Source of the DNA: a bacterium
GTDB taxonomy: Bacteria > Sumerlaeota > Sumerlaeia > SLMS01 > JAHLLQ01
Length of the DNA: 64,000 nucleotides
Assembly (NCBI GenBank): GCA_020444065.1
Contig: JAHLLQ010000004.1
Location: 198,662-262,661 of the forward strand
Reading direction: 5' to 3'
Numbering within the stretch: the stretch's first letter is position 1; each line of letters starts with the position of its first letter. Below the pieces are notes generated by a model, which made no database searches, had not been told where the DNA came from, and saw only the letters and a list, made by a program, of their open reading frames with translations. Positions 1-64,000 of this stretch are shown here, piece after piece. Made by a program: the position numbers and the translations under genes.

Positions 1-436
1 CCAATCCTGGGACTCGGTGCCGCCGGCGCCGGAGTGAATATCCACGAAGCACGGCAGCTTGTCCTCGTCGGACGTCAGCAGCGTCTGGATCTCCAGCTTC
101 TCGTAGCGGGCGACGAGATCGTCGGTCAGGGCGGACAACGCCTCGGCGTCTTCCGAATCCTCCTGGCCTTCTTCCTTCAGAAGCTCGGCCATTTCGAGAT
201 TCTCGGTGGCCTCGCTCTCCAGCGTCTCCCAAGGCTCGATGCCGGCCTTCAGATCGTTCAACTGGCGCATCAGCTTCTGCGCGCGCTCGGCTTCGTTCCA
301 GAACTCCGGGTGTTGGGTTTCTATCTCGAGGGATTCGATCTGCTGCTTCTTTCCCTCGAAGTCAAAGAAACCTCCTGTTTTGGACGCAGGAGTCCTTGAT
401 TTCACGCAACTTGGTAATCGTCTCAGACAAAGTCAT
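1..436 (-). CDS. prfB: peptide chain release factor 2, partial (C-terminal part lies beyond window start); needs programmed +1 frameshift. Frame 0 = 436..365 (24 codons MTLSETITKLREIKDSCVQNRRFL, then in-frame TGA at 364..362); +1 frame continues from 363 to <1
   Basis: Reverse strand read by hand: ATG at 436..434, 24 codons, then CTT TGA C. Shifting +1 after CTT gives DFEGKKQQIESLEIETQHPEFWNEAERAQKL...DIHSGAGGTESQDW, which matches the RF2 N-terminal region as I recall it (E. coli RF2 ...DYDAKKERLEEV...WNEPERAQAL...). Track ORF 362..1051(-) ends in ...NRRFL, confirming the frame-0 stop. Confidence 0.9.
361..376 (-). other. programmed +1 ribosomal frameshift site of prfB: SD-like AGGAGG (376..371), 3-nt spacer TTT, slippery CTT (367..365), in-frame stop TGA (364..362), then C (361)
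   Basis: Reverse-strand sequence AAACAGGAGGTTTCTTTGAC; same architecture as the E. coli RF2 autoregulatory site AGGGGG-TAT-CTT-TGA-C. Confidence 0.85.
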
Positions 437-613
437 CGGGGGTCTCTCTTTCTTGATCGGCCCTGAATATCCAGGGGCGGCGAATCGTAGAGGCAAGAGG
501 CGGACCAAAGCAAGGGCGGAGAATTCCCGACAGCATCTAGCCCTGACGCGGCTCCAAACCTGTCCCACAATCTCCTTCGTATCCAGTTTCATTCGGGGAC
601 GAGGAGGAAGTCG

Positions 614-1213
614 ATGAAGAGCCTGGCATTCACGCTTGCTATCATTGCCGCAATTGCCCTGGCGCTGCTCATCAACCACAGCGCGAAGATCTTCTACACG
701 CCAGGTTTGGCCGACGACGACAAGGCGATTCGAGGACTCGTCCAACGCTACTACAGTCATCTGCGCGCCGACGAGTTCGAGCAGGCGGCTTTGTGCTACG
801 AGCCATCGGCATTCCTGGGCGTTCCATTCTCTGGCGCCGAGGCACTGAAGGCAGCCAAAGAACTGAGCGGAGAGATTCCCGAAGAAATCAGCGTCGAAGC
901 GCTGCGCATCAACGGAACGACGGCCTTCGGTGAAATCGTGATTCAACGCGATGGAATCGGTCCGGTCAGCATACAGATGACCGACTCCGAGGGGAACCGA
1001 ATCGGCACCTGGGCGCGCACGTTGCACTTCGTGAAACTCAACAACGGCCAATGGCGCATCGCCAAGGACGACGACCAGGCCCTGGAATTGGACCTGGACT
1101 CGACGTCAGGGGTATTGAATGTCGCGCGGCAATACCTGAACGATCCAGCCAACAAAGACGAGATTCAGCGAGCGATCCAAGGCGCCAGTCAGCAGGCAGG
1201 CACTGCGGAATAG
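614..1213 (+). CDS. membrane-anchored NTF2-like / SnoaL-like (DUF4440-like) protein, hypothetical
   Basis: Track ORF 199 aa; strong RBS GAGGAGGAAG 4 nt before ATG; N-terminal hydrophobic helix (LAFTLAIIAAIALALLI); NTF2-fold-like composition. Family assignment is an impression, not a search result. Confidence 0.5.
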   Translation: MKSLAFTLAIIAAIALALLINHSAKIFYTPGLADDDKAIRGLVQRYYSHLRADEFEQAALCYEPSAFLGVPFSGAEALKAAKELSGEIPEEISVEALRINGTTAFGEIVIQRDGIGPVSIQMTDSEGNRIGTWARTLHFVKLNNGQWRIAKDDDQALELDLDSTSGVLNVARQYLNDPANKDEIQRAIQGASQQAGTAE

Positions 1214-1223
1214 GTCTCAGTCC

Positions 1224-1907
1224 TCACGGCCGCGGGTGGATGATCACCAACTCGTTCGGAAGTTCATTCTTATCGTCCGGTTGGATGGGAAGCATTTCAG
1301 CCAGTTTGCCTTTTGCTTCGGCAATCGTTTGCGTGAAGGTCTCGGCGCGGCGGCCGGCGCGGAGTTGTTCGACGGCCAGATCGCGCAGGCTGTCCAGGAA
1401 GTCCTGTCCGACCTTTTCCGCCAAAGCATGGTCCGCGAGCACCACGACGCGGCGCTCGAAGAGCGAAAGGTACACGAGAATACCGCCGCGCAGTTCCGTG
1501 CAGGCCAATCGCCGCGATCCGAAGACATGCGACGCCGCCCGGGTAACCTCCGCGATCATTTCCTTCTCGCCAACGAAGAGCCGTCGCAGCAGGTGGACGT
1601 AGCTGGCAATGACGGAACCGGCGATGAATCCGAGCGTAACCGCCACGGCCTGCCAGCCGAACCCGATTCCGCTTGGCGAACCGAAGTTGCCGAGCGCGCC
1701 GCCTTCGCGCGAGAAGTCGATGAAGTTCACGCCGCCCAATACGACCAACGCCGCGATCAGGCCGCAGATCGACTCCGCGCGATCATAGCGGCCGGACTCG
1801 GTCGAGATCGCGCAAACGATCTCCGCGGCTGTGGCCTTCTCCGCCTCCGCGACGGCCTCTTCGACCTCGCGCTTCTGATTGCTGTTCAAGAAACTCTGAG
1901 CATTCAT
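1224..1907 (-). CDS. TPM-domain protein (putative), membrane-associated
   Basis: Track ORF 227 aa; N-terminal motif EVEEAVAEAEKATAAEIV resembles the TPM signature; hydrophobic segment; sits just downstream of a second TPM-like gene on the same strand. Confidence 0.5.
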   Translation of the reverse strand: MNAQSFLNSNQKREVEEAVAEAEKATAAEIVCAISTESGRYDRAESICGLIAALVVLGGVNFIDFSREGGALGNFGSPSGIGFGWQAVAVTLGFIAGSVIASYVHLLRRLFVGEKEMIAEVTRAASHVFGSRRLACTELRGGILVYLSLFERRVVVLADHALAEKVGQDFLDSLRDLAVEQLRAGRRAETFTQTIAEAKGKLAEMLPIQPDDKNELPNELVIIHPRP

Positions 1908-1941
1908 GCGTCCATGCCTTTGTCAGGTCGATGGGTTGTGA

Positions 1942-2790
1942 TTACCAGGAGCCGGTGGCTCCGCCGCCGCCGGAGAAGCCTCCGCCGAAACCGCCACTGC
2001 TGCCGAAGCCGCCGCCACCTCGGCTGCGCACGAAGACGGCCAGTATGCCGACGATGATCCAGGAACAGAACGCCATCGCCAGCAGCACTCCACCGGCGAT
2101 GAGCAGCTTCGAGCGGTACTCCGGGAAGAAGATCGCGAGGATCATCAGGAAAACCCCAAGTCCCGCCATCAGGAGAATGATGAAGAACGGGAAGAAGCTG
2201 AATGTCTGAACATCCTGGCCGAGTTGTGTGCTCTCAAGGCGATCGAAGAAATCCTGCTGCGGCAACGTCTCGGGATCCTGCGCGGCAAAGGCGCCCAGCT
2301 TGGCAACCCCCGCGACGATCCCGCCGGAGTAGTCGCCGGTCTTGAATCTCGGAATGATGTCGGTCTGCATGACCTGGTTCGCCGCATAGTCCCACCGCGA
2401 ACCCCAATCGGCCCCGAGTTCGATCCGCGCCTTTCGATCGCCCAGCGACACCAACAACAGGATTCCCTTGTTTCCCCCCGGCGCTTTCGAGCCGATTCCC
2501 CACGAATCGAACCAGTCGCGGGCGAAATCCTCGATGCTCTCACCGCTGCTGCCGTACTGGGCCATCGAGTTGATTGTCACGACAACAATCGGGACATCGT
2601 GCTCCTCGTAGGCCTGACGCTGGATGTTTCCGAGGACGCCGATGTCCTGACGTGTCAGGAGATTGGCGTAATCATTCACAAACGAGTCGTCGGTCGGGAC
2701 GGGCGGAATCTGCGCCGCGGCCAGGGCCATTGGGATCAGGAAAGCCAGGGCCAGCACCCAGAAGGCTTTCCTGCAAGAAAATCGTCGCAT
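1942..2790 (-). CDS. TPM-domain protein (YgcG-like), signal peptide, C-terminal TM helix and Gly-rich tail
   Basis: Track ORF 282 aa; signal peptide MRRFSCRKAFWVLALAFLIPMALAAAQ; TM segment FFPFFIILLMAGLGVFLMILAIFF; tail GGGGFGSSGGFGGGFSGGGG typical of YgcG-like TPM proteins. Confidence 0.6.
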   Translation of the reverse strand: MRRFSCRKAFWVLALAFLIPMALAAAQIPPVPTDDSFVNDYANLLTRQDIGVLGNIQRQAYEEHDVPIVVVTINSMAQYGSSGESIEDFARDWFDSWGIGSKAPGGNKGILLLVSLGDRKARIELGADWGSRWDYAANQVMQTDIIPRFKTGDYSGGIVAGVAKLGAFAAQDPETLPQQDFFDRLESTQLGQDVQTFSFFPFFIILLMAGLGVFLMILAIFFPEYRSKLLIAGGVLLAMAFCSWIIVGILAVFVRSRGGGGFGSSGGFGGGFSGGGGATGSW

Positions 2791-3009
2791 AGAGGGTCTC
2801 CAAGAAGGGGGTCAGGTGGCGTGTGTCCCACCTGCACGATCTATAAGAGGTCTCAGTGCCTTTATTCAGAGCGAAGCCCCGCAGAGGGGCAATGCTTTCC
2901 CTGGGCGAGCAGCCGCCATGACCCGAACGGCGCTTGACCGCCGGGCGGCTGGCGTGTTGGTTCGGGGCGCGCCCAAAGGGGCGGTTATTCTATCGAGGAT
3001 GGGCCCGAC

Positions 3010-4122
3010 ATGTCTTCTGTGCTTCCCAATGCAACGTCTCACCGCTGGCCGGGATTGATCGAACGTTACCGCGAGTACCTGCCGGTGACGGACAAGACAC
3101 CGGTCGTGACGCTGCACGAAGGCAACACGCCGTTGATTCACTGCCCCGCGGTCTCCGAACGCGTTGGCAAGGGTGTGAACGTCTTCGTGAAGTACGAAGG
3201 CCTGAACCCGACCGGATCGTTCAAGGACCGCGGCATGACCATGGCCGTGTCGAAGGCCAAGGAGGAAGGCTCGAAGGCAGTGGCTTGCGCATCGACCGGC
3301 AACACGTCTGCATCGGCGGCGGCCTACGCAGCTCGCGCCGGGATGACCTGCGCGGTTCTGATTCCGTCCGGCAAGAACGTTGCCCTCGGCAAACTCGCCC
3401 AGGCCATGATTGCCGGCGCCAAAGTGATCCGCATCGACGGCAACTTCGACGAGGCCCTCGAGTTCGTTCGCGAGGTTTGCGACAACCACCCCATTACGTT
3501 GGTGAATTCGCTGAACCCGTACCGAATCGAAGGGCAGAAGACCGGCTCGTTCGAGATCTGCGAACAGCTTGGCGGCAAGGCCCCGGAGCTCCACTGTATC
3601 CCCGTCGGCAACGCCGGAAACATCACCGCCTATTGGAAGGGCTACACCGAGTTTCACGCGGCCGGCAAGATCCCCGCGACCCCGACGATGTGGGGCTTCC
3701 AGGCAGAGGGCGCCGCACCCATCGTCCGCGGCCACAAGGTCGACAAGCCCGAGACCCTCGCGACCGCGATCCGGATTGGCAATCCCGCCTCCTGGAAACA
3801 GGCGGAAGCGGCACGCGATGAATCCGGCGGCCTGATCGACATGGTGACCGACGCAGAAATCACCGCCGCTTCGAAGTTCCTTGCGACGCGCGAAGGCGTC
3901 TTCTGCGAGCCGGCCTCGGCGGCTTCCGTCGCGGGGCTGATGAAGAAAGCCGAAGCGGGCCTCGTGGAACCGCTGGTGAAGGAATACGGCGAATTGAACG
4001 TCGTCTGTATCCTGACCGGGCACGGCCTGAAGGACCCCGACTTCGCGATCGGCAACACCGGGGGACTGATCGACATTCCGGCCAGCATGGATGCCGTGCT
4101 GGAGGTCCTTGGGCTGGACTGA
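3010..4122 (+). CDS. thrC: threonine synthase
   Basis: Track ORF 370 aa; PLP-lysine motif GSFKDRG; overall fold-type II PLP enzyme resemblance to ThrC. Confidence 0.92.
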
Positions 4123-4155
4123 TCGCCGGGCGAAACCTCACAAAAGTCTGTCGTA

Positions 4156-4197
4156 CCAGGGCCCGCGGGAAATGTTCCGCGGGCCCTGGTTTGTGTG
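4156..4197 (+). terminator. rho-independent terminator downstream of thrC
   Basis: 15-bp stem CCAGGGCCCGCGGGA / TTCCGCGGGCCCTGG (one G-U pair), 4-nt loop AATG, followed by TTTGTGTG; 34 nt after the thrC stop. Confidence 0.75.
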
Positions 4198-4374
4198 ATC
4201 GAAGCGGCGCAATCCATCCCGCGACTATGACTCTTCTCCAAAAATCGGTCCAAAAATGCTAAATCTCAATTTCCGAATTGTTGGAAATATCGGTCAAAAT
4301 ATGGCCAAAATGGGCATGTTTTGACCAAATAAAGCGCTCAAAGTAGGTTCACCAAATATTAACACAAAATATCG

Positions 4375-4403
4375 TTGACTACACCACGCGCGCTATGCAT
4401 ATT
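4375..4403 (+). promoter_or_regulatory. putative sigma70-like promoter of the nuclease gene (-35 TTGACT, 17-nt spacer, -10 CATATT)
   Basis: Hexamers read directly in the AT-rich island about 55 nt upstream of the GTG start at 4458; 5/6 and 4/6 match to consensus. Confidence 0.4.
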
Positions 4404-4457
4404 CCTCTGTTCTACTGAAGGCAGGCGAAAAATTTTCTCTCGGAAGGAGAAGGCGCC

Positions 4458-7079
4458 GTGACCCCCCATGAGTCATTAGCTTCTCGCGCACATTCGATGC
4501 GCACCCTCTGCAGTACTCTTCTGGTTCTTTCCCTCACATTCCTCATGTCGAGTCTGGCCCTGGCGGATGAATACGATCCCCCTTCCGGCTACTATGATTC
4601 GGCATCCGGACTCACCGGAAGCGCTCTCAAGAACGCTCTCCACAACATCATCGACGATCACACGAAGCTCTCCTACACGCCCGGCGTGTGGACGGCTCTG
4701 CGTGAAATCGATCAGGACCCCAGCAATTCCAACAACATCCTCGACCTGTACTCGAACCGCTCGATCCCCAAGACCGATCAGGATGGCTCGAGCAGCGCGA
4801 CCTACGTTTGGAACCGCGAGCACTCGTTCCCGAAGTCGTTCGGCTTCAACTACGAGAGCTGGCCCCCCTACACCGACGTTCATCACCTGTTTGCGTGCGA
4901 GAAGAACATCAACTCGACCCGCAACAACCACTATTTCGACTGGGCAACCGGTGGCACCGAGTACGCGGTCGTAGGCACGACCGACGTCAACAAACTGCTC
5001 GGCGACGCTTTCGAGCCCTGGGATGGACGCAAGGGCGACGTGGCCCGCGCGCTCTTCTATATGGACACCCGCTACAATGGCGACCAGTCCAACGAGCCGG
5101 ATCTGTCCCTGGATGATGGCCAGCCCGTAACCGGCGAACCCCACATGGCGAAGATCAGCACACTGCTCGAGTGGCACGCGCTTGACCCCGTCGTGCAGTG
5201 GGACCGCCGCCGCAATCACTTGGTCTACACGAACTACCAGCATAACCGTAATCCGTACGTCGACCATCCGGAATACGTTTGCTCCGTTTACGGCGGAGCA
5301 GCCTGCAGTGGCCCGACGCCGACTCCGACCGCTACGACAACGGCCAGCCCGACGCCGACCCCGACGCCGACCCCGACGTCGACCGGTGGCACGTTGACCA
5401 GCGGCGTGACGGTCAGCGATTCCGTCGCCCAGGGCGCCTGGGATCACTACTCGATTTACGTTCCGGCCGGTGCGACTCAGTTGCAGGTCGTCATGACCGG
5501 CACCAACGATGCCGACGTCTACGTCAAGCAAGGCAGCCAGCCGTCCTCGAGCAGTTGGGACTTCCGTCCGTACGTCAACGGCTCGAGCGAGACCGTGACG
5601 GTCAACAGCAGCTCCAACCCGACGCTTGTTGCCGGCAGCATGTACTACGTTTCGGTTTATGGCTACAGCTCGTCGACCTCGTCCTACTCGCTGACGGCGA
5701 CGGTCACCGGATCGTCCACCCCGACGCCGAGCCCGACGGCGACGGCCACGGCCACCGCGAGCCCGACGCCTTCGAGCGCCGCGAACCTGTTCTTCACCGA
5801 GTACGTTGAAGGCTCCAGCTACAACAAGGCCGTCGAGATCTACAACGGCAGCGGCTCCTCGGTCAGCCTCTCCGGCTGGTCCGTGCAAGTGTTCTTCAAC
5901 GGCGGCACCTCCGCCGGTTCGACGATCAACCTGTCCGGCACGCTGGCCGCGGGTGATGTCTACGTCATCGCCGACGATAGCTCCGTTTCCGCTCTGACGA
6001 GCGTTTCGGATATGCTGTTCTCCAACAGTTCCTGGAACGGCGACGATGCCGTGGCCCTGGTTTACAGCGGCACCACCGTCGACGTGATTGGCCGCATCGG
6101 CCAGGATCCGGGCAGCGCCTGGAGCGCCAACGGCGTCAGCACGCAGGACCAGACGCTGCGTCGCAAGTCCACGGTGACCTCCGGCGACTCCAACGGCACC
6201 GACACGTTTGATCCGAGTGTCCAGTGGATTGCCTACAGCATTGACGACTTCTCGAATCTGGGAACCGCCGGCAGCACGTCGCCGACCCCGTCTCCGACGC
6301 CTACGCCGACACCCAGCCCGAGCCCAAGCCCGACGGCTTCTCCGTCGCCCTCGCCGACGCCGAGCTCCGGCGGACTGACCAGTGGCGTGACGATCAGTGA
6401 CAGCGTCGCCAATGGCGCCTGGGATCACTACACGATCTACGTCCCGTCGAATGCGACCCAGTTGCAGATCGTCATGACGGGCAACAACGACGCCGATCTG
6501 TACGTCAAGAGCGGCAGCCAGCCGACCGCCAGTTCCTGGGACTTCCGTCCTTACGTTGGTGGCTCGAGCGAGACCGTGACGATCAACAGCAGTTCCAGCC
6601 CGGCGCTGAACACTGGCGTGACCTATTACATCTCCGTGTACGGCTACGCTTCGGCGACCTCGTCCTACACGCTGACCCCGACGATCACGACGAGTTCCGC
6701 CACGCCGAGCCCGACACCTTCTCCCACCCCGACGGCGACAGCGACATCCACTCCAACCGGTGGCGACATGACGAGCGGCGTGACGATCAGTGAGAGCGTT
6801 GCGTACCATTCCTGGACGCACCACTCGATCTACGTGCCCGCCGGCTCGAGCCAGTTGCAGGTTGTTATGACCGGCAGTGGCGATGGCGACGTCTACGTGA
6901 AGCAAGGCAGCCAGCCGACATCGAGCAGTTGGGACTTCCGGCCGTACGCCTGGGGTTCGAGCGAGACGGTGACGGTGAATGGCAGCTCCAGCCCATCGCT
7001 GGTGGCCGGCAGCATGTACTACATTTCGGTGTATGGATACGAGGCATCCAGCATCAACCTGACGGCGACAATCAACTAG
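4458..7079 (+). CDS. secreted multi-domain nuclease: signal peptide, endonuclease I-family domain, PPC module 1, lamin-tail domain (LTD), PPC modules 2 and 3, joined by Pro/Thr-rich linkers
   Basis: Track ORF 873 aa; RBS GGAGAAGG before GTG 4458 (alternative ATG at 4497 gives MRTLCSTLLVLSL... signal peptide); endonuclease-I-like region (VWNREHSFPKS, ARALFYMD); LTD-like region (ANLFFTEYVEGSSYNKAVEIYNGSG...GDVYVIADD); three about 105-aa modules of the type GVT(V/I)SDSVA...W(D/T)H(Y/H)(S/T)IYVP...DVYVK.GSQP...SWDFRPY resembling pre-peptidase C-terminal domains. Confidence 0.8.
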   Translation: MTPHESLASRAHSMRTLCSTLLVLSLTFLMSSLALADEYDPPSGYYDSASGLTGSALKNALHNIIDDHTKLSYTPGVWTALREIDQDPSNSNNILDLYSNRSIPKTDQDGSSSATYVWNREHSFPKSFGFNYESWPPYTDVHHLFACEKNINSTRNNHYFDWATGGTEYAVVGTTDVNKLLGDAFEPWDGRKGDVARALFYMDTRYNGDQSNEPDLSLDDGQPVTGEPHMAKISTLLEWHALDPVVQWDRRRNHLVYTNYQHNRNPYVDHPEYVCSVYGGAACSGPTPTPTATTTASPTPTPTPTPTSTGGTLTSGVTVSDSVAQGAWDHYSIYVPAGATQLQVVMTGTNDADVYVKQGSQPSSSSWDFRPYVNGSSETVTVNSSSNPTLVAGSMYYVSVYGYSSSTSSYSLTATVTGSSTPTPSPTATATATASPTPSSAANLFFTEYVEGSSYNKAVEIYNGSGSSVSLSGWSVQVFFNGGTSAGSTINLSGTLAAGDVYVIADDSSVSALTSVSDMLFSNSSWNGDDAVALVYSGTTVDVIGRIGQDPGSAWSANGVSTQDQTLRRKSTVTSGDSNGTDTFDPSVQWIAYSIDDFSNLGTAGSTSPTPSPTPTPTPSPSPSPTASPSPSPTPSSGGLTSGVTISDSVANGAWDHYTIYVPSNATQLQIVMTGNNDADLYVKSGSQPTASSWDFRPYVGGSSETVTINSSSSPALNTGVTYYISVYGYASATSSYTLTPTITTSSATPSPTPSPTPTATATSTPTGGDMTSGVTISESVAYHSWTHHSIYVPAGSSQLQVVMTGSGDGDVYVKQGSQPTSSSWDFRPYAWGSSETVTVNGSSSPSLVAGSMYYISVYGYEASSINLTATIN
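5390..7076 (+). repeat. three diverged tandem coding modules (about 5390-5700, 6360-6680, 6765-7076; roughly 80-85% nt identity by eye) plus CCGACGCCGAC-type Pro/Thr-linker microrepeats inside the nuclease gene
   Basis: Hand alignment of the DNA encoding the three PPC-like modules shows long shared stretches (e.g. ggcgtgacg.tcag.ga.agcgt.gcc...gggacttccg.cc.tacg...ggctcgagcgagac.gtgacg). Confidence 0.7.
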
Positions 7080-7128
7080 GCTTTCCCCCCGACTAGCCTT
7101 CGGTTGTCCTCCCTGAGGGACCCGACCG

Positions 7129-7172
7129 CCGCCCCGCCGAATTTCCCCCCTCGGCGGGGCGGGGTTCTTTTT
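7129..7172 (+). terminator. rho-independent terminator downstream of the nuclease gene
   Basis: 12-bp perfect stem CCGCCCCGCCGA / TCGGCGGGGCGG, loop ATTTCCCCCC, followed by GGTTCTTTTT. Confidence 0.75.
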
Positions 7173-7258
7173 AGAGGAAGCCGTATCGCGCCCCTGCGCT
7201 TGACTTCCGCTCAATCATTGGCCCCAGTAGTGTCATATGCTCCAGGGAGTTCGAGTCC

Positions 7259-7828
7259 ATGTCGAGTGAGTCCGTCCCGCGCCTTCAGCCCTCGTTGGAG
7301 ACCAGGCGCCTTATTCTCCGCCCGTTCGCGCTCACCGATGCGCCAGAGGTGCAGACGCTGGCGGGGGAGCGTGAGATCGCTGAGACAACTCTCAACATCC
7401 CCTTCCCGTACGAGGATGGCCTGGCCGACCAGTGGATTCGCACGCACCGTCGCGACTTCGAGCAGGGACGGGTTGCGATCTTCGCGATCGTGCGCCAGAG
7501 CGATGGTCTGCTGATCGGTGCGATCGGGTTTGTGCTAACGCTCAATCATGGTCACGGCGAACTCGGCTACTGGATCGGGCGTCCTTTCTGGAACAAAGGC
7601 TACTGCAGCGAAGCCGCTGAGGAGATGTTGCGTTACGGCTTCGAGGAATTGAATCTCCACCGCATCCATGCGCACCACTTCACACGCAACCCGGCTTCCG
7701 GGCGCGTGATGGAGAAGATCGGTATGCAGCACGAAGGGCGCATGCGCGAGCACGTCAAGAAGTGGGATCACTTCGAGGATATTGAGATTTACGGTATACT
7801 GCGGAGTGAATTCGAGCGTCGCGCCTAG
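7259..7828 (+). CDS. GNAT family N-acetyltransferase (RimJ/RimL-like)
   Basis: Track ORF 189 aa; typical RimL-like pattern (RLILRPFALTDAPEV...; acetyl-CoA-binding-like core GYWIGRPFWNKGYCSEAAEEMLRYGFEEL). Confidence 0.85.
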   Translation: MSSESVPRLQPSLETRRLILRPFALTDAPEVQTLAGEREIAETTLNIPFPYEDGLADQWIRTHRRDFEQGRVAIFAIVRQSDGLLIGAIGFVLTLNHGHGELGYWIGRPFWNKGYCSEAAEEMLRYGFEELNLHRIHAHHFTRNPASGRVMEKIGMQHEGRMREHVKKWDHFEDIEIYGILRSEFERRA

Positions 7829-8511
7829 TCGGCACTTGGGATCAGGATTCGGCCACCCAATCCCGCGGCGATTTCCATCAGAATCCAACTCGCATACGGC
7901 ACCGCATCAGGACGCACGCCAAACAGCGACACGATGAACGGGGTCTCCGTCCCTAGTTTCTCTGCGCCATATCGTTCGAGAAAGTGCGCGCGGAATCGGA
8001 CGTTACGCCAGTCGCTGAAGCGATAGGGAATTTCGGCCGTGAATCGATTCGGGTCGGGGGATTTCCAGTCCTTTACAAACTGCCACAGTGGGCCGAAACG
8101 TTCCGCGTGAAGTTCCTCGAACGCGGCGAGGTACTCCAACCAGCGGTGCGAGAGGTCCTTCGAGAGATCGTCTGGCAGCGTGAACTCCACGACAATTCCC
8201 ATGCCGTCATCATTGTCACCGCAGAATGGATTGGGCGTCTCGTTGGGGAATGCGCCATCCACATCCACCAGAGTTTTCGAGATTGTCTGGGAATCGAGAT
8301 CGGGATTCAGATCGAGATCGAGCCCCGCCAGTCGGTCGAGCGATGCGCTGCCGAGTTGCCAGGTAACGCTCGAATCCGACATCGCGCGATGGTGCAGCAA
8401 CCGCGCGGGGAAATCCATATACGCGCGCAGATCGCTCGCAACATAGCACAGTACTTCCGGGCTATCCTGGGGGGTCCAGCCTTCGTCGATGATCAGGCGA
8501 TCCATGTGCAC
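7825..8511 (-). CDS. hypothetical protein (acidic, cytoplasmic-looking)
   Basis: Track ORF 228 aa with protein-like composition; its stop overlaps the GNAT stop by 4 bp (convergent). No family recognised. Confidence 0.5.
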   Translation of the reverse strand: MHMDRLIIDEGWTPQDSPEVLCYVASDLRAYMDFPARLLHHRAMSDSSVTWQLGSASLDRLAGLDLDLNPDLDSQTISKTLVDVDGAFPNETPNPFCGDNDDGMGIVVEFTLPDDLSKDLSHRWLEYLAAFEELHAERFGPLWQFVKDWKSPDPNRFTAEIPYRFSDWRNVRFRAHFLERYGAEKLGTETPFIVSLFGVRPDAVPYASWILMEIAAGLGGRILIPSAD

Positions 8512-8549
8512 CGTCGGGCCACCTTCCCGCCCGGCGGTTCGTCCAGGCG

Positions 8550-9992
8550 TCAGGATTTCTTCCAGATCGTGCCGCCGGGACGGTCTTCCAGGGCAATACC
8601 CAGGTCGCCCAATCGATCCCGAACCATATCGGCGAGTGCGTACTGTTTATCCTGACGCGCGCGCGCGCGTATGTCGATCAGAAGTTGCAGCAGATCCTCC
8701 TCAAGACCGGCGATCTGCTCCTCCTCAGGCTCCAGTTCGCACGTCACGCCGAGGACTTCGCGAAAGACGCCCAGCAGGGCCGTTGCGCCGGCCAGGAACG
8801 CCTTTTCATCGGTCTCGCCGCGTTCCACTCGGGCGCGTTCGCTGTTCACAATCGTAACAAGATCGAACAGGACGGCCAGGGCCTGCGCCGTGTTGAAATC
8901 GTCGTCCATCGCGGCGGCGAAGCGCTTCTCGACCTCGACCAACTGCTCGTGGTTCTCCCACTCCTCGGGCTCTGGCAAATCGCCGAGCAAGTGTAGCGCC
9001 TCGCGATACGCATCGCTGTATCGAGTCGAGGCCTTCTGGGCTGCTTCCAGGTTGTCCACCGTGAAGTCCAGCTCCGTCCCGTAGTGCGCCGAGATCAGGA
9101 AGTGGCGCAGCGTAATAGGATCGAACTTCTCAAGCAATGCATCGATCGTCTTGAAGTTTTTCAGCGACTTCGACATCTTCTCGCCATCGATGTTCAGGAA
9201 GCCGTTGTGAACCCAATAGCGCACGAACGGATGCCCCGTGTGGCATTCGCTCTGCGCGATTTCGTTTTCGTGGTGTGGGAAGCGCAGATCCGCGCCGCCG
9301 GCGTGGATGTCGATTGTATCCGAACCCAGACATGCCATCGACATGACGGAACACTCGATGTGCCACCCGGGGCGCCCCTTGCCCCAGGGCGAATCCCACG
9401 CGGGCTCGCCGGGTTTCGCGGCTTTCCAAAGGCAGAAATCAAGCGGGCTGCGCTTCAGTTTCTGCTGACTTTCCAATACGCGTTCGCCCTGCCTCATGTC
9501 GTCGAGTTTCTTCCGCGACAGGCGACCGTACTCCTTGAAGGATCGAACGTCGAACCAGACCGAGCCGTCCTCGCTCGCGTACGCGTGATCTTTGTCGACC
9601 AGACTCTTGATCAGGCCGATCATCTGGCCGATGAATTCTGTCGCCTTCGGATGCCGCGTCGCGCGGCGCACGCCGAGCGCCTCTGCGTGCTCGAAGAACA
9701 ACTTCGTGTACTTCTCCGCGACCTCCTCGGCGGGAATGCCTTCTTCAGTAGCCCTAGCGATGATCTTATCGTCCACGTCCGTCAGGTTCTGCACGAAGTT
9801 TACATCATAGCCGCTGTACTCCAGCCAGCGCCGCATCACGTCGACGACAACGAAGTTGCGCGCATTGCCAATGTGAAACGGCCCATAGACAGTCGGCCCG
9901 CAATTGTAGAAGAGGACCTTCTTCCCCTCGGGATCGAGAGGAACGAATTCTTCCTTCTGGCGCGTCATGGAGTTGGTGATGCGAAGGGACAT
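8550..9992 (-). CDS. cysS: cysteine--tRNA ligase
   Basis: Track ORF 480 aa; class I motifs HIGN (FHIGNARN) and KMSKS; Cys-binding-like region GWHIECS. Confidence 0.95.
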   Translation of the reverse strand: MSLRITNSMTRQKEEFVPLDPEGKKVLFYNCGPTVYGPFHIGNARNFVVVDVMRRWLEYSGYDVNFVQNLTDVDDKIIARATEEGIPAEEVAEKYTKLFFEHAEALGVRRATRHPKATEFIGQMIGLIKSLVDKDHAYASEDGSVWFDVRSFKEYGRLSRKKLDDMRQGERVLESQQKLKRSPLDFCLWKAAKPGEPAWDSPWGKGRPGWHIECSVMSMACLGSDTIDIHAGGADLRFPHHENEIAQSECHTGHPFVRYWVHNGFLNIDGEKMSKSLKNFKTIDALLEKFDPITLRHFLISAHYGTELDFTVDNLEAAQKASTRYSDAYREALHLLGDLPEPEEWENHEQLVEVEKRFAAAMDDDFNTAQALAVLFDLVTIVNSERARVERGETDEKAFLAGATALLGVFREVLGVTCELEPEEEQIAGLEEDLLQLLIDIRARARQDKQYALADMVRDRLGDLGIALEDRPGGTIWKKS

Positions 9993-10038
9993 GGACGTCT
10001 CCTGGCGAAATCGATGTTTGTTTAAGAGAGGTTCTGAA

Positions 10039-10719
10039 TCAGGTGGCCAACTGCTCGACGGGGCTTTCGCGCACGACTGAACAGATCAGGCTCACGACGG
10101 TGTCCTCATCCAGGTCCGTCGTGTCGACCAATGTGGCGTCGTCCGCGATTCGCAAGGCGCCCCACTCGCGGCGCCGATCGCGTTCGTCCCGATCGATCAG
10201 ATTACGATAAATCTCTTCGTGCGGAACGGGCTTGCCCATTGCTTTCAACTGAGCCGCGCGTCGCTGCACGCGCACTTCGGGCGAACCGTCGAGGTAGATC
10301 TTCCACGCGGCATCCGGGAAAACGACCGTGCCGATATCGCGACCTTCGAGAACGCTCGATCGTTGCAGTCCGATGCGGCGCTGCTGATCGACCAAGGCCT
10401 CGCGCACATCGATGTTATCGGCCGCGCGGTGCACATTGCGTCCGACCTCTTCGTCGCGGATGGCCTGTGTGATTTCCTTCCCGTCCAGCCACACCGTTCC
10501 GTCATCGCGCAGTTCCAACGACAAATTCCGCGCCAGCGCGACCAGTCGATCGGTCGTCGCTTGCTCATCGGTCAACTGGAGGAAACTCCAGGCGACGGCG
10601 CGGTACATGGCGCCGGTATCGATGTGTCTGAAGTGGAGTTGTTCGGCGACGCGGCGCGCGACGGTGGATTTCCCGACCCCAACGGGGCCGTCGATAGCAA
10701 CAACTGGAGCCTTCTGCAC
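10039..10719 (-). CDS. cmk: cytidylate kinase
   Basis: Track ORF 226 aa; P-loop AIDGPVGVGKST; Cmk-like overall pattern. Confidence 0.9.
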   Translation of the reverse strand: MQKAPVVAIDGPVGVGKSTVARRVAEQLHFRHIDTGAMYRAVAWSFLQLTDEQATTDRLVALARNLSLELRDDGTVWLDGKEITQAIRDEEVGRNVHRAADNIDVREALVDQQRRIGLQRSSVLEGRDIGTVVFPDAAWKIYLDGSPEVRVQRRAAQLKAMGKPVPHEEIYRNLIDRDERDRRREWGALRIADDATLVDTTDLDEDTVVSLICSVVRESPVEQLAT

Positions 10720-10849
10720 TGTGAGCTGTCTCCCGGAATTTGGCGCGCGGCCGCCCGCGCCCGGACAACGGATTGCCTAGGCCACCGCGGGCCCGTCGGG
10801 CAAGGGAAGATACAGGAAGCAATGGGTTGGATATGGCGTGATCGAGCTG

Positions 10850-12319
10850 TCACGTCTTGCGGAACTTCGTCCCCAGCCGCATCAGCAAATCGTAAGTCTC
10901 GCGATCCCAGAAGCGCAGCGCCGCGCCGTAGAGCAGCGTGGGCACCGCGGCCAGCAGGAACGACACGATCTGGTGATCCGGCAGCAGCGCGCACAGGCCC
11001 CACAGAGCCAGTCCGAAGAGTCCCCACAGCGGGATGAAGCGCATCCACGAAAGGAAGAACTTCGTGTAGCCTGCCCGCAGCAGCCAGGCCAGCAGCCCGC
11101 CGTAGACGAGCCACATTGCAGCGGAGCACACCGCCAGGGCTGCTATTGCGGTCTCCACCCCTCGCGATGCTCCCCAGATCAGAGCGCCGGCTCGCACGAT
11201 CAGGTTCGCGCCGTTCCAGAACAGGCCGACCTCTGGCCGATCGCGCAGGACGTCCAGGCTCGAAATGGGCGAGAAGAGGCCCTGGAAGACCAGGTAGAGC
11301 GCCAACCACTTGAACATCGGGGCGGCGCTGTCTACCCAGTCCGCACCGAGGATCAGGTGGACCAGGATCGGGGCATAGAACGCCAACCCGAGCAGAACGA
11401 TCGGAATCGTGGCAGACGCTCCGCGGAGAGTCAGGAGAACCCGGCGTTGGAGCTCGTTCTCTTCCAGTCCCGCCAGCGCCGGGAAGGCGACTCGCCCGAT
11501 CGCGTGCACGAGAAGGAACATCGGCATCGCAATCAGTGCGTTGGCCATCGCGAAGACGCCCGCTGCCGCCTCGCCCACCAGCGCGCCAAGAATCAGCACC
11601 GGCGCCTGGGCGCCGCTCGCATTCAGAAGTTGATCCGCCGTGAAAACCGAGCAGAACCGTCGATGCTTGCCAACCAGGGCTCGAAACTCGCGCCACGCGG
11701 CACCAACCTGGAAGATTGTACCGAAGGATCGCCCCCGCCATAGGATCGCCACCTCGACGACGGCAGCCACCGCATACGCCGTGTAAAGCGCCGCCACGGA
11801 ATGCCACAGCAGGACCAGGGCGGCTCCGCCAAGCAGCGTCACGGCCGTGTTGCTGAACTCCGCCACGCCGATCCGCGCGAAGTTCAACTCCGCCACGTGC
11901 AGCGGCTTCACGTTCAGCTTCAGTGTTTCCAGAAAGACGATCAGCGGGAAGAACCAGAGCAGGTAACTGCTGTCGCCGAGGCCCATCCAGCCGGCGATGA
12001 CGCCGTGCCCCGCCCAGGCAACGATTGCGAGGATCGCGGCCCCGAGCATCAGGGCGCCGCGCAAGGCCCGCCCGTAGCGTTCGCGCTGCTCGGCCTCGCG
12101 CACGACCAACTGATCGAACCCGAGTGAAAGCGCCGCCCAGACCATCAGGTGGAGCGAAATGACCTGCCGATAAACACCCCATTCCGCTTCGCTGACCAGG
12201 CGCGCGATGATGGCCAGGCCGGCAATGCCGATCAGGCGCTGAGCGAATGTGAACGCCAGCACCCATCGGACGGCGGTGACGGGGGATCGACTCTTCATGC
12301 AGTTAGCTGGATGCAACAC
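10850..12319 (-). CDS. polysaccharide biosynthesis / oligosaccharide flippase-like (MOP superfamily) membrane protein
   Basis: Track ORF 489 aa, highly hydrophobic with many predicted TM helices; start either GTG at 12319 or ATG at 12298 (MKSRSPV...). The overlapping 564-aa ORF in another frame (10572..12266) has Arg/Gly/Ala-rich composition and is rejected. Confidence 0.65.
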   Translation of the reverse strand: MLHPANCMKSRSPVTAVRWVLAFTFAQRLIGIAGLAIIARLVSEAEWGVYRQVISLHLMVWAALSLGFDQLVVREAEQRERYGRALRGALMLGAAILAIVAWAGHGVIAGWMGLGDSSYLLWFFPLIVFLETLKLNVKPLHVAELNFARIGVAEFSNTAVTLLGGAALVLLWHSVAALYTAYAVAAVVEVAILWRGRSFGTIFQVGAAWREFRALVGKHRRFCSVFTADQLLNASGAQAPVLILGALVGEAAAGVFAMANALIAMPMFLLVHAIGRVAFPALAGLEENELQRRVLLTLRGASATIPIVLLGLAFYAPILVHLILGADWVDSAAPMFKWLALYLVFQGLFSPISSLDVLRDRPEVGLFWNGANLIVRAGALIWGASRGVETAIAALAVCSAAMWLVYGGLLAWLLRAGYTKFFLSWMRFIPLWGLFGLALWGLCALLPDHQIVSFLLAAVPTLLYGAALRFWDRETYDLLMRLGTKFRKT

Positions 12320-12366
12320 GCGAACACGGGCAAGGGGGATTGCCCGCTGCCGCTATTCGCTGCGCC

Positions 12367-13017
12367 TCATTCGAGGTATTCCCGAAACCACTGTCGAGCG
12401 TGCAGAATCACGTCTGCCAGTTTTCCGGGTTCCTCGAACAGGTGCCCGGCATCGGGAATAATCTCGAAGTGCTTGTGGCAGACAATGTGCTCCACGGCCG
12501 CCTCGTTCATGCGGATCACCGGAGTGTCATCGCCCCCGACGAGCAACAAGATCGGGGCGTGGATGCGACCGAGAGCTTCCTTGCCAGCGAGGTCCGGGCG
12601 CCCTCCGCGCGAGACGATGGCTTTGACAATTCCCGGATTCCAACTGGCCGCGACAATCGCCGCTGCGGCGCCGGTGCTGGCCCCGAAGTAGCCGATATTC
12701 AATTGATGCGTTTCGTCCTGGCGCGTCAGCCATTCGGTTGTTTCCGTCAAACGCGTCGCGAGGAGTCCAATATCGAAGCGATGCCGCCGTGTGCGTGCAT
12801 CGATTTCCTCCTCCTCCTTCGTCAGCATATCAAAGAGAAGAGTAGCGAGGCCGCTCTCGTTGAGATCCTCTGCAACAACCCGGTTCCGCCGACTGTTCCT
12901 GTTGCTGCCGCTGCCATGTGCAAACAGAACAATCCCCCTGGCCCTGGGCGGAATCTTCAGGATTCCTTTCAGTTCAGCAGAGCTTGTCTGAATCTCGACC
13001 AACCCTTCCTCGCTCAT
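12367..13017 (-). CDS. dienelactone hydrolase family alpha/beta hydrolase
   Basis: Track ORF 216 aa; nucleophile elbow GYFGASTGAAAA; DLH-like pattern (VLFAHGSGS, ...IPDAGHLF). Confidence 0.8.
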   Translation of the reverse strand: MSEEGLVEIQTSSAELKGILKIPPRARGIVLFAHGSGSNRNSRRNRVVAEDLNESGLATLLFDMLTKEEEEIDARTRRHRFDIGLLATRLTETTEWLTRQDETHQLNIGYFGASTGAAAAIVAASWNPGIVKAIVSRGGRPDLAGKEALGRIHAPILLLVGGDDTPVIRMNEAAVEHIVCHKHFEIIPDAGHLFEEPGKLADVILHARQWFREYLE

Positions 13018-13035
13018 AGTATCGTCCTTTCGTTC

Positions 13036-13719
13036 TTAGAATTCTGCAAGCAGCCGACGGACTTCCTCATCGTCGGTCTGCGTAAAATCCGAGTACCACG
13101 CACCAACGCCGCCGAACGGCGATGGTGTGCTCAGGCAGACGAAGTCCTCAGCTCGCTTCTCGAATGTTGACTTCGTATCCTCCGGCGCCACGGGCACCGC
13201 GACAATCGAGTGCGCAACTTTCAAGTCTTTCAGCGCAACCAGCGCACTCCACATCGAAGCACCCGTTGCAATCCCGTCGTCTACAAGAATCGAAGTTCTT
13301 CCCGCCAACATCATCGGTACGCGATCGCCGCGATACAGCGATTCCCGCCTCATGAGCTCGGCTTCTTCCCGCCGTGTTACTTGCTCGATCTCGCGATCGG
13401 CAATTGCCAGCGCCTCGATCACGTCGCTGTTCAGAACGCGCACGCCTCCCGTTGCGATCGCACCCATCGCCAACTCCTCACGCCCGGGCACGCCGAGCTT
13501 CCTGACAATAAAGACGTCGAGCGGAACGCCCAGGGCTTTGGCGATTTCATAGCCCACGGGAACGCCGCCGCGGGGCAGCGCCAGAACGATGACATCGTCC
13601 CGGCCCGCATAGGACGTGAGTTCCCGAGCCAGCAGCCGGCCCGCTTCTCTGCGGTCCGTGAAATGGAGGCCTTTTCCCCAGTAGGGCATTGCATTGATCC
13701 CGGTGCGAGTGGCGCCCAC
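13036..13719 (-). CDS. phosphoribosyltransferase (type I PRTase domain protein)
   Basis: Track ORF 227 aa; PRPP-binding motif ILVDDGIATGASM; start GTG 13719 or ATG 13689. Confidence 0.8.
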   Translation of the reverse strand: MGATRTGINAMPYWGKGLHFTDRREAGRLLARELTSYAGRDDVIVLALPRGGVPVGYEIAKALGVPLDVFIVRKLGVPGREELAMGAIATGGVRVLNSDVIEALAIADREIEQVTRREEAELMRRESLYRGDRVPMMLAGRTSILVDDGIATGASMWSALVALKDLKVAHSIVAVPVAPEDTKSTFEKRAEDFVCLSTPSPFGGVGAWYSDFTQTDDEEVRRLLAEF

Positions 13720-14320
13720 TCTCGAAGAGAAGGTCGATTGAACTCACAGTTGCACGGACGATCCCAGAGCTCAAGTCCTCACTGCACAGGATGTCCAGGA
13801 ATCGGATCATAGAAAGGCATGGTAGGGTCCATTCGGAGCAAAACGGCGTCGTTTGGACCGGTCAATCTTTAACAGCCGTGAAAACCGGCGGGCAAAGTGA
13901 GAGCGGAAATTCGAAGAGAAGTGATTTTCCATGCCAAGCGCCTTCGTTTTATCAAAATCCTGCGACGCGGCTTCTTGTCTTACTCAGTTTGAGCGCACCA
14001 AGACTTCATCGTGAAAGATTGATATAATTGGATTTGTGCTGTTTATTTACCGCTTGAGAAACCGCGGGCGAGCAAGCCCTTAACCAGAGGCCTGGGCACC
14101 CGGTTTTTATAAAACGTTTCATTGTATTTTTCCAAATTTTCGGAATTCGAAAGATTAATCGCGTTGCACGTTCGCACCGTTTTTGATTGAAGTGGTCCAA
14201 CGTCAATAAAGGCTTTGCCTGTCGGGGGGAAGCCCAAGTGACGAAATCCAAATTGTCCGAAAAGTCGAGCGTCGCACCGCACCGCATCGCCGGCTCAGAA
14301 GGGCAGAAGGGAAAGTCACC

Positions 14321-15736
14321 ATGAAGAAATTTAGTAAAGCTCTCGTTGCCGGCGCCGCACTCGCCCTCGCACTGCCGGCAGGCCTCCAGGCCGGTGTTAT
14401 GATGCAAGGCTTCTATTGGGACACCCCCAATGGTTGGTACAACACGATGAAGAACAACGCCTACAGTCTGCGCTACATGACTGGCGGCGAAGGCATCGAC
14501 CGCATGTACTTCCCGCCCCCGTCGAAATGCGCCGGCGGCGGCTACTCCATGGGCTACGACCCGCACGACTATTATGACGTTGGCCAGTACTATCAGCACG
14601 GCACAACCGCCACCCGTTTCGGAACGCAGGCTGAGTTGAAGGCCGCCACCTCCAAGTATCGCGGCTACGGCGTTGTGACGATGGCGGACATCGTCCTCAA
14701 CCACCGCAGTGGCGGTAACAGCGAATACAACCCCAACGCCGGCTACAACACCTGGACGAAGTTCAATAACCAGTCCTCCGGCATGTGCGTGTGGAACTAC
14801 AATGACTTCCACCCGTCGACCTTCGAATGGTCGGACGAAGGCGTTTTTGGTGGCTATCCGGACGTCTGCCACAACACTGGTTCTGCTCCAGGCCAGCCCT
14901 ACGGCGACTTGATCAGTTGGGGCAACTGGCTGAAGAACACCGGCAACGCCGGCTTCAACGGCGGATGGCGCTTCGACTACGTGAAGGGCTATCACCCGTG
15001 GATGTCCAAGGACTTCCGTTACAACACCGGCTACGGCATGGGCGTTGGCGAGTACTGGGATTCCAACACCAGCACGTTGAACTGGTGGGCCGGCTCTGCC
15101 GACTGCCAGGCGTTTGACTTCGCAGCCTACTACACGCTGAAAGATATCTGCACCAACACCGGCGGTGGCGGCTACATGCCAAACCTCGTCAATAGCAACA
15201 AGTCCTTCGCGGCCAAGAACAGCTATCGCGCCGTCGGATTCGTCGGGAACCACGACACCGACGAGATCTTCACCGACAAGATGCTGGCCTATGCTTACAC
15301 GATGACCTACAAGGGCTATCCCTGCATCTACTGGAAGGATTACTTCAACTACGGTCTTGCAACCCTTGGCGGCCAGTGGGGCAACGGCATCAAGCAGTTG
15401 ACCTGGGTTCGTAACAAGCTGGGCAACGGCGGACCGAACGTCCAGAACCTGAAGACCAACGATGGCAACCTGTTGATCTACGGCGACGCCGACGGCAACA
15501 GCAGCCACCCGGGCTTCATCATCGCGATCAACGACGACAGCTACTCCTGGCGCGGCTCCTGGGTCCAGACTTCGAATGGCAACCTGAAGAACAAGACCCT
15601 GAAGTGCTACGCCTGGTACTCGCCCAACAGCGGCCAGAACTATCAGCCCTCCAGCAAGTGGTGTAACAGCAGCGGCTGGGTCGAAGTTTGGGCACCGCCG
15701 CGCGGCTACGCCGTGTACGCGCCTAACGGGTACTGA
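14321..15736 (+). CDS. secreted alpha-amylase, glycoside hydrolase family 13
   Basis: Track ORF 471 aa; signal peptide MKKFSKALVAGAALALALPAGLQA; GH13 conserved regions DIVLNH, GWRFDYVKG, GEYWD, FVGNHD; Asn/Tyr/Trp/Gly-rich composition. Confidence 0.9.
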   Translation: MKKFSKALVAGAALALALPAGLQAGVMMQGFYWDTPNGWYNTMKNNAYSLRYMTGGEGIDRMYFPPPSKCAGGGYSMGYDPHDYYDVGQYYQHGTTATRFGTQAELKAATSKYRGYGVVTMADIVLNHRSGGNSEYNPNAGYNTWTKFNNQSSGMCVWNYNDFHPSTFEWSDEGVFGGYPDVCHNTGSAPGQPYGDLISWGNWLKNTGNAGFNGGWRFDYVKGYHPWMSKDFRYNTGYGMGVGEYWDSNTSTLNWWAGSADCQAFDFAAYYTLKDICTNTGGGGYMPNLVNSNKSFAAKNSYRAVGFVGNHDTDEIFTDKMLAYAYTMTYKGYPCIYWKDYFNYGLATLGGQWGNGIKQLTWVRNKLGNGGPNVQNLKTNDGNLLIYGDADGNSSHPGFIIAINDDSYSWRGSWVQTSNGNLKNKTLKCYAWYSPNSGQNYQPSSKWCNSSGWVEVWAPPRGYAVYAPNGY

Positions 15737-15796
15737 TCCGCAGGCTTGACTCATGGGGGGACGCTCGGATGCCTCGTTTGAGCGTGTCACCGTGAC

Positions 15797-15864
15797 GGGG
15801 GCTTCGGCGATAAAGTCCGTTCTTCGGGGGAAAGCGGACCTAGCCGAAGCCCCCTTTCTTTAAA
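15797..15864 (+). terminator. structured 3' element / probable intrinsic terminator downstream of amylase
   Basis: 12-bp stem GGGGGCTTCGGC / GCCGAAGCCCCC enclosing a 34-nt loop with an inner GTCCG/CGGAC pair, followed by TTTCTTTAAA. The long loop makes a simple terminator assignment uncertain. Confidence 0.5.
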
Positions 15865-16050
15865 GTCTGTCGGATCGCGCCACACCTCGGCGCCGGCCGG
15901 ATCGATCGCAAGATCGGTCCGGCCGAATTCCTTTTTTAGGCGAGGCATTGCCTCAAGCCACTTGGCCGCTCGCGCAACTCGCCGCAATGGAGCACACTCA
16001 CATGGTGCTTCTATTCAGCACTGCAAAGAATTGAAAGGGGAGAGGAGAGA

Positions 16051-17793
16051 CTACTCGTTGTCGCGCCGCAGCAGATCGACCATTGATTGATCAAGCAGGC
16101 TCAGTTGCTTTGGCTCGACGTAATAGGTGCGGCCGCCGGTGCGAACCAGCGGATCGCCATTGGCGTCGGCCAGTAGCTCGAACTGATAGATCACTTCATC
16201 GTCTGCATCGAGGAACTCGAGCTTCAGATTTGACGCCCCGGCATCACCGGAGACGAGTTCACTGTTCCATTCGAGTGCTTCTGCACGAGCGATGAACGTG
16301 TCTACCTTATCATCGGACACGACACGCGTTGCCTGGCCGGGGAAGGAGAGCTTCCACACGCCGGACTGTTTTGTGATTTCCACGGTGTTCTGTCCGGTCA
16401 GCAGGCGCACGTGTTCCGTACGATCGCCGAAGCCGGTCTGGATACGCCGCTCTTCCAGGTCGCGACGGAACTTATACAACTCATTCACCCGCTGGAAGTC
16501 GATTCCCCAGATCGTGTGATCTTGCAGGCGTTCTGCGTAGGCAATGCCCTCTGCCGTGTCGACTGTGCCGACGCGAAGGCCCTGGGCCTTGCCGTCTGCG
16601 CCCCACGCAATTAGCTCGAGGCTCGGCGAATCGAGTCCGTAGCGCCGCAGCGCCGCCCCGCCGATCGGGCGATCTGCGGCAAAACTCGTGGCGGCCTGCA
16701 GGAAGCTACTCAACTTCTCGGGGTTCATTTCAAGGTCCGGGAATTCCTCGAACTCCCAATTGCCCTCTTCGTTGCGCGCCATCGCCATCTCGGCGCGGCC
16801 AGAGCGCGTCTCGAGGCGCTGAATCTGCTCGGGAGTCAACCACAGGAAGCGCTTCGTGCTCCACTCCATCCGCGGGCGCAGGAAATCCGAGAACGTAGTC
16901 GAACGCAGCACGCCGATCGTGTCGTTCAGATTCGAGCGCGCAAAGAAATCTCCCTCGCCGGCCAGCTTGTTACCGACCTCCAATCGCTGTTTCTTGCCAT
17001 CGGCCAGTGCAATCTCCACCGTCAGCGTCGGCGATGTAAATCCAAGCGCTGCGGTCGACGTGGCCGGATCGTCCATCATCGCGACGGCGCGCGCCTGAGA
17101 GAGCGACGCCAACATGCGATCGACCATCTCGCCATCGGCCGGTGTGCGATCGTCGTCGAGTAACCACGGGAATTCTCCCTTGGTGTCTCTCTTCAGTTCA
17201 AATTGCTGGCGTTGACCGCCGATCGCGATTGTCTGAACATCGACCGGATCGAAACGCAGCAGCATCTTGTCGCGCAGCAGTTGCAGATCCTTCTGCGCCT
17301 GGTTGCGCACCCAATCGCCAACGGTGAAAACGTCGTCCGTTCCATCCACCATCGCATAAACGCGGCCCAACTGGCTGGCCTCTCTGCCGAAGAGCAGTCG
17401 AACCTTCTCGTCCTTGCCCGCGACGCTAGCCTGGACGGTCACGATCGGCATCGGATCGTCGAGGCCGTACGTCTCCAAGTCGTCCGGTCTGAAGGGGAGC
17501 GACTTCTTCGCTCCGCGGATGTTGTCGACGAGAGCCTTCACCTGTCCCACATCCGCCCGCATTTCCACGGGGGTCGTCACCCACCACTCGTCTCCGTCCC
17601 TCTTTTCCAGGCGATAGGTTCCCGATTCGTTTTCGAGCAGCACCATCGTCGCATCCATGAAATCGAACTCCATGATGCGCATCGCCTGGGCCTGCTGGAG
17701 ATTCTCTGTTCGCGTGCGATTGCGATCTGCCAGGAATGCGCCCAGCAGAAGCGCCGCCACGATCGCCGCGATGATCGGCTTGCGGAGGTTCAT
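16051..17793 (-). CDS. DUF4340-like protein, N-terminal TM anchor (last gene of the ABC/GldG operon)
   Basis: Track ORF 16051..17973; preferred start ATG 17793..17791 (MNLRKPIIAAIVAALLLGAFLA), which overlaps the GldG-like stop (ATGA). DUF4340 assignment is from context and general resemblance. Confidence 0.65.
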   Translation of the reverse strand: MNLRKPIIAAIVAALLLGAFLADRNRTRTENLQQAQAMRIMEFDFMDATMVLLENESGTYRLEKRDGDEWWVTTPVEMRADVGQVKALVDNIRGAKKSLPFRPDDLETYGLDDPMPIVTVQASVAGKDEKVRLLFGREASQLGRVYAMVDGTDDVFTVGDWVRNQAQKDLQLLRDKMLLRFDPVDVQTIAIGGQRQQFELKRDTKGEFPWLLDDDRTPADGEMVDRMLASLSQARAVAMMDDPATSTAALGFTSPTLTVEIALADGKKQRLEVGNKLAGEGDFFARSNLNDTIGVLRSTTFSDFLRPRMEWSTKRFLWLTPEQIQRLETRSGRAEMAMARNEEGNWEFEEFPDLEMNPEKLSSFLQAATSFAADRPIGGAALRRYGLDSPSLELIAWGADGKAQGLRVGTVDTAEGIAYAERLQDHTIWGIDFQRVNELYKFRRDLEERRIQTGFGDRTEHVRLLTGQNTVEITKQSGVWKLSFPGQATRVVSDDKVDTFIARAEALEWNSELVSGDAGASNLKLEFLDADDEVIYQFELLADANGDPLVRTGGRTYYVEPKQLSLLDQSMVDLLRRDNE

Positions 17794-19382
17794 CGCATGC
17801 GCCTCCTTGCGATCGTGTAGCCGACACCGCCTGCCAGCAGGCCCAGTCCAAGGAGCAACAGGCCGCCGCAGATGATCCAGAAGCGCTTCTCGGTCAGTTC
17901 CAGGTGCGTGGCCGGCAGCAGTTTCGGCGGAATCGCCATCTGGTCCTCGCGCGCAGCCAGCCAGTTCACACACTGGGTCAGGAACGTCGCGGACTCATCC
18001 TGAACGAAGTCGTTGCCGAACGTATCGGAATCGCCGATCACGACCATCCGAGCAACATCGCCCCGCACGCCGCCGGGGGTTCCGAATATGGAAGCCATCG
18101 CCGTCGGCCACGCATGAATCAGCGCCTCATCTTCGGGCGGAGTTGCCTTCAACGTGTCGCGCAACTCCTGGGGATCTTCCGCCCACACCTTGTCATGGCT
18201 CGCCAGCAGGGGAGTGATCATCGCGTCCGCGGAAGCAAGTTCCGGCCGATTCTCCAGCGGACGAACGTTGTTCATCAGGAACGGCTTGTCGCTCGATGCC
18301 GCAACGATCGCGTGCTCTCCGACCGGGCGCACCATCACGGGCAGGCCCTGCATGACATCGCGAGGTGCGAAGCGATCGATCAGAATCTCGTTCGGAGCGT
18401 CGATGCCTGCTCGCTGCATCACGGCGCGCAGATTCGGGAAGTCGCGCCCCTGGATCAGCATCGGATCGATCAAGATCAGAATCGATCCGCCTTCATCCAG
18501 GTAGCTCAGCAGAATCTCGCGCTCCCGATCATACAGATCGATTGTCGGCCCGGAAATTACCACGACACCCGCATCGGTCGGGATCTGCGCGGCTGTCTGC
18601 AGATCCAATCCCGCAACCGGCATGATGCTGTCGGACATCTGCTGTGCGGCCTTCTGCAGGGAGAAATCATTCTGGCCGGGACGACGATCCTTGAGCGGAG
18701 TCAATCCCCGCTCGCCCTTGTCGGACAGGAAGTAGATCTTCTGATCGCGACCGCGAACGACTCGCAGCAGAGCGTTGGAAAGGCTGTTCTCCCGATAGCG
18801 ATCCGTCGCGCGAATCACCGTCCGTTGACGGCGCAATTGTTCGCCGCCACGATATGCCGTCACAAACACATCGCCGGGATACACACTGTCTGCAAACTGC
18901 ATTGCCTCGGCTGCGTTGATTGTCGGATCGAAGATCTCGAAGTGGATCTTGTCAGATTCGCGCTCGTACAGATCCAGGAAATCCCTCAGCGACGCGTGAT
19001 CGGCCAACTCTGCAAAGACCGTGACCTGCACTTGGGTGTCCAGTTGGTGCAGGAACACGCGCGTTTGCTCCGACAATGTATGAACGCGATGCTCGGTGAC
19101 ATCGATCGGCACCGAGTGATTCGCGACCATCAGATACACGAAAATGCAGGACAGGAAGATGAAGAGGCTGTAGGCGATCGAGGCAACGCTGTCGCGAACG
19201 CTGCCGCGCTCCTGCCACACAATGCCGAGGACCAGCAGCACCAGGGCTGCGCCGCCCATGCCGAGCAACCATGCCTGGAAGCCGCCCAGGATCGCACCCC
19301 AGATCAACGTGCCCAACAACAGTACCGCGCCGAGGATCGGCAGAAACAGTTGGCGCAGCATGTAGAAGGACGATCGATTCAT
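17790..19382 (-). CDS. GldG-like auxiliary component of an ABC-2 type transporter
   Basis: Track ORF 17790..19394; preferred start ATG 19382..19380 overlapping the permease stop (TGATG); N- and C-terminal TM segments flanking a large soluble domain, typical of GldG-family proteins. Confidence 0.7.
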   Translation of the reverse strand: MNRSSFYMLRQLFLPILGAVLLLGTLIWGAILGGFQAWLLGMGGAALVLLVLGIVWQERGSVRDSVASIAYSLFIFLSCIFVYLMVANHSVPIDVTEHRVHTLSEQTRVFLHQLDTQVQVTVFAELADHASLRDFLDLYERESDKIHFEIFDPTINAAEAMQFADSVYPGDVFVTAYRGGEQLRRQRTVIRATDRYRENSLSNALLRVVRGRDQKIYFLSDKGERGLTPLKDRRPGQNDFSLQKAAQQMSDSIMPVAGLDLQTAAQIPTDAGVVVISGPTIDLYDREREILLSYLDEGGSILILIDPMLIQGRDFPNLRAVMQRAGIDAPNEILIDRFAPRDVMQGLPVMVRPVGEHAIVAASSDKPFLMNNVRPLENRPELASADAMITPLLASHDKVWAEDPQELRDTLKATPPEDEALIHAWPTAMASIFGTPGGVRGDVARMVVIGDSDTFGNDFVQDESATFLTQCVNWLAAREDQMAIPPKLLPATHLELTEKRFWIICGGLLLLGLGLLAGGVGYTIARRRMR

Positions 19383-20155
19383 CACGCCCTCCACCGCAGC
19401 GATTCAATCTGCCGCACCGCCAGGAACAGGAACAAGAAGGCGAACAGCACGAAATACGCGCCATCGACTGCCGATATCGATCCGGCCAGGAATCCTTCGA
19501 TATGCCCGACGATCGTCAGATGTTCTGCCAACTGCGCCAATTCCGGCGACCGGAAGGCTCCGAGCAACGTCGAGACGATCAGAAGCATGAAGATGACAAT
19601 GTATGTCAGCACCGCGGCGACGACTTGCGATTCCGTCAGGCTGGAGAAGAAGACACCCAGGGCGACGTACGCCAAAGTCGCCAGCACCAGCGCGCCGTAA
19701 CACGTCGCCACGACCGCCCACTCCGGATCGCTCAACCACGTGACGATCGCAGGAAACACGAGAGTCAGCGCGAGGTAGACGAGAAGGGCGGTACTGTTGG
19801 CGAGGAACTTCCCAAGCACCAGGCTCCATTCTCCGGCCGGCGTGGTTCGCAGCAGCGCGAGCGTGCCGTGTCGGCGTTCCTCAGCAAACGCACGCATCGT
19901 CAGCATCGGAACCTGCATCAGTAGGAAGAAGTGAATGACCTGGAAGAGTTGTGTGACCAGCGCGACCGTAACGTTGGAACTGACGTTGTTCTCCTGCGCA
20001 TATCCTGGATCGGCGAAACCCAGCATCATAACGACGAAGACGAGGCCGCTGGCCAGGAAGAACACGCCCGACAGGACCCAGAAGAGCGAAGTCGTGAACA
20101 GCGCACGCAGATCGCGACGATAGACGAGCATTGTCTGGCGAATGGCGGCCATCAT
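19382..20155 (-). CDS. ABC-2 family transporter permease (GldF-like)
   Basis: Track ORF 257 aa, six hydrophobic helices; start overlaps the ATPase stop (ATGA at 20152..20155). Confidence 0.75.
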   Translation of the reverse strand: MMAAIRQTMLVYRRDLRALFTTSLFWVLSGVFFLASGLVFVVMMLGFADPGYAQENNVSSNVTVALVTQLFQVIHFFLLMQVPMLTMRAFAEERRHGTLALLRTTPAGEWSLVLGKFLANSTALLVYLALTLVFPAIVTWLSDPEWAVVATCYGALVLATLAYVALGVFFSSLTESQVVAAVLTYIVIFMLLIVSTLLGAFRSPELAQLAEHLTIVGHIEGFLAGSISAVDGAYFVLFAFLFLFLAVRQIESLRWRA

Positions 20156-21108
20156 GACTCCGTCCCCACTTTCGCCATCGGATCGTTGATCGCGCGCAGG
20201 AAGATTTCTTCCAGAGTCGCTTCCTCTTCATGGAGATCCAGTAGTTCCATGCCGCCATCGAGGATCGCACGTGCGATCAGCGGACGGAACTCCATGCGCC
20301 CCTGCCATTTCACGCGCAGATAGCCTTCACCCTTCGGTGCGCCGGAGAGCACCTCGATCTCCGTATCCGGTGCGGCTTCGCGCAACAGGTCCGCCGCCTC
20401 GGCGGGCAAGCCTTGCACATGCACGCGGACACGGCGCTCGGCGCTTTGCTGGCCAATTTCTTTGACCGGGCCCTGTGTTACGATACGGCCCTGGTTTAGA
20501 ATCACGACGCGCGTGCACGTCATGGCGACTTCCGGCAGGATGTGCGTCGATAGAATCACTGTGCGGTGTCCGCGCATCTTATGAATCAGATCGCGGATTT
20601 CTGAAATTTGGCTGGGATCGAGCCCCACGGTTGGCTCGTCCAGGATCAGGACACGCGGATCGCCGAGAAGGGCCTGAGCCAAGCCCACGCGCTGCCGCAT
20701 GCCCTTGGACAAGTTCCCGACCAGCCGTCCGCCCACGTCAGAGAGACCGGTTTCCTCGAGCGACCGATCCACCTGGAAGTTCACATCGCGCGCTTCGACC
20801 AGCTTCATCCCCGCGACGAACTTCAGGTAACTGCGCACTGTCATCTCGGGATAGAGCGGCGCCTCTTCGGGCAGGTACCCGAGCAGCCGGTGAACGTCGC
20901 GGTGGCGGCGCGTCACGTCGAAGCCGCCGATCTGCGCCGAACCGCTGGTGGGCAGCGCGAGACCAGTCAGGATCTTCATTGTGGTTGTCTTGCCTGCACC
21001 ATTCGGGCCCAGAAAGCCAAGGATCTCCCCCTCCGGCACGTCAAAGGACAAGCCGTCGAGGGCCCGATTCGGCCCGTAGAACTTCGTCAGGCAATCGACA
21101 TGGATCAT
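20152..21108 (-). CDS. ABC transporter ATP-binding protein (GldA-like)
   Basis: Track ORF 318 aa; Walker A GPNGAGKTT, signature LSKGMRQR, Walker B ILDEPT. Confidence 0.9.
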   Translation of the reverse strand: MIHVDCLTKFYGPNRALDGLSFDVPEGEILGFLGPNGAGKTTTMKILTGLALPTSGSAQIGGFDVTRRHRDVHRLLGYLPEEAPLYPEMTVRSYLKFVAGMKLVEARDVNFQVDRSLEETGLSDVGGRLVGNLSKGMRQRVGLAQALLGDPRVLILDEPTVGLDPSQISEIRDLIHKMRGHRTVILSTHILPEVAMTCTRVVILNQGRIVTQGPVKEIGQQSAERRVRVHVQGLPAEAADLLREAAPDTEIEVLSGAPKGEGYLRVKWQGRMEFRPLIARAILDGGMELLDLHEEEATLEEIFLRAINDPMAKVGTES

Positions 21109-21158
21109 CGTCGAGAAGATTCCGGCTTCATCGCGAAGGTGGCGTCGCCGGCGAGCGA

Positions 21159-21995
21159 TTACAGACGCTCGATAATGCCGGCAACCAGTTGACAGAATTT
21201 CTCACCAACCAGTTTGCCCGTCTCCATCACTTCCTCGTGGGTCGTGACGACGTCGGACTTCAGCACCAGCGAGTTCGTGATCACCGAGATGCCCAGCACG
21301 CGTGCGCCGGCGTGTACAGCCACGAGGTTCTCCGGCACGGTCGACATGCCGACGGCATCGGTCATGCTGCGGAACATCTGGACTTCGGCCTGTGTTTCAT
21401 AGGTCGGGCCGGTGCTGGCCAGGTACGTGCCTTCCTGCAGTGTGATTCCCAAGTCGCGGGCCGTGCTGCGGGCCAACTCCATCAGCTCCGGATCGTACGG
21501 AGCCGACATATCCGGGAAGCGCGGCCCGATCGAATCCAGGTTCGCGCCGATCAGCGGATTACGGAACTGGTTGTTGATGTGGTCGTTGATCAGCATCAGG
21601 TCGCCGGGCGTGAAGAGACGATTCACACTGCCGGCGGCATTGCTCAGAATCACTGTCTCGACCCCGAGCGACAACAGCGCACGCAGCGGAATCACCGTCT
21701 CGCGCACATCGACGCCTTCATAGACGTGCTTGCGGCCGCTCATGACGATCACGGGCTTACCGCCGACCTTGCCCCAGACCAGGCGCCCGGCGTGGCCAAC
21801 CACGGTGCTTTGGGGGAAGTGTCGCAGCTCGTCGTAGGAAACCGACTTGGCATCCTCGACGGATTCGCCGAACTTGCCGAGGCCGCTGCCGGCCACGACC
21901 AGGATCTTCGGCACATCGCCGACCTTCTCGCGCACGCTGTCCGCGGCGTCCTTGATCAGCGCTTCATGTTGTTTCGGATCGTCGAGATGACTCAC
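21159..21995 (-). CDS. purine nucleoside phosphorylase (PNP/MTAP family)
   Basis: Track ORF 278 aa; PNP-family pattern (VVGHAGRLVWG, YEGVDV, STVPE). Confidence 0.85.
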   Translation of the reverse strand: MSHLDDPKQHEALIKDAADSVREKVGDVPKILVVAGSGLGKFGESVEDAKSVSYDELRHFPQSTVVGHAGRLVWGKVGGKPVIVMSGRKHVYEGVDVRETVIPLRALLSLGVETVILSNAAGSVNRLFTPGDLMLINDHINNQFRNPLIGANLDSIGPRFPDMSAPYDPELMELARSTARDLGITLQEGTYLASTGPTYETQAEVQMFRSMTDAVGMSTVPENLVAVHAGARVLGISVITNSLVLKSDVVTTHEEVMETGKLVGEKFCQLVAGIIERL

Positions 21996-22021
21996 GTCTT
22001 CTTCCTCATTTCAGAAAATGC

Positions 22022-22729
22022 TCAGCCCAGCTTCTTGCGCAGGCGCCACAGTGTCACGAAGGCTTTTACGATTTCCAGCCCTGAAATCTTCGATTCTCCT
22101 GCCCGCCGATCGTGGAAGACGATCGGGATCTCCCGGATGCGCGCGCCGCGGCGCTGGCAGACAGCCAGCAGCTCCATCAGGCAACTGTATCCATCCGAAC
22201 GAATCGAATCCAGATCGATGCCGCGCAGCAGCTTCGTGCGATAGCACCGATAGCCGCTCGTGCAATCCCGTGCCTTCAGTCCCAGGATCATTCGCGCGAG
22301 CGTATTCGCGCCCCAACTCAGGACGTAGCGATGCGGACCCCAGTTCCGGATGCCGCCCCCGGCGATATACCTCGACCCGACGACCACATCCGCGATCCGC
22401 GCCATGTGCAGAATCTCGTACAGGTGCCTCGGATTATGCGACAGGTCCGCGTCCATCGTGATGGCGAGGTCGTATTCCCGCTCCATCGCCCAACGGAACC
22501 CCGCCAGGTAGGCCGTTCCCAGCCCCAGCTTGCCTTCGCGCTCCAGCAAATGCACGCGCCCGGGGTACTCTTCGGCCCGCTCGCGAACCAGGTCGGCCGT
22601 TCCATCCGCCGACGCGTCATCCACGACCAGCACATCCACCTGTCCGCGCTGTTCCATCAGACCATCGATCAGATGGCCGATGTTCTCCACTTCGTTGTAG
22701 GTCGGAACGATGCAAACGGCACGCGGCAT
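22022..22729 (-). CDS. GT2 family glycosyltransferase, polyprenol-phosphate mannose/glucose synthase-like
   Basis: Track ORF 235 aa; CIVPTYNE...VLVVDDASADGT...MDADLSHNP pattern typical of Dpm1-like GT2 enzymes. Confidence 0.85.
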   Translation of the reverse strand: MPRAVCIVPTYNEVENIGHLIDGLMEQRGQVDVLVVDDASADGTADLVRERAEEYPGRVHLLEREGKLGLGTAYLAGFRWAMEREYDLAITMDADLSHNPRHLYEILHMARIADVVVGSRYIAGGGIRNWGPHRYVLSWGANTLARMILGLKARDCTSGYRCYRTKLLRGIDLDSIRSDGYSCLMELLAVCQRRGARIREIPIVFHDRRAGESKISGLEIVKAFVTLWRLRKKLG

Positions 22730-22840
22730 GACGGGCTCGCTTCGGGGAGTGGCCGCACTCGTGGCACAGCCCGTAAGGTCTGCGGATTCAGGGCCCGGGT
22801 GTCAAGGCCCGCGGGGATAGAACCGATCAGACTGGCCTCA

Positions 22841-22872
22841 TGAAAAACCGCCCCTTCAGTTCGAAGAGGCGG
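22841..22872 (-). terminator. putative intrinsic terminator downstream of gspG
   Basis: Reverse strand CCGCCTCTTC-GAACT-GAAGGGGCGG (10-bp stem, one mismatch) followed by TTTTTCA; 28 nt after the gspG stop. Confidence 0.55.
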
Positions 22873-22899
22873 CTTTCCGTAGTGAGGTGACTTGGTTGG

Positions 22900-23346
22900 T
22901 TATTCCTTTTTTGTCCAACTGGTGACGTCGTCGTCGGTGCCTTCCTGGCCATCCGGACCGTCGCTCCACAGGTCGTAGTCTTTGCTGTGCTCGCCGGGGG
23001 CGCGATAGCGGAACTCGTGGCCCCATTGGTCCTTGGGAACCGAATCGGCGTCAAGATAGGGACCTTCCCACATGCCTTCAGGGGCGTCGCTGGGTTCTTC
23101 GAACAGAGCCTCGAGGCCTTCATTCGTGTCCGGGAAGCGTCCCAGGTGCATCTCGAACTGCGAGAGCCCGAGCTTGATGTTGTGAATCTGGGTCTTGGCA
23201 GCCTGAATCCTGGCTTTCTTTGACTTACCGGCGAGACGCGGGCCGACGATGGCCAGCAGCACGCCGATGATCACGACGACGAACATGATTTCCAGGAATG
23301 TGAAGCCTCTGCGGCCGCGGTTGTTGTGACGAATCATCAAACTCAA
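22900..23346 (-). CDS. gspG: type II secretion / type IV pilin-like pseudopilin (GspG-like)
   Basis: Track ORF 148 aa; prepilin leader and N-methylation motif RRGFTFLEIMFVVVIIGVLLAIVGP. Confidence 0.8.
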   Translation of the reverse strand: MSLMIRHNNRGRRGFTFLEIMFVVVIIGVLLAIVGPRLAGKSKKARIQAAKTQIHNIKLGLSQFEMHLGRFPDTNEGLEALFEEPSDAPEGMWEGPYLDADSVPKDQWGHEFRYRAPGEHSKDYDLWSDGPDGQEGTDDDVTSWTKKE

Positions 23347-23520
23347 ACCTCCTTCAGATTAGGAAAACGCTCCGCATTCTCCCCTGTGTGATTGCCCCTC
23401 GCCGAACTAAGACACCTGTTTGTGCTGTCCGGTTTGGCGATGGACACCGATTCTAATGGCAAGCATCGGGCCACCGACGGCGGGGGAGGGAAAAAAGGGA
23501 GAAACGCAGGCAGGGGGAGG

Positions 23521-24975
23521 TCAGTTCCCCTGCCCGCGCTGAATCTGCTTGGTCAGGTACCCCACGATGCTCGCCATGTTGGCGTCCGCATCCACGGCCT
23601 TCTTGATCTTGCGGAACGCATAGATCACTGACGTGTGGTCCTTGCCGCCGAATTTCGCCGCGATGTCGGGGAAGCTCAGGTCCGTCAACTCGCGGCACAA
23701 GTACAACGCCAAGTGACGTGGTTGACTGAATTTCTTGGACCTATTGCTGCCCAGCAGCTCTTGCGGCGTAATCTCGAAGTAATCGCACACGCAGCGCTGC
23801 ACGTCCTCGATACTGACCCGGCTCTGGGGCTGGCCGACCATCAGGTGTCCCAACACCTCGCGGGCGGATTCCAGGTTGATCGGACAGTCGTGCAGTCCCG
23901 CGTAGACCTTGATGCGTTTCAGGGTACCCTCCAGCTCACGAATGTTCGACTTCACGCGCTCGGCGATGAACTGCAGCACGTCGCTCGGGATCCGCAGGCC
24001 TTCCTGGCGCGCTTTCTGCCGCAGAATTGCGATTCGGGTTTCGAGGTCCGGCGGCTGGATATCCGCAATCACGCCCCACTCGAAGCGCGACCGCAGCCGC
24101 TCCTCGAGCGTCGCCAGGTCACGCGGGGGGCGATCGCTGGAAAGCACGATCTTCTTCCCGTCGTCGAACAGCGTGTTGAACGTGTGGAACATCTCGTCCT
24201 GCGTGCGTTCCTTTCCCATCAGAAACTGCACGTCATCCAGCAGCAGAACGTCCACATTCCGGTATTGATTACGGAACTCCACCTTGCGGTTCATCTGGAT
24301 GCTCTCGATGAAGCTATTGATGAACTGCTCGGAGCTCGCATACATCACGCGCACCGTGCGGTCGGCCTCGTACAACGCGTGACCGATGGCCTGCATCAGG
24401 TGCGTCTTGCCCAGACCCGACTGTCCGTAGATGAACAGAGGGTTGAAGGCCTGGGAGTTAGAGTCTGCCACGGATTGGGCCGCTGCGTGCGCGTAGCGAT
24501 TGCTTTCGCCCACGACGAAATCTTCAAACCGATACCGGGGATTGATCCGTGGCGGATCCACGACCCGCGGGCTGGGTGCCGAATGCTGGAAGCCTCGGCG
24601 GCCGCCCATCTGGCGGAAATCCACAACGCTGCGGCGGTGAGACATCCCACCGTCGAATGGCGTCTGCTCTTCCGTGGAAGAGGACTCTTCAGTGCTATCT
24701 GTTTTCTCGCGGACGATCAGATCGACGTCCACATTGCGGCCTGCAGCCTCGCTCATGACCGAGCGCAACTGCCGGCCGTATTTTCGTTCAATCCAGTTCT
24801 GGTAAAACTCGCTTGTGACGGACAAGGTCACCCGCTGTGACTCTTCGCAAATTCCATCAAAAGTTATGGGCAATAACCACGCATTATACTCAGCTTCTCC
24901 CACATTTTCGCGCAAGATATCACGAACCCTGTCCCATACATCGGGCGTGATGCGGGTCATGAAAGAGTGTTCCAT
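23521..24975 (-). CDS. dnaA: chromosomal replication initiator protein DnaA
   Basis: Track ORF 484 aa; AAA+ Walker A GQSGLGKTHL; Walker B LLLDDVQF; C-terminal DnaA signature ...KDHTSVIYAFRKI. Confidence 0.95.
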   Translation of the reverse strand: MEHSFMTRITPDVWDRVRDILRENVGEAEYNAWLLPITFDGICEESQRVTLSVTSEFYQNWIERKYGRQLRSVMSEAAGRNVDVDLIVREKTDSTEESSSTEEQTPFDGGMSHRRSVVDFRQMGGRRGFQHSAPSPRVVDPPRINPRYRFEDFVVGESNRYAHAAAQSVADSNSQAFNPLFIYGQSGLGKTHLMQAIGHALYEADRTVRVMYASSEQFINSFIESIQMNRKVEFRNQYRNVDVLLLDDVQFLMGKERTQDEMFHTFNTLFDDGKKIVLSSDRPPRDLATLEERLRSRFEWGVIADIQPPDLETRIAILRQKARQEGLRIPSDVLQFIAERVKSNIRELEGTLKRIKVYAGLHDCPINLESAREVLGHLMVGQPQSRVSIEDVQRCVCDYFEITPQELLGSNRSKKFSQPRHLALYLCRELTDLSFPDIAAKFGGKDHTSVIYAFRKIKKAVDADANMASIVGYLTKQIQRGQGN

Positions 24976-25055
24976 TTCGTGTCGAGATCGTCTTCGGGAG
25001 ATGTCCCGGCTTCGTCGCCTAGGTCTTGAGAGGTATCAAAGAATCGGAGGGGCCA

Positions 25056-26099
25056 TCAAGGCTTTTCTAGTGGCCTGGAATCTAAGTCTGAAATGAACTC
25101 AAGTCCAGTAGTACCAGTGATGTAGAGACTTTGTGGCGAGCAGCTTTCCGGCGTGTCCCGAGGGGTGTGCCAGGGAGCGAAGTCGAAGTCTATCAGGTTT
25201 ATACACGGCCATCCATGGGCCAAATAGGGCAGATGATCGTCGATCACGGGACGGCCGATTTTTTTCGCAAAAACCTCCGGCCAGAGCCGCTCTCCGATCC
25301 CCCAGAACCGATCCACCGTTTCCGGGGCCTTTTGGGTGCTGTAACGTTCCTGGGGAAAATGCAAATCGGCATCTGCAACCATGTCAAAGTTGACTCCGGC
25401 CTCAAAACCGTCCGGACTTAACCAGTCGTTAGCCAAATACCTGGACCCGATGCAGTATTCATAATACGGGTCTCGCACTTTTTGGCCCTGTCGGGCACCC
25501 AAATCCTCGACATCGTGAAAGACCAGATAGACCCCCACGTTCTTCGGGGGGTGTTCAGCGATCGCCCGGGCCATTCCAAGGAGGACAGCCACCCCGCTGG
25601 CGCCGTCGTTGGCTCCCGGCACGGGCTGGATGATCTCGCGGGCGGTCTTGGCCTGGTCGCTGATCGGGCGGGTATCGTAGTGGGCCGAGAAAAACAGCCG
25701 CCGGGCCCGCCCGATTTCCCATGTGCCGATGATATTATAAATGTCGACTTCCTGGCCGGTCAGGGTCGGCTTTACGGGGCCGGCCTGGCGGATCTCCACG
25801 TCGAATCCGGCCTTCTCCAGCTCGGTGCGAATGTACTCGATCGTTTTCCCATGCCCGGTGCTTCCTGGGATGCGCGGTCCGAACTCCACCTGCGTCACCA
25901 GATCCTTCCACGCGCGATTCATATCGAAAGCCGCAGCCAGCGGAGACATCGGTGCCGCCGCCGTGGGGACGGAGGGGACGGAGTTCGTCATGCTCGTTGC
26001 CTCATCGCTGCTTTGCGTTTGAGCAGAGACCATTCCGCTCGCCGTCATTGCACCGGCTAGGAACAACCCGATTGCCCAATTCCACTTCGATCGATTCAT
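25056..26099 (-). CDS. M28 family peptidase / glutaminyl-cyclase-like, secreted
   Basis: Track ORF 347 aa; signal peptide; start overlaps the gltX stop (ATGA at 26096..26099). Family call from general resemblance (metal-binding His/Asp/Glu pattern); moderate certainty. Confidence 0.7.
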   Translation of the reverse strand: MNRSKWNWAIGLFLAGAMTASGMVSAQTQSSDEATSMTNSVPSVPTAAAPMSPLAAAFDMNRAWKDLVTQVEFGPRIPGSTGHGKTIEYIRTELEKAGFDVEIRQAGPVKPTLTGQEVDIYNIIGTWEIGRARRLFFSAHYDTRPISDQAKTAREIIQPVPGANDGASGVAVLLGMARAIAEHPPKNVGVYLVFHDVEDLGARQGQKVRDPYYEYCIGSRYLANDWLSPDGFEAGVNFDMVADADLHFPQERYSTQKAPETVDRFWGIGERLWPEVFAKKIGRPVIDDHLPYLAHGWPCINLIDFDFAPWHTPRDTPESCSPQSLYITGTTGLEFISDLDSRPLEKP

Positions 26100-27577
26100 G
26101 CCGTTGGCACCGTTCCCTTTTCGATCAGTTCCGCCGCACGATTAATGCGTGCGACACATTCGCTCTTTCCAAGATTCACAAGCACATCGAACAAGCCGGG
26201 ACTCGCCATTCGCCCTGTCGTTGCAAGGCGAATCGGCTGCGCGATCTTGCCGAAGCCGATTCCGATTTCCTCCGCTAGAGCGCGCAAGGCTGCTTCGAGT
26301 CCATCATGCGAGAAATCATCGAGCGCCTCGATGGCCTTTGCTGCGGCGCGCAAGTTCAACTCCGTCCCTTCTTTTCCGAACGCCTTCTTCACGCCCTTCT
26401 CCTCGAAGGTTTCCGGCGCGCGGAAGAAAAAGTCCAGCGCTTCGGGAAATTCACTCAGCAATCGAACGCGCTCGATCGCCAGTCCGATGATCGTCGCCAG
26501 CCATTCCTCACCGCGCTCCGGCGCAGAGAGCCCGGCGCGCTCCAGGAAGGGCTTTGCACGTTCGACAATCTCCGCCGGCGGAAGGTTCCGCAGCCAGTAC
26601 CCATTCATGTACAGGTACTTGTCCTCGTCGAAGTTCGCATTCGACTTTGAAAGGCCGTCCAGCGAGAACTTCTCGATCAGATCCTCGGCCGAGAAGATCT
26701 CCGCCTTGTCATCGAAACTCCAGCCTGCCAGCGCGATGAAGTTCATCGTGGCCTCGTGCAGGTAACCGAGATCGCGTCGCGCAGACACCGAAACGGGGAA
26801 GCGCGGATCCGCGTCCTCGTCGCGTTTGCTCATCTTCTTGTTCGCCTTCATGATCAGCGGCAGGTGCGTGTACGTCGGCACCGGATAGCCCAGGGCCTCC
26901 AGGACCATCATCTGGCGCGCCGTATTGGTCAGGTGATCCGAGCCGCGGATGACGTGCGTGATCTGCATGTCCGCGTCGTCGATCGCGCAGCAGAAATTGT
27001 AGAGTGGCTTGCCCCAGTTGCCTTCCGTTCCCGCACGCGTCAGATTGAAATCGCCGAGATCCTCGTTCACGAACCGGCAGTCGGCCGTTCCGCTTAGCAG
27101 TGTCTCCGGGACATTCGTCTCGCCCTCGGGAACGCGGAATCGCCACGTGAACGGCACGCCGTCGGCAAGGCGCTGCTCCACTTCCTCTTCGGACAGCTTC
27201 AAGCACGCCCGATCGTAGGTGAAGTTGCGCTTCTCGGCCATGGCCTGCTGGCGCAGCCCATCGATGCGCTCCGGCGTACAGAAGCAGCGGTACGCATGGC
27301 CGCTCTCGACCAGACGCCGCAGGTGCTCCTCGTACACGTCGCCGCGCTTGCTCTGATAAAAGGGGCCCTCATCCCACTTCATGCCGAGCCATTCGAGCGA
27401 ATCGAGAATCTGCTGGGTCGACTCCTCGGTGCTGCGTTCCGCGTCGGTATCTTCGATACGCAGGATGAATGTGCCGTTGTTGTGGCGCGCCCACAGCCAG
27501 TTGTACAGCGCCGTGCGGGCGCCGCCCACGTGCAGGAACCCGGTGGGGGAGGGAGCGAATCGAACGCGGACAGTCAT
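26096..27577 (-). CDS. gltX: glutamate--tRNA ligase
   Basis: Track ORF 493 aa; class I motifs HVGG (PTGFLHVGGART) and KMSKR. Confidence 0.95.
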   Translation of the reverse strand: MTVRVRFAPSPTGFLHVGGARTALYNWLWARHNNGTFILRIEDTDAERSTEESTQQILDSLEWLGMKWDEGPFYQSKRGDVYEEHLRRLVESGHAYRCFCTPERIDGLRQQAMAEKRNFTYDRACLKLSEEEVEQRLADGVPFTWRFRVPEGETNVPETLLSGTADCRFVNEDLGDFNLTRAGTEGNWGKPLYNFCCAIDDADMQITHVIRGSDHLTNTARQMMVLEALGYPVPTYTHLPLIMKANKKMSKRDEDADPRFPVSVSARRDLGYLHEATMNFIALAGWSFDDKAEIFSAEDLIEKFSLDGLSKSNANFDEDKYLYMNGYWLRNLPPAEIVERAKPFLERAGLSAPERGEEWLATIIGLAIERVRLLSEFPEALDFFFRAPETFEEKGVKKAFGKEGTELNLRAAAKAIEALDDFSHDGLEAALRALAEEIGIGFGKIAQPIRLATTGRMASPGLFDVLVNLGKSECVARINRAAELIEKGTVPTA

Positions 27578-27663
27578 GAGGTCTCCTTCGGAGCGAATGA
27601 TGTTGGGTGGGAGGTTTCCGCGCGGGGCGGCGGGTCGTCAAGCGGGCGGTCCTGATTGCCGGC

Positions 27664-27717
27664 TTTGGGGATAAAAACAAACCCTTCCGGGACGGTCGAT
27701 CCGCCCCGGAAGGGTTT
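27664..27717 (-). terminator. rho-independent terminator between rpmB and gltX
   Basis: 13-bp perfect stem AAACCCTTCCGGG / CCCGGAAGGGTTT with 13-nt loop, followed on the reverse strand by GTTTTTATCCCC. Confidence 0.65.
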
Positions 27718-27876
27718 CAATTCTTCGAGCTGGAATCCGCGACCGGCGGGGTGGACAACCGGACCGTTCGCGCACCCGGAACGGTAAACTTATGGCTGCT
27801 TCCTTCCGGACCTGACCAGGTTCGTTCCCGTCCGTCGCACGGGGCCCGGCTGTCCACTCCGCCGGCCCGCGGGGGA

Positions 27877-28110
27877 TCAGCCCTGCTGGCGCTTCAGTTC
27901 TTCGAGGATGACCTTGCGCGGGGCGGCCTTGGCCACGGCACCGCTCTTCAGGGCCTTCGTCGAGACGTAAGCGTGACGAGTCGTGCCGTTTTCGTCGACA
28001 ATCTTGACCCGCTGGATGTTCGCACCAAAGGTGCGCTTCGTCTTGTTATTGGCGTGGCTGACGTTGTTGCCAACAGCCCGACGCTTGCCTGTCACTTCAC
28101 ACTTTGCCAT
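27877..28110 (-). CDS. rpmB: 50S ribosomal protein L28
   Basis: Track ORF 77 aa, [28 protein letters not shown]... matching the L28 pattern (C.VTGK....GN.VSH....KR.F). Confidence 0.9.
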
Positions 28111-28255
28111 GATTCTATTCCATACACCGAAATCGGATTATTTCCCGCAAGGGCGCAGCAAGCTAGGACCGGCCCCGGTCCCAGGTCAAACACAAAACGC
28201 GCCCGATCGCCCTTGCGAGGCCGGATTTACTGTCCGGCGTGGCTGATTTCGAGCC

Positions 28256-29365
28256 TTACAGCGCCTTCTTCAGCACCGAAACGACCTCTTCCAACTCCTC
28301 GTCTTTCATATAGGCGAACAAGGGCAGGTTGAGGACGCTCTTCGCCAGCCAGGCCGCCGTCTCGCCGCCCACCTGGCCGGCCATCCAGGCCGCCGCGCCG
28401 GGCTGGGTCGACATGGAACCGGGGTAAACATTGCCGAAGCCGATCCCATTCTCTTTCAGAACGGCTTCGATGGACGGGCGTTTTTCTGGATCCGGAAGTG
28501 TCACGTTCAGGTACCCATTCTCGACGTAACCCTCTGGCGGACCAACGGTTCGGACGCCGATCGCTTCCAGATTCTCGCGGTACCACTCGGCGCTCTTGCG
28601 CCGCGAGGCCAATCGCGGATCGGCAAACTCCAATGCCAGGTTGAGATAGGCCGCGTCGAAACCGCCCATGCGGCTGTTCCAGCCTACCAGCCCGTGGCCG
28701 TAGTGGCTCGTCCGACCGTGGTTGCCCAGGACGCGTACGCGCTCGGCCAGGTCCTTCGTCGAGCAGACGACCGCACCCGCGTCGCCGCAGGAACCCAGCA
28801 CCTTGGCCGGATAGAAGGAGATCGTCGACAGGAACGCGTCCTTGTAGATGGACTCGCCCTTGTACTGAACGCCGAAAGCCTGGGCGCCGTCTTCGATCAG
28901 GGCGATGCGGCGCTCGGCGCAGAACTGCCGGTAGTCGTCCAGGCGGGCCGATCCCCATCCGTACAGGTGGACCAGAATCGCGGCCCGCGGCGAGAACTCG
29001 TCGACGGCCTGGCGGAACTGCTCGAAGTCCATCTGCAGGTCGTCTTCGCTGATGTCCACGGTCACCGGCTGCGCGCCGACGTTGACGACGGCCTCAAAGG
29101 TCGCCCAGAAGGTCGAATCGGGCACCAGCACCATGTCGCCCGGGCCGACGCCCGCGGCGCGCAAGGCCAGTTGCAGCGCGTCGGTCCCGTTGGCACAACC
29201 CACCACGGCTGGGGCGCCGCTCAGGCTCACCAGCTTCTCCTCGAGTGCGGCCGCTTCCGGCCCACCGACGAACTTCGTGTTCTCCGAGACGTCCCGGCAC
29301 TTGTCCATCCAGCGGTCCATAAAGCCGGGCTCGAACCGCCGCAAGTCGATGAAAGGAACTGCCAT
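28256..29365 (-). CDS. DegT/DnrJ/EryC1/StrS family PLP-dependent aminotransferase
   Basis: Track ORF 28256..29470; preferred start ATG 29365..29363 (MAVPFIDLRR...); DegT-like pattern throughout. Confidence 0.85.
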   Translation of the reverse strand: MAVPFIDLRRFEPGFMDRWMDKCRDVSENTKFVGGPEAAALEEKLVSLSGAPAVVGCANGTDALQLALRAAGVGPGDMVLVPDSTFWATFEAVVNVGAQPVTVDISEDDLQMDFEQFRQAVDEFSPRAAILVHLYGWGSARLDDYRQFCAERRIALIEDGAQAFGVQYKGESIYKDAFLSTISFYPAKVLGSCGDAGAVVCSTKDLAERVRVLGNHGRTSHYGHGLVGWNSRMGGFDAAYLNLALEFADPRLASRRKSAEWYRENLEAIGVRTVGPPEGYVENGYLNVTLPDPEKRPSIEAVLKENGIGFGNVYPGSMSTQPGAAAWMAGQVGGETAAWLAKSVLNLPLFAYMKDEELEEVVSVLKKAL

Positions 29366-29760
29366 AGTTGATCGCTTTCGAAATGAAGTTCCGGAGATTC
29401 TCCTCCACTCCGGCCGGCAAGAATGCGGAGCGGCGTGGCAGGGAGTCAATGGCAGGGCGATCAGATTCACCCAATCTCTTCGCCGGGCGGGATCGATCCC
29501 TGGCCAAGGCGGCTCCCGCGCTCAGTCAACCATCCCGTGAGCCGGATCTGGAATGTGGCATAAACCCGGTGATTCCAGGGCCATATAAAGGTGCTTTAGT
29601 GCCAAGTTCCTGCCCGAAGCGGGGAAAACCCTTGCGGCACAACGGCCGTGGCACGCAAATCGCCCGTGGCGGCCGTGTGAAAGGCGGGGGGAAGTGCGTC
29701 TGCTTGACGGCCTGTAACTGTACCTCCCCAGAACCAGACGGGACGACCAAGAGGAACCGA

Positions 29761-31047
29761 ATGACGAATCCACTACATCAGCAAAATGCCGGCGCAGCGG
29801 CCTATCCCTTTAATGTCGTCGAAGTCTCCGGCGACGAAGCTGCGCCGACTCCCTGCGCCCCCATTTTTGATAAGGCGTCCCGATTCACCAAGGCCGACGA
29901 AATGGTCGACCTGGGGTTGTATCCTTATTTCCGCTGCATCGAGTCCGCCCAGGACACCGAGGTCTTCATCGACGGCAAGAAGATGCTGATGCTCGGGTCC
30001 AACTCGTACATGGGCCTGACCAACGATCCGCGGATCAAGGAAGCTGCCAAGAAGGCACTCGACACGTACGGCTCCGGGTGCGCCGGTTCGCGGTTCCTGA
30101 ACGGCACCCTGGACATTCACGTGCAGCTCGAAGAGCAAATCGCCGACTACATGGATATGGAAGCGGCGCTGGCTTACACCACTGGATTCCAGGCCAACCT
30201 GGGCACGATTGCAGCCCTCGTCGGCAAAGACGATCACGTTTTTATCGACCGAAGCGATCACGCTTCCATCGTCGATGGCTGCCGCTTGGGCTTTGGCAAG
30301 ATCCACAAGTTTCCCCACAACGACATGGAGCGGCTCGAGCGCGCCCTGAAGCAGCACGATGCGACCGGTAAAGTCATCGTGGTCGACGGCGTGTACTCGA
30401 TGGAGGGCGACATCGCGAAGCTGCCCGAAATCGTGGCGCTGGCGCAGAGATACCACGCCGGCATCATCGTAGACGACGCACACGGCATCGGCGTCCTCGG
30501 CAAGAAGGGCAATGGCACGGCGGATCACTTCAACCTGACCGCCGAGACGGACCTGGTTGTCGGTACATTCTCGAAGTCGCTTGCCTCGGTCGGTGGATTC
30601 GTCGCCGGCAGCCGCAGTGTCATCAATTTCCTGAAGCATCACAGCCGCGCGCTGATCTTCTCGGCTTCGATCTCTCCGCCATGCGTGGCTGCAGCCCAGA
30701 AGGCCATGGAGATCATCGAGAACGAGCCCGAGCGCCGCGAAGCGCTTTGGCGGAACACGCACTTCATCGCCGAGGGCCTCAAGAGCCTTGGCTTCAACAC
30801 TGGCCACTCGGAAACGCCGATCATTCCGATTCTGATCGGCGAGACGATCACCTGCTTCCAGTTCTGGCGGGCCTTGCACGACGCCGGGATCTTCGTGAAT
30901 CCCGTCGTTGCGCCGGCTACTCCGCCGGACCAGGCCCTGATCCGCATCAGCGTCATGGCGACCCACACGATCGACCAGTTGACTTACGCGCTGGAGCAGA
31001 TCGAGCGCATCGGAAAGCAGACAGGCGTCCTCCAGGCCCTGACCTGA
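29761..31047 (+). CDS. alpha-oxoamine synthase family PLP enzyme (8-amino-7-oxononanoate synthase / serine palmitoyltransferase-like)
   Basis: Track ORF 29368..31047; preferred start ATG 29761 behind RBS AAGAGGAA; PLP-lysine motif [16 protein letters not shown]; AONS/SPT-like overall. Confidence 0.85.
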
Positions 31048-31074
31048 GTCGGAAAACCCAACCAGAATGCAGTC

Positions 31075-31108
31075 GCCGGGGTCGATTGAACGGCCCCGGC
31101 TTTTTTTT
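31075..31108 (+). terminator. rho-independent terminator downstream of the alpha-oxoamine synthase gene
   Basis: Stem GCCGGGG / CCCCGGC with 12-nt loop followed by eight consecutive T. Confidence 0.75.
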
Positions 31109-31211
31109 GTCTGGCGGACCGCCGGGATTGCGTCCCGGAGCCCCGAGCCCTTAGGTCTGGGCGGTCCGGGCGGCGGCCGGGGCAAATCCAACACCGAGCA
31201 ACTCATTCTCC

Positions 31212-34200
31212 ATGGCAACCTTCGCGAATCACCGAAGTCTGGCGTTCAGTTCCCTCATCCTGCTGCTTACTCTCTGTGCCGGGACGGCTTTGGCCGCAAA
31301 GATCCCCGCCAAGGGCATCGAATCCCTGCCCCACGAATACCTGTTCGAGCAGGCCGATAGCCTTCGGTCATTTTCAGATCGGATTGAACTCCAGGGATCC
31401 ATCAACTCTGACGAGTTGCACCTGCTGCGCCGTGCATGGGTGGTTGCCGCTCCTCCGGGAGAGATCGAATACGAGATTCGCAGCCTTACCATCAAAGATC
31501 ACATCACGGGCGTTCCGGTGGAACTGACTTCCGCCGAGGGCATTGACGAGGTCCGGGAGAGCTACGGATTCAGAACTGGTTTCATCGTGGAAGAAATGGG
31601 CATCATGCGAAATGTCCGACTGCTCCGCGTGGTCGTGAACGGCGATGCCCAGATTCTCTACAACAAGCGCAGCTTCTCGCTTCGTCAGTTCGACATCGTC
31701 ATCAAGTTCCCAGAATGGAGCCCAGAGGATGTCTCCAACGGCTCCTTCTCAAGTGAACAAAGCAGCTTGCGCCAGATGCTCGAACAATCGGTCGCGAACC
31801 CCGAGATGCTGGACCTCTACGCGCAGGCAGACCCGCCTGAGACCGAGACAAGCCTGCACGCAAAGTCCGCTTGGCAGCCGCGTCCCGAACTGACAGCGGA
31901 GGACTTCCCTTGGCTGAAGATTCCGATCACCGAGGACGGCTTGTACGCGATCGACGGGCGCTGGCTGTCGGGTCAGGGGCTGGATCCCTCGACGATTGAT
32001 CCGGCATCGCTCTTCCTCGTGAACCGCGGCGAAGAAGTCGCCCTGGTGCAAGCCGGCCCTGAGGGGGCATCGTTCGCCACCGGCGCCCGTCTAATTTTCC
32101 TCGGGCTGAAGAATCACTCCAAAGAAACAAACGAGCGCATCTACTTTCTTGGTCGTCGAGAGACGCCCCAGGAACGTCCCGCTCTCGCCACTGCTGAAGA
32201 TCTCGATGAAGATGCAGAAGTCGAACGCACCTACCGCCGGAAGACGCGCATCGAGGAGGACGTGAACCTCGAAACGCGCGTTGGCAGCTTCCTGAGTATT
32301 CGCGAGATGACATGGGTATGGGATGAATTGCCGCGCGACACGCCGGAGAGTTTCACCTTCGATCTGCAGACCCTTCCATCGTCGGCACCCGCAGCCAAGG
32401 GATCGATCAAGGTCTACTACGCGGGCGTTGGCCTGACCGGCGTTGTGACCCTCGCGGTGAAACTCAATGGCAAGGAACTGGTGCCCGGTGCGACCCTAAC
32501 AAGTCGCCGCAACGTGGTGGATTTCGATATCCCCGAAGGCCTCCTGCAGGTGAACGACAACGTGTTCGAACTCACCATGAAGCAGCCTACGGGCTCGGGC
32601 AATCGCCAGATTCCGCCCATCTATCTCGATTACATCGAACTCGAGCATCAGAGTCTCTTCCGCGCGCACGATGGCCAGCACCTCGCGGACTTCGGCAGCG
32701 AGAAGAGTATCTCCGGCAACGTTCGGCTCGGCGCCGTTGGCTTCCGTCCCTATCGGATGCTGGCAGTGGACGTGACGAAGCCTGAGCAGCCGCTCCGACT
32801 TCCCGTCGTTGAAGGCGAAGGCATCATTTACGTCCTGGCCGATGTCACGCCCGAAACTCGGATTCTCATGATGGAAGACGACGTCGTTCCACGTGCCCCA
32901 GCCGGCGAGCCACTGCATTGGCAGGATTGGCGCGCGCAGGATTCAAGCGCTCAAGTCGTGGTCATCTATCATCCGGATTTCGAAGAGTCCGCACATCGGC
33001 TCGCCGCAGACATCGAGTCCTCCGGACGCGATGTCGTCCTCGCCGATGTAGAAAGCATCTATGAAGCCTACACGGACGGTGAACTGAGTGTCGATGCGAT
33101 CCAGATGTTCCTGCGCGATGCTATCTATCGTTGGGATGGTGAGCGTCCGACTCACGCAATCCTCGTTGGCGATTGCACGAGCGATGGGCAACGCGTTTCG
33201 CGCAACGACGTGATCAACTACGTGCCGACGCATGTGATCGAGGAAGCAGAGACGCATGCGATCGATGAGTACGCGACCGACCAGTACTACGCTTGGCTGG
33301 CCGGCGACGATGAAGTCGCCGATATCATCGTTGGTCGTATCTCCGTGAACAACATCACCGACGCCGACACCGTGGTGGATAAGTCCATCGAGTATCGCCG
33401 GCAAGACCCGTCAATTTGGGCCAGCCGCTTTGTTACGGTCTCCGACCCGGCCGAGTTCGAAAGCGTCTCCTCGATGCTGGTTCACACGTCTGTCGACCCG
33501 TGGTTTGACTACACGGCAATCAATACAGCGGATTATCCCTGGGAGGATAACTTCTACCTGCCGCGGAACTACATCCAGGGCGACGAGATCAAAGTCGCTC
33601 CGGTTGTGACGACGAAGTTGCAGGAAGAAATCGACAGCGGACTCGGCGTCATTTCCTTCTTCGGTCACGGTTCGCCGAATATTTGGTCGAATCAGCGCAT
33701 CTGGTTCGGCGGCGACAGCGAGAACAGCGATAACCTTCGCCTGCGCAACCGCGACCGGCTGGCGTTCATGACGTCGTTCACCTGCAATAATGGTGCGATC
33801 GACTATCCCGTACCGCGTTGGAATGTCTGCATCGCGGAAGACATGATGCGTGTTCCAAAGGGGGGAATGGTGGCGTGCTTCGTACCGTCCGGTCCTGGGT
33901 ACTCCGAGCGCCACTTGCGTCTGGCTGAAGGCTTCTTCCGCACCCTGACGCATTTGAAGGTTCGTGAGTTTGGCCAGGTCGCCGAGATGTCGCGACTCAC
34001 CTATCAGGCCATGCTTGGCTCCGATGATCACGCGCGCATGTTCATCTTCCTCGGCGATCCCACGCTGAAGTTCCCAGCGATCGAGCGCGATGCGGAACTT
34101 TCGATTCGCCCCGACGTCTTGTCGGCGGCCGTTGATCGTCAGCCTATTCGTGCGGCGATGACCACCGAGGAAGAAGAACTGACAACGGGGACGATGATCC

Positions 34201-35738
34201 TTCGCGGCCGCAATGGCCAGGTGATTGCCGAAGGCGAAATGACTCCGGATGGACGTGGCGGCGTTGTCGGTGCCGTGATGGCTGAATTGCCCCGCGACCA
34301 GATGGAGTATCGTCTGATCACGCGAGCGATGGGAAAGAGCGGCGAGCTGTATCGCGCGGGTATGCGAGTCCCTCGCGCGCCCTCGAAGGTCGTCATCGAA
34401 CTGGTCGAAATCGGCGACGTTAGCTATGATCCGCCGTCGCGCGAGTTCACTTACGTTCTCTACAACCAGGGAAACTTCGCGCAGTGGGGTGAGTTGAATG
34501 TCACCCGCCTTCACGACGGAAAACGCATTCAGGCAGGCGTGATTCCATTCGAACTGAAGGCGAAGGAACGCCAGTCCTTCCCGATTAGGCTGGAAGCGCC
34601 CCCCGGAGCTTACGTGATTCAAGCCAATGTGCATCCCTCGCGTACGTACGACTTAAACGAGGAACTTCCCAGCGCGTTGTCGACCGATTGCCTCGTCATT
34701 CCGGACCAGGAGAATCCCGAGGCGGATCTTGTGATTCCGACCGATGCGTTCCGAATTCTTCCTGCGAAGAGCAAGTCCTCCTCGCCATTGGCAGAGACGT
34801 TTATCGCAAACACCGGTGGTAAGCGTCCACGCGCGCGGCTGATTTACCGTGCAGCCTATCCGAATGGCAAAGTCGTGGAAGGCAGCCGGGTGATCGGCTG
34901 GGTCGATCCGGGAAAGGCTGTCCGTTCCACGATCCCAATGCAGATCGAACTCGAAATGACTGCCGATTTGAAAGTTGAATTAATCAGTGAGTCGATGGAT
35001 TTCGAGGATCCGAATCCAGACAATAACTCCCTGACGCGGACGGTTACGGCGGAGTCGATGCCGGACATTCAACTCATTCCCGGCAGCCTGAAGATCTCGC
35101 CCCCGCACCTGGCGGAAGGCGTGACGATCTTCGTTGAAGGTAAGGTCGTCAATCGCGGCCAGACACGTTCTGCAGGTTGCAAGGTTGCGCTCTTCCCGGC
35201 CGGAGACACGGGATTCAACGAGCCTCTGCGCAGCCTGGCCGGACAGAATGGTTCCGACATTCCGCCCCTGCAGCCAGGTTCATCGTGGCCGTTCAAGATT
35301 CGCTGGGATGCCCACGACAATTTGAACGTCGATTCCGTTCAATTACTCCTCGACTCGGATCAGATCCTCGTCGAATCGAACAAACGGAACAACCTCATCA
35401 GCGTGCCACTCGAAATTAAATCGAAGTGGAAACTGGCTCCGCGCGGAATTGCTTTCAAGCAGGATCGCCCGGGTTACTTGACTCTGATCGCGCGTGTCGC
35501 GAACGAAGGCCAAACCGACGCCCGACGCGTGAATGTGATGTTCTATCGAACCACTGACCAGAACGATGAGACCTTCCTCGGCGAAGTGCTCGTCGATCGC
35601 ATCCCCGCCGGCAACATGGCTCTCATCCAGTTCCCATGGAACCTGGAAGGCGAGAACATGCGCCAGAAGGTCCAGCCCAGCTTCAACGTATCGCTGAAGG
35701 GCAGCCTGCAGCGAATCTCGTCGGTCACGGAAGAGTAA
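31212..35738 (+). CDS. giant secreted clan CD cysteine peptidase, gingipain-like (C25-like), with C-terminal CARDB-like repeats
   Basis: Track ORF 1508 aa; signal peptide MATFANHRSLAFSSLILLLTLCAGTALA; putative catalytic His-Gly dyad in FFGHGSP (His codon 33666..33668) and Cys in SFTCNNG (about 33783..33785); C-terminal Ig-like/CARDB-like repeats. Family call from motif memory. Confidence 0.7.
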   Translation: MATFANHRSLAFSSLILLLTLCAGTALAAKIPAKGIESLPHEYLFEQADSLRSFSDRIELQGSINSDELHLLRRAWVVAAPPGEIEYEIRSLTIKDHITGVPVELTSAEGIDEVRESYGFRTGFIVEEMGIMRNVRLLRVVVNGDAQILYNKRSFSLRQFDIVIKFPEWSPEDVSNGSFSSEQSSLRQMLEQSVANPEMLDLYAQADPPETETSLHAKSAWQPRPELTAEDFPWLKIPITEDGLYAIDGRWLSGQGLDPSTIDPASLFLVNRGEEVALVQAGPEGASFATGARLIFLGLKNHSKETNERIYFLGRRETPQERPALATAEDLDEDAEVERTYRRKTRIEEDVNLETRVGSFLSIREMTWVWDELPRDTPESFTFDLQTLPSSAPAAKGSIKVYYAGVGLTGVVTLAVKLNGKELVPGATLTSRRNVVDFDIPEGLLQVNDNVFELTMKQPTGSGNRQIPPIYLDYIELEHQSLFRAHDGQHLADFGSEKSISGNVRLGAVGFRPYRMLAVDVTKPEQPLRLPVVEGEGIIYVLADVTPETRILMMEDDVVPRAPAGEPLHWQDWRAQDSSAQVVVIYHPDFEESAHRLAADIESSGRDVVLADVESIYEAYTDGELSVDAIQMFLRDAIYRWDGERPTHAILVGDCTSDGQRVSRNDVINYVPTHVIEEAETHAIDEYATDQYYAWLAGDDEVADIIVGRISVNNITDADTVVDKSIEYRRQDPSIWASRFVTVSDPAEFESVSSMLVHTSVDPWFDYTAINTADYPWEDNFYLPRNYIQGDEIKVAPVVTTKLQEEIDSGLGVISFFGHGSPNIWSNQRIWFGGDSENSDNLRLRNRDRLAFMTSFTCNNGAIDYPVPRWNVCIAEDMMRVPKGGMVACFVPSGPGYSERHLRLAEGFFRTLTHLKVREFGQVAEMSRLTYQAMLGSDDHARMFIFLGDPTLKFPAIERDAELSIRPDVLSAAVDRQPIRAAMTTEEEELTTGTMILRGRNGQVIAEGEMTPDGRGGVVGAVMAELPRDQMEYRLITRAMGKSGELYRAGMRVPRAPSKVVIELVEIGDVSYDPPSREFTYVLYNQGNFAQWGELNVTRLHDGKRIQAGVIPFELKAKERQSFPIRLEAPPGAYVIQANVHPSRTYDLNEELPSALSTDCLVIPDQENPEADLVIPTDAFRILPAKSKSSSPLAETFIANTGGKRPRARLIYRAAYPNGKVVEGSRVIGWVDPGKAVRSTIPMQIELEMTADLKVELISESMDFEDPNPDNNSLTRTVTAESMPDIQLIPGSLKISPPHLAEGVTIFVEGKVVNRGQTRSAGCKVALFPAGDTGFNEPLRSLAGQNGSDIPPLQPGSSWPFKIRWDAHDNLNVDSVQLLLDSDQILVESNKRNNLISVPLEIKSKWKLAPRGIAFKQDRPGYLTLIARVANEGQTDARRVNVMFYRTTDQNDETFLGEVLVDRIPAGNMALIQFPWNLEGENMRQKVQPSFNVSLKGSLQRISSVTEE

Positions 35739-35740
35739 GC

Positions 35741-37012
35741 ATGTCTCGTCGCTTCGCACACCTGCTTCTGATTTGCTTGATCGCAATCACCGCGATTGGA
35801 TGTTCCCGCGCGAAGCGCGATGCGAACCTGAAAGCCAACGCACCGACAGGAACGGCGGAGTTCGGTCTTTGGGTTCAGCCGGAGACGGCAGCCGAGTCTT
35901 TCCAGACTGTGGCAGAGGCGACGGCCTTCTTCGATGACCTGAAAGAGCAAAAGGTTTCGACGGTCTTTCTTCAGGTCAAAGATCGCCAGGGCGATGTGAT
36001 CTTCGCAACGAAGCACGCGGCCGCCATTCCTGGTGCAGAGCATCTGCTCGCAAACGCCGCGCGGGGGGCGAACGCGGCCGGTGTCCAATTGATCGCCGCC
36101 TATCCAGTCTTTGTGGGCAATCCTCGGCCCGGTGAGGAACTCATCGAATACACTTACGATGAGTCGGCTGGTCATGCACGCGTCCAACCACGCGAATCAG
36201 GTCCGCTACCGCGTCTGAATCCATCCATCCGCGCTGTCCGCGACCGAGAACTCGCCATCCTGCGAGAGCTGGCTGCTGTGCCTGTAGATGGATTCTGTCT
36301 GACGCATGCCGGCTATCCGGGAAGTCAGGCGGACTTCTCCGACGAGGCGCGCGCGGGTTTCGAAGCCGCCATGGCCCGTCCTGTCAAAGTCTGGCCGGAT
36401 GATATCTTGGGCTTCCGCCCGGGCGAGCATCGCCCCGTCGCAGAGCCAGGGGATTTGTGGGAAGCGTGGGTTTCCTGGCGCGCGAGTCTGTTGCGCGACT
36501 TCCTCTTCCAGGCTCAGGGGGCGTTGACTGTCGGCACGGAAGTTCGTCGGCCAGTGCTCATCATGGCCGAGGGCTACTACCCCCTGCATTACCGCCAGGG
36601 TGTGAACTGGGCCAGCCCCGCCGCCTCCGTGCAGAAGGCCTTTCCATCGGCTCCGCCACGCTACGGCGGAACCGGTACCGGGGCGATCTTCGACGGCGTC
36701 GTGTTGGAGCTGCTGGCTCCGATCCCAACGATCGAGGAAGCGGTCGCCAACGAGATGGCCTGGTGGTCGAGCGCCGAGGGGGCCTCCCGACTGGCATCCG
36801 AGCTATTGCCGCCCGACGCCACGCGATGGGCGGCGGTCACGCCGATGCCCTTCGCGGATTCAGAGGGTAACCTGAGCAGTGGCGCGCGCGAGGCCTTCCT
36901 GCGCTCCACACACGAATGCGCCCGGGCGAACCCGGGCGTACTGGTACTTGACCTGGACTACATGAATGGCTGGGGCCTGTGGGCGGATGTTCAGGGCGCG
37001 CTGGCGCGCTAA
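35741..37012 (+). CDS. lipoprotein, possibly glycoside-hydrolase-like family 10 (GHL10/DUF187-like) TIM-barrel protein
   Basis: In-frame ATG 35741 two nt after the protease stop; lipobox LIAITAIGC; resemblance to GHL10 is tentative. Confidence 0.55.
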   Translation: MSRRFAHLLLICLIAITAIGCSRAKRDANLKANAPTGTAEFGLWVQPETAAESFQTVAEATAFFDDLKEQKVSTVFLQVKDRQGDVIFATKHAAAIPGAEHLLANAARGANAAGVQLIAAYPVFVGNPRPGEELIEYTYDESAGHARVQPRESGPLPRLNPSIRAVRDRELAILRELAAVPVDGFCLTHAGYPGSQADFSDEARAGFEAAMARPVKVWPDDILGFRPGEHRPVAEPGDLWEAWVSWRASLLRDFLFQAQGALTVGTEVRRPVLIMAEGYYPLHYRQGVNWASPAASVQKAFPSAPPRYGGTGTGAIFDGVVLELLAPIPTIEEAVANEMAWWSSAEGASRLASELLPPDATRWAAVTPMPFADSEGNLSSGAREAFLRSTHECARANPGVLVLDLDYMNGWGLWADVQGALAR

Positions 37013-37015
37013 CCA

Positions 37016-37336
37016 TCATTCCACGTCGTCATCGCTCTGGTCGCTCGAGGCGACATCGATGCTCTTGATTTCCTTGCCCGGTTTGAAAGTCACCACGCGG
37101 TGCGAGGGAATCGGGTAGGATTTCTTATTCTTTGGATTCCGGCCCATCCGCGCCTTGCGCTGCTTGACCTGGAAGACTCCGAAGTCTCGGATTTCCAGTC
37201 GCTCATCGCGGATAATCACTTCTTTCACCGACTCGATGATCTGGTCGACGATAATGAGGGCCTCCTTGTCCTTGATCTGTTGTTGATCGTTGGACAGGCC
37301 GTCCGAGATTCGTTTGACGATATCGGCTTTGATCAT
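37016..37336 (-). CDS. HU/IHF family nucleoid-associated DNA-binding protein with acidic C-terminal tail
   Basis: Track ORF 106 aa; IHF/HU arm pattern ...GVFQVKQRKARMGRNPKNKKSYPIPSHRVVTFKPGKEIK. Confidence 0.85.
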   Translation of the reverse strand: MIKADIVKRISDGLSNDQQQIKDKEALIIVDQIIESVKEVIIRDERLEIRDFGVFQVKQRKARMGRNPKNKKSYPIPSHRVVTFKPGKEIKSIDVASSDQSDDDVE

Positions 37337-37484
37337 TTCGGAACCATCGCTCGCATTTCAGGTGTTCTCGACCAAGAAAGAGAAGAGGCACCGCCGTCGC
37401 AAGTCAAATTACTTCAAGCGTTCAAAATTCCTGTGAGGGCAGCGGAGAGACTCGGTCGGAGAGCCCCGGCCTGCTGCATTCTCC

Positions 37485-38546
37485 TCATCTCTTCTTCCGC
37501 CGCACCTTCTCGGGGGGCGGGTTCTTGAGCAAATCCATGTACTTGGCGAATGCGCTGGGCATTTCGCTTGTTTTCGTGATCCAGCGGCTCGTCTTGATAG
37601 GATGCTGGAATTTCAGCCGGATCGCGTGCAGCATCATGCGCTTCGACGGGGGGACCTGGCGCCCGAAACGCTGGCTGTCGTGGCGCATCCGGGCCAGCTT
37701 CACGTAGACCGGATCGCCGATTACCGGGTGTCCAGCTTCTGCGCAATGGATGCGAATCTGGTGAGTTCTCCCCGTTTCCAGTCGCAACTCAAGAAGGGTG
37801 GCCCCCGGGAGGCGCTCCAGGACTTTGTAGTGCGTGATGGCTTCCTGGCCGCCGGGGCCCTGCTTGGCAGGCTTGGGCTTCGGCTTGGCGCCGGTCTCCT
37901 CCGGCTCGGGAACTGGACCAACCACTTGGCGCAATTTGCCTTCGCCGACGCCGATCAGGTTGTGCCATGTCCCCCGATCCTCGCGAATCCGGCCTTCGAC
38001 GAGGGCAACGTAACGTCGCTCCATGAAGCGCCCGGCCGCCTGGCGCTGCAGGTTTCGCCCGGCGTCCGCCGTCTTGCCCATGACCATCAGCCCGCTGGTT
38101 TCCTTGTCCAGGCGCTGCACGACGATCGGGTTGACGGGACGTTCGCCCTTGGATTGCCAGTAGTGCTTCAGCAGCTCAACCAACGGCGTCCCACGCGTGC
38201 CTTCGACGGGTTGGACCAGGATGCCTTCGGCCTTGTCCACGACGACAACGTGCTCGTCATCATGGACGACCTTCATCTGATCCAGCAGGGGGCGGTTCTT
38301 CGAGCGCCCCTGCCCGCGGGCACCGTGAGTCAGGTCGACCGTGAGGTCCGCGCCGCTGGGGATTGGAGCATCCAGATCGTCCAGCTTCTTGCGGTCGGCT
38401 TTGACCAGGCCATTGGCGACGATCAGGACAAGGGCGCGCGAGGACACCTTCGGCAGAACCTCGGCCAGGATTTCCTTCAGCCGGCGGTCTTGCCAGTCGG
38501 CACGCCAACGGAACTCGTATTTCTTCTGTGGAACGGGCAGTTTCAT
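37485..38546 (-). CDS. RluA-family 23S rRNA pseudouridine synthase (RluD-like)
   Basis: Track ORF 353 aa; catalytic motif QRLDKETSGLMVMGK; S4-like N-terminal region; contains a Pro/Lys-rich insertion. Confidence 0.85.
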   Translation of the reverse strand: MKLPVPQKKYEFRWRADWQDRRLKEILAEVLPKVSSRALVLIVANGLVKADRKKLDDLDAPIPSGADLTVDLTHGARGQGRSKNRPLLDQMKVVHDDEHVVVVDKAEGILVQPVEGTRGTPLVELLKHYWQSKGERPVNPIVVQRLDKETSGLMVMGKTADAGRNLQRQAAGRFMERRYVALVEGRIREDRGTWHNLIGVGEGKLRQVVGPVPEPEETGAKPKPKPAKQGPGGQEAITHYKVLERLPGATLLELRLETGRTHQIRIHCAEAGHPVIGDPVYVKLARMRHDSQRFGRQVPPSKRMMLHAIRLKFQHPIKTSRWITKTSEMPSAFAKYMDLLKNPPPEKVRRKKR

Positions 38547-38612
38547 GGTCGCGAATGGTGGTCAGGTGGCTCGTCCGTGGCAAGGCAATAGCAGTCGTGC
38601 AGGAATCTTCGA

Positions 38613-39593
38613 TTACTCCATCAGGCGGCGTTCTGCAACGCGACGCGTCAGGAATTGGAGGAAGGAGCATCCAATCGCGAACTTGATCAGGATCAGCGGC
38701 GGGAAGATCAGCAGGAACGTCCACGGGAGCAGTGCCGATCCGAGGAAGGCACCGGAGATTCCGATCAGGAAACCGAGTACCAGGCAAACGCCAAGGCCGT
38801 GCGTGGCGGCCTCGGCAAAGCTGTCCGATGTGAACGCGAACGATATGGCGATCGATCCCGTCGCGAAGATCGTCGCCGCCATGTGGACGGGAAAGAGGAA
38901 GCACAATGGGAGAATCAAATAGGGACTGAGTACCTCGCTGGATCCCAGGATGGAAGCTCCGATACCGATTGCCAGCAGCGCCGGGCAAAGGGCCGCCGCG
39001 ATGTATGCAATCGGCAATGTGGCACCGACCAGCATCCCCCATGCAATCTCCTCGGGGCGCAGCGGAGTGACGGCCAACTCATCGAGCATCGATCGGCTTT
39101 CCGAATAACGGATCGTCCCGGCAGCAGTGAAGAACCCCAGCAGATTGCAGCCGAGATGAATCAGCGCGAAGAGGGCGTAGTAGATGCCCGCGAACAGGGG
39201 TTCCTGACCGGACTCGGCCAACATCGACTGGATCTGGAGAAAGATCGGTGTCGCAATCGTGGCGAGCAGAATCGGAATCAACAGCAAGAGGTACCAGGGT
39301 AACAGAGAGAAGAGGAAAAGCTTCCGGCGCGTTCGCAACCACTCGCGGCGGAACATCGCATTGCTGCTCGGCGATGCCAGGAAGCCAAAGAAGAACGTGA
39401 AGAATGCAGCCGAGAAGAATCGAGGGACTCCCAATTGCGAGTCATCCAACACGACCACCGGACGTGATTGTTGATAGACTCCCTGGCGAGGCTGCTCCAC
39501 GCGGGGACGGACGTAGTCCTCCTCGTCGCCGGGCATTGGAATGCGCGGATCGTTGCGCCAGGGAGGGATATCGCCTTGCTTCTGGCCAGTCAT
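38613..39593 (-). CDS. hypothetical polytopic membrane protein
   Basis: Track ORF 326 aa; hydrophilic N-terminus then about 6 hydrophobic helices; no family recognised. Confidence 0.6.
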   Translation of the reverse strand: MTGQKQGDIPPWRNDPRIPMPGDEEDYVRPRVEQPRQGVYQQSRPVVVLDDSQLGVPRFFSAAFFTFFFGFLASPSSNAMFRREWLRTRRKLFLFSLLPWYLLLLIPILLATIATPIFLQIQSMLAESGQEPLFAGIYYALFALIHLGCNLLGFFTAAGTIRYSESRSMLDELAVTPLRPEEIAWGMLVGATLPIAYIAAALCPALLAIGIGASILGSSEVLSPYLILPLCFLFPVHMAATIFATGSIAISFAFTSDSFAEAATHGLGVCLVLGFLIGISGAFLGSALLPWTFLLIFPPLILIKFAIGCSFLQFLTRRVAERRLME

Positions 39594-39614
39594 GGCTCAC
39601 TTCCGCTGGATTCG

Positions 39615-39628
39615 TTGCACCGGTGCAA
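39615..39628. promoter_or_regulatory. perfect 14-bp palindrome TTGCACCGGTGCAA, candidate operator
   Basis: Read directly; 22 nt upstream of the minus-strand membrane-protein start (39593) and 270 nt upstream of the divergent LacI-HTH gene. Confidence 0.45.
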
Positions 39629-39897
39629 TGATGTGGAGCGATCTGAGCCCGGTCTAGCGAAACAATCGTGGAATCAGTGGTTCACTTTGTCCATTCAGGC
39701 TATTTTTGACGCTCCAATTTGGTCCGATTCTCACATGGGTCTCTGCGCAGTGTCAGACCGCGGTGTGCATAAACAGCTTTATTGTTAGGATACGGTTCAA
39801 GATAGTGGCAAAGCCCTTTTATGGCACGCCCTTCTCTAAGGCAAGGCGTGGGTAGTAACACAACACCAAGTTGTTCCTTCAGAGGAGAATACACAAA

Positions 39898-40155
39898 ATG
39901 TCGAATCTCAATAATGACGGTGGTTTGACCATTCGCGACATCGCCCGCATCACCGGGTACAGCCGCTCGACGGTCTCACTCGCCATTAACGATAGCGATA
40001 AGATCAACGATGAAACCAAGACGCTGATCATGGATACCATCAAGCGCGTGGGCTACGTGCCGAATCCGGCCGCCCGTGCACTCGGCGCCCGCAGCCGCCA
40101 GGTTGTTGCCGCTCGCAAGAGCCGCGGCGATTCCATGGGACGCATTCAAGTCTGA
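39898..40155 (+). CDS. stand-alone LacI-type HTH DNA-binding protein (85 aa, no ligand-binding domain)
   Basis: ATG 39898 behind RBS AGAGGAGAA; LTIRDIARITGYSRSTVSLAINDSDKINDETKTLIMDTIKRVGYVPNPAARAL matches the LacI/PurR HTH pattern; ORF stops 25 residues later and is followed by a strong terminator. Confidence 0.6.
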   Translation: MSNLNNDGGLTIRDIARITGYSRSTVSLAINDSDKINDETKTLIMDTIKRVGYVPNPAARALGARSRQVVAARKSRGDSMGRIQV

Positions 40156-40175
40156 CAGTTCTCCTGAAAGAGCCT

Positions 40176-40220
40176 GCGCCCGGTCTTCGCGTCAGGCGAA
40201 GACCGGGCGCCCTCTATTTC
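40176..40220 (+). terminator. rho-independent terminator downstream of the LacI-HTH gene
   Basis: 15-bp perfect stem GCGCCCGGTCTTCGC / GCGAAGACCGGGCGC, loop GTCAG, then CCTCTATTTC. Confidence 0.7.
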
Positions 40221-40455
40221 GCTCTCTTCCCAAAACCAGGGACGCACACATTGGCAGATACAGAACCGAAGAAGTCGGCGCAGTCGTCGGCACAATTCGT
40301 CAAGCCTCGGCAAGCCCTTTCACGCTGGTGCTACAGGCGAATCTTACGCGGCGGCATGCGCAAGAACGGCACCGTTGGCATACGCCCAAACGGCAACCGC
40401 GGCTACAGACAATAACAATCAGAACCCCGGATGGAATGTCCGGCGGGGGTGAAAC

Positions 40456-41031
40456 TCACTGAGGCGCAGTCTTCAGTACGGCGAAGCACGTGTTCGTAAT
40501 CGTGCGCGCATAGGGACGCAGTTTGCCCTTCAGCCGACCGTAGCGATTGCCCACGGCGCTTTGCATCACCATGCCCAGCAGCAACTGCGTGGATAGCGCG
40601 ACGTTCTGCTCCGGAATCTCGCCGCGCTTGATCGCGCCGTCGATCACGCTCGTGATGACGTCGACCGGGTTCGCCATATCCTGGCGTACCGCGTCGAGCA
40701 ATTCGTGCTGCACCAGCAGGACGAATTGGAACCCCTTCGGATCCTCGTCGTACGCGGCATAGAAGCCGTCGATCATTGCGAAGAGCTTATCCTCGATCGC
40801 CCGGCCCTTCTGGTCGGCCGCCTTCATCAGGTCGGCGTATCCCTGGAAGTACTGGAAGAACAGGTAGCGGACAAGATCGTCCTTACTGGCGTGGTGGCGA
40901 TAGAGCGCCCCCTCGGTGACTTCGGCGCGTTCAGCGATCTGGCGAATGCTGGCGCCGTCGATGCCGCACTCGACGAAAAGCTCCAATGCGGCGCGTTCAA
41001 TGTCTTTCTTTTTCTTTGGCGGGCGAGCCAC
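40456..41031 (-). CDS. TetR/AcrR family transcriptional regulator
   Basis: Track ORF 191 aa; N-terminal HTH ...GASIRQIAERAEVTEGALYRHHASKDDL. Confidence 0.85.
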   Translation of the reverse strand: MARPPKKKKDIERAALELFVECGIDGASIRQIAERAEVTEGALYRHHASKDDLVRYLFFQYFQGYADLMKAADQKGRAIEDKLFAMIDGFYAAYDEDPKGFQFVLLVQHELLDAVRQDMANPVDVITSVIDGAIKRGEIPEQNVALSTQLLLGMVMQSAVGNRYGRLKGKLRPYARTITNTCFAVLKTAPQ

Positions 41032-41181
41032 GACGCGCTTCCTTCCCTTCGAAATGTAAGCAAACGTTGACCGGCTCCCCGAACCAAAGCAACTCCAAAT
41101 CGCTGCAGTTTCTCTTGTTGCCTCGCGGGGGGTCCCCCTGGACTATGCTGATAACCGAATATAGACAGGGAGGACGGCACG

Positions 41182-42639
41182 ATGTTCCCTCACCGCCGCC
41201 TGTTGCTCGCGCTGCTCTGTTTGCCGGCGTTGACGACCTGCACACACGCCCAGGTTTTGCTCAACGGTTCCCACAAATTCGTTACCTCGGATGAGAACGA
41301 GATGTTCATCGACCCCCGTCGAGCGGTTGATCGATCCGATTGTGGACAGATCGCCTTCGTTTCTTACGAGGCCCTGCAATACACCTTCCATCGCCTGCTA
41401 CTCTACGAAACCTTCGAAGGCGGTGGGGCAGGCGAGGTGACCGAACTGCCGAGAGGTTTCAACACCGAAGCCGACGCTGCCTATGATTCCGACTGCAGGC
41501 TGTTCGTCTATCTCGCCAGCGGATCCCAGACGGAGACCCGTATCCGCCAGGATGACGGCGCTTTCCTTACTTTCGAGAGGAATCTAGCCATCCCCGACTT
41601 CACGGGTGCCGCCTACAATCTGTTGGACTTTTTTCGCGGAGAAGACGGCAATCTGCACGCGGTGCACTTCGCCTATCGGTTTGTTCGAGACGGACGGGCC
41701 TCTGAGAAGCGCCTGATTTGGGGCACCTGGCGCAACGGAGCTTGGGAGGACCGCGTTATCAGTGACTACAGCGGCACGATCTTCGGCCCGCTGGACGCGG
41801 CTGTGAATGCATATGGGCATCTCTATGTGCTGGCCGATCCGCCGAGTTCCCACAGCTACTCCGAGGATCTGTTCTTCAATGTGTACTCGCCGGAGTTGTC
41901 GACATCGGAGAACGTTCGGCCCGCGCCGGGGATGGATTTCCATCCGTTGGAGGCAAGCCTTGCCCTCGGTCCCAATGGCGAGATCTCCATCGCTGGAACA
42001 TTCATGCAGACCGTCGAGACCGGATCGCCCACTTACATCAACCTTCGTTACTTACGGCGCACCGGGGACAATCAGTGGAACGAGACGTCCATCGCGACAA
42101 GCGACGACGACTATCACGGCAGCGACGGCAGCAATTACACGGGCCGCCGGCCACTGCTTGAGTATGACGAAAGCGGAGGTTTGCATCTCGCCTTCAGCGA
42201 TCATTCGAACTGGCATAATCCCTACAGCGAATCCGAGATTGGCCAGGTGCGTTACGGTTATCTTCCGCCAGGGGGAACTGCCTGGACGCTGACAACGGTC
42301 TTCCGTCAGCCTGGGCGCTCTGCCAGTCCAGACCCGTTGCACGGCTTTCGCCTTGGCGGACTCGCGCCTTCTCCCAGCGGCCGCCGCGCAAACATCTTCG
42401 GCGCCGAGCGAATCGTCGTGTACAACAACGACCCCTTCGCTGCGCCCGACATCGTGACCATGAATGGTCTGCAATTCGATGTTCAGAACACTCAGGCTGC
42501 CTCCGTTGCTGCGCCCAATTACGCCGTGCTGAACTGGCTGCTCGGCCGGCCGTTCGCTGGGGGTGCCCCAGCGGATGGAAACGGCGACGGTGCACTTGGC
42601 TCTGCGGATTTGATCGGAACGATCGCACTGGAGCCCTAG
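41182..42639 (+). CDS. secreted hypothetical protein with C-terminal dockerin/EF-hand-like Ca-binding motif
   Basis: Track ORF 485 aa; signal peptide MFPHRRLLLALLCLPALTTCTHA; C-terminal ADGNGDGALGSADLIGTIA motif; divergent from the TetR gene. Confidence 0.6.
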   Translation: MFPHRRLLLALLCLPALTTCTHAQVLLNGSHKFVTSDENEMFIDPRRAVDRSDCGQIAFVSYEALQYTFHRLLLYETFEGGGAGEVTELPRGFNTEADAAYDSDCRLFVYLASGSQTETRIRQDDGAFLTFERNLAIPDFTGAAYNLLDFFRGEDGNLHAVHFAYRFVRDGRASEKRLIWGTWRNGAWEDRVISDYSGTIFGPLDAAVNAYGHLYVLADPPSSHSYSEDLFFNVYSPELSTSENVRPAPGMDFHPLEASLALGPNGEISIAGTFMQTVETGSPTYINLRYLRRTGDNQWNETSIATSDDDYHGSDGSNYTGRRPLLEYDESGGLHLAFSDHSNWHNPYSESEIGQVRYGYLPPGGTAWTLTTVFRQPGRSASPDPLHGFRLGGLAPSPSGRRANIFGAERIVVYNNDPFAAPDIVTMNGLQFDVQNTQAASVAAPNYAVLNWLLGRPFAGGAPADGNGDGALGSADLIGTIALEP

Positions 42640-42737
42640 CAGGTCCGTATCGCGAAACAAGCCTCATCTCCATTGCGCCGGTCCGGTTCGTTGACGCAGC
42701 GTTCCTGTTGCTGCAATTCCCGACCGAAAGGCCCTTC

Positions 42738-44117
42738 ATGTTCGCCAACCTCTGTCGTTTCAGTCTCCTGCTTGCGATTTTGCTCGCTGCCAGCGCCGTC
42801 GCTCAGAGTGACGATGCTCCGACCAGCGGCACCACCGCGCTAATTGAGGAGGCCGTGGCTCTCATCGATCAGACCGATGTGCCCATCCAGGAGCGCATTG
42901 CCCGCACCGAGGCGATCTTGCGCGAGCACCCCGGAGCAGCCGAAGTCTGGGCGGCCCTCGGTGAACTGCGACGCGACGCTGGAGAGGACGAGGCGGCGCT
43001 GCTGGCCTTCGAGCGCGCCGTCGCCAAGGACGATTCGCTGTACTCTGCGTGGCACTGGATTGGGATCCTGAACAAGCGCGAACGCCGCGATCTGGATCGC
43101 GCCCTGGAAGCCTTTCAACAGGCGATCGATCACGGGGCCAGGAAGAGCCGCGAGTTGAATGAGATCGCGGTGACGCTGGCTTACAAGGGACGCATGGCCG
43201 AGGCGCTGCAAACCTGGGAAGAGACAATCGCCGACGATCCCGGCTGGGCGGTGCCATACGCGAATGCGATCAAGGCCGCCCTCTACCTGGACGATGAAGA
43301 CAAGGCCCAGGAACTCTTCGAAGCCGGCATCAAAGCCGATGAGTTCGAGGAGAACATCGCGCTGCATTGGGGTCAGTATCTGCTTAACGACGGTGACGAG
43401 GATGAGGCAGCCGACGTCTATCGCCGCGCGCTTGAGCGCGCTCCGGAAAATGCCGTGCTGCGGTTCTACTACGGGTTGGCGTTGCGCGAGTCCGGCGACG
43501 AAGACGCGGCGATTGAGAATCTGAAGCGCGCCTATACGTTGGGCCTCAAGGAAGGCCGCCCAGATGTCTACGAGGCCGCAAACGAGCAACTGTTTGCGAC
43601 GCGCTATCCGAAGGAATGGAAGCGCCTTCAGAAGGCCGCCAAGACCGTTTTCGCAAACCACGAATCACAGGAAGACATTGTGAAGGCCGCCGAGAAGGGG
43701 CTGAAGATCCTGAACCCGATCATCAGCGATCACCCGGACATCTGGAATGCTTACCTGGTGCGCGGTGTGGCGTATCGACGCATGAACGAACCGGCCCTGG
43801 CGAAGCGCGATCTGCGTCGCGTTCTGGAACTGAGTCCCAACGAACCAAACGCCTGCATTCACCTCGCCATGTTGCATCGCGATCTTGACGAAATGGAAGA
43901 TGCCACGAAGTACGCGCACGAAGCGGCAGAGGCCGCCCCACGCGATCCTTCGATCCTGGCCAACGCAGCATTTGTGTTCCTTGACGCCGACGACTGCAAA
44001 TCGGCGCGCATGATGTTCGATCGCGCGCGCGACCTTGTCCCGGAGGGCAGTATCCCCGCCGACCAGGATCCCCTGTTCCCGCTGCAGGATGAAATTCAGG
44101 CGAACTGCGGCCAATAA
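42738..44117 (+). CDS. TPR repeat protein, secreted
   Basis: Track ORF 42708..44117; preferred start ATG 42738 (MFANLCRFSLLLAILLAASAVA); multiple TPR-like helical repeats. Confidence 0.75.
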   Translation: MFANLCRFSLLLAILLAASAVAQSDDAPTSGTTALIEEAVALIDQTDVPIQERIARTEAILREHPGAAEVWAALGELRRDAGEDEAALLAFERAVAKDDSLYSAWHWIGILNKRERRDLDRALEAFQQAIDHGARKSRELNEIAVTLAYKGRMAEALQTWEETIADDPGWAVPYANAIKAALYLDDEDKAQELFEAGIKADEFEENIALHWGQYLLNDGDEDEAADVYRRALERAPENAVLRFYYGLALRESGDEDAAIENLKRAYTLGLKEGRPDVYEAANEQLFATRYPKEWKRLQKAAKTVFANHESQEDIVKAAEKGLKILNPIISDHPDIWNAYLVRGVAYRRMNEPALAKRDLRRVLELSPNEPNACIHLAMLHRDLDEMEDATKYAHEAAEAAPRDPSILANAAFVFLDADDCKSARMMFDRARDLVPEGSIPADQDPLFPLQDEIQANCGQ

Positions 44118-44144
44118 GCTCCGGACACCGAGGGACTACCGATC

Positions 44145-46127
44145 GTGCTGCTTCTGCTCTTCGATGCTCTAGCCTCACTGATTGCCGGCCGCGTCGCCGC
44201 GGGGTGGGTGTTTTCCGATGAGGAAACGCCCGACCGGCTGACGCTTTGGCTGCTGTGGTCGATCAGCTTTTTCCTCCTAACCCCATTGGCAATTGGAACC
44301 ATTGCCGGCTCGCTGACGGTGAAGTCATTGTACGTTGGTTTCAGTATTCTGACTGTGGCCGCGATCATCGCGCACATCGCGATCGGTCGACGCCTGACGT
44401 CCTGGAAATACGACAAGGTCGGTCTCGGCGATTCAATCCTGCTGGCCTGGGGGCGCGAGATTCTCGGCGCCTCGTGGAAGGCGCGCTTCGCGTGGGCGAT
44501 CGTTGTCCTTTGGGTGCTTGGCATGTCGGCGCCCGGTTGGTTTCTGACGCCGCGCACTTGGGACGCCGTCGAATGCTACATGCTGCAACCCGTCGATTAC
44601 CTTCCGCCGCACGAGTTCTCGCTGTCGCTTCCGTTGCCTGGCGGCCCCGAGCAGTACCGTACGCTCGGCGAGACGTTCCCGAACCTGAAGGGCTTCTGGG
44701 CCATCCAGGTGATGCTCGGGCGGGACTCGATGAAGGGCGCCGGCCTCGCACAAGTTCCGTTCCTGTTCATCGCTCTCGTGGCCCTGTGGGGGATCGGACG
44801 GCGACTCGAATTGCCCGCCTGGACGACGGCCGTTGGGGCGTTCTTTCTGATCTCAATGCCGGAGGTCATGCTGCAGTCGACTGAGCTCTACACTGACGTC
44901 CAGACCAGTTCGACATTGCTGATCGTCTTATGGGCCTTGACCGGCCTGGATCGCGAGGCCTTCCCGCGCCGCTGGATTGTCGTCGCCGGCCTGGCCTTCG
45001 GACATCTGGCCGCCGCAAAAGCGTCTCTCCTGATCACCGGCGGCCTTCTTGGGCTCCTGGCCGTGGGGCTGGCGATGCATCGCGCCGGCAAAGGGAAACG
45101 CATCCAGTTCGGCGCGTTGATGCTCGCATCTGGCCTTATCGGAGGAGTCGTTCTTGCGGGGCCGTGGCTGCTTCGAGGAGCCATCGTCTACCACAACCCA
45201 ATCTACCCGATTTCGGTATCCGTCGGCGATCACATGATTCTTCCAGGGACCGGACCAGCAAGTCTGAATACCGGTGTCCTGATGAGTCAGACTGGCTTGA
45301 CGGAATCGCAGGCCTACTTGAACTCGGCCCTCGAAGGCGGAGGAATTACGCATCTTGGGTTCATCGCGGGCGGGTGGGGACCACAGGGCCTGGTTTTCGG
45401 ACTGCCCGCTCTCATCCTGCTGGCAGTGCTGGGATTTCGAAGGAACGCGACGCGCTGGCGCCTCATCCTCGCAGTTGTTGCGCTCGTCATTCTGGGTTCG
45501 CCGGATCTCTGGTGGCCGCGTTTCGGGCTCCAGGTTCTTATCTTTGCAACCGTCGGCGTGGCTGCATGGATGGCACTGGCAGACCGTTGGCAGCGTATTC
45601 TCCTGATGATGCTCCTGATCGTGTTCGCAGGCTGGAATGGGCTGCGCGTTGTCCCATCGATCCTCTTCCGCTGCTATGAACCCATCATACTGGCCTATCC
45701 ATTCATTACTGGCGACCCGATCCCCCTTTTGGAGGAACATCGTCCCGACGAGTTCGCCGCGCGTGACTTTGCCCGTGAAATAGCCGGCTCTGATCCAGGC
45801 GTTCGCATGGCATACATTGGCGATGCCACATACAGGATGCCGCCCATTCGGCTAATCCCCGATGAAATGCGCAACCCACTGGTTCCAACCGGTCGGATTG
45901 AAGACACCGATGGGCCGGAAGCGTGGATGGCCGATCTTCTCGATTCGGAAGCGACTCATATCATCCTGCCATTCGGGCGCCCCGAAGGTCGGCTACTCGA
46001 CGAGCATCCAGAGCATTTCCAGTCATTGTACCGGGATCGTCCCTGGCGAGCGGAGCACCCCTGGGGACCTTCGCAGTATCCACGCGAAGCGGTCTGGGCC
46101 ATTCAGCGGGAGGGCGCCGATGAATAA
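44145..46127 (+). CDS. large polytopic membrane protein (660 aa), function unknown; possibly GT-C-like glycosyltransferase
   Basis: Track ORF from GTG 44145; more than 10 hydrophobic helices plus a C-terminal soluble region; GT-C idea is inference only. Confidence 0.65.
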   Translation: MLLLLFDALASLIAGRVAAGWVFSDEETPDRLTLWLLWSISFFLLTPLAIGTIAGSLTVKSLYVGFSILTVAAIIAHIAIGRRLTSWKYDKVGLGDSILLAWGREILGASWKARFAWAIVVLWVLGMSAPGWFLTPRTWDAVECYMLQPVDYLPPHEFSLSLPLPGGPEQYRTLGETFPNLKGFWAIQVMLGRDSMKGAGLAQVPFLFIALVALWGIGRRLELPAWTTAVGAFFLISMPEVMLQSTELYTDVQTSSTLLIVLWALTGLDREAFPRRWIVVAGLAFGHLAAAKASLLITGGLLGLLAVGLAMHRAGKGKRIQFGALMLASGLIGGVVLAGPWLLRGAIVYHNPIYPISVSVGDHMILPGTGPASLNTGVLMSQTGLTESQAYLNSALEGGGITHLGFIAGGWGPQGLVFGLPALILLAVLGFRRNATRWRLILAVVALVILGSPDLWWPRFGLQVLIFATVGVAAWMALADRWQRILLMMLLIVFAGWNGLRVVPSILFRCYEPIILAYPFITGDPIPLLEEHRPDEFAARDFAREIAGSDPGVRMAYIGDATYRMPPIRLIPDEMRNPLVPTGRIEDTDGPEAWMADLLDSEATHIILPFGRPEGRLLDEHPEHFQSLYRDRPWRAEHPWGPSQYPREAVWAIQREGADE

Positions 46128-46965
46128 GTATCTTTCCCACCTGATGATTGGTTTGGCAGTGGCGGCTCTGATCCTGACCATCATTTATGCTGTTCAACCG
46201 GCGCGAACGATGGAGATCAAAGCGCTGAAGGTCGAATTCTACGGCGCGCTCCCCCGGGCCGGCATATCCCTCGATGGCCGTCACACGCGAAACCACCTGG
46301 TGGCGGGGAAATTCACCCCGTGGACGCACATGACCTCCCGCGCGATGCTGACGCGATGGCGTGAGCGCGAAGCAGCACCCTTCGCCGTTGAGTCGCTCTA
46401 CAGTCGCTGGGAATCGGGGTTCTGGCGGCTGCCGACTTTGGGAGAATGGACGGAAACGCTCGAACAAGTCGACCGCGAGTGGCTCGAGCAACGGGCTGAA
46501 TACAGCGAACCGTGGGAGATATCCGCGGCGGATGCACTCGATCAGAACTGGACGTTCACCGTCTATCCGGCCGACGCAGCCGAACAGATCCCGATTGTCC
46601 GTGACGATGAATCGATCGAGTTTACTCTCACCCCGGATGCGCCTCCGACGATCCAGTTCCTCGTCAAGCCGGCCGGCCTTCCAACGGCACGGATCGGCGA
46701 TGTTCTGCTGGTCGAGTGGGGAGAAGAGGGTTGGGAGATGCCACCGACACTCTACTGGTCAACGACCCAACTCGCAATCAGCGGACGGCGAATGAAGGTC
46801 GGAGAGACAACGGAACCGGACACGTCGGCCTACAGTTTTCCGGCCGAGCCGGGATGGATTTGCCATGGGGCGGAGGCCTGGACATGGCGGTTCGATTTTG
46901 CTCCGAAGGGCGGAAAGATCGTGCTTCGCGGCTTCCGCGGGGAGGATTCGGGGCGGATTTACTGA
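46120..46965 (+). CDS. hypothetical membrane-anchored protein (281 aa), translationally coupled to the preceding membrane protein
   Basis: ATG 46120 in the track ORF frame (45862..46965); 8-nt overlap (ATGAATAA) with the upstream gene stop; N-terminal TM helix MNKYLSHLMIGLAVAALILTIIYAV. Confidence 0.6.
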   Translation: MNKYLSHLMIGLAVAALILTIIYAVQPARTMEIKALKVEFYGALPRAGISLDGRHTRNHLVAGKFTPWTHMTSRAMLTRWREREAAPFAVESLYSRWESGFWRLPTLGEWTETLEQVDREWLEQRAEYSEPWEISAADALDQNWTFTVYPADAAEQIPIVRDDESIEFTLTPDAPPTIQFLVKPAGLPTARIGDVLLVEWGEEGWEMPPTLYWSTTQLAISGRRMKVGETTEPDTSAYSFPAEPGWICHGAEAWTWRFDFAPKGGKIVLRGFRGEDSGRIY

Positions 46966-47051
46966 TATCTCCGCATGAATTCCCGAGTTGACCCGTCGCC
47001 TCTGCCCGGGCGAGGCTGTTCGATCATCATACCAAGGGATGGTGTGCTCGT

Positions 47052-47960
47052 ATGAACAAAGATTCGGATGCTCTGGTAGGACAAATCGCGGACGTCGTGA
47101 TGCAGGTAATGGCCGAGCGCGGCCTTCTCGGTGGGGGAGACGCCCCCGCCGCATCTGCGACGGTTGGGACAGGAACGGCCTGTAGTTTGCCCCACGGCAT
47201 GGCTGCCCAAGGCCCTCCGCCCAAGCACGATCTCGTGCAGGCCGGCGCCGAGCGCATCGGCCACACCGGCGAGCAGCCTCCCAGCGGCGAGGCCTGCATG
47301 CGGCTGTCGAACTACATCGACCATACGCTGCTGAAGGCGACGGCGACCGAGGACGAGATTCGGCGCCTCTGCGAAGATGCTCGGAAGCATCAGTTTGCAT
47401 CGGTCTGTGTCAACTCGGCTTACGTGCCGCTTTGCAAAGAAATGCTGGAAGGCTCCGGCGTCAGCGTCTGCACCGTCGTCGGATTTCCCCTGGGGTCGAT
47501 GTCCAGCGAGGCCAAGGCCTTCGAGACCGCCGATGCCGTGACCAAGGGGGCCGACGAAGTCGACATGGTTATCAATGTCGGTAAGCTTCAGTCGGGCGAC
47601 TTCAAGTACGTCTGCGACGACATTCGGGCCGTTGTGTCCGCGGCGCGCGGCCGCACCACCAAGGTCATCATCGAGACATCCTATCTGAACAACGACGAGA
47701 TCGTGCATGCCTGTGTGCTCTCCAAGGCTGCAGGTGCAGACTTCGTGAAGACCAGCACCGGATTCGCCGGCGCCGGGGCGAAGGCCGAGCACGTAGCGCT
47801 GATGCGCAAGACCGTCGGCAAGGAAATGGGCGTGAAGGCCAGCGGCGGAATCCGTGACTGCGACGCAGCCCGCCAGATGATCGACGCAGGGGCCAATCGT
47901 CTCGGCGTCAGCGCCAGCGTTGCCATCGTACAGGGCAAGAAGTCGGACAGCAGCTACTGA
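47052..47960 (+). CDS. deoC: deoxyribose-phosphate aldolase with 82-aa N-terminal extension
   Basis: Track ORF 302 aa; canonical DeoC begins at internal MRLSNYIDHTLLKATATE; Schiff-base lysine region DFVKTSTGF; also KVIIETSYL and VKASGGIR. Confidence 0.85.
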   Translation: MNKDSDALVGQIADVVMQVMAERGLLGGGDAPAASATVGTGTACSLPHGMAAQGPPPKHDLVQAGAERIGHTGEQPPSGEACMRLSNYIDHTLLKATATEDEIRRLCEDARKHQFASVCVNSAYVPLCKEMLEGSGVSVCTVVGFPLGSMSSEAKAFETADAVTKGADEVDMVINVGKLQSGDFKYVCDDIRAVVSAARGRTTKVIIETSYLNNDEIVHACVLSKAAGADFVKTSTGFAGAGAKAEHVALMRKTVGKEMGVKASGGIRDCDAARQMIDAGANRLGVSASVAIVQGKKSDSSY

Positions 47961-47964
47961 GTAA

Positions 47965-49446
47965 ATGACCACAAAACTCATCGAATTGATCGAGTCGTTC
48001 CCTGGCCGGCGCGTGCTGGTGGTGGGTGATGCGATTCTGGATCACTATGTCATTGGAAGCGTCAGCCGCACGTCGCCAGAGGCGCCGGTCGCTGTCCTGC
48101 GCGTCACGGAAGACGAATGGCTGCCGGGCGGGGCGGCAAACGTCGCGCGTAACCTGGCGGCGCAGCGCTGCCAAGCCACGCTGATTTCTCTTCGCGGCGA
48201 CGACGAACACGGTCGGCGCCTGGAGGAGTTGCTCGGCCGTGATGCGAGCATTCGTCTCGCGTTTGTCGTCGACAAGACGCGTCCCACAACGCTTAAGACC
48301 CGCTGCGTGGCTCAGGGTCAGCAGATGATGCGTCTGGACCGCGAAGAGTCCGGCCCAATCTCCGACACGGTTCGGAAGCGCGTAATGACCGCCGTGCGCC
48401 GCGAGATGAAGCAAGCCGATGGGGTGATTCTCAGCGACTATGGCAAGGGCCTTCTGACGACCGCCCTGGTGCAGGAGATCATCGCCGCCGCTCGTGAGTA
48501 CAACGTTGAGGTGCTGGTCGATCCGAAGGGAACCGACTACTCGCGCTACAAGGGCGCGACTCTGATCACGCCCAATCAGAAGGAAGCCCAGGAGGCCAGT
48601 GGCATCTCGATCGTCGACGAGGAATCCGCTCGTGAAGCCGCCCGCATCTTGCAGGCGAAGGTGCGTGGCAAGGCGATCTGCATTACCCTCGGCGGGCGCG
48701 GTGTGGCTGTCTTCCCGCGGCGCGGTCGCTCCGTTCAGATTCCTGCCCGCGCGCGCGAAGTCTTCGACGTCACGGGCGCGGGCGACACGTTCATCGCGCT
48801 GTTCAGCCTGGCGCGATTCTGCGGCGCGACCTTTCCGCAGGCCGCAGAGATCGGTAATGTTGCCGCCGGCATCGTTGTTGGACGCGCAGGCGTTGCGACC
48901 GTTTCTCTCGATGAATTGAAGCGCGAATTCCTCGGCCAGTCTGCCAACCGCAAGGCGATGGGAATGCGCGAACTGGCGGAAGTCTGTCACTCGCTCTCAC
49001 GAGCCGGCCGGAAGACGGTGTTCACCAACGGCTGCTTCGATGTCTTGAATGTGCGGCACATCCGGCTGCTGGAGCAGGCGCGCGCCCTCGGCGACGTGCT
49101 CGTCGTTGCGCTCAACAGCGACGCGAGCGTCCGACGCCTGAAGGGCGAGCCGCGACCGCTGCTGACCGAGTCGGAACGGGTTGAATTGATCGGCTCGTTG
49201 CCGTACGTTGACTACATCACGGTCTTCGACGGTGAAACGCCGAACGAACTGCTCGAACGGTTGCGCCCGGATATTCTGGTGAAGGGCACTAACGTTGAGA
49301 ATGTCGTTGGCCAGGAAATTGTCGAAGGCTACGGTGGCGAGATTCGCCTGCTCGATCTCGGATTCGGCCCCAGCGTCGACGAGGTCATTCATCGCGCTGC
49401 CGAGGGCACAGCCCCCAATAAACGTAAGCGAAAAGGACGCACATGA
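47965..49446 (+). CDS. hldE: bifunctional D-glycero-beta-D-manno-heptose-7-phosphate kinase / heptose-1-phosphate adenylyltransferase
   Basis: Track ORF 493 aa; N-terminal ribokinase-like domain (DVTGAGDTFIA) and C-terminal nucleotidyltransferase domain (TNGCFDVLNVRHIRLL); starts 4 nt after the deoC stop. Confidence 0.85.
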   Translation: MTTKLIELIESFPGRRVLVVGDAILDHYVIGSVSRTSPEAPVAVLRVTEDEWLPGGAANVARNLAAQRCQATLISLRGDDEHGRRLEELLGRDASIRLAFVVDKTRPTTLKTRCVAQGQQMMRLDREESGPISDTVRKRVMTAVRREMKQADGVILSDYGKGLLTTALVQEIIAAAREYNVEVLVDPKGTDYSRYKGATLITPNQKEAQEASGISIVDEESAREAARILQAKVRGKAICITLGGRGVAVFPRRGRSVQIPARAREVFDVTGAGDTFIALFSLARFCGATFPQAAEIGNVAAGIVVGRAGVATVSLDELKREFLGQSANRKAMGMRELAEVCHSLSRAGRKTVFTNGCFDVLNVRHIRLLEQARALGDVLVVALNSDASVRRLKGEPRPLLTESERVELIGSLPYVDYITVFDGETPNELLERLRPDILVKGTNVENVVGQEIVEGYGGEIRLLDLGFGPSVDEVIHRAAEGTAPNKRKRKGRT

Positions 49447-50558
49447 GTTCCGGGCATTTCGTTGATCAGGTTCAGATCCACGTGAAGGCCGGGGACGGAG
49501 GACATGGCTGCATTTCCTTTCTGCGGATGAAAGGACAGCCATTCGGTGGCCCCGACGGTGGAGACGGCGGGCGCGGCGGTTCGGTGATTCTCGAAGCCGA
49601 ACCGGAGATGCTGACGTTGATCGATTTCAAGTCGCGGCATCACGTGAAAGCCCCGCGCGGTGCAAACGGCGGTGGTAAGAATTGCTCCGGCCGCAGCGGC
49701 TCCGATGTCGTTCTTAAGGTTCCCCTCGGCACGGTTGCCATCGACGCGGACACGCACGAAGAGCTCGGCGATCTGACGCAGCCCGGCCAGCAGCTCGTAA
49801 TCGCCAAAGGGGGCGACGGCGGAAACGGCAACCAGCACTATGCGACCCCGACCAACAAGGCGCCGCGGAAAGCGCAGGATGGCTTCCCCGGTGTGGAACG
49901 AAATGTCGTTCTCGAGCTGAAGGTCATCGCCGATGCCGGGCTCGTCGGCCTGCCAAACGCCGGCAAGTCGACATTGTTGGCCGCCATGACGCACGCGCAT
50001 CCGAAGATTGCGCCCTATCCGTTCACGACAATTCATCCGAACCTGGGCGTCTTCGTCGCATCGGACTTCCAGCGTCGGATTACGCTGGCCGACATTCCGG
50101 GCCTCATCGAGGGCGCCCATACTGGCCAGGGCCTCGGCCATCGATTCCTGCGCCATATCGAGCGCACACGCGCCCTGGTACATCTCGTGGCACCGGAAGC
50201 CGGCACGGACGACGACGGAACAATCACGCTGGCCGACGCGCATCCGGAGACGCTTCTCTACGCGTACGATCTGGTTCGCAGCGAGCTCGAAAGCTACAGT
50301 TCCAAGCTCCTTCTGAAGCCCGTTATCGTGTGTTTGAACAAGGTCGATTTGATGTCCGAAGAGGAAGTCGCGGCAATCGTCGACGCCTTCCGAACCGAAC
50401 GCGACATCGAAGTCCACTTGCTCTCTGCGCAAGACAAGAGCGGAGTAGTGGAACTGCAACGCAAGATCGAGGAACTGGTGCTGGATCCCCCGACCGAGGA
50501 ATCGGAAGTCCGATCCAGGTCCCTGCCTCAATTCGAACTTCGCGAGGAGGAGTCATGA
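49443..50558 (+). CDS. obg: GTPase Obg/CgtA
   Basis: Track ORF 371 aa; Obg fold N-terminal Gly-rich region; G1 motif GLPNAGKST; start overlaps the hldE stop (ATGA). Confidence 0.95.
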   Translation: MSSGHFVDQVQIHVKAGDGGHGCISFLRMKGQPFGGPDGGDGGRGGSVILEAEPEMLTLIDFKSRHHVKAPRGANGGGKNCSGRSGSDVVLKVPLGTVAIDADTHEELGDLTQPGQQLVIAKGGDGGNGNQHYATPTNKAPRKAQDGFPGVERNVVLELKVIADAGLVGLPNAGKSTLLAAMTHAHPKIAPYPFTTIHPNLGVFVASDFQRRITLADIPGLIEGAHTGQGLGHRFLRHIERTRALVHLVAPEAGTDDDGTITLADAHPETLLYAYDLVRSELESYSSKLLLKPVIVCLNKVDLMSEEEVAAIVDAFRTERDIEVHLLSAQDKSGVVELQRKIEELVLDPPTEESEVRSRSLPQFELREEES

Positions 50559-51166
50559 CTCGCCGCATCCTATTTTCGCTGATTCTACCGGTCATCCTCT
50601 TGACTGCCGGTTGTGTGAATATCGCGCCCAAGCTCGGCACCGGGCGTGCCGAGGTCGAACGCTTCGAACGCGCCGTGGACGTGAACCCTGCCAACGAGCA
50701 CGCCTGGTTCCTGCTCGGGAAACGCTTCCTCCAGGGAGAGGATTTCTCGAACGCTGAAAACGCGTTCGAGCACGCGATCGATCTGCGCCCTGACTTCTCC
50801 GAAGCCTATGTGGGCATCGGGGTGAGCCGCCTGCAGCGGGAAGACTGGCGCGGAGCAGCCGATGCCTACGAGCGTCTCCTCGCCATCGAGCCGCAGTCCG
50901 TCGCGGCATACGAGGGCCTGGCCGCTGCGCACCTCGGCGCAAAAGATATCGACGACGCGGAAGCGGCCGCTCTTGAAGCGCTCAAGATCTACGACGGCGC
51001 CCTGCAGGCTCACCGTATCCTTGGCGAAGTCTACTACATTCGCGGCAACTACGCGGGTGCGGTCGAGCAATGGAACATCTCGCTCGAAGAAGGCGAACGC
51101 GCCAGCGATCTTCAGCCCCTTGTCGATGATCTGACCCACTACATGCGCAAGTACGGCGCGGACTGA
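50555..51166 (+). CDS. TPR-repeat lipoprotein
   Basis: ATG 50555 in the track ORF frame (50330..51166) behind RBS GAGGAGGAG; overlaps the obg stop (ATGA); lipobox LLTAGC; TPR-like repeats. Confidence 0.75.
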   Translation: MTRRILFSLILPVILLTAGCVNIAPKLGTGRAEVERFERAVDVNPANEHAWFLLGKRFLQGEDFSNAENAFEHAIDLRPDFSEAYVGIGVSRLQREDWRGAADAYERLLAIEPQSVAAYEGLAAAHLGAKDIDDAEAAALEALKIYDGALQAHRILGEVYYIRGNYAGAVEQWNISLEEGERASDLQPLVDDLTHYMRKYGAD

Positions 51167-51211
51167 TTTCTTCTTCGCGGCCGGGCTCGATACACTTCAG
51201 TTGAGTTCTGA

Positions 51212-53629
51212 TTATTCTGTGATGATGGCCGCATCGGCCAGCGGAGCCGGTTCCGGCATTTCTCCGTCCGGGTAGGCACGCCAGACAGCCTCTTCATCAG
51301 CCGTTGCGGCAGCAGACGCCCAACCGGTCGAGAAGTCCACCAATTCCAATCGCCATCCCCGCGGCATCGGCAGCTCGGTGCGCGCGTGCGATCGCGATGT
51401 CCAATAATCCGACACAAATTGCGCCCAGATCGGTCCGGCGGCCCGTCCGCCGGTTTGCCCGGCACCCAGGGGAAGCGGCTGGTCAAAGCCGACCCAAACG
51501 GCAACGACGGCCTCCGGTGTATAGCCCACGAACCAGGCATCGCGATTGTCGCTGGTCGTGCCCGTCTTTCCCGCGACGGCGTCGCGCAGTTGCTCCGGCA
51601 GCATTTCGCGCAGGCGTTTGCCCGTGCCGCGCGTCATGACCCCGACCAGCATCTGCTGCATCCAGGCCGCCGTGCGCGAATTGAGCTGGTCCTTCGGCTG
51701 GCGCTTGTGCGTGACGAGTGGATGGCCCTCCGCGCTGCGGACAGAACGAATCGCCGTCGGGACCGATGCCTCCCCGGCGTTTGCAAAGGCAAGGTAAGCC
51801 GCGGCAGCTTCCAGCGGCGTGACACCTGATGTCCCGAGCGCGACGGGATACTCGACCGGCATTTCCCAGTGCGGCGCGCCAGGCGTGACATCGAACTCGC
51901 GAACGCGCCGGATGCACTCGCGCAAGCCAGCCTCCTGCACCATCTGGATTGTGACAACGTTGCGGGAGTGCTCGAGCGCTGTCTGCAGCGACGTCGGGCC
52001 GAAGTGAATGTTCTCGTAGTTGCGCGGCGAGTAGCCGTTCGAGAACTCGATCGGCTGATCGTCGAAGATCGTCCAGGGCGCCATTCCGCGTTCCATCGCG
52101 GCGGCGAAGAAGAACGGCTTCAGCGTCGATCCGGCCTGGCGCCGCGCACGCATCGCCCTGTTAAAATACCCGTTGTTGGCGCGATCTGCCCACTCGCGTC
52201 CACCCGCCAGCGCCAGAATCTCGCCGGTTCGGCTGTCGAGGCAAACCAGTGCGCCTTGCAGGCGGGTCTGTGGGAGCAGATCGCCGCGGAACAGACCCTT
52301 CTCAGGCATGACTTCGCGAACTTCCAAGTCAACGCCATCGCCTGGGCCGACATGGGCAAAGTAAGTCGCGGTTGCTTCTGGAATTTTCAGATCGCCCCGC
52401 CAACTGCCCGCGAGTTCGACGACCAAAGAGCCCGGGAACGTGCGCACAACCCGGCCCATGCGAACCTGCCCCGGTCGGGGGGTCTCCCACCACTCGGCGG
52501 CATCGCGTGCTGACGCGAATCGGTCCGCGCGCGTGGCCAGCCACTCCGATTCGGCCTTGTCCAGCCCCGCACGGAGAGCAGCCAGCGCCAGCTTCTGCGC
52601 TTCGCCATCCATCGTCGTCCGAACGGTCCACCCAGCGGCCCGGGCGCGTTCGCCTAGCAAGGCCGGTTCGGCCGCAAGCTCTGCCCGCACGGCATCCAGG
52701 AAGTAATCCGCATCTCCCGCGCCGCTTCGGGTCGGCCCCGCAACTCGCAGGGGGGCCTCACTGGCCTGCGCATATTGCGCCTCTCCGACCCAACCCAGTT
52801 CCTTCATCCGCGCCAGTACCTGTTCGCGCCGGCGGAGCGCGGCTTCCGGATCGTTCAGCGGCGAGTAGCGCTCCGGCAACTGGGGGAGTCCCGCCAGCAG
52901 GGCGCTCTCTGAAAGTTCCAGATCGCGTGCGGACTTGCCGAAGTACATCTGCGACGCGGCCTCGACGCCGTAGTTTCCGCTGCCGAGGTAGATCTGATTC
53001 AGGTAGACTTCGAGAATCTGGTCCTTGGAGTACCGCCGCTCCATCTGCAGCGCGATCAGCGTCTCGTGAACCTTGCGGCGCAGTGTCTTCTCGCGGCCGA
53101 TTTCCGGCAGCAGGTTGCGTGGCAACTGCTGGGTGATTGTGCTGGCGCCCTGCGACAAGGTCCCGCGGCTGGCGTTGATGACCGCCGCGCGCAGGATGCC
53201 TTTGGGATCCAGGCCGATGTGGTGGCGGTAATTCGCATCCTCGATCGCAATGAACGCCTCCGGCAGATGCGCCGGCAGATCGTCGAGGTGCACGACCTGG
53301 CGGCGCTGCTCGAACATTGTCGCGATGGGCCGGCCATCGCGATCGAGCAGTGTGGTCGTTTGGGGGGGATCGTATTGCTCGAAGGCCTCGATGGGAGGAG
53401 CCATCTCGAGCCAGGCGACCAGGGCACCGGTCGCGAATCCGCTGACCGTGATTCCCAGAAGAATCGCCAGGCTGCCCACCCACCAGGCCAGACGAGCGGG
53501 GCGGTTACAGCCTTGCCGACGGCTGCGGGGGGCTGGCGTCTCGTCAGCGCGTTCCTGTGCCCCGCGAGATCGCAGGTGGCCCAGCATTGCATTCGATTGT
53601 CCGGCTCGCGCCAAGGCAGTCCTCTCCAC
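51212..53629 (-). CDS. mrcA: penicillin-binding protein 1A (bifunctional transglycosylase/transpeptidase)
   Basis: Track ORF 805 aa; GT51 motifs (AIEDANYRHH, TITQQL); transpeptidase motifs STLKP and KTGTT; N-terminal TM anchor. Confidence 0.9.
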   Translation of the reverse strand: MERTALARAGQSNAMLGHLRSRGAQERADETPAPRSRRQGCNRPARLAWWVGSLAILLGITVSGFATGALVAWLEMAPPIEAFEQYDPPQTTTLLDRDGRPIATMFEQRRQVVHLDDLPAHLPEAFIAIEDANYRHHIGLDPKGILRAAVINASRGTLSQGASTITQQLPRNLLPEIGREKTLRRKVHETLIALQMERRYSKDQILEVYLNQIYLGSGNYGVEAASQMYFGKSARDLELSESALLAGLPQLPERYSPLNDPEAALRRREQVLARMKELGWVGEAQYAQASEAPLRVAGPTRSGAGDADYFLDAVRAELAAEPALLGERARAAGWTVRTTMDGEAQKLALAALRAGLDKAESEWLATRADRFASARDAAEWWETPRPGQVRMGRVVRTFPGSLVVELAGSWRGDLKIPEATATYFAHVGPGDGVDLEVREVMPEKGLFRGDLLPQTRLQGALVCLDSRTGEILALAGGREWADRANNGYFNRAMRARRQAGSTLKPFFFAAAMERGMAPWTIFDDQPIEFSNGYSPRNYENIHFGPTSLQTALEHSRNVVTIQMVQEAGLRECIRRVREFDVTPGAPHWEMPVEYPVALGTSGVTPLEAAAAYLAFANAGEASVPTAIRSVRSAEGHPLVTHKRQPKDQLNSRTAAWMQQMLVGVMTRGTGKRLREMLPEQLRDAVAGKTGTTSDNRDAWFVGYTPEAVVAVWVGFDQPLPLGAGQTGGRAAGPIWAQFVSDYWTSRSHARTELPMPRGWRLELVDFSTGWASAAATADEEAVWRAYPDGEMPEPAPLADAAIITE

Positions 53630-53867
53630 GATAGGCTATCGCTGCATGCCTGCCGGTCCGTCGGGCACAACGGCAACATAAAATGCCAGGCGCCGCGTTC
53701 CATGGCGCCTGGGCGTTTCGACGAGATGAGGCGATTGTCAGGAAGGAGTCAAGATATCGGGCGTAGCGAGTGACGATCTGCGAATCGCCGAATCCATGCT
53801 TGCATTTCCTTCCGGGGCAGGGCTTCGATCATGCTCCGTGAGCGGATCGAATGGAGGCTCGAGAACA

Positions 53868-55292
53868 ATGAGTGGATCAAGCCGCCGCCCGGCGAATCGA
53901 GGGAACTGGGCGAGGCGGCTCTTCGTGGGAGGTAGGACCGGCGGAGGTTCGGATGTTCGCCAGGGCCAGACGCTCTCGACGATCGAGGGCTGTTTTGCCA
54001 ATGTTCACATCATTCTGGTTTCCGGGGCGTTCCTGACCGGATTCGCGCTGATGCTCGGGCTGAAGGACTTCCACCTTGGCCTGATCGGTGCTCTGCCGGC
54101 CTTCGCAAACATCCCGGGAGTCTTCAGCGCGTGGCTGTCGGAGCGCGTTGGATCGCGCAAGACGATCACGTTTGTCGGTGCTCTCGTGTCGCGACTGCTG
54201 TGGCTGCCGATGCTGGCGCTGGCATTCCTTCCCCTCGATCCCGAGACCCGAATCTGGTGGTTCGTGGGGCTGTTTGCCGCTTCATCTCTCGCCGGTGGGT
54301 TTGCCGGGAATTCCTGGCTGAGTTGGATGAGCGACCTCGTGCCGGCGCGTCTCCGCGGCCGTTACTGGGGGCATCGCAACCGAGTTCTGAACATGGTCAG
54401 CATCGTCGTGATGCTGGCGGGCGGATGGGCGGTTGACTTTTTCCGCGCGCACGATGCCGAGCGCGCCGGCTTTGCGGTCATCCTGTTGATCGCGTGCTTC
54501 TTCGCCGTTCTCGCGGCATTGACCCTGCGCCGCCAGTACGAGCCGCCCATGGCGCCGATCCAAACGAATAAGTTCTTCGCGAATCTGCGCAAGCCGTTGA
54601 TGAACAGGGAGTACTTCCTGGTCATCAAGGCGTTCGGGATTTTCCAATTCTTCATCGGGCTGGTGGCCCCGTTCATCGCGGCTTACATGCTGGAATACCT
54701 GAAGCTCAACTTCACGACCATCAGCCTCTACTCGATCTATGGGCTGGTGATCGGCTTGTTCTTCAACCCGTTCTGGGGACAGATCATGGACAAGGTCGGG
54801 ATCCGATCGGTCTTGCTCCTGAATCTGGCAATCATCGGATTGTTGCCCTTCGCGTGGATTCTTTCGCTATCTTTTGGCGGCGGCTTCGTACTGCTCGTCT
54901 TCACGCTCAGTGGAATCGGCTGGTCGGGTTTCAACCTCGCAGCCTTCAATCTGCCGTTCTCCTACTCGCCGCCCGAGGGACGGACTTACTACCTGGCCGT
55001 GCTGAATATCAGCAATGGGGCGCTTCTCTTCTGCGGATCGCTCGTTGGGGGCATCCTGGCCCAGGCGATGCGCGGATTCGAGCTTCATATCGGTCCGATC
55101 CACATCATCCACTATCATATCCTGATGCTGGTTTCAGCCCTCGGTCGCCTGAGTGCGGGGCTGTTGTTCGCCCGGATCCACGATGTCCGGTGCCGCGGAC
55201 TGCTGTACACGATGCAACTGTCCAGCAACATCTTCTACTCGCGACTGATGTCGACAGGCCGTCTGCTGTTCTTTCCGCGGCGCGGCGCCTGA
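53868..55292 (+). CDS. MFS transporter
   Basis: Track ORF 53796..55292; preferred start ATG 53868 behind GGAGG; about 12 hydrophobic helices. Confidence 0.8.
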   Translation: MSGSSRRPANRGNWARRLFVGGRTGGGSDVRQGQTLSTIEGCFANVHIILVSGAFLTGFALMLGLKDFHLGLIGALPAFANIPGVFSAWLSERVGSRKTITFVGALVSRLLWLPMLALAFLPLDPETRIWWFVGLFAASSLAGGFAGNSWLSWMSDLVPARLRGRYWGHRNRVLNMVSIVVMLAGGWAVDFFRAHDAERAGFAVILLIACFFAVLAALTLRRQYEPPMAPIQTNKFFANLRKPLMNREYFLVIKAFGIFQFFIGLVAPFIAAYMLEYLKLNFTTISLYSIYGLVIGLFFNPFWGQIMDKVGIRSVLLLNLAIIGLLPFAWILSLSFGGGFVLLVFTLSGIGWSGFNLAAFNLPFSYSPPEGRTYYLAVLNISNGALLFCGSLVGGILAQAMRGFELHIGPIHIIHYHILMLVSALGRLSAGLLFARIHDVRCRGLLYTMQLSSNIFYSRLMSTGRLLFFPRRGA

Positions 55293-55388
55293 AATCCCGC
55301 ACGCCACCCGCCGGTTCTTCTTGCGTTCTCCGGCCGCATCTTCTCATCTGAAGATTCAAGAAGGCGAATCGTTTGAGGAGAGAAACGC

Positions 55389-55739
55389 ATGGAATTGGAT
55401 CCCAAGGAACTGCGCCAGATCTTTGTAGATGCCTTGGAGGAGTGGTTTGGGCCGGCGCACCAGAAACTGGGCGGACGGTGGCACGGCGGGAAGATGATCC
55501 TGCAGCCCGAGAACGAATCCCTGAAAGCCAAGGAACTCGACGTCGAGGTCTTCTTTCACAAGATCGTGATGATGCGCGAGTCCCTCCGCGTGTTGGAGCA
55601 GAAGATTAACAATCACCCAAAGCTGGATGACGAGGATCGCCTCGTGCTGCAGCAGTACATCACGCGCTGCTACGGCACGATGACAACCTTCAACGTGCTG
55701 TTCCGCGATGAAGAGGATCGCTTCGCCGGCCAGCGCTGA
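55389..55739 (+). CDS. hypothetical protein (116 aa)
   Basis: Track ORF; RBS GAGGAGAGAAA before ATG; no family recognised. Confidence 0.55.
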   Translation: MELDPKELRQIFVDALEEWFGPAHQKLGGRWHGGKMILQPENESLKAKELDVEVFFHKIVMMRESLRVLEQKINNHPKLDDEDRLVLQQYITRCYGTMTTFNVLFRDEEDRFAGQR

Positions 55740-55769
55740 TTGCCTTTCATTTCCCCCAGGAGGGCATTG

Positions 55770-56966
55770 ATGGAAACCCTGACAAAGACTGAGTGCTCCG
55801 CTTTTCTGCTGAAATCAAACCTGACCGTGGACTCGCTCGTCGATCTGGCCATTGGTCGACTCGAGCAGTTCGTTCCTGGCGGAGTCGAAATCACGACTGA
55901 TGCCGACAAAGCGGACGTCGTGCTCGTTTGCAGCGGAGGCGTGGAGGGCGACTACATCCGCTTACTCGAAGGCGCCACCATCCCGCCCGTCATTCTGGCC
56001 GGTGCGGAAGCGAACGCCTTTGCCGCCGCGACGGAAATCTGCGCGTATGCCCGTTGGCGCGGGCGCTCCGTGCTCTTTGAGCCACTGGCGGAGGAGAATC
56101 ACGAGCAGGTTCGCCAGGCAATCGCCGCGGCACGTGCCGCGCGCAAGTTGCGCCAATCGGTCCTCGGCATCATTGGAATGCCCTCTGCATGGCTAGTCGC
56201 ATCGATCCCCAGCGAGTCCGCCATCCGCGATCGCATCGGCGTGCGGCTGGAGCGCATCCCCTGGTCGAACGTGCCGATCGATCTGACGCCGGACAAGTCA
56301 GAGGAAAGCCCTTGGCGGGACGCTCCGCGGCACACGCACGAGGTCAGCGAGGACGCACTTGAGCGCGCGCTGGCGTTCAGTCGGAATCTGCGCCGATACG
56401 TCCGCAGCAAGCAACTCGACGCTGTTGCCGTCGAGTGCTTCTCGTTGCTGAAAACTCACCACGTCAGCGGTTGTCTCGCGCTGGCCGACTTGCTTGAAAA
56501 CGGCCTGCCGGCTTCCTGCGAAGGCGATGTTTGCAGTGCACTCGGGATGATGTTTGCACAGGCTGCATTGCCCGACGACGTGCCGTTGCCTTGGATGGCC
56601 AACATGACGTTCCGCACCGGCAATCGATTCTGGTTCTCACATTGCACCGTGCCGCCCGGAAATGTGAAGTCCGTCGAACTGCGGACGCACTTCGAAAGCG
56701 ACAGCAGCGTCGCGATTCACGGGACGTATGAAGAAGGGTCGACGGTTACGCTGTTGCGCCTAGCAGCGGACTTGAAGACAGCCTATCTGACTCGCGGCGT
56801 GATCGCGAGCGCCGAAGCGGTCGAAACGCGTTGCCGCACACAAATCGCTGTCGACGTCGAAGCGCAGCCCACCGAGATCCTCGGCAATCACCATCTCCTC
56901 ATCAGCGGAGACCAGACGATGCCGCTCGAGATGTTGCTGAAGCTGCTCGGATTCCGCCTGGTGTAG
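55770..56966 (+). CDS. hypothetical protein (398 aa), possibly sugar-isomerase-like
   Basis: ATG 55770 behind RBS AGGAGGG, in frame with track ORF 55740..56966; protein-like composition; family not recognised with confidence. Confidence 0.6.
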   Translation: METLTKTECSAFLLKSNLTVDSLVDLAIGRLEQFVPGGVEITTDADKADVVLVCSGGVEGDYIRLLEGATIPPVILAGAEANAFAAATEICAYARWRGRSVLFEPLAEENHEQVRQAIAAARAARKLRQSVLGIIGMPSAWLVASIPSESAIRDRIGVRLERIPWSNVPIDLTPDKSEESPWRDAPRHTHEVSEDALERALAFSRNLRRYVRSKQLDAVAVECFSLLKTHHVSGCLALADLLENGLPASCEGDVCSALGMMFAQAALPDDVPLPWMANMTFRTGNRFWFSHCTVPPGNVKSVELRTHFESDSSVAIHGTYEEGSTVTLLRLAADLKTAYLTRGVIASAEAVETRCRTQIAVDVEAQPTEILGNHHLLISGDQTMPLEMLLKLLGFRLV

Positions 56967-56992
56967 GCAAGAAACACAGACTTGGGAAAAAT

Positions 56993-57033
56993 GCCGGCCT
57001 GTCGAGTGAGTTCGACAGGCCGGCTTCTTTGTT
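56993..57033. terminator. bidirectional intrinsic terminator between convergent genes
   Basis: 13-bp perfect stem GCCGGCCTGTCGA / TCGACAGGCCGGC, loop GTGAGT; T-rich on both sides (TTCTTTGTT on plus; reverse strand ATTTTTCCC). Confidence 0.75.
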
Positions 57034-57040
57034 ACACTCT

Positions 57041-60000
57041 TTAGTGGAACATCCACCCGCGCGGTGCCGGCGTGTCCGGATCTCCAGCCAGCACAAAGAT
57101 GCCGTAGTCGGTCATCGGCGCGCTGACTTCGCCGCGCTCTTCGATGTGATGCGATGTCAGGGCATCCCAACTCGAAGTGGTTTCATTCCACTTGAACAGC
57201 CCCAACGTTGATGGATCGACTCGATAGAGCGGATCGACGTACTCGGAGTACGTGATCATCACGCCCGTCTTGCCGGCGATGGGACTGTCGTCTGCACTGA
57301 CGATGCGATATGGGCCACGCACAACGTTCTTGCCGGCCGGCGCGGGGCGCGTCACCTCCGTAATGCTCAGGACCGTCCCGGAAGGAATGGCACCGGCCGT
57401 GCCGAAGATACGCAGTGGATCGCCCGACGCCCCCCAATGGATTTCGGCGCTGTCATCGTTGAACGGCACGAAGTGGAACGTGCTCATGATGTCCAACTGC
57501 TCGCCTTCCCAGTCGACCGTCTCCACGACGACGGATCCACTCGGCGCATCGGCATCCCACAGCGACGTCTCTGCCGTGTAGGCACTCTCCCCGGCGTTCC
57601 ATTCAAGATCGATCGTCTTCACCCAGCCGTCCAACTGCTCGGTGCGAATTGTTGCGCGGGGCGGTTCGCTCAGCTCTTCGCTCGACGTGAGGCTGACAAG
57701 CATGAGCGTTACCGTTGTGCCCGGCGACACATCAAGTGCCAGTTCCCGATCCGGCGTCAGCATGCGCTTCTTTGCCCGATCGGGTGCACCACGTGCGCTC
57801 TCCGTCAACGTGCGCGCCCCGTATCGATCATCCGGAAGATCGAAGTAATGCAGCACAGGCTCATCGGCCCCCTCGATCACTTCCAGGATCACGGCGCGGT
57901 CCGAGGGCCAAATATTGTGCAACGTCGTGTAGCCGTAATCATCGGTCGCCATCATGGAGAGCGATGAGCCGTCGGCGTGCTCAAGCAACACAGAGCGTTT
58001 GTCCCACGGCGTACTGTCCGCCTTCAGGAAGCGGAACGTGCCGCCGTAGCCGTAGTAACTCGGTGTGTCGAAGATGTAGACGCGGTCCCAGGCATCGCAC
58101 GGAAGCTCATCGGGCCCCGGCACATGGCCGCCTCGTTCCTCCGGGCGTGTCAGAAGCCAGCGCTGGTAATGCGTCGGCCGAAGGAAATCATTGAGGTTTT
58201 CCTTGATCGTCTCCCAGCACGGCTCGTTGCGATATCGCTCCTGCGCCGTCTCGTGATTGTGAGCATTACCAGTGCCGTCGTCGCAGAAATTGTACGCGGC
58301 GCCCTGGTTGTCCATCACGCAGGCCGAGAGCGGACCGTGAGCTGCAAAGGGAGATTCTTCATCGAGGCGTTGCAGCGTGCAGTTCGAATCGTCGCAGTAC
58401 CACAGATCGTCACTGTAGTGCGTGATGTATTCATCGTAGAGATTCAGCGCGTAGTGCCCCATCTCGTGGATGAAGGTACGATGGTCCGTGATGGCAGCGA
58501 ATTCCATGTTGTTCCAGGAGTACCGTGAATATAGCCCATTGATGTTGGCATTCGCTCGGTAGTTTCGGAAGTGAATGCGCCCATCGCCGCCATCGTCCCA
58601 GAACGACCGATTCTCGTACAACTCAACCAGCTCAAGGAACATCTGTCCGTCGCTGACGTTGTAGAAGTAATCGCTCGCCCGTTCGATCTGGTGGCGCATA
58701 TACTCCCAGTAGATGCCATCCGGATTCCAATCCGTTGCCATCACAAGATGGAAGCCGATCAGTGGATTGCGCCGTTCCAGCACCAGGTCCATCGGGCTGC
58801 CCATATCGCTGACGATGTGCCCTGTCATCTCGCCGTCATCGCCAATGGTGATGTTTGTCAAGTACACGTGGTATGCCCAAGGCGAACCGCCGAGTTCTTC
58901 ACGATCTCTCCGATCGGATTCTTTCGTGTAGACCTTGTAGAGCGCCGTAATGCGATCGCCGATATAGACATCGGGAACGCGAATGGCACCGGCGGCATTC
59001 GTTTCGCCCACGTAGTCGTCATTGTGATAGACCTTCGCGCCGGCGCGTGCTTCGAACGTCGGAGAATCGCCCAAATGCGGAATCTCGACTTCGATGTTCA
59101 CGCCGAGATCTCTCTCGAATCGAGTCGAGCGCCAACCCGTCATCGTTGAACTGTGTCCGACATTATCGTGGAACTGGGCGGCGATCTGGTATTCCGTGTT
59201 CACGTCTGGAGGAGTAAAGAAGACAGTCTGTTCCGGCGCGTGATCGTAGTAGATCCCATACTCCGTCCATTCCGTCATCCCGGCTTCGCGGAAGAAAAGC
59301 TGCCAGTAGTTCAAGCCGCTGCCGCGGTCGCCAATGTCGAAGACTTCCACACGGACGCGGCTTCCCGTGTCATCGTCCGGCGTGGCGTAGATCAGTCCAC
59401 CTGGTGGGAACACATCGACGCGCAGGGGATCGGAGTGCGCGATGTCCGACAGGTTCCCCGCTCGATCTACAGTGACGGCATGCAGGTACCACGGTTCCGT
59501 CCAGTCGTACCCTTCGGTTGTGTCGGAGAATCGGACGCCCTCGTAGTAAATTCCTGCGGACGGATCGGATGTCGGATTGTGCGTGATCAAGTAGCGCATC
59601 CCCACAGCGTCTGTGAAACCATCATCGCCACGCGTGATTGAGAAGGTGGTGTGCGCGTTTGCCCAGTCGGGCCAACTGACGTACCCATCCAGATGGAAGG
59701 TCGGGGGATCCGGCCGGTGCGTGTCGATGTAGAACGGCCCGTCTCGCAATGTCCCGACCGAGATATTGCCGGCGTTGTCGACGGCTCGCAGGTGGATGTA
59801 CCAGTCCGTCGCATCGGCAAGCTCTTCGGTCATTTGCAGACGCGCACCCATGCTGAATTCCGTCACGTCATCCGGCTCGGTGTCGGGATTCTGATCCACG
59901 ACCACGGAATAGCCTGCGATGCCGCTGTGCGCATCTTCGCTGGCCGGCCACGAGTACCGAATCTGATCGATCTTGCTCCACGGCCCCCAGGCATTCGGCT

Positions 60001-61483
60001 CATGCCGGAATGTGTACAGCAGCGATGGCAAGCCCGGCGGCTCCATATCGATTCGCACGGTGTACTCGGGACTGTGGCCAACGTTGCCGGCCGCATCTTC
60101 GATGTGGAATCGAATCCGATAGTTGCTACCGTTTGAATCGAAGGCTGCCACTGTTGTGGAAAGAAGTGCGTGGCTTTCGTCCGATGAGATGACTTCATCG
60201 ACGGGCGCAGTCGTGCTCCATGAGCCGCCGCTGTCGGTGGAGTACTCGAAGGTCGCTGTGCCCGTGGAAAGCTCGACGTTATCTTCCACCAGTACCGAGC
60301 AAGTTGGTGCTGTGTATGTCAGCCAACCGTCCGGTCTGAAGTCCGCCCATCCCGCGGGCGGTGCGCCGTCCTGGCTGTAGAAAAGGCGCACAACCTTCTC
60401 GTTTTCGATGGCAATCATATCAGGCCAGACATCGTTATCCAGGAACTCAAACGATGAGCGCGTAAACTTGTTTCCATCGCCGACCTTCACCGCCTCCTTG
60501 GGGGCGCCCCACTTCTCAACGTCCTCACCGCTCAGGATGAAGAGACTGTCATTGGTGGTTCCGAGAATATCGTAGTGCCCATCGCGGTCGTGATCCATGA
60601 CCGAGAGCCACTTGTAAACATAGCTCTTTTCGGAGTGAACGAGTTCCCACGGATCCGTTGCCCGATTCATCAGAATCAGCAACGTCCCATCCCCATCCAG
60701 AGCATACAGATCCATGTAGCTGTCCTTGTTGAAATCGAAGGACCAGCACATCGTGATTCCCAGGTCCTGAGGCAAGTTCTTGCGATCGACGATCCACGTT
60801 GGATCATCGTATCGAAAGAGAAAGAGGGCGCCGGTCGAATCCACGCACATGGCATCGTGGAAGCCGTCCTTCTCAAAGTCGCCGACGGCCAGCCACTTCA
60901 CAGACAGACCACTTGTGTCGCCCACCGTCCGATCCCAGCCGCCACCTCCGCCGCCCGGGACGAACTTGAAGATGTCTACGCCCTCCGCGCTCGGCGGAGA
61001 CGCAAACACCACGGGCATCGTATCGCCATTGATGTAGCCGAAATCCAGCGTCGAGTAATTCATCGCGGGCGACATGGGGTAGGACTTCAGCCAGCCGTTG
61101 TTCTCCCACTTGCAGAAGTGGATGCCTTCGGTGGTTTTGCTGAGGAAGAATGCCTCCTCGTGATCGTCCAGGTCGATGTCGCGCAGGAAGATGTTGGAGA
61201 AGGTCGGCCAACCCGGGATATCGGCCGTCGTCGCATCCGTCCATGTCGCGCCGCCATCGCCAACGAAGTACATGGCGCCGGCCCCGGTCCCTTCCGCCGC
61301 GAGCATCAGATCCGTATCATTGTCGTCATCGGGATCCGCGGCGTCGTAGCCCTGTCCGGAGAGCCCGTGCCCGGTCTGCTCCGTCCACGAGATCTGCGCA
61401 GTGACGGGCGCAATAAACAAGAATGCGGCGCAGCACAAGAGCGCCAGTCGACGGGAAACCCCCGTCAAAAAAGTCAATTCCAT
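57041..61483 (-). CDS. giant secreted zinc metalloprotease with N-terminal FG-GAP/VCBS-like beta-propeller repeats and Ig-like domains (possibly M6 / InhA-PrtV-like)
   Basis: Track ORF 1480 aa; signal peptide; FG-GAP-like repeats (VGDFEKDGFHDAMCVDSTGALFLF, FDFNKDSYMDLYALDGDGTLLIL, MDHDRDGHYDILGTTNDSLFIL); zinc-binding HEXXH in TFIHEMGHYALNLYDEY. Confidence 0.75.
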   Translation of the reverse strand: MELTFLTGVSRRLALLCCAAFLFIAPVTAQISWTEQTGHGLSGQGYDAADPDDDNDTDLMLAAEGTGAGAMYFVGDGGATWTDATTADIPGWPTFSNIFLRDIDLDDHEEAFFLSKTTEGIHFCKWENNGWLKSYPMSPAMNYSTLDFGYINGDTMPVVFASPPSAEGVDIFKFVPGGGGGGWDRTVGDTSGLSVKWLAVGDFEKDGFHDAMCVDSTGALFLFRYDDPTWIVDRKNLPQDLGITMCWSFDFNKDSYMDLYALDGDGTLLILMNRATDPWELVHSEKSYVYKWLSVMDHDRDGHYDILGTTNDSLFILSGEDVEKWGAPKEAVKVGDGNKFTRSSFEFLDNDVWPDMIAIENEKVVRLFYSQDGAPPAGWADFRPDGWLTYTAPTCSVLVEDNVELSTGTATFEYSTDSGGSWSTTAPVDEVISSDESHALLSTTVAAFDSNGSNYRIRFHIEDAAGNVGHSPEYTVRIDMEPPGLPSLLYTFRHEPNAWGPWSKIDQIRYSWPASEDAHSGIAGYSVVVDQNPDTEPDDVTEFSMGARLQMTEELADATDWYIHLRAVDNAGNISVGTLRDGPFYIDTHRPDPPTFHLDGYVSWPDWANAHTTFSITRGDDGFTDAVGMRYLITHNPTSDPSAGIYYEGVRFSDTTEGYDWTEPWYLHAVTVDRAGNLSDIAHSDPLRVDVFPPGGLIYATPDDDTGSRVRVEVFDIGDRGSGLNYWQLFFREAGMTEWTEYGIYYDHAPEQTVFFTPPDVNTEYQIAAQFHDNVGHSSTMTGWRSTRFERDLGVNIEVEIPHLGDSPTFEARAGAKVYHNDDYVGETNAAGAIRVPDVYIGDRITALYKVYTKESDRRDREELGGSPWAYHVYLTNITIGDDGEMTGHIVSDMGSPMDLVLERRNPLIGFHLVMATDWNPDGIYWEYMRHQIERASDYFYNVSDGQMFLELVELYENRSFWDDGGDGRIHFRNYRANANINGLYSRYSWNNMEFAAITDHRTFIHEMGHYALNLYDEYITHYSDDLWYCDDSNCTLQRLDEESPFAAHGPLSACVMDNQGAAYNFCDDGTGNAHNHETAQERYRNEPCWETIKENLNDFLRPTHYQRWLLTRPEERGGHVPGPDELPCDAWDRVYIFDTPSYYGYGGTFRFLKADSTPWDKRSVLLEHADGSSLSMMATDDYGYTTLHNIWPSDRAVILEVIEGADEPVLHYFDLPDDRYGARTLTESARGAPDRAKKRMLTPDRELALDVSPGTTVTLMLVSLTSSEELSEPPRATIRTEQLDGWVKTIDLEWNAGESAYTAETSLWDADAPSGSVVVETVDWEGEQLDIMSTFHFVPFNDDSAEIHWGASGDPLRIFGTAGAIPSGTVLSITEVTRPAPAGKNVVRGPYRIVSADDSPIAGKTGVMITYSEYVDPLYRVDPSTLGLFKWNETTSSWDALTSHHIEERGEVSAPMTDYGIFVLAGDPDTPAPRGWMFH

Positions 61484-61597
61484 GTCCTCAACCCTCCTGG
61501 ACAGACTTTTCGAGCTTGCTTTGATTTGTAGAAGGAAGTGTGTGGCGGAGGGACAGAAGTGTCAATCGAAGTGCCCCACGGATAGTGCAATCGAATA

Positions 61598-61621
61598 GGG
61601 GGGCGAGTCGCCTCGCCCCCC
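61598..61621 (-). terminator. putative intrinsic terminator downstream of accD
   Basis: 10-bp stem GGGGGGCGAG / CTCGCCCCCC with 4-nt loop, 5 nt after the accD stop; reverse-strand tail TATTCGATT is only weakly U-rich. Confidence 0.5.
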
Positions 61622-61626
61622 TGGAA

Positions 61627-62529
61627 TCAGCCTTCGGAGCCTTCCTCCGCCTCGTCGTCCGGCAGCGCTTCCATGTGCCGGATCTGGCGGAGAATCTGGA
61701 TCATCTTTCGTCGCATCTGTTTGCGCTCGATCACCATATCGACGAAGCCGTGTTCCTGAACGAACTCGGCCGTCTGGAAGTTCTTCGGCAGGGACTGGCG
61801 GATGGTCTGCTCAATCACGCGTCGGCCGGCGAAGCCCACGTAGGCGCCGGGCTCCGCGATGATCAGGTCGCCCAGCGAGGCGTAGCTTGCCATGACGCCC
61901 GCCGTCGACGGGTCGGCCAGAATCGAGATGTACGGAATCCCCTTTTCCTGCATGCGCTTGCAGAGAATCGACGTCTTCGCCATCTGCATCAGCGACAGGA
62001 TGCCTTCCTGCATGCGCGCGCCGCCGGTCGAGGCAACCGTGATACAGACCCGGTTTTCCTCGAGTGCCAGTTCCATCGCGCGCGCGACTTTCTCGCCGAC
62101 CACGCACCCCATCGAGCCGCCCATGAAGAAGAAGTCCATGATGCCCAGCGAAACCGGCACTTCGCCGATCGTCGCCCGGCCGGTCAGGATGGCGTCGTTC
62201 CGGCCCATCTTCTTGCGGGCCTGCTGGACACGATCCGTGTACTTCTTACTGTCCTCGAACCCGAGGGGATCGCCGGACGTCAGATTCGCGTTCGTCTCCT
62301 CGAAGGTGCCCGGATCGATCAGCAGATTAAGCCGCTCGTCGGCGGTCAGGCGTTCGTGCCGCCCGCAGCGCGGACACACCTTCCAATTCTCCGCCCAGTC
62401 CTTCTGTCGCATGATGAAGCCGCAGGACACATCCGGGCACTTGTGCCAGAGGTCCTTCGGAATGCGGTCGCGGCTGCGCGCCGGCGAGATGGTGATGAAC
62501 TCGGGAGTGGGACGACGGAACCAACTCAT
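61627..62529 (-). CDS. accD: acetyl-CoA carboxylase carboxyltransferase subunit beta
   Basis: Track ORF 300 aa; N-terminal Cys4 zinc finger (CPDVSC...CPRCG); carboxyltransferase pattern (GGSMG, GGARMQEG). Confidence 0.9.
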   Translation of the reverse strand: MSWFRRPTPEFITISPARSRDRIPKDLWHKCPDVSCGFIMRQKDWAENWKVCPRCGRHERLTADERLNLLIDPGTFEETNANLTSGDPLGFEDSKKYTDRVQQARKKMGRNDAILTGRATIGEVPVSLGIMDFFFMGGSMGCVVGEKVARAMELALEENRVCITVASTGGARMQEGILSLMQMAKTSILCKRMQEKGIPYISILADPSTAGVMASYASLGDLIIAEPGAYVGFAGRRVIEQTIRQSLPKNFQTAEFVQEHGFVDMVIERKQMRRKMIQILRQIRHMEALPDDEAEEGSEG

Positions 62530-62613
62530 GAGAGGTCTTTCCTGACGGGGTCGTTGTGCTGCCAGATTACGGGTTTCTCGTAGCGGAGAGACGGCAACGC
62601 CGTCAATCCTCTC

Positions 62614-63591
62614 TCACGGTCTCCACATGTACTGGAAGACCTCGGTCGAGGGGGCGCCGAAGGTGTCCAGATTCATATTGAAGAGGTTGAACTGCGTGCC
62701 GCCCGTCTCCGGGGCCTTCGACGAGGCATAGGCCGTCGAGACTTCTTCCCGACTGCTCCGCATGATCAGCACCACGTCCGGGTCCTTGCCGACATCCTTT
62801 TTTGCCATTTCAATGACTTCATCCAGGTAGGCGACGCCATCGATCAGGCCCTTGTCCAGCGCCTGCTTCGCCGTGTAAATGCGACCGTCGGCGGCCGCCA
62901 GCAGTTCGTCGTGGGTCAGGTTCGTGCGGTTCTTCTCGATCACGGCCAGGAACTGGCTGTACATGTCCTGGATCACGTCCGTGTAGAGCTCGCGCTCCGC
63001 GTCCGTCATGTGATCGTAGAATGCGCCGGCGTCCTTCATCTCGCCTGTGCGGATGGCGTTCATCTTCACCCCGGCCATGTCCATCAGTCCCTTGACCTCC
63101 GGGAACATCGCGATCACGCCGATCGAGCCGGTGATTGACGTCGGGTGGGCATAGATACGATCGCCAGCCATCGAGATATAGTACCCGCCGGAAGCCGCCA
63201 GGTTCTGCATCGAGACGTAAATCGGAATATCGCGCTCTTGCTTGAAGCGCATCAACTCGCGGTACATGATGTCGCTGGCCGTGACGCCCCCGCCCGGGGA
63301 ATCGACGCGCAGGATGATCGCTTTGACATGCTTGTCCTCGCGGGCCACGTCGAGCTTCTTCGTCAGGCTCACAACCGAGCTGTCGCTTCCGAAGAAGGAT
63401 TCCGAGGCGCCTCCGGATGTCAGCACGCCGGACACGTCGATGATCGCCACCTTGTCGCGTCCCTTACCTTCCTTGTACATGACCATCTGGTCGGTCGGCA
63501 TGGTGGGCAGGCTGATTGGAATGATCACGCAGCCCTGCAGCAGAAGGACAAACCCCAACAGAAGTCCCAGGAGCGGCGTTTTTCTCGTCAT
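62614..63591 (-). CDS. sppA: signal peptide peptidase SppA (S49 family, 36K type)
   Basis: Track ORF 62614..63885; preferred start ATG 63591..63589 behind RBS AGGAGAA (MTRKTPLLGLLLGFVLLLQGC); S49 pattern (ILRVDSPGGG, SGGYYIS). Confidence 0.85.
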   Translation of the reverse strand: MTRKTPLLGLLLGFVLLLQGCVIIPISLPTMPTDQMVMYKEGKGRDKVAIIDVSGVLTSGGASESFFGSDSSVVSLTKKLDVAREDKHVKAIILRVDSPGGGVTASDIMYRELMRFKQERDIPIYVSMQNLAASGGYYISMAGDRIYAHPTSITGSIGVIAMFPEVKGLMDMAGVKMNAIRTGEMKDAGAFYDHMTDAERELYTDVIQDMYSQFLAVIEKNRTNLTHDELLAAADGRIYTAKQALDKGLIDGVAYLDEVIEMAKKDVGKDPDVVLIMRSSREEVSTAYASSKAPETGGTQFNLFNMNLDTFGAPSTEVFQYMWRP

Positions 63592-63719
63592 GATCTGAAT
63601 TCTCCTATCGAAACGGCATCGTCTTGACTCAAGGTCTGCCCAGCAGGTCACGCCGGCCGCACAATCCGCAACCACAGAGTGCAAAGGGCGGCCAGTTGCC
63701 AAACTCCGGGGGCGTATCA

Positions 63720-64000
63720 GTGGAATTCGAGCTGCACAAATTCGAAGGCGCAGGAAACGACTTCGTGATCCTCGACGATCGGGAGGATCGCTTTCCCGCG
63801 GGGGAAGAGGGACGCCGCCTGATCCAGTTACTCTGCGACCGGCGTCGCGGCATCGGCGCCGATGGATTGATGCTCCTTCAGCCATCTCCCGAGGACGGGC
63901 TCGACTTCCGCATGCGGTACTACAATGCCGATGGGGGAGAGGCCGAAATGTGCGGCAACGGGGCGCGCTGCCTGGCTCGTTTTGCCCACCAGGTCGGCGC
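63720..64000 (+). CDS. dapF: diaminopimelate epimerase, partial (N-terminal part; continues beyond window end)
   Basis: Hand translation from GTG 63720: VEFELHKFEGAGNDFVILDD...RMRYYNADGGEAEMCGNGARCLARF, matching the DapF N-terminus including the catalytic Cys in CGNGARC. Confidence 0.8.
   Translation, partial: MEFELHKFEGAGNDFVILDDREDRFPAGEEGRRLIQLLCDRRRGIGADGLMLLQPSPEDGLDFRMRYYNADGGEAEMCGNGARCLARFAHQVG

Follow-up and report, generated by a model that had tools for sequence, protein, structure and literature searches.

The window, as we call the whole 64-kb stretch of Sumerlaeota DNA that was analysed, carries a small gene for an 85-aa protein, here termed mini-LacI, between a divergent membrane-protein gene and a convergent gene for a TetR-family regulator. 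The genes and sequence features of the locus are listed below; L028 is a locus from a second genome of the window's lineage.

38613–39593, minus strand: divergent membrane-protein gene (326 aa, multi-pass, no assigned family), a candidate target
39614–39633: footprinted block GTTGCACCGGTGCAATGATG, identical at 20/20 positions in L028, which holds a palindrome that is a candidate operator
39648–39670: partly conserved block CCCGGTCTAGCGAAACAATCGTG, identical at 20/23 positions in L028
39711–39725: GCTCCAATTTGGTCC, one occurrence of SSTCCAAW, a motif enriched upstream of the family
39769–39790, plus strand: conserved block ATAAACAGCTTTATTGTTAGGA, with an ATAAA-N4-TTTAT inverted repeat whose centre precedes the GG of the next element by about 47 nt
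39822–39839, plus strand: −24/−12-like element TGGCACGCCCTTCTCTAA (GG at 39823–39824, C at 39836; predicted transcription start near 39848)
39882–39887, plus strand: RBS, GAGGAG
39898–40155, plus strand: mini-LacI gene, 85 aa, starting with ATG
40176–40220, plus strand: terminator-like hairpin and pyrimidine-rich tail
40456–41031, minus strand: convergent TetR-family regulator gene (TetR_N in Pfam, E = 2.6e-14), a syntenic neighbour in the window's clade

The DNA upstream of the mini-LacI gene is AT-richer than the window (49% vs. 61% GC), as the initial annotation had proposed for both flanks, but the 300 bp downstream are not (59% GC). The membrane protein did not match any Pfam or NCBIfam model even at E ≤ 5, and in L004, L011, and L028 its orthologues lie divergently beside mini-LacI. 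The arrangement of mini-LacI with the TetR gene is found in L010, L028, and L029/L030, and within the window's clade only. Comparing neighbours by all-against-all clustering together with Pfam scans, we found that the genes beside mini-LacI vary and include guaA, ruvC, tsaD, nadA, ispD, mutS, dnaG, the TetR gene, and the membrane-protein gene, with only partial synteny (ruvC at 8 loci, guaA at 5, the membrane protein at 3, and TetR at up to 4). The mini-LacI neighbourhoods contained no conserved operon partner, sugar gene, activator, or sensor, and there were no adjacent sugar or nucleoside catabolic genes of the kind expected for local LacI control.

A LacI headpiece family of the Sumerlaeota

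LacI/GalR proteins form the textbook family of allosteric repressors, in which a sugar-binding core, responsible for dimerisation as well, is joined to an HTH. In mini-LacI, residues 11–56 match the PF00356 (HTH_LacI) model from Pfam with an E value of 1.3e-12 (47.7 bits, cut-off 27) and cover it in full (positions 1–46), in agreement with the LacI-type HTH that had initially been read in the 85-aa ORF. The family is defined by two domains (PMC4052901); Pfam revealed no second domain in mini-LacI (PF00532, PF13377, and PF13407 are absent), and the protein ends at residue 85 with no periplasmic-binding-protein (PBP)-like effector/dimerisation domain. The first reading, that the whole effector domain is missing, holds also for the homologues, all 45 of which are 80–96 aa long. 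The HTH is followed by a hinge helix with Ala59 and Leu62, a basic helix that extends to R73, and a variable tail. AF2 predicted helices at residues 12–19, 23–30, 38–51, and 57–77 (pLDDT 78), the last of them with a pLDDT of only about 70, and the best Foldseek matches of this model are the DNA-bound headpieces of CcpA, PurR, and LacI, at an rmsd of ~1.5 Å. Sequence matches in the PDB comprise 47 LacI-family chains, and the hinge of mini-LacI, VPNPAARALG, aligns with the hinges of 7ff4 and 5ysz. Among 31 sequences A59, R60, and L62 of this hinge are invariant and A61 is present in at least 90%. LacI-family members insert two hinge residues, Ala (AA-51) and Leu (AA-54), into the operator at its central CG (PMC2978694), and both of these residues are kept in mini-LacI.

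The 45 homologues are 75–100% identical. One intact ORF of 81–92 aa with an ATG start and a GGAG is present in each of 16 Sumerlaeota species genomes, in addition to many metagenome contigs, and residues 9–73 are nearly invariant across orthologues. Median pS is 0.61 and median pN 0.14, giving a dN/dS of about 0.12. Between the same genomes residues 1–75 of mini-LacI are 82–97% identical, as compared with 71% for GuaA, 55% for RuvC, and 33% for the membrane protein. In similarity searches the family stands out as one 50%-identity cluster at 164 bits, followed by a single 186-aa relative at 110 bits; generic LacI HTHs come next and score no more than 86 bits. The closest outgroup, P0046, has the same HTH and after it an extra C-terminal domain of ~90 aa and of unknown type; the mini-LacI tail is not kept in this protein. 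NCBIfam holds no dedicated model for mini-LacI, only full-length LacI models, all of which match far below their cut-offs, and we found nothing specific in the literature on natural headpiece-only LacI proteins. Mini-LacI is confined to the Sumerlaeota, a candidate phylum, and ranks there among the slowest-evolving proteins.

Using 43 full-length LacI proteins as tblastn queries, we found no remnant of a LacI core in any frame of 39501–41100 or in the whole window, where only noise was obtained outside the HTH, and no LacI core in any Sumerlaeota locus. The absence of a core remnant from the downstream frames, noted initially, therefore stands. The intact orthologues, the dN/dS of about 0.12, and the lack of a core strongly support the initially suggested headpiece-only protein that would not sense sugar, that is, a functional member of the LacI superfamily without an effector domain.

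Conserved elements and TGCA-core sites upstream of the gene

A sequence of the form GGCA(C/T)(G/A)-N4-T..C (about GGCACR-N4-TYYC) precedes the mini-LacI gene in all 17 loci examined, lies 48–98 nt (mostly 50–54 nt) before the ATG, and would give a leader of 25–30 nt at most loci. It resembles sigma54 promoters, whose consensus is TGGCACG-N4-TTGCW, in having GGCAC and a C twelve bases on from the GG, and in the inverted repeats located at a fixed distance upstream, whereas the G at −13 of sigma54 promoters is replaced by T or C at all 17 sites. The TGGCACGCCCTTCTCTAA block is identical in L028, and one comparable match occurs elsewhere in the 64-kb window. The canonical sigma54 promoter TGGCAC-N5-TTGC is absent from 184 kb of Sumerlaeota DNA, no rpoN or enhancer-binding activator gene was found in the window or the 20 loci, and the literature offered nothing specific on sigma54 in this phylum. 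The initial annotation had not brought out this sigma54-like element, nor the phylum-wide and very slowly evolving family, nor the lack of a link to sugar genes.

The good RBS that had been described is supported by a GGAG-type sequence at the same place in 16/16 orthologous loci, and the block TCCTTCAGAGGAGA here is identical in L028. The hairpin at 40176–40210 begins 20 nt past the mini-LacI stop codon; its loop is 5 nt long, 12 of the 15 pairs in its stem are G-C, and its folding energy is −39.5 kcal/mol (z = −5.6). The terminator initially assigned here is borne out by its stem, but its T-tract is weak in the window (CCTCTATTTC); L028 keeps the hairpin with a better T-tract (tail TTCTTTTTC), and many mini-LacI orthologues have hairpins after the stop codon. 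With the −24/−12-type element, the RBS, the 85-codon ORF, and this presumed intrinsic terminator, the mini-LacI unit would be monocistronic. Within 39400–40600, Rfam gave one sub-threshold chance match to a known RNA element. A sigma70 promoter predicted for the membrane-protein gene at 39756–39727 is not kept in L028 and was not relied on.

Additional conserved sequences lie farther upstream. All 22 positions of the ATAAACAGCTTTATTGTTAGGA block are the same in L028 and its flanks have diverged; in L017 a similar inverted repeat, GGCATAAACAGTTTTATGCC, occurs at an equal distance. Within 300 nt upstream of mini-LacI genes the SSTCCAAW motif has a density of 3.67 per kb, versus 0.16 per kb elsewhere; it is present at 14/20 loci and is also found upstream of the distant 186-aa relative.

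The perfect 14-bp palindrome that had been noticed near the divergent membrane-protein gene, TTGCACCGGTGCAA at 39615–39628, was read directly from the sequence as TGCAC-CG-GTGCA; it is CG-centred, matches at 16/18 positions when extended, and spans 22–35 nt upstream of the membrane-protein ATG. In L028 the GTTGCACCGGTGCAATGATG block that contains it is identical at 20/20 positions and has the same 21-nt distance to the start of the membrane-protein gene. The window and L028 are 46% identical outside conserved blocks and 61–68% identical at third codon positions, and the number of identity runs of at least 20 nt expected by chance is below 0.004. The exact palindrome was found only in the window's lineage (the window, L026/L027, and L028); related sequences are TTGAgCCGGTGCAA and TTGAaCgGGTGCAA in L015 and L014, respectively, and TTGCAC-N6-GTGCAA in L004. 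Its frequency had been proposed as a check; in the window the exact sequence occurs once, with no further copy at up to two mismatches, and perfect 14-bp palindromes as a class are at chance level (5 observed vs. about 7 expected from Markov shuffles). We dropped the argument from counts alone and take the palindrome to be real because it is conserved across genomes.

Operators of the LacI family are palindromes of even length, most of them centred on CG, and autoregulation is usual among local LacI regulators (PMC4052901). Measured against the criterion of an even palindrome of 16–22 bp with a central CG located 30–140 bp upstream of the regulated start codon, the window's palindrome is 14 bp long, CG-centred, and 22–35 bp from the ATG. 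It has the CG centre and the A at −3 of LacI-family operators, and it deviates in a pair of features: −6 is T rather than G, and AA-20 of mini-LacI is Leu rather than Arg, the family showing a correlation between Arg at AA-20 and G at −6 (PMC2978694). That this conserved site is an operator of mini-LacI is plausible. The initial idea of a repressor–operator module therefore holds for the headpiece-only protein, with its orthologues and missing core, and is plausible for the operator, given the footprint in L028 and the TGCA class of sites to which the palindrome belongs.

Inverted pentamers of the form YGCAM-N2-4-KTGCR are ~16-fold enriched upstream of the family (3.0 vs. 0.19 per kb) and present at 12/20 loci, the window's palindrome being one such site; the spacings seen are n = 2, 3, 4, or 6. 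Half-sites (TTGCRY/RYGCAA) reach 10.9 per kb upstream compared with 1.8 per kb elsewhere, and TTGCGCAA was found at 8/17 loci where 0.3 were expected, at seven of them −70 or −69 from the GG. Sites of the TGCA type are concentrated upstream of the mini-LacI gene itself in the "DSPKIN" clade, those in the other clade are without a central CG, and TGCAA-N4-TTGCG sites occur in L008/L013. The sites at −79 likewise have no central CG and are in fixed phase with the −24/−12-like element. The remaining 8/20 loci have no inverted repeat of the TGCA type upstream, and the DNA-reading residues are invariant; therefore, autoregulation through TGCA sites cannot be universal. A half-site cluster at 33154–33200 lies inside a 1508-aa ORF and was taken as chance.

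Comparison with characterised LacI-family proteins

The closest structural counterpart of mini-LacI is the Lac headpiece (HP56/HP62; 1LCC, 1CJG, and 1L1M), which also consists of a three-helix HTH and hinge helix with no effector/dimerisation core and fits the mini-LacI model at 1.3–1.7 Å over 55–57 residues at an identity of ~27%. However, HP62 is a proteolytic or engineered laboratory fragment, whereas mini-LacI is a natural gene product conserved throughout a phylum, and it has in addition a 10-residue N-terminal lead and the conserved basic helix 63–73. Isolated Lac headpieces bind strongly only if artificially dimerised, in HP62 by a V52C disulfide (PMC5866929).

The HTH and hinge of PurR and CcpA are 34–39% identical to those of mini-LacI and share the Ala and Leu hinge residues, but both proteins have a PBP-like core, so the corepressor or inducer and the core-mediated dimer have no equivalent in mini-LacI. 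The PurR box is ACGCAA-ACGT-TTGCGT (1PNR and 1QPZ), and its geometry is matched by the YGCAA-N4-TTGCR sites upstream of mini-LacI genes. The recognition residues are R,S...L in mini-LacI as opposed to T,T...H in PurR, with M,A...R also occurring in PurR/CcpA. Unlike the sites of these regulators, most candidate mini-LacI sites are without a central CG; the mini-LacI gene itself is not beside metabolic genes.

The CytR operator is built from TGCAA/TTGCA pentamers or octamers, inverted or direct, at variable spacing (TGCAA-N2-3-TTGCA), and from positions upstream of promoters CytR works as an anti-activator (PMC3454398). The TGCA repeats of mini-LacI loci are similarly variable (N2, N3, N4, and N6) and similarly lie upstream of a promoter-like element. 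CytR of Escherichia coli, however, retains a complete core for cytidine binding and depends on CRP, its DNA-binding domain is 30% identical to that of mini-LacI with T,A..R rather than R,S..L at the recognition positions, and its hinge is the atypical PQPMGRNV, whereas that of mini-LacI is canonical. The likeness to CytR is confined to the DNA sites. Because the recognition residues differ, we treat the operator resemblance to PurR and CytR as an analogy only.

Possible modes of action

On the evidence of the sequences we lean towards reading mini-LacI as a LacI headpiece that lacks an effector domain and binds sites of the TGCA-core type close to its own gene and to the divergent membrane-protein gene. 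It would most likely recognise the inverted pentamers YGCAM-N2-4-KTGCR, with two hinge helices meeting over the central pyrimidine–purine step. As the protein has no ligand-binding/dimerisation core, its activity would most likely be set by the amount made and not by a sugar. The membrane-protein gene is a candidate target because the palindrome is located 22–35 nt upstream of its ATG; binding at 39615–39628 would cause its repression, with possible feedback on the expression of mini-LacI itself.

It is a genuine, if doubtful, possibility that mini-LacI is real but that the palindrome and TGCA arrays are bound by another protein, such as a sigma54-type activator or the TetR regulator, with mini-LacI acting in trans as a global regulator or nucleoid factor. 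The fixed −70/−69 position of TTGCGCAA at seven loci is classic enhancer geometry (PMC3162934), and the fixed phase of the −79 sites, which have no central CG, is equally typical of a sigma54-activator enhancer. The enrichment of a second motif, SSTCCAAW, indicates that more than one factor acts upstream. Sites of the NtrC type are inverted repeats resembling TGCACC/GGTGCA. ZraSR-type systems have been reported in Sumerlaeota MAGs (PMC10866078), the TetR gene is syntenic in the window's clade, and a global factor would fit with the extreme conservation of mini-LacI, its basic tail, and the variable housekeeping genes around it. Against such a division of labour, no activator gene is present in the 20 loci or the window, an HU-type nucleoid protein is already encoded 2.6 kb from mini-LacI, and in geometry and CG centre the sites agree with operators of the LacI family. 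TetR as the palindrome binder is unsupported, no related palindrome or inverted repeat being present upstream of the TetR genes.

We consider it quite improbable that mini-LacI works through partners, whether by poisoning full-length LacI paralogues as a dominant-negative microprotein that pairs on DNA with their headpiece or hinge, or as one half of a split regulator in which RSRQVVAARR docks onto a separate sensor. Headpieces alone bind weakly unless dimerised, the conserved region runs 10 residues past the hinge to R73, and RSRQVVAARR aligns with the linker and first β-strand of the LacI core in the 7ff4 alignment; but AF2 predicts a helix for this segment and not a strand. Similarly, P0046 carries its extra domain after the same HTH, but the tail is not conserved there. 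No neighbourhood has a conserved partner gene, and neither a LacI core nor a headless PBP-like gene was found in the window or the loci. Finally, a decayed LacI gene, which the initial annotation had also entertained, is scarcely credible as the remnant of a full-length gene beside a chance palindrome: the ORF is short, its product is annotated generically as "LacI family," and ~7 perfect 14-bp palindromes per 64 kb are expected by chance, but this reading is refuted by the strong purifying selection on intact orthologues of the same length (80–96 aa) in 16 species genomes, by the 300 bp downstream, which hold no core remnant and are too small for one, by the conservation of RBS, promoter element, and terminator, and by the footprint of the palindrome in L028.

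The reading of mini-LacI as an effector-less binder of TGCA-core sites could be extended to the entire phylum, although we regard this extension as speculative and unlikely in full. Mini-LacI would then be an autonomous, ligand-free LacI headpiece that forms dimers or oligomers on DNA solely through its hinge and tail helices, on TGCA half-sites of flexible spacing; its own transcription, of the enhancer-dependent sigma54 type, would switch it on or off, and instead of repressing sugar genes it would serve, in the vicinity of genes for replication and repair, as a global regulator or an anti-activator. If the autonomous, ligand-free reading were true, the LacI superfamily would have a mode of operation that is new to it. 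The family raises the questions of how mini-LacI dimerises and attains sufficient affinity, how it is controlled without a ligand, and what its targets are. The −24/−12-like element and the TGCA and GGTCCAAA motifs give a first look at the promoter and operator grammar of Sumerlaeota, and synthetic biology could make use of mini-LacI as a small natural module for DNA binding that comes with candidate operators. That a headpiece-only family is more strongly constrained than GMP synthase throughout an uncultured phylum shows that the LacI headpiece can be a functional unit alone.

The mini-LacI gene and its family

The initial annotation described an 85-aa LacI-type HTH protein without an effector domain, and this description is borne out by the ORF and by a Pfam scan of the mini-LacI in which PF00356 was the only domain found. 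The ribosome binding site and the terminator with a 15-bp stem are likewise present, though the T-tract is weak. The AT-richer flanks held upstream, where the spacer has 49% GC versus 61%, but not in the downstream 300 bp (59% GC).

Features at the mini-LacI locus in the window
38613–39593, minus strand: divergent membrane-protein ORF, 326 aa
39615–39628: palindrome TTGCACCGGTGCAA, 21 nt from the membrane-protein ATG, unique in the window
39822–39839: −24/−12-like promoter element of the mini-LacI gene
39898–40155, plus strand: mini-LacI ORF, ATG start, 85 residues
GAGGAG, plus strand: ribosome binding site by sequence reading, with the ATG 10 nt after it
Residues 11–56 of the mini-LacI: complete LacI-type HTH, PF00356 (Pfam, E = 1.3e-12)
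40176–40210: hairpin with a 15-bp stem, 3′ of the stop codon (−39.5 kcal/mol, z = −5.6), T-tract weak

The terminator hairpin is also kept in L028, a mini-LacI locus from a different genome. A segment of ~200 bp that separates the terminator from the end of the TetR gene (40260–40455) is missing from this closest relative, whose gap is ~100 bp, and from the locus L010; it yielded no conserved ORF, Rfam match, or LacI remnant and looks like an insertion or a spacer particular to the lineage.

Among 5.8 billion proteins, a word-indexed search identified 45 homologs of 80–96 aa with 75–100% identity, and those carrying a taxon label belong to Candidatus Sumerlaeota with one exception labeled Poribacteria. 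Scanning one genome per GTDB species, we found the gene in 16 Sumerlaeota genomes, in all of which it is an intact ORF of 81–92 aa with an ATG start, a GGAG-type ribosome binding site, and a single copy per locus; most have a hairpin 3′ of the gene, and the window locus is present as identical copies in two sequencing runs. By this distribution, the window is Sumerlaeota DNA. Residues 9–73 are almost invariant, and variation is confined to the last 8–20 residues. With a median pS of 0.61, synonymous sites are nearly saturated, pN is 0.14, and dN/dS is ~0.12; between the same genome pairs, the mini-LacI is 82–97% identical compared with 71% for GuaA, 55% for RuvC, and 33% for the membrane protein. 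The initial annotation had also considered a decayed regulator. A translated search (tblastn) with 43 full-length LacI proteins found no core remnant downstream or elsewhere in the 1.6-kb region spanning the gene, nor did it find one across the window or at any Sumerlaeota locus, and the 300-bp gap before the next gene is too small for a core of ~270 aa. Because the 16 orthologs are intact and under purifying selection and a core remnant was not found, decay is refuted. We regard it as virtually certain that the mini-LacI proteins are a genuine, functional headpiece-only LacI family.

When 1.84 billion cluster representatives were searched exhaustively with an HMM, the mini-LacI proteins formed one cluster at 164 bits; below it came a lone 186-aa relative at 110 bits and then generic LacI HTHs, none above 86 bits. 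By these similarity scores, the family is isolated. The relative, P0046 (L032 4001–4561), is the closest outgroup; its recognition helix, FSRSTVSLAIND, is that of the family, it is extended by 24 residues at the N terminus, and ~90 aa at its C terminus form a domain that neither Pfam nor NCBIfam matches. Its gene is divergent from scpA-scpB on a 1.06-Mb MAG contig. In databases the mini-LacI goes by the generic name of "LacI family" protein; none of the NCBIfam models is dedicated to it, and we found neither a curated family nor literature on natural headpiece-only LacI regulators.

In the PDB, residues 9–73 match the HTH and hinge of CcpA, PurR, LacI, and others. The AlphaFold2 model (family alignment as input, pLDDT 78) has helices at residues 12–19, 23–30, 38–51, and 57–77, and it superposes best on the headpieces of CcpA, PurR, and Lac in their DNA-bound form (~1.5 Å over 55 residues). 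In LacI-family numbering (Camas et al., PMC2978694), the two hinge residues that insert at the central CG are Ala at AA-51 and Leu at AA-54, and both are retained as A59 and L62. Recognition residues AA-15 and AA-16 are R23 and S24, and TVSL stands where TVSR is common, so that the Arg whose presence goes with G at position −6 of the operator (PMC2978694) is absent. Conservation extends 10 residues beyond the hinge (GARSRQVVAARR/K), in a segment corresponding to the linker and first core strand of full-length LacI proteins; with modest confidence, the model suggests that it continues the hinge helix in the mini-LacI.

The mini-LacI gene is solitary, with RuvC convergent downstream at 8 of 16 loci and GuaA upstream at five. 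The window, L004, L011, and L028 have the membrane-protein gene divergent from it, and the window, L010, L028, and L029/L030 have a TetR gene convergent with it; further neighbors are TsaD, NadA, IspD, MutS, and DnaG. In the window, dnaA (23521–24975, minus strand) lies 15 kb away, and in other genomes (L001, L029, and L032 among them) replication, repair, or segregation genes adjoin the gene or its relative, namely ruvC (eight loci), mutS plus dnaG, recA within 6 kb, and scpAB beside the distant relative; the gene may lie close to the origin, or it may be linked in function to these neighbors. An HU/IHF-type nucleoid protein with an acidic C-terminal tail (37016–37336, minus strand; Bac_DNA_binding, E = 1e-23) is encoded 2.6 kb upstream, and the genome therefore has a conventional nucleoid-associated protein besides the mini-LacI.

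Upstream elements and the palindrome

At every locus, GGCA(C/T)(G/A)-N4-T(T/C)(T/C)C(T/C) lies 48–98 nt (mostly 50–54) before the mini-LacI ATG. Its GG-to-C spacing of 12 is shared with sigma54 −24/−12 promoters, and if it is read as such a promoter the predicted leader is 25–30 nt at most loci. The sole other strong matrix match in the window is GACGGCACGATGTTCCCTCACC (41173–41194, plus strand; score 18.1 versus 19.9 for the mini-LacI site), which overlaps the ATG (41182) of a secreted-looking 485-aa ORF divergent from the TetR gene; it may be due to chance, or the start of this ORF may be mis-called. Upstream of the P0046 gene the GGCAC element is absent, and GCGCAA occurs three times and GTCCAAA twice.

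Half-sites of the form TTGCRY/RYGCAA number 10.9 per kb in the 260 nt upstream compared with 1.8 per kb elsewhere. TTGCGCAA is found in 8 of 17 loci (0.3 expected), seven times at −70 or −69 from the GG of the promoter-like element, and inverted pentamers (YGCAM-Nn-KTGCR) are ~16-fold enriched; seven loci have an N4 site that lies at −79 or −78. TGCA arrays are present at all 10 loci of the "DSPKIN" clade and at none of the 10 of the "DSDKIN" clade, to which the window belongs. Two related genomes have a second TGCA-core cluster between ruvC and the next gene (L008 4977–5027 and L013 5044–5096), composed of TTGCAT-N4-TTGCAC and TTGCAC-N4-TTGCGCAA and then GCTCCAAG or GGTCCAAG; this cluster hints at a regulon reaching past the mini-LacI gene itself.

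A third upstream motif, SSTCCAAW (GGTCCAAA-like), is 23-fold enriched and present at 14 of 20 loci, and its density in the window is ~5 times higher in intergenic than in coding DNA. It recurs in other intergenic regions (window 4237–4254, 1087–1094, and 13852–13859; L032 3831–3852), the first being a tandem copy, TCCAAAAATCGGTCCAAAAAT (4237–4257), that resembles the tandem upstream of the 186-aa relative. A second regulator may recognize the motif; alternatively, it may be an element of promoters in the phylum. Upstream of the TetR gene, the window and L028 share AATGTAAGCAAACGTTGACCG (41053–41073), a half-PurR-like GCAA-ACGT element, and the SSTCCAAW-like CAACTCCAAATCGC (~41090–41103); both may serve the TetR gene and its divergent neighbor as operators or parts of promoters.

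The perfect 14-bp palindrome noted beside the membrane-protein gene is confirmed, and its sequence occurs once in the window. Because the window has five perfect 14-bp palindromes against ~7 expected by chance, such a palindrome is not improbable in itself. Between L028 and the window, the mini-LacI is 92% and TetR 87.5% identical, third codon positions are 61–68% identical, and the intergenic region is 59% identical overall and 46% outside four perfect blocks.

Perfect blocks shared by L028 and the window
GTTGCACCGGTGCAATGATG: 20 nt, at equal distance to the membrane-gene ATG
ATAAACAGCTTTATTGTTAGGA: 22 nt
TGGCACGCCCTTCTCTAA: 18 nt
TCCTTCAGAGGAGA: 14 nt

The expected number of identity runs of at least 20 nt in this comparison is below 0.004. 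Since the palindrome block is identical in L028 amid diverged flanks, this comparison, the strongest evidence on the palindrome, indicates that it is a selected element and not chance. Read as TGCAC-CG-GTGCA, it is an N2 member of the inverted-pentamer class, and related sites are TTGAgCCGGTGCAA in L015 and TTGAaCgGGTGCAA in L014, both beside arrays, and TTGCAC-N6-GTGCAA in L004.

Candidate binders and proposed mode of action

That the mini-LacI binds the palindrome and TGCA-core sites is a tentative proposal, to which we give nearly but not quite an even chance. LacI-family operators are even palindromes with a central CG in 1173 of 1303, and autoregulation is found in three quarters of the local regulators of this family (PMC4052901). 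In favor of the mini-LacI, the palindrome has the CG center of the family and A at −3, no other LacI-type gene is nearby, and T rather than G at −6 fits the absence of Arg at AA-20. Also in its favor, the YGCAA-N4-TTGCR sites have the geometry of the PurR box and of CytR operators. CytR operators consist of TGCAA/TTGCA repeats whose spacing varies, and CytR is an anti-activator upstream of promoters (PMC3454398). Against the mini-LacI, its recognition residues are unlike those of both PurR and CytR. Also counting against the mini-LacI are the lack of a central CG in most arrays, the eight loci without a TGCA-type site despite invariant DNA-reading residues, and the strong binding of isolated Lac headpieces only if cross-linked into dimers (PMC5866929).

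Alternatively, the arrays might serve a sigma54 activator instead of the mini-LacI; they stand in fixed phase with the −24/−12-like element, as an enhancer for such an activator would show (PMC3162934). Position −13 of the element is never G, unlike in sigma54 promoters, no canonical sigma54 promoter was found in 184 kb, and no recurrent sugar genes, sensor gene, or activator gene was found among the mini-LacI neighborhoods.

If the mini-LacI is the binder, it would by analogy work like a Lac or PurR headpiece and perhaps resemble CytR at the DNA level. It departs from the LacI family in lacking the two-domain organization that defines it and in having no tie to sugar metabolism. The gene would be a monocistronic unit with a conserved, probably activator-dependent promoter, and two headpieces would assemble on inverted TGCA pentamers via hinge and tail helices. 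In the lineage of the window, the bound protein would obstruct the promoter region or leader of the divergent membrane-protein gene. The sites of the other clade lie ~95–100 nt ahead of the point where the regulator's own gene presumably starts, and binding at that distance would be more likely to tune activation than to stop RNA polymerase. Because the mini-LacI has no ligand site, its expression level would itself be the signal.

Follow-up and report, generated by a model that had tools for sequence, protein, structure and literature searches.

A conserved gene pair of Candidatus Sumerlaeota encoding a predicted divergent GT-C glycosyltransferase and a single-pass membrane protein that may act in envelope glycosylation or polymer modification

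The window considered here (i.e., the whole stretch of 64,000 nucleotides that was analysed) carries two overlapping genes, hereafter A and B, which are listed in Table 1 together with their main features and one distant gene. The sequence GAGGGA (44130-44135) lies ahead of the GTG codon of A and a GGAGG-like site (46109-46113) lies 6 nt ahead of the ATG codon of B; both starts agree with the points at which the family profiles begin to align. A longer version of B, present in the program's ORF list as a 367-aa frame from an upstream ATG at 45862, was rejected, as alignment of homologs favours the start at 46120. A previous inspection of the letters alone (the sequence-only reading) had described positions 44145-46965 as a translationally coupled pair with an 8-nt overlap, and both ORFs were confirmed as genes, since 12 other loci carry homologs side by side in this arrangement, with identities of 23-44% for A and 17-39% for B. 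An overlap of 4-8 nt was found in all 8 pairs in which it was measured, and gene coordinates give 4 or 8 nt in three more. A scan of positions 40400-51500 for promoters and terminators gave counts no higher than those in shuffled sequences and placed no terminator between the TPR gene, A, B and DeoC.

Table 1. Positions in the window of genes A and B, of their predicted features and of a distant GT2 gene
Feature	Position	Strand	Description or basis
Gene A	44145..46127	+	GTG start, 660 aa; polytopic inner-membrane protein, predicted divergent GT-C (PMT/ArnT-clan-like) glycosyltransferase
A N-terminal extension (residues 1-84)	44145..44396	+	Three membrane helices ahead of canonical GT-C TM1; helices 2-23, 31-54 and 59-84 in structure model
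A GT-C core (residues 111-510)	44475..45674	+	Eleven membrane helices; secondary structure of model
D140 codon	44562..44564	+	First periplasmic loop, family motif DAxxYH; invariant in 42/42 aligned close and 94/94 aligned wider relatives
D251 codon	44895..44897	+	Aspartate right before TM4; invariant in 43/43 close and 104/104 aligned wider relatives
K292 codon	45018..45020	+	Lysine right after TM5, motif TK or AK; invariant in 43/43 close, present in 102/104 aligned wider relatives
NPIYP motif (residues 351-355)	45195..45209	+	Start of fourth periplasmic loop; conservation
R459 codon	45519..45521	+	Directly ahead of TM10, motif WWPRF; invariant in 43/43 close and 100/100 aligned wider relatives
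A C-terminal periplasmic domain (residues 511-660)	45675..46124	+	Mixed alpha/beta; secondary structure of model, low confidence
A stop/B start overlap	46120..46127	+	ATGAATAA, 8 nt; translational coupling, from sequence
Gene B	46120..46965	+	ATG start, 281 aa; single-pass membrane protein
B membrane helix (residues 7-25)	46138-46194	+	Single N-terminal helix; hydrophobicity
GT2 gene	22022-22729	-	Dol-P-Man-synthase-like: 5mlz, E 2.7e-30; ArnC, about 1e-9

The predicted topology of A comprises 14 membrane helices followed by a soluble C-terminal domain of 150 aa, which is in line with the more than ten hydrophobic helices and soluble C-terminal region noticed from the sequence alone. The structure model of A is of medium quality overall (mean pLDDT 62), with values of 70-88 in most of the core helices; the loops and the C-terminal domain are modelled with low confidence. 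The N-terminal three-helix region is absent from the PMT_2-type relatives P0009 and P0011 (alignment A2). In the core, the first (residues 133-198) and fourth (residues 350-411) periplasmic loops are long, like the loops that follow TM1 and link TM7 to TM8 on the extracytoplasmic side of PMT/ArnT-clan proteins; the fourth contains no Lys or Arg among its 62 residues. Judged by loop charges, the topology follows the positive-inside rule; the C-terminal domain and the two long loops are predicted outside, and the layout of the core agrees with the 11-TM scheme of the PMT clan (PMC7801869). Within the fourth loop, residues N351, P352 and P355 of the NPIYP motif are invariant or near-invariant over 150 representatives, and no described counterpart of this motif was identified. 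The C-terminal domain is acidic (29 D+E vs 15 K+R); its motifs AYPFxTGD, D541, ATH (604-605) and EHPWGP are kept in the close family and are mostly unaligned in the wider relatives.

Searches of Pfam and NCBIfam gave no match for either protein, consistent with the sequence-only reading that neither belongs to a recognised family. For A specifically, Pfam PMT (PF02366) and PMT_2 (PF13231) did not match at E-values up to 1, with the gathering threshold not reached, and the NCBIfam model LIC_10190_fam (NF047510; cut-off 100 bits) did not match the copy in the window. Among 40 close relatives of A, weak matches were obtained to PMT_2 (4/40) and PMT (3/40; best E 1.9e-5 for the Pfam models) as well as to LIC_10190_fam (12/40) and WsfD (1/40); the best LIC_10190_fam match (E 1.2e-7) scored 41.8 bits against the curated cut-off of 100. 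A word-index homolog search returned two relatives for A and, for B, B alone. A profile built from A and two relatives picks up proteins with PF02366 or PF13231. Compared to PDB sequences, a 10-sequence profile of the A family had yeast Pmt1 as its only match (E 0.0086), and the close-family profile (A3) alone found no solved GT-C, giving only noise at E ~0.7 (cytochrome bo3 subunit 2). A Foldseek search with the model of A returned GT-C proteins as all of its top 26 matches (best E 3e-6); the best of these is a protein O-mannosyltransferase, the best matches are active transferases, and PIG-U/GAB1 is also among them. Overall, the profile link to PMT/PMT_2, the Foldseek matches and four signature residues in the expected loops bear out the earlier suggestion that A is GT-C-like. 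A is polytopic, has the helical core that GT-C proteins conserve, very probably adopts the GT-C fold, and is best read as belonging to a clade of divergent relatives of the PMT/ArnT (GT39/GT83, PMT_2) group.

Conservation of the signature residues (Table 1) was counted over 43 close relatives and a wider set, 150 cluster representatives in all, using aligned sequences only. D140 sits 8 residues past helix 111-132 in a loop predicted outside, and corresponds to the acidic residue that members of the GT-C superfamily conserve in their first extracytoplasmic loop, which follows TM1 (defined in PMC7801869). D251 and K292 flank helices 251-268 and 275-291 of the model, i.e., they reproduce the Asp-before-TM4 and Lys-after-TM5 arrangement of the PMT/ArnT clan, and HMMER pairs them with an Asp of yeast Pmt1 and with the Lys of Pmt1 'SSSKW', respectively. 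R459 precedes helix 461-478, as does the clan's Arg in the short loop ahead of TM10. By alignment and topology rather than by an inspected superposition, D140 takes the position of the first-loop aspartates ArnT D55 and Pmt1 D77, and D251 and K292 those of ArnT D158 and its salt-bridge partner K203; R459 is the positional equivalent of the fifth-loop arginines PglB R375 and TMTC1 R404 (PMC7801869). We propose that D140 is a catalytic or acceptor-binding residue and that R459 binds the phosphate of the donor, and we consider it likely that A is catalytically active. The copy of A in the window deviates at two near-invariant first-loop positions (Y144 is replaced by C and H145 by Y).

The stretch SDEETPD, which had been pointed out as an acidic cue for a GT-C enzyme, proved not to be a catalytic motif. 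It corresponds to residues 24-30 (44214-44234) inside the family-specific N-terminal extension, in a loop predicted on the cytoplasmic side, and shows little conservation (most sequences have Arg in the E27 column, and 23/43 close relatives retain D30); the actual first-loop (EL1) aspartate is D140.

The product of B was correctly described as a single-pass protein with a soluble domain. Residues 26-281 (~255 residues) are soluble and are predicted to form a Trp-rich periplasmic domain, with 14 Trp in 255 residues. A 5-sequence alignment (A6) shows F40, Y41, G63, W68, R74, R79, W80, G100, W102, D118, W121, P188, T189, G193, R224, P244 and W246 to be invariant. Comparison of B to PDB sequences gave no match, and a metagenome scan with the B alignment brought up only a contig already known. 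Going by these comparisons, B is a new, previously undescribed protein family.

The two genes are kept together. Each of the 13 close A homologs examined, from 12 loci, has a homolog of B directly downstream, which settles in the affirmative the question raised beforehand of whether the pair is conserved in other genomes; behind distant A relatives B is absent (4/4). Pairwise identities of A are correlated with those of B (r = 0.85). Moreover, at least three genomes have duplicates of the whole pair: one locus (L019) has a tandem A-B-A-B arrangement, and assemblies GCA_030156535.1 and GCA_964580585.1 have two pairs each. No paralog of A or B was found elsewhere in the window. All named members of the A-B family are Candidatus Sumerlaeota, and the A family amounts to about 45 clusters at 50% identity.

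No other conserved neighbours of the pair were found among the related loci. Its neighbours in the window have no homolog in any related locus, most of which represent unrelated contexts; the upstream genes for a secreted 485-aa protein and a TPR protein were rejected as parts of a module on this ground. No gene for donor synthesis or for a flippase is kept near the pair. The sequence-only reading had pointed to a GT2 polyprenol-phosphate sugar synthase (Table 1) as a possible source of a lipid-linked donor; its assignment as such a synthase stands, the protein being Dol-P-Man-synthase-like, but nothing was found that links it to the pair, and no such gene is conserved near the pair in other loci. 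The GT2 gene that adjoins the pair in locus L005 was rejected as a donor synthase, being chondroitin-synthase-like and not DPMS- or ArnC-like. Genes of the arn type (ArnC, ArnE, ArnF and others) were found beside the pair neither in the window nor in the 12 related loci, the ArnC/DPMS-like GT2 of the window lying 22 kb off.

Taken together, these data suggest that the pair may serve in envelope glycosylation or polymer modification. The explanation that we consider probable, by analogy with characterised enzymes, is a two-subunit periplasmic GT-C glycosyltransferase in which A uses a polyprenyl-phosphate sugar and B is an accessory or specificity subunit for an envelope acceptor; that B is a subunit of A, taken by itself, is slightly favoured on the sequence data. 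Under this explanation, A would take up a polyprenyl-phosphate-linked monosaccharide in the membrane, as in the PMT/ArnT group, and would move the sugar, on the periplasmic face, onto a protein, an LPS or lipid, or a polysaccharide of the envelope. The sugar would be held by the D251-K292 pair and the donor's phosphate by R459, with D140, in the first periplasmic loop, acting on the acceptor. B, with its N-terminus inside and its Trp-rich domain in the periplasm, would be made in step with A via the stop/start overlap and would most likely reside in a fixed complex with A, as a subunit that has no catalytic role and serves to stabilise A, to recognise the acceptor, or both.

An unlikely alternative is that the pair is specifically an ArnT-like system for the modification of LPS or lipid A. 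The mostly unrelated contexts of the pair, and the lack of homologs of its window neighbours in related loci, argue against such a system, as does the occurrence of several paralogous pairs per genome, which better fits diverse acceptors than a single lipid A modification; furthermore, the best structural match of A is a protein O-mannosyltransferase.

B could also be the acceptor substrate of A, or the carrier or chaperone of that substrate, rather than a subunit, a reading we regard as somewhat less probable still. Pilin genes that adjoin their dedicated glycosyltransferase offer a model for this arrangement. Strict adjacency and co-duplication would also be expected of an enzyme with a dedicated target, and B diverges faster than A (50% vs 65% identity between the tandem copies of L019). 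However, the periplasmic part of B is not Ser/Thr-rich (13.7% S+T), B has no pilin-like N-terminus and, with so many Trp, Arg and Gly residues invariant, it resembles a folded binding domain. Synthesis of the two proteins in roughly equal amounts, as implied by the conserved stop/start overlap, also suits a subunit better than a substrate.

GT-C folds can be non-catalytic, and the presence of PIG-U/GAB1 among the structural matches raises the question of whether A, like PIG-U/GAB1 in the GPI transamidase, is a scaffold that binds a lipid or glycolipid and has, with B, another envelope function. This appears improbable, as the proteins that match A best in structure are active transferases and the Asp, Asp-Lys and Arg signature of active PMT-clan enzymes (PMC7801869) is invariant over the 150 representatives. 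Finally, GC-rich DNA yields long spurious ORFs, of which many overlapping ones are present in the ORF list, but the idea that A and B are unrelated neighbours or chance ORFs with a meaningless overlap is refuted by homologs with 17-44% identity that keep order and overlap in 12 other loci, duplicated pairs included.

Returning to the two-subunit glycosyltransferase, we tentatively extend it to a reading that has somewhat less than an even chance of being correct, i.e., that A and B form an obligate heterodimer in which the fast-evolving B sets acceptor specificity, a bacterial counterpart of PIG-M/PIG-X that was expanded by whole-pair duplication within the Sumerlaeota to build phylum-specific envelope glycoconjugates. 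If true, this would define a new glycosyltransferase family and a new accessory-protein family. By decorating the envelope, bacterial GT-C enzymes (e.g., ArnT, PglB, Emb and Aft proteins, and Gtr-type enzymes) influence resistance to antibiotics, recognition by phages and the properties of the cell surface; to our knowledge, descriptions of these enzymes generally include no single-pass subunit of their own. With a clade that is always accompanied by its partner and duplicated along with it, the principle of heteromeric GT-C enzymes, known from the GPI and OST enzymes of eukaryotes, would reach into bacteria, and the encoding of acceptor specificity would become more accessible. Two families of 'hypothetical proteins' that escape Pfam and NCBIfam would also gain a probable function; they come from a phylum that is distributed worldwide, of which no member is in culture and whose envelope is uncharacterised.

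Among known systems, the PMT family (GT39; yeast Pmt1, Pmt2 and Pmt4) and bacterial PMT_2 proteins (PF13231) have DE in the first loop, where A has DA (i.e., Ala instead of Glu). A furthermore adds the three helices at the N-terminus and a C-terminal domain of its own, lacks the MIR domain that PMT proteins have in the fourth loop and, as far as is known, differs from the PMT homo- and heterodimers in having a separate single-pass partner. ArnT (GT83; undecaprenyl-phosphate-L-Ara4N:lipid A transferase), with 13% identity to A, is without a B-like partner; several paralogous A-B pairs occur per genome. The distant A relative P0003 matches the LIC_10190 family (NF047510) weakly, as do the 12 close relatives mentioned above, all far below the cut-off, and precomputed matches to DUF8201 (PF26626) exist for the A relatives P0003 and P0011; both families are uncharacterised, and no paper was found that mentions either. 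The closest analogue, by functional analogy only, is the eukaryotic GPI mannosyltransferase I, in which the GT-C enzyme Gpi14/PIG-M acts with the single-pass accessory subunit Pbn1/PIG-X (PMC9306709; PMC12653191). Gpi14 is a weaker structural match to A than the PMT/ArnT group, and no similarity of B to PIG-X/Pbn1 could be detected in sequence or in fold. The two accessory proteins are also arranged differently, as Pbn1 has its TM helix and a cytoplasmic tail behind the luminal domain, whereas the helix of B is N-terminal.

Two overlapping open reading frames, A and B, are present in the window as the sequence-only reading had described them, i.e., a polytopic membrane protein and a single-pass partner sharing 8 nt (ATGAATAA). 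The frame of B runs back to an upstream ATG at 45862 in the mechanical ORF list. As the family profile alignments begin at the residue encoded by 46120 for B and at approx. 44148 for A, the starts initially proposed were kept. Neither protein matched any Pfam or NCBIfam family, consistent with the first impression that no known family could be recognized, and both are hypothetical in public records (A, MCB2155641.1, "hypothetical protein KQI84_12210 [bacterium]"; B, MCB2155642.1, "hypothetical protein KQI84_12215 [bacterium]").

Features of the A-B region and of other genes in the window
Feature	Position	Strand	Remarks
DPMS-like GT2, 235 aa	22022-22729	-	Pyrococcus Dol-P-Man synthase 5mlz, E 2.7e-30; ArnC, ~1e-9
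1508-aa secreted-looking protein	31212-35738	+	Peptidase_C25 (gingipain-like) domain and CARDB
485-aa secreted-looking protein	41182-42639	+	signal-peptide-like N-terminus, no Pfam match
469-aa TPR protein	42708-44117	+	signal-peptide-like N-terminus; ends 27 nt before A
GAGGGA	44130-44135		precedes GTG of A
ORF A	44145-46127	+	GTG start, 660 aa
GGAGG-like site	46109-46113		precedes ATG of B
ORF B	46120-46965	+	ATG start, 281 aa
DeoC-family aldolase, then HldE (PfkB + cytidylyltransferase), Obg GTPase	within 47052-50558	+	downstream of the pair
Class A penicillin-binding protein	51212-53629	-	
1480-aa secreted-looking protein	57041-61483	-	FG-GAP-like repeats

Fourteen membrane helices were predicted in A, plus a C-terminal soluble domain of 150 residues, in line with the more than ten helices and soluble C-terminal region noted earlier. 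The predicted topology is N-out and C-out, and loop charges obey the positive-inside rule: Lys and Arg sit in the short "inside" loops, the fourth outer loop (62 residues) has neither, and the acidic C-terminal domain is placed in the periplasm. A word-indexed homologue search with A found two relatives only; a profile of these three sequences reached proteins bearing PMT (PF02366), PMT_2 (PF13231) or DUF8201, and when 1.84 billion cluster representatives were searched exhaustively with a profile, 4087 matched at E ≤1e-3 (77 at E ≤1e-30), including approx. 45 full-length relatives of 640-690 aa. Against solved proteins, a 10-sequence profile had a single match, yeast Pmt1 (E 0.0086), and the close-family profile alone had none. 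Among 40 close relatives of A, 4 matched PMT_2 and 3 matched PMT, all weakly, and LIC_10190_fam and WsfD were matched by 12 and 1, respectively, all below the cut-off. In sequence terms, the A clade thus sits just outside what the curated GT-C (membrane glycosyltransferase) families can recognize.

When an AlphaFold2 model of A, built from 10 sequences (mean pLDDT 62, pTM 0.71; most core helices at pLDDT 70-88), was compared with solved structures using Foldseek, the best 26 matches were all GT-C proteins, including ALG12, AftD, ArnT, ALG9, AftB, Emb, AglB, PglB, Pmt, PimE and PIG-U. The modelled fold of A is thus GT-C, closest to the PMT/ArnT group, and A represents a new, unannotated clade within this well-known fold.

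In the GT-C/PMT clan, extracytoplasmic loop 1 contains a conserved Asp (ArnT D55, Pmt1 D77); a further Asp just before TM4 is salt-bridged with a Lys just after TM5 (ArnT D158 and K203), an Arg ahead of TM10 binds the donor phosphate (PglB R375), and the loops that follow TM1 and connect TM7 with TM8 are long (PMC7801869). Helix 111-132 of A was taken as the TM1 counterpart, as PMT_2-type relatives begin there in the alignment. Among the aligned sequences of 43 close and 107 wider representatives, D140 (family motif DAxxYH), D251 (before helix 251-268), K292 (after helix 275-291) and R459 (WWPRF, before helix 461-478) were invariant or nearly so, as were Q203, P239, Q244, W341, N351-P352-x-x-P355 and G412. 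HMMER pairs D251 with an Asp, and K292 with the "SSSK" Lys, of Pmt1. Alignment and topology together suggest that D140, D251, K292 and R459 are the counterparts of the clan's functional positions. The sequence-only reading had arrived at GT-C from another stretch, SDEETPD (residues 24-30); its conclusion held, but this cue is not the catalytic motif: the stretch lies in an N-terminal three-helix extension ahead of the canonical core, is predicted by parity to be cytoplasmic, and shows little conservation (Arg predominates in the E27 column, and only 23/43 close relatives retain D30).

Shortly after the invariant D140-A141, the window protein carries C144-Y145 (codons 44574-44579) at positions occupied by Tyr in 39/43 and His in 41/43 close relatives, respectively; its remaining invariant positions are intact. 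This substitution could represent altered specificity or relaxed constraint.

B, which constitutes a new protein family, has a single hydrophobic helix near its N-terminus (residues 7-25), with approx. 255 soluble residues after it, as anticipated. This periplasmic part is Trp-rich (14 Trp/255 residues), and five of the 17 positions invariant in a 5-sequence alignment are Trp. A B homologue was located directly downstream of 13/13 close A homologues examined, in 12 loci (the window, L001, L005, L006, L007, L013, L015, L016, L017, L018, L019 with two, and L020), which confirms that A-B adjacency is conserved. In each of the eight pairs measured, A and B share 4-8 nt at the stop/start junction, and gene coordinates indicate 4 or 8 nt for three further pairs. 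None of four more distant A relatives (P0003, P0005, P0007 and P0008) was followed by B. Pairwise identities of A and of B are correlated (r = 0.85), and the pair duplicates as a unit: locus L019 (7238-12731) carries a tandem A-B-A-B array (647+268 aa, then 643+268 aa), with 65% identity between the A copies but only 50% between the B copies. A genome can contain more than one copy of the family: two Sumerlaeota MAGs, GCA_030156535.1 (L006, L018) and GCA_964580585.1 (L005, L020), each have two unlinked pairs, every A with its own B. All family members with an organism name belong to Candidatus Sumerlaeota or Sumerlaeaceae, and the three pair-bearing loci among GTDB species representatives are all from Sumerlaeota MAGs. 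Judged by this gene pair alone, the window probably derives from Sumerlaeota as well.

Nothing besides A-B was conserved when the window neighbours (the secreted 485-aa protein, TPR protein, DeoC, HldE, Obg, TetR and the DPMS-like GT2) were sought in related loci, and the contexts of other A-B loci are heterogeneous. In the window, the 485-aa and TPR proteins adjoin A upstream on the same strand; the former has a dockerin- or EF-hand-like stretch (DGNGDGALGSADL) at its C-terminus. Downstream, the DeoC-family aldolase matches Pfam from residue 88 only (either the protein is extended at its N-terminus or its start is wrongly placed), and Obg overlaps HldE by 4 nt. The GT2, judged by length and sequence only, appears to lack the membrane helices that GtrB/ArnC-type enzymes have at the C-terminus, and adjoins ORFs read as purine-nucleoside-phosphorylase-like and ABC-transporter-like, with no GT-C gene nearby. 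As suggested earlier, this DPMS-like enzyme could make a lipid-linked donor, but nothing connects it with the pair. Elsewhere, P0003 (DUF8201-like) lies in a run of overlapping genes (L004, 1120-9598), after unannotated 500- and 546-aa proteins and before a polysaccharide deacetylase and two GT2 genes, probably a polysaccharide-modification cluster.

We propose that A is an inner-membrane GT-C transferase by which a sugar would pass from a polyprenyl-phosphate carrier to an envelope acceptor on the periplasmic side, D140, D251-K292 and R459 presumably acting as their counterparts do in ArnT, PMT and PglB (PMC7801869). Translational coupling would allow B to be made in step with A, and B most likely docks via its membrane helix and Trp-rich domain as a non-catalytic subunit. 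As B diverges faster and several pairs occur per genome, a role of B in acceptor recognition is suggested. A more specific function, ArnT-like LPS modification, is hinted at by HldE next door, from which an LPS or glycan with heptose is to be expected in this organism, and by the WaaA- and MsbA-like genes of L013 (1490-8682), where a Glycos_transf_N (WaaA/Kdo-transferase-like) gene and a GFO_IDH_MocA oxidoreductase precede the pair and a divergently oriented MsbA-like ABC exporter follows it; however, this LPS-flavoured context is absent from other loci, and neither these neighbours nor HldE are conserved. B could possibly be the substrate of A, but this is disfavoured, as B is not Ser/Thr-rich and coupling implies equimolar synthesis. 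The invariant catalytic signature likewise disfavours A as a non-catalytic GT-C scaffold, for which PIG-U, itself among the structural matches, would be the model. That A and B are chance ORFs is refuted.

Envelope glycosylation as the general function of such a pair would be unsurprising. Our literature searches found no papers on DUF8201 or LIC_10190, and no description of a fixed A-B module that is copied as a whole within an uncultivated phylum; a transferase with a dedicated subunit would possibly be the first bacterial heteromeric GT-C enzyme, and would provide a useful, testable annotation. In function, the closest parallel is GPI mannosyltransferase I of eukaryotes, in which the GT-C protein Gpi14/PIG-M requires a single-pass subunit, Pbn1/PIG-X; the helix of this subunit packs on the Gpi14/PIG-M membrane helices (PMC9306709; PMC12653191). 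No homology between B and Pbn1 was detectable.

Follow-up and report, generated by a model that had tools for sequence, protein, structure and literature searches.

The deoxyribose-5-phosphate aldolases (DERAs) of sugar-phosphate-utilizing (SPU) microcompartments carry an N-terminal extension that was described in 2024 and has been partly tested experimentally (PMC11585597). Every SPU DERA has such an extension of about 70 amino acids, which annotation routinely misses; its deletion gives a soluble enzyme, it causes aggregation in Escherichia coli without shells, and DERAs that are not tied to microcompartments are, according to the authors, without it (PMC11585597). An SPU6 DERA homologue is enzymatically active (PMC11585597). 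For no DERA did we find encapsulation by experiment in the literature, and what PMC11585597 demonstrates is an influence on solubility, enzyme activity, and a complex with RPI. There is also precedent for cargo genes and shell genes that lie apart. In HO-type genomes, pfam01791 genes bearing an encapsulation peptide (EP) are distal to the shell locus (PMC8217296, main text); these aldolases, which we liken to ours by their description, belong to another shell type and another phylum (Myxobacteria) than the gene analyzed here. In Sumerlaeota/BRC1, shell genes of the type FRAG6 are dispersed, with no enzyme nearby (PMC8217296 supplement; PMC4207490), and the catalogue gives FRAG6 no signature enzyme (PMC8217296).

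Here, we examine a deoC gene in a 64-kb stretch of bacterial DNA, hereafter the window, whose features are listed in Table 1; the contig from which the window is taken measures at least 432 kb. The core of the encoded protein is the same DeoC/pfam01791 class I aldolase as in the Chloroflexi SPU6 DERA and similar enzymes (PMC11585597, PMC8217296, PMC4207490). NCBIfam model TIGR00126 (deoC) matches amino acids 85 to 294 over model positions 2 to 211 of 211 (274.9 bits; cut-off, 117.3), Pfam DeoC covers amino acids 88 to 281, and PDB 6d33 and its relatives match amino acids 85 to 302 (E = 2e−74). Residues D90, D171, K204, K233 (within FVKTSTGF), and K262 (within GVKASGG) are invariant in 94 homologues, and the C-terminal Tyr (Y302) is nearly so. 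We take these Asp, Lys, and Tyr residues to be catalytic and equivalent to D102, K137, K167, K201, and Y259 of E. coli. The window DeoC is thus predicted to be a catalytically ordinary DERA (EC 4.1.2.4) of the SPU-type lineage. Ordinary cytosolic DERAs (PDB 6d33; E. coli DeoC, 1jcl) are alike from amino acid 85 to the C-terminal Tyr, but their solved structures have 220 to 224 amino acids and lack the 82-residue extension of the window protein. Among the PDB matches, DERAs begin at window amino acids 82 to 85, and amino acids 1 to 54 are covered by no solved structure.

Table 1. Features of the deoC region, with positions counted from the first nucleotide of the window
Feature	Position	Strand	Basis or remark
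Full-length deoC (DERA) gene	47052..47960	+	ORF list; 302 codons plus stop; taken as the correct gene model
EP-type helix, aa 3-22 (KDSDALVGQIADVVMQVMAE)	47058..47117	+	AlphaFold2 helix; helix HMM, 28.1 bits
Gly/Ala/Pro-rich linker, aa 23-55	47118..47216	+	pLDDT <50 for aa 29-53
Clade-specific motif GTACSLPHG, aa 41-49	47172..47198	+	Alignment of closest homologues
Conserved motif PPKHDLVQAGAERIGHTGE, aa 56-74	47217..47273	+	Alignment invariants; hhalign
Cys82, then internal ATG (Met83), the NCBI start	47295..47300	+	Alignment
Catalytic DERA TIM-barrel core, aa 85-294	47304..47933	+	TIGR00126; PDB matches; invariant residues
hldE-like bifunctional gene (PfkB kinase plus cytidylyltransferase-like domain)	47965..49446	+	Pfam, NCBIfam; neighbor, outside the DeoC system
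obg (GTPase ObgE/CgtA)	49443..50558	+	TIGR02729, 410 bits (cut-off, 280)
TPR lipoprotein gene (lipobox LTAGC), last of the co-directional run	50555..51166	+	Pfam TPR families
Terminator-like hairpin	51183..51208

The deoC ORF starts at the first ATG past an in-frame stop at 46989, and the Pfam and NCBIfam boundaries leave 82 to 84 residues ahead of the DERA core, the in-frame extension being 82 amino acids long. The Logan product for the window DeoC has 302 amino acids, while the NCBI model (MCB2155643.1; 100% identical to the window DeoC) starts at 47298 and has 220. About 90 homologues, each of roughly 300 amino acids, align across the extension. Compared with the closest relative, 21 codons of the extension are identical, 26 differ only synonymously, and 29 non-synonymously; the respective counts for the DERA core are 89, 71, and 60. 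Among 94 aligned homologues, Met83 occurs in the window sequence only, and any Met at positions 78 to 89 is found in only 19 of 93, while the column of Cys82 holds a Cys in 64 of 94. Because the extension is conserved in homologues, its divergence is dominated by synonymous changes, and Met83 is unique to the window, we consider the extension to be translated from the ATG at 47052 and the 220-amino-acid call to be a start-site error. The 82-codon in-frame extension of the original prediction is therefore borne out by the ORF list, the Pfam/TIGR00126 boundaries, and the homologues, and translation from the internal Met, which would have told against it, fails in the alignment.

Two readings nevertheless give weight to the internal ATG, which is preceded at 7 to 10 nucleotides by an SD-like GAGG. 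If the extension were untranslated, the true gene would be the 220-amino-acid form annotated by NCBI. This reading has to contend with the amino acid conservation and the many synonymous changes throughout the extension, with invariant extension residues common to the 94 homologues, with the absence of a start codon from the corresponding site in homologues, and with the report of exactly such an annotation error for SPU DERAs (PMC11585597); the comparative data effectively refute it, and we assign it a negligible probability. Alternatively, both starts could be used, the long form being directed to a compartment and a short form, initiated at Met83, being cytosolic. Ahead of the ATG at 47052 stands only AAGGGA, at −18 to −13, SD-like motifs precede about half of the window genes (background, 13.5%), and the NCBI pipeline picked the internal start, all of which would fit dual initiation. 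However, Met83 is kept in 0 of 93 homologues, and the GAGG sits within Gly-Glu-Ala codons of a variable stretch. We regard a dual start as distinctly unlikely.

An AlphaFold2 model based on the 94-sequence alignment has a helix at amino acids 3 to 22 (pLDDT, 75 to 90), a disordered stretch at amino acids 29 to 53, and a segment of intermediate pLDDT (58 to 70) at amino acids 54 to 80, followed by a confident TIM barrel. This matches the predicted two-part layout of a helix and a flexible linker. The proposed Gly/Ala/Pro/Thr-rich linker stands insofar as it contains the disordered stretch, but it is not merely flexible, for it includes the conserved GTACSLPHG, L-x-x-AGAxRIG, and Cys82. The ten closest homologues all keep residues G41, T42, A43, C44, L46, P47, H48, and G49 of the first motif; other clades have C-x(3-7)-C-x2-C-x2-C in its place. 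Within the second motif, the 94 homologues show little or no variation at G65, A66, and R68. At the profile level, the segment at amino acids 56 to 74 repeats the alpha7/beta8 segment of the barrel itself (amino acids 270 to 289; 47859..47918); the hhalign score is 33 (P = 4e−7 to 4.5e−5), and the highest score among 21 controls, reversed or shuffled, is 16.7. The hydrophobic moment of the helix (0.30) is only modestly higher than that of shuffles (mean, 0.17), 8% of which reach it. Amphipathicity by itself is weak evidence, and it is the comparative evidence that carries the case.

The window extension aligns lengthwise with the extensions of three DERAs (P0072, P0105, and P0093), with which it has the helix and G65-A66-x-R68 in common. 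The three proteins carry the same type of extension, consisting of the helix, a Cys motif, and AGAxRIG, and reside in SPU loci (L001, L016, and L017) that encode BMC-H, three BMC-P, AldDH, and RpiB and, variably, also TIM, PTAC, BMC-T, and a PduS-like gene. When an HMM of the helix, built from homologous 30-amino-acid N termini, was searched against 1126 ORF N termini, its sole matches other than DeoC were the SPU-locus AldDH and small SPU-locus protein(s). The AldDH N termini of all three loci matched with E values of 7e−6, 2e−5, and 7.5e−6; the best unrelated ORF had an E value of 0.13. These matches place the window helix in one sequence class with the EPs of SPU-locus AldDHs. The idea that the extension resembles an encapsulation peptide thereby gains support from two sides, namely its homology to the extensions of SPU-locus DERAs and the match of its helix to the AldDH EPs.

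Like the SPU DERAs, the window DeoC has an extension of about 70 to 90 amino acids in which an amphipathic helix precedes a poorly predicted segment, and in both cases annotation misses it. Unlike them, it is encoded by a gene that does not adjoin shell, RpiB, AldDH, or PTAC genes, and its host phylum is outside the curated SPU subtypes. Moreover, the CxxCxxC-type motif of most SPU-locus versions is lost in the window clade, where GTACSLPHG replaces it, and this loss counts against a reading as SPU cargo. On balance, the extension appears to be of a known kind, the targeting extension of SPU DERAs, found here on a gene among housekeeping genes.

The clade with GTACSLPHG maps to the Sumerlaeota MAGs SJ135 and SJ802, and the host of the window is a Sumerlaeota (BRC1) bacterium. 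The FRAG6 loci of Sumerlaeota, BRC1, and Hydrogenedentes (PMC8217296, Supplementary Data 2) thus come from the same phylum, and their genes are dispersed. The best match of FRAG6 BMC-P is the "SPU-mixed" HMM (PMC8217296), and FRAG6 BMC-H adjoins a pfam02441 flavoprotein; a pfam02441 domain is also found within the extension of some SPU DERAs (P0072 and P0080). One MAG, ADurb.Bin183, has a FRAG6 BMC-P in the catalogue (PMC8217296) and lends its name to an extended DeoC among our hits (P0061), which is in a housekeeping context. FRAG6 has no listed signature enzyme, and a DeoC of the window type would fill that gap; the link is one that we infer, and the co-occurrence behind it is this one MAG name, present in both the catalogue and the hit table.

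Neither BMC shell, RpiB, acylating AldDH, and PduL genes (tblastn; Pfam families surveyed in about 45 ORFs) nor a PTAC gene was found in the window. The tblastn queries were the proteins of the three SPU loci plus PduA and EutN. Searches for the FRAG6-associated flavoprotein gave no match, which speaks against the cargo reading. The original prediction had already remarked on the lack of shell genes in the window and had treated targeting as speculative on that account. The observation is confirmed, but it does not argue against targeting, because the microcompartment genes of this phylum are reported to be dispersed. Similarly, the 10-kb surroundings of deoC in the nine Sumerlaeota-type contexts are free of shell, RpiB, AldDH, and PTAC genes.

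We propose that the window deoC is likely a stray gene for cargo of an SPU-like microcompartment whose genes are dispersed. Translation from the ATG at 47052 yields the 302-amino-acid aldolase, whose helix would act as an encapsulation peptide through co-aggregation with other cargo, shell binding, or both, and the disordered linker and the conserved AGAxRIG segment would join the helix to the barrel. The microcompartment genes would not form a cluster but be scattered over the chromosome (type FRAG6). Because such genes are scattered in the phylum, the cargo gene could stand among housekeeping genes and, by chance, ahead of hldE and obg. Taken as a whole, the combination of an SPU-type DERA, an encapsulation-peptide helix, and dispersed Sumerlaeota microcompartment genes seems to us the probable explanation, although with appreciable room for doubt. 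We also infer that this genome has shell genes and that the window DeoC is actually encapsulated.

The distribution of the extended genes also bears on a shell-independent role, in which the extension would be a translated domain for self-association or condensation, regulation, or metal binding, and SPU microcompartments would merely have recruited a DeoC subfamily that already had it. In 10 of the 13 distinct contexts examined, no shell gene is present within 10 kb, and one of these genes (P0108) is in a plain deoC-deoB-deoA-PNP-cdd operon. A pure tether would have no need of the conserved motifs in the linker (the Cys cluster or GTACSLPHG, AGAxRIG, and Cys82), the AGAxRIG segment repeats a part of the barrel, and the aggregation in E. 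coli takes place without shells (PMC11585597). On the other hand, of the four contexts that are not Sumerlaeota-type, three are canonical SPU loci, the orphan contexts come chiefly from a phylum with documented dispersed shell genes, the helix matches EPs of another enzyme, AldDH, in SPU loci, and non-microcompartment DERAs are reported to be without the extension (PMC11585597). Such a role is unlikely in our estimation. A more specific conjecture, which we hold to be quite unlikely, is that the extension is more than a shell tag, with AGAxRIG, as a copy of the last helix-strand unit of the barrel, and the N-terminal helix together bringing about shell-free self-assembly or auto-regulation. 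This would explain why most extended genes are seen in housekeeping contexts or plain deo operons, and some lineages, possibly that of the window, would then retain an extended DeoC without any microcompartment.

Returning to the window deoC as a likely cargo gene, we considered its neighbors. The spacing of deoC, hldE, obg, and the lipoprotein gene is as tight as had been described: the deoC stop TGA is followed by GTAA and the ATG of hldE (a 4-nucleotide gap), and both the hldE/obg and the obg/TPR lipoprotein overlaps are ATGA. Tight spacing could indicate that the four genes work together, with HldE activating a sugar phosphate derived from the aldolase instead of heptose, as the original prediction had suggested. 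HldE has both domains in one chain (PF00294, amino acids 17 to 312; PF01467, amino acids 353 to 452), and the adenylyltransferase half (rfaE_dom_II, 154.6 bits; cut-off, 181.5) and the full-length HldE model (437; cut-off, 521) score below their curated cut-offs, which would leave room for another substrate. However, the kinase half passes the equivalog cut-off for heptose-7-phosphate kinase (rfaE_dom_I, 353.6 bits; cut-off, 345), and HldE is by far the best full-length match (E = 6e−131), the next families, ribokinases, reaching at most 81 bits. DERA products are C2 and C3 aldehydes, which are not substrates of PfkB heptose kinases. In the Pfam survey, gmhA, gmhB, hldD, and heptosyltransferase genes were absent from the window.

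The gene order points the same way. The order deoC-hldE-obg recurs in the closest relative (L007/L008; DeoC 68% identical) but only there; it is absent from L002 to L006 and L009 to L014, and the eight other Sumerlaeota-type contexts all lack it. Since the order is confined to the closest relative and the kinase domain passes the heptose-7-phosphate kinase cut-off, there is no reason to postulate a new HldE substrate, and a joint function of the four genes is very improbable. The link of deoC to hldE and obg is one of local gene order only. In the other Sumerlaeota-type contexts, deoC follows a holB, MFS, DUF362, class II (Asp/Lys-type) tRNA synthetase, or C25 peptidase gene. The TPR lipoprotein at the end of the window's run has the N terminus MTRRILFSLILPVILLTAGC.

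The DeoC protein encoded in the window is a complete canonical aldolase preceded by a long N-terminal extension. The Pfam DeoC domain covers aa 88-281, and the NCBIfam equivalog TIGR00126 (deoC) matches aa 85-294 with 274.9 bits (cut-off, 117.3). The nearest solved structures are ordinary DERAs of 220-224 aa, and their alignment spans aa 82-85 to the C-terminal Tyr. Because the core aligns only from this point, 82 residues lie ahead of the aldolase, and the model boundaries and the ORF (see the table) bear out the 82-codon in-frame extension of the original prediction. A sigma-70 promoter scan upstream of deoC gave no match, and an Rfam search near the locus gave no RNA element.

Features of the window, segments of the extended DeoC protein, and gene content of three sugar-phosphate-utilising (SPU) microcompartment loci
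Feature	Position or locus	Strand	Description
deoC	47052..47960	+	302 aa; ATG is the first start codon past the in-frame stop at 46989
dnaA	23521..24975	-	
small SRP RNA	27754..27851	-	66 bits, gathering score 40 (Rfam)
N-terminal helix	aa 3-22		AlphaFold2 pLDDT 75-90
disordered stretch	aa 29-53		AlphaFold2 pLDDT <50
pre-barrel segment	aa 54-80		AlphaFold2 pLDDT 58-70
TIM barrel	aa 85 onward		AlphaFold2 pLDDT >95
P0072 (DeoC homologue)	L001		TIM, PTAC, BMC-H, BMC-P, AldDH, PduS-like, BMC-T, RpiB, two more BMC-P, then DeoC
P0105 (DeoC homologue)	L016		BMC-H, three BMC-P, AldDH, RpiB, DeoC
P0093 (DeoC homologue)	L017		TIM, PTAC, two BMC-H, three BMC-P, AldDH, BMC-T, RpiB, DeoC

In a full-protein search, about 100 homologues of about 300 aa each, mostly from Sumerlaeota/BRC1 MAGs and metagenomes, align across the extension. 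Alignments of 30 and 94 sequences show little or no variation at G65, A66 and R68, and in 64 of the 94 a Cys occupies position 82. When the closest relative, which is 68% identical, is compared, 76 extension codons align, of which 21 are identical, 26 synonymous-only and 29 non-synonymous. This split resembles that of the core (89, 71 and 60, respectively) and is typical of coding sequence subject to purifying selection. The NCBI product MCB2155643.1 (220 aa) begins at Met83 (47298), a residue found in the window protein and in no other homologue; any Met at positions 78-89 is present in 19 of 93 sequences. Given that SD-like motifs lie ahead of both candidate starts, the local sequence cannot choose between them, while comparative evidence can. 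Judged by these comparisons, the extension is translated from the ATG at 47052, and the 220-aa NCBI model is wrong. For near-identical orthologues in other Sumerlaeota MAGs, the NCBI products vary in length between 218 and 311 aa, which shows erratic start calling. Products truncated to 218-287 aa (MCB2155643.1, HMX62725.1, MEO8376647.1, MCC7392004.1 and HOE63241.1) are 302-311 aa long when the same sequences are processed by other gene callers. This looks like a systematic NCBI start-site error that hides the extension in Sumerlaeota orthologues.

Three extension-bearing homologues from outside the Sumerlaeota-type group sit in textbook SPU loci (P0072, P0105 and P0093). All SPU DERAs are reported to carry an N-terminal extension of about 70 aa, composed of an amphipathic helix and a poorly predicted segment, which the authors regard as an encapsulation peptide (EP); automatic start calling routinely misses it, and an insoluble SPU DERA became a soluble, active dimer once the extension was deleted (PMC11585597). 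As an independent test of the EP class, 86 DeoC homologues, each cut down to its first 30 residues, were made into an HMM, which was searched against the N-termini of all 1126 ORFs of at least 80 aa in the window and in the loci retrieved up to that point. The only non-DeoC matches among these ORFs were the aldehyde dehydrogenase (AldDH) of L001 (E 7e-6) and a 128-aa protein of the same locus (E 0.003), with the best unrelated ORF at E 0.13. The HMM also matches one further small locus protein and the N-terminus of the AldDH in both L016 and L017. These matches show that the helix and the tags on other SPU cargo form one sequence class. The extended DeoC belongs to an already described family, and the EP-like targeting extension proposed earlier was right in kind, as judged by homology to the extensions of SPU-locus DERAs, the helix HMM and the published description (PMC11585597). 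The corrected gene model recovers a targeting domain that NCBI truncation, to 218-246 aa, had hidden in the window protein and in several Sumerlaeota orthologues.

Small or hypothetical proteins of the SPU loci share a C-terminal motif, ...(I/V)(V/L)(T/S)PLA/S...(G/E)I.(V/L) (L001 2353..3267 and 8717..9103; L016 6442..7215; L017 7119..7364), and in the L001 TIM a motif of this kind lies within an N-terminal extension (MTPLARDTAARLGV). This PLA/S-type motif may represent another type of interaction tag.

AlphaFold2, run on the 94-sequence alignment, divides the extension into a helix, a disordered stretch and a pre-barrel segment. The hydrophobic moment by itself is a weak discriminator for the helix. 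The "linker" is not featureless: GTACSLPHG is invariant at aa 41-49 (47172..47198) in the window's clade, most other clades have C-x(3-7)-C-x2-C-x2-C in its place, and a few have neither motif. The four-Cys motif, which looks like a metal or Fe-S site, occurs in P0061, P0072, P0083, P0108, P0119 and other homologues, and the P0062-like clade has neither. In some SPU DERAs, namely P0072 (L001 10001..11488), P0080, P0086, P0088 and P0117, an insert of about 150-200 aa, a flavoprotein-like pfam02441 domain, separates the EP helix from the Cys/AGAxRIG segment.

Common to all clades is L-x-x-(A/G)-G-A-x-R-(I/V)-G at aa 61-70. In a profile-profile comparison (hhalign), aa 56-74 (47217..47273) align with alpha7/beta8 of the barrel, aa 270-289 (47859..47918): PPKHDLVQAGAERIGHTGE versus CDAARQMIDAGANRLGVSAS. 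The score is 33, with P 4e-7 when the segment is excised and 4.5e-5 when the extension is used whole, and the maximum among the controls, one reversed and 20 column-shuffled, is 16.7. The segment may have been left by a partial duplication, or it may be a functional mimic; we found no mention of such a repeat in PMC11585597.

The gene stands apart from any recognizable microcompartment locus. Using tblastn with the proteins of three SPU loci and approximate PduA and EutN sequences, we found no shell, RpiB, acylating AldDH or PduL gene in the 64-kb window, and none lies within 10 kb of deoC in eight other Sumerlaeota-type contexts. According to a Pfam survey of about 45 of its ORFs, the window is a housekeeping region, which includes dnaA, cysS, gltX, cmk and a PBP1A gene as well as the SRP RNA. 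Across the Sumerlaeota-type contexts the neighbors of deoC vary, and include holB, an MFS gene, DUF362/psd, a class II (Asp/Lys-type) tRNA synthetase gene and a C25 peptidase gene. The whole-extension alignment is too variable as a search query. A search with the GTACSLPHG pattern returned three genome loci and one metagenome locus only, and the clade is therefore rare; the MAGs to which it maps bear the names Candidatus Sumerlaeota SJ135 and SJ802. Species-representative genome contigs scanned with the window's single DeoC gave no match, and the window's genome is thus absent from that collection.

Published catalogues describe dispersed microcompartment genes in these bacteria, which would explain a deoC gene among housekeeping genes. 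BRC1 loci, some with PduL or AldDH, were termed "satellite-like" in 2014 (PMC4207490). The 2021 catalogue defined the FRAG6 type for Sumerlaeota, BRC1 and Hydrogenedentes, with a BMC-P triplet often divided among locations and a pfam02441 flavoprotein adjoining a BMC-H (PMC8217296 supplement). The catalogue assigned FRAG6 no function, for want of an enzyme close to the shell genes; FRAG6 proteins from BY40, HGW-BRC1-1, ADurb.BinA364 and ADurb.Bin183 appear in the shell trees, and HO-type genomes have distal EP-bearing pfam01791 genes (PMC8217296). Fragmented loci were left out of the 2024 SPU paper (PMC11585597). The extended DeoC P0061, flanked by DUF362 and psd, is named for ADurb.Bin183 (GCA_002070185.1). 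If this is the catalogue's ADurb.Bin183, a match by MAG name only since the catalogue gives a locus tag without an assembly accession, the phylum includes at least one genome in which a shell and a stray extended aldolase occur together. The pfam02441 insert of SPU DERAs, used as a query (a single sequence, then a 5-sequence profile) to reach the FRAG6 flavoprotein, recovered nothing but a fragment of the gene that supplied the query.

There is a real, if smaller, probability that the extension has a role independent of a shell. P0108 (L015 10001..16014) heads a plain nucleoside-catabolism operon (deoC, phosphopentomutase [deoB], pyrimidine-nucleoside phosphorylase [deoA], PNP, cytidine deaminase [cdd] and amidohydrolase) with no shell gene within 10 kb, and we found no direct demonstration of encapsulation for any DERA. 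The likeness of the AGAxRIG segment to alpha7/beta8 also bears on such a role. The simplest reading is that the window's DeoC would be cargo of a dispersed SPU-like microcompartment and probably its signature enzyme, which the FRAG6 description does not state. The modest additions are the correction of the start site and the proposal of this DeoC as a candidate signature enzyme of the FRAG6 compartment in Sumerlaeota. If the reading is true, Sumerlaeota/BRC1, little-known bacteria with no cultured isolate behind any of the genomes in this analysis, have a metabolosome for deoxyribose-phosphate (DNA salvage) with its parts dispersed around the chromosome. Locus-based surveys miss scattered cargo, and the extension itself is usable as a search handle.

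The hldE and obg neighborhood carries no special meaning for deoC. The spacing described originally agrees with the ORF coordinates: hldE starts 4 nt past the deoC stop, hldE and obg share ATGA, as do obg and the TPR lipoprotein gene, and a terminator-like hairpin follows at 51183..51208. The deoC-hldE-obg order is found only in the closest relative (L007/L008), and the tight spacing therefore reflects co-transcription in one lineage without a conserved functional unit. The HldE-like protein has a PfkB plus cytidylyltransferase architecture (Pfam). Its kinase half scores above the heptose-7-phosphate kinase cut-off (353.6 versus 345), while the adenylyltransferase half (154.6 versus 181.5) and the full-length model (437 versus 521) fall below theirs, as might be expected in a deep-branching phylum; the next-best families score at most 81 bits. 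Obg is above its cut-offs. With the kinase half passing the heptose cut-off and the gene order not conserved, the idea of a meaningful operon whose HldE acts on an aldolase-derived product has no support, and we reject it.

The presence of dnaA and the SRP RNA suggests that the region is probably near the replication origin; no tRNA genes were found in the 64-kb window. At 21159..21995 (- strand), upstream of deoC by 25 kb and not linked to it, is a gene for a PNP_UDP_1 phosphorylase, of the nucleoside phosphorylase family, which could act at a step before deoxyribose-phosphate is formed. In two places, long ORFs on the two strands overlap completely, and neither ORF of the pair has a Pfam match (4458..7079 [+] and 4476..7214 [-]; 14006..15790 [-] and 14321..15736 [+]); in both, the + ORF has the higher third-position GC (0.82-0.83), yet an atypical GC1 < GC2. 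Two genes encode secreted-type proteins of very large size: a C25 peptidase with CARDB (31212..35738, + strand; 1508 aa) and an FG-GAP protein (57041..61483, - strand; 1480 aa). C25 peptidase genes also lie near deoC in two other Sumerlaeota-type contigs (L005 13645..16014; L013 3515..7858), a recurrence that probably reflects lineage-typical gene content and no functional link.
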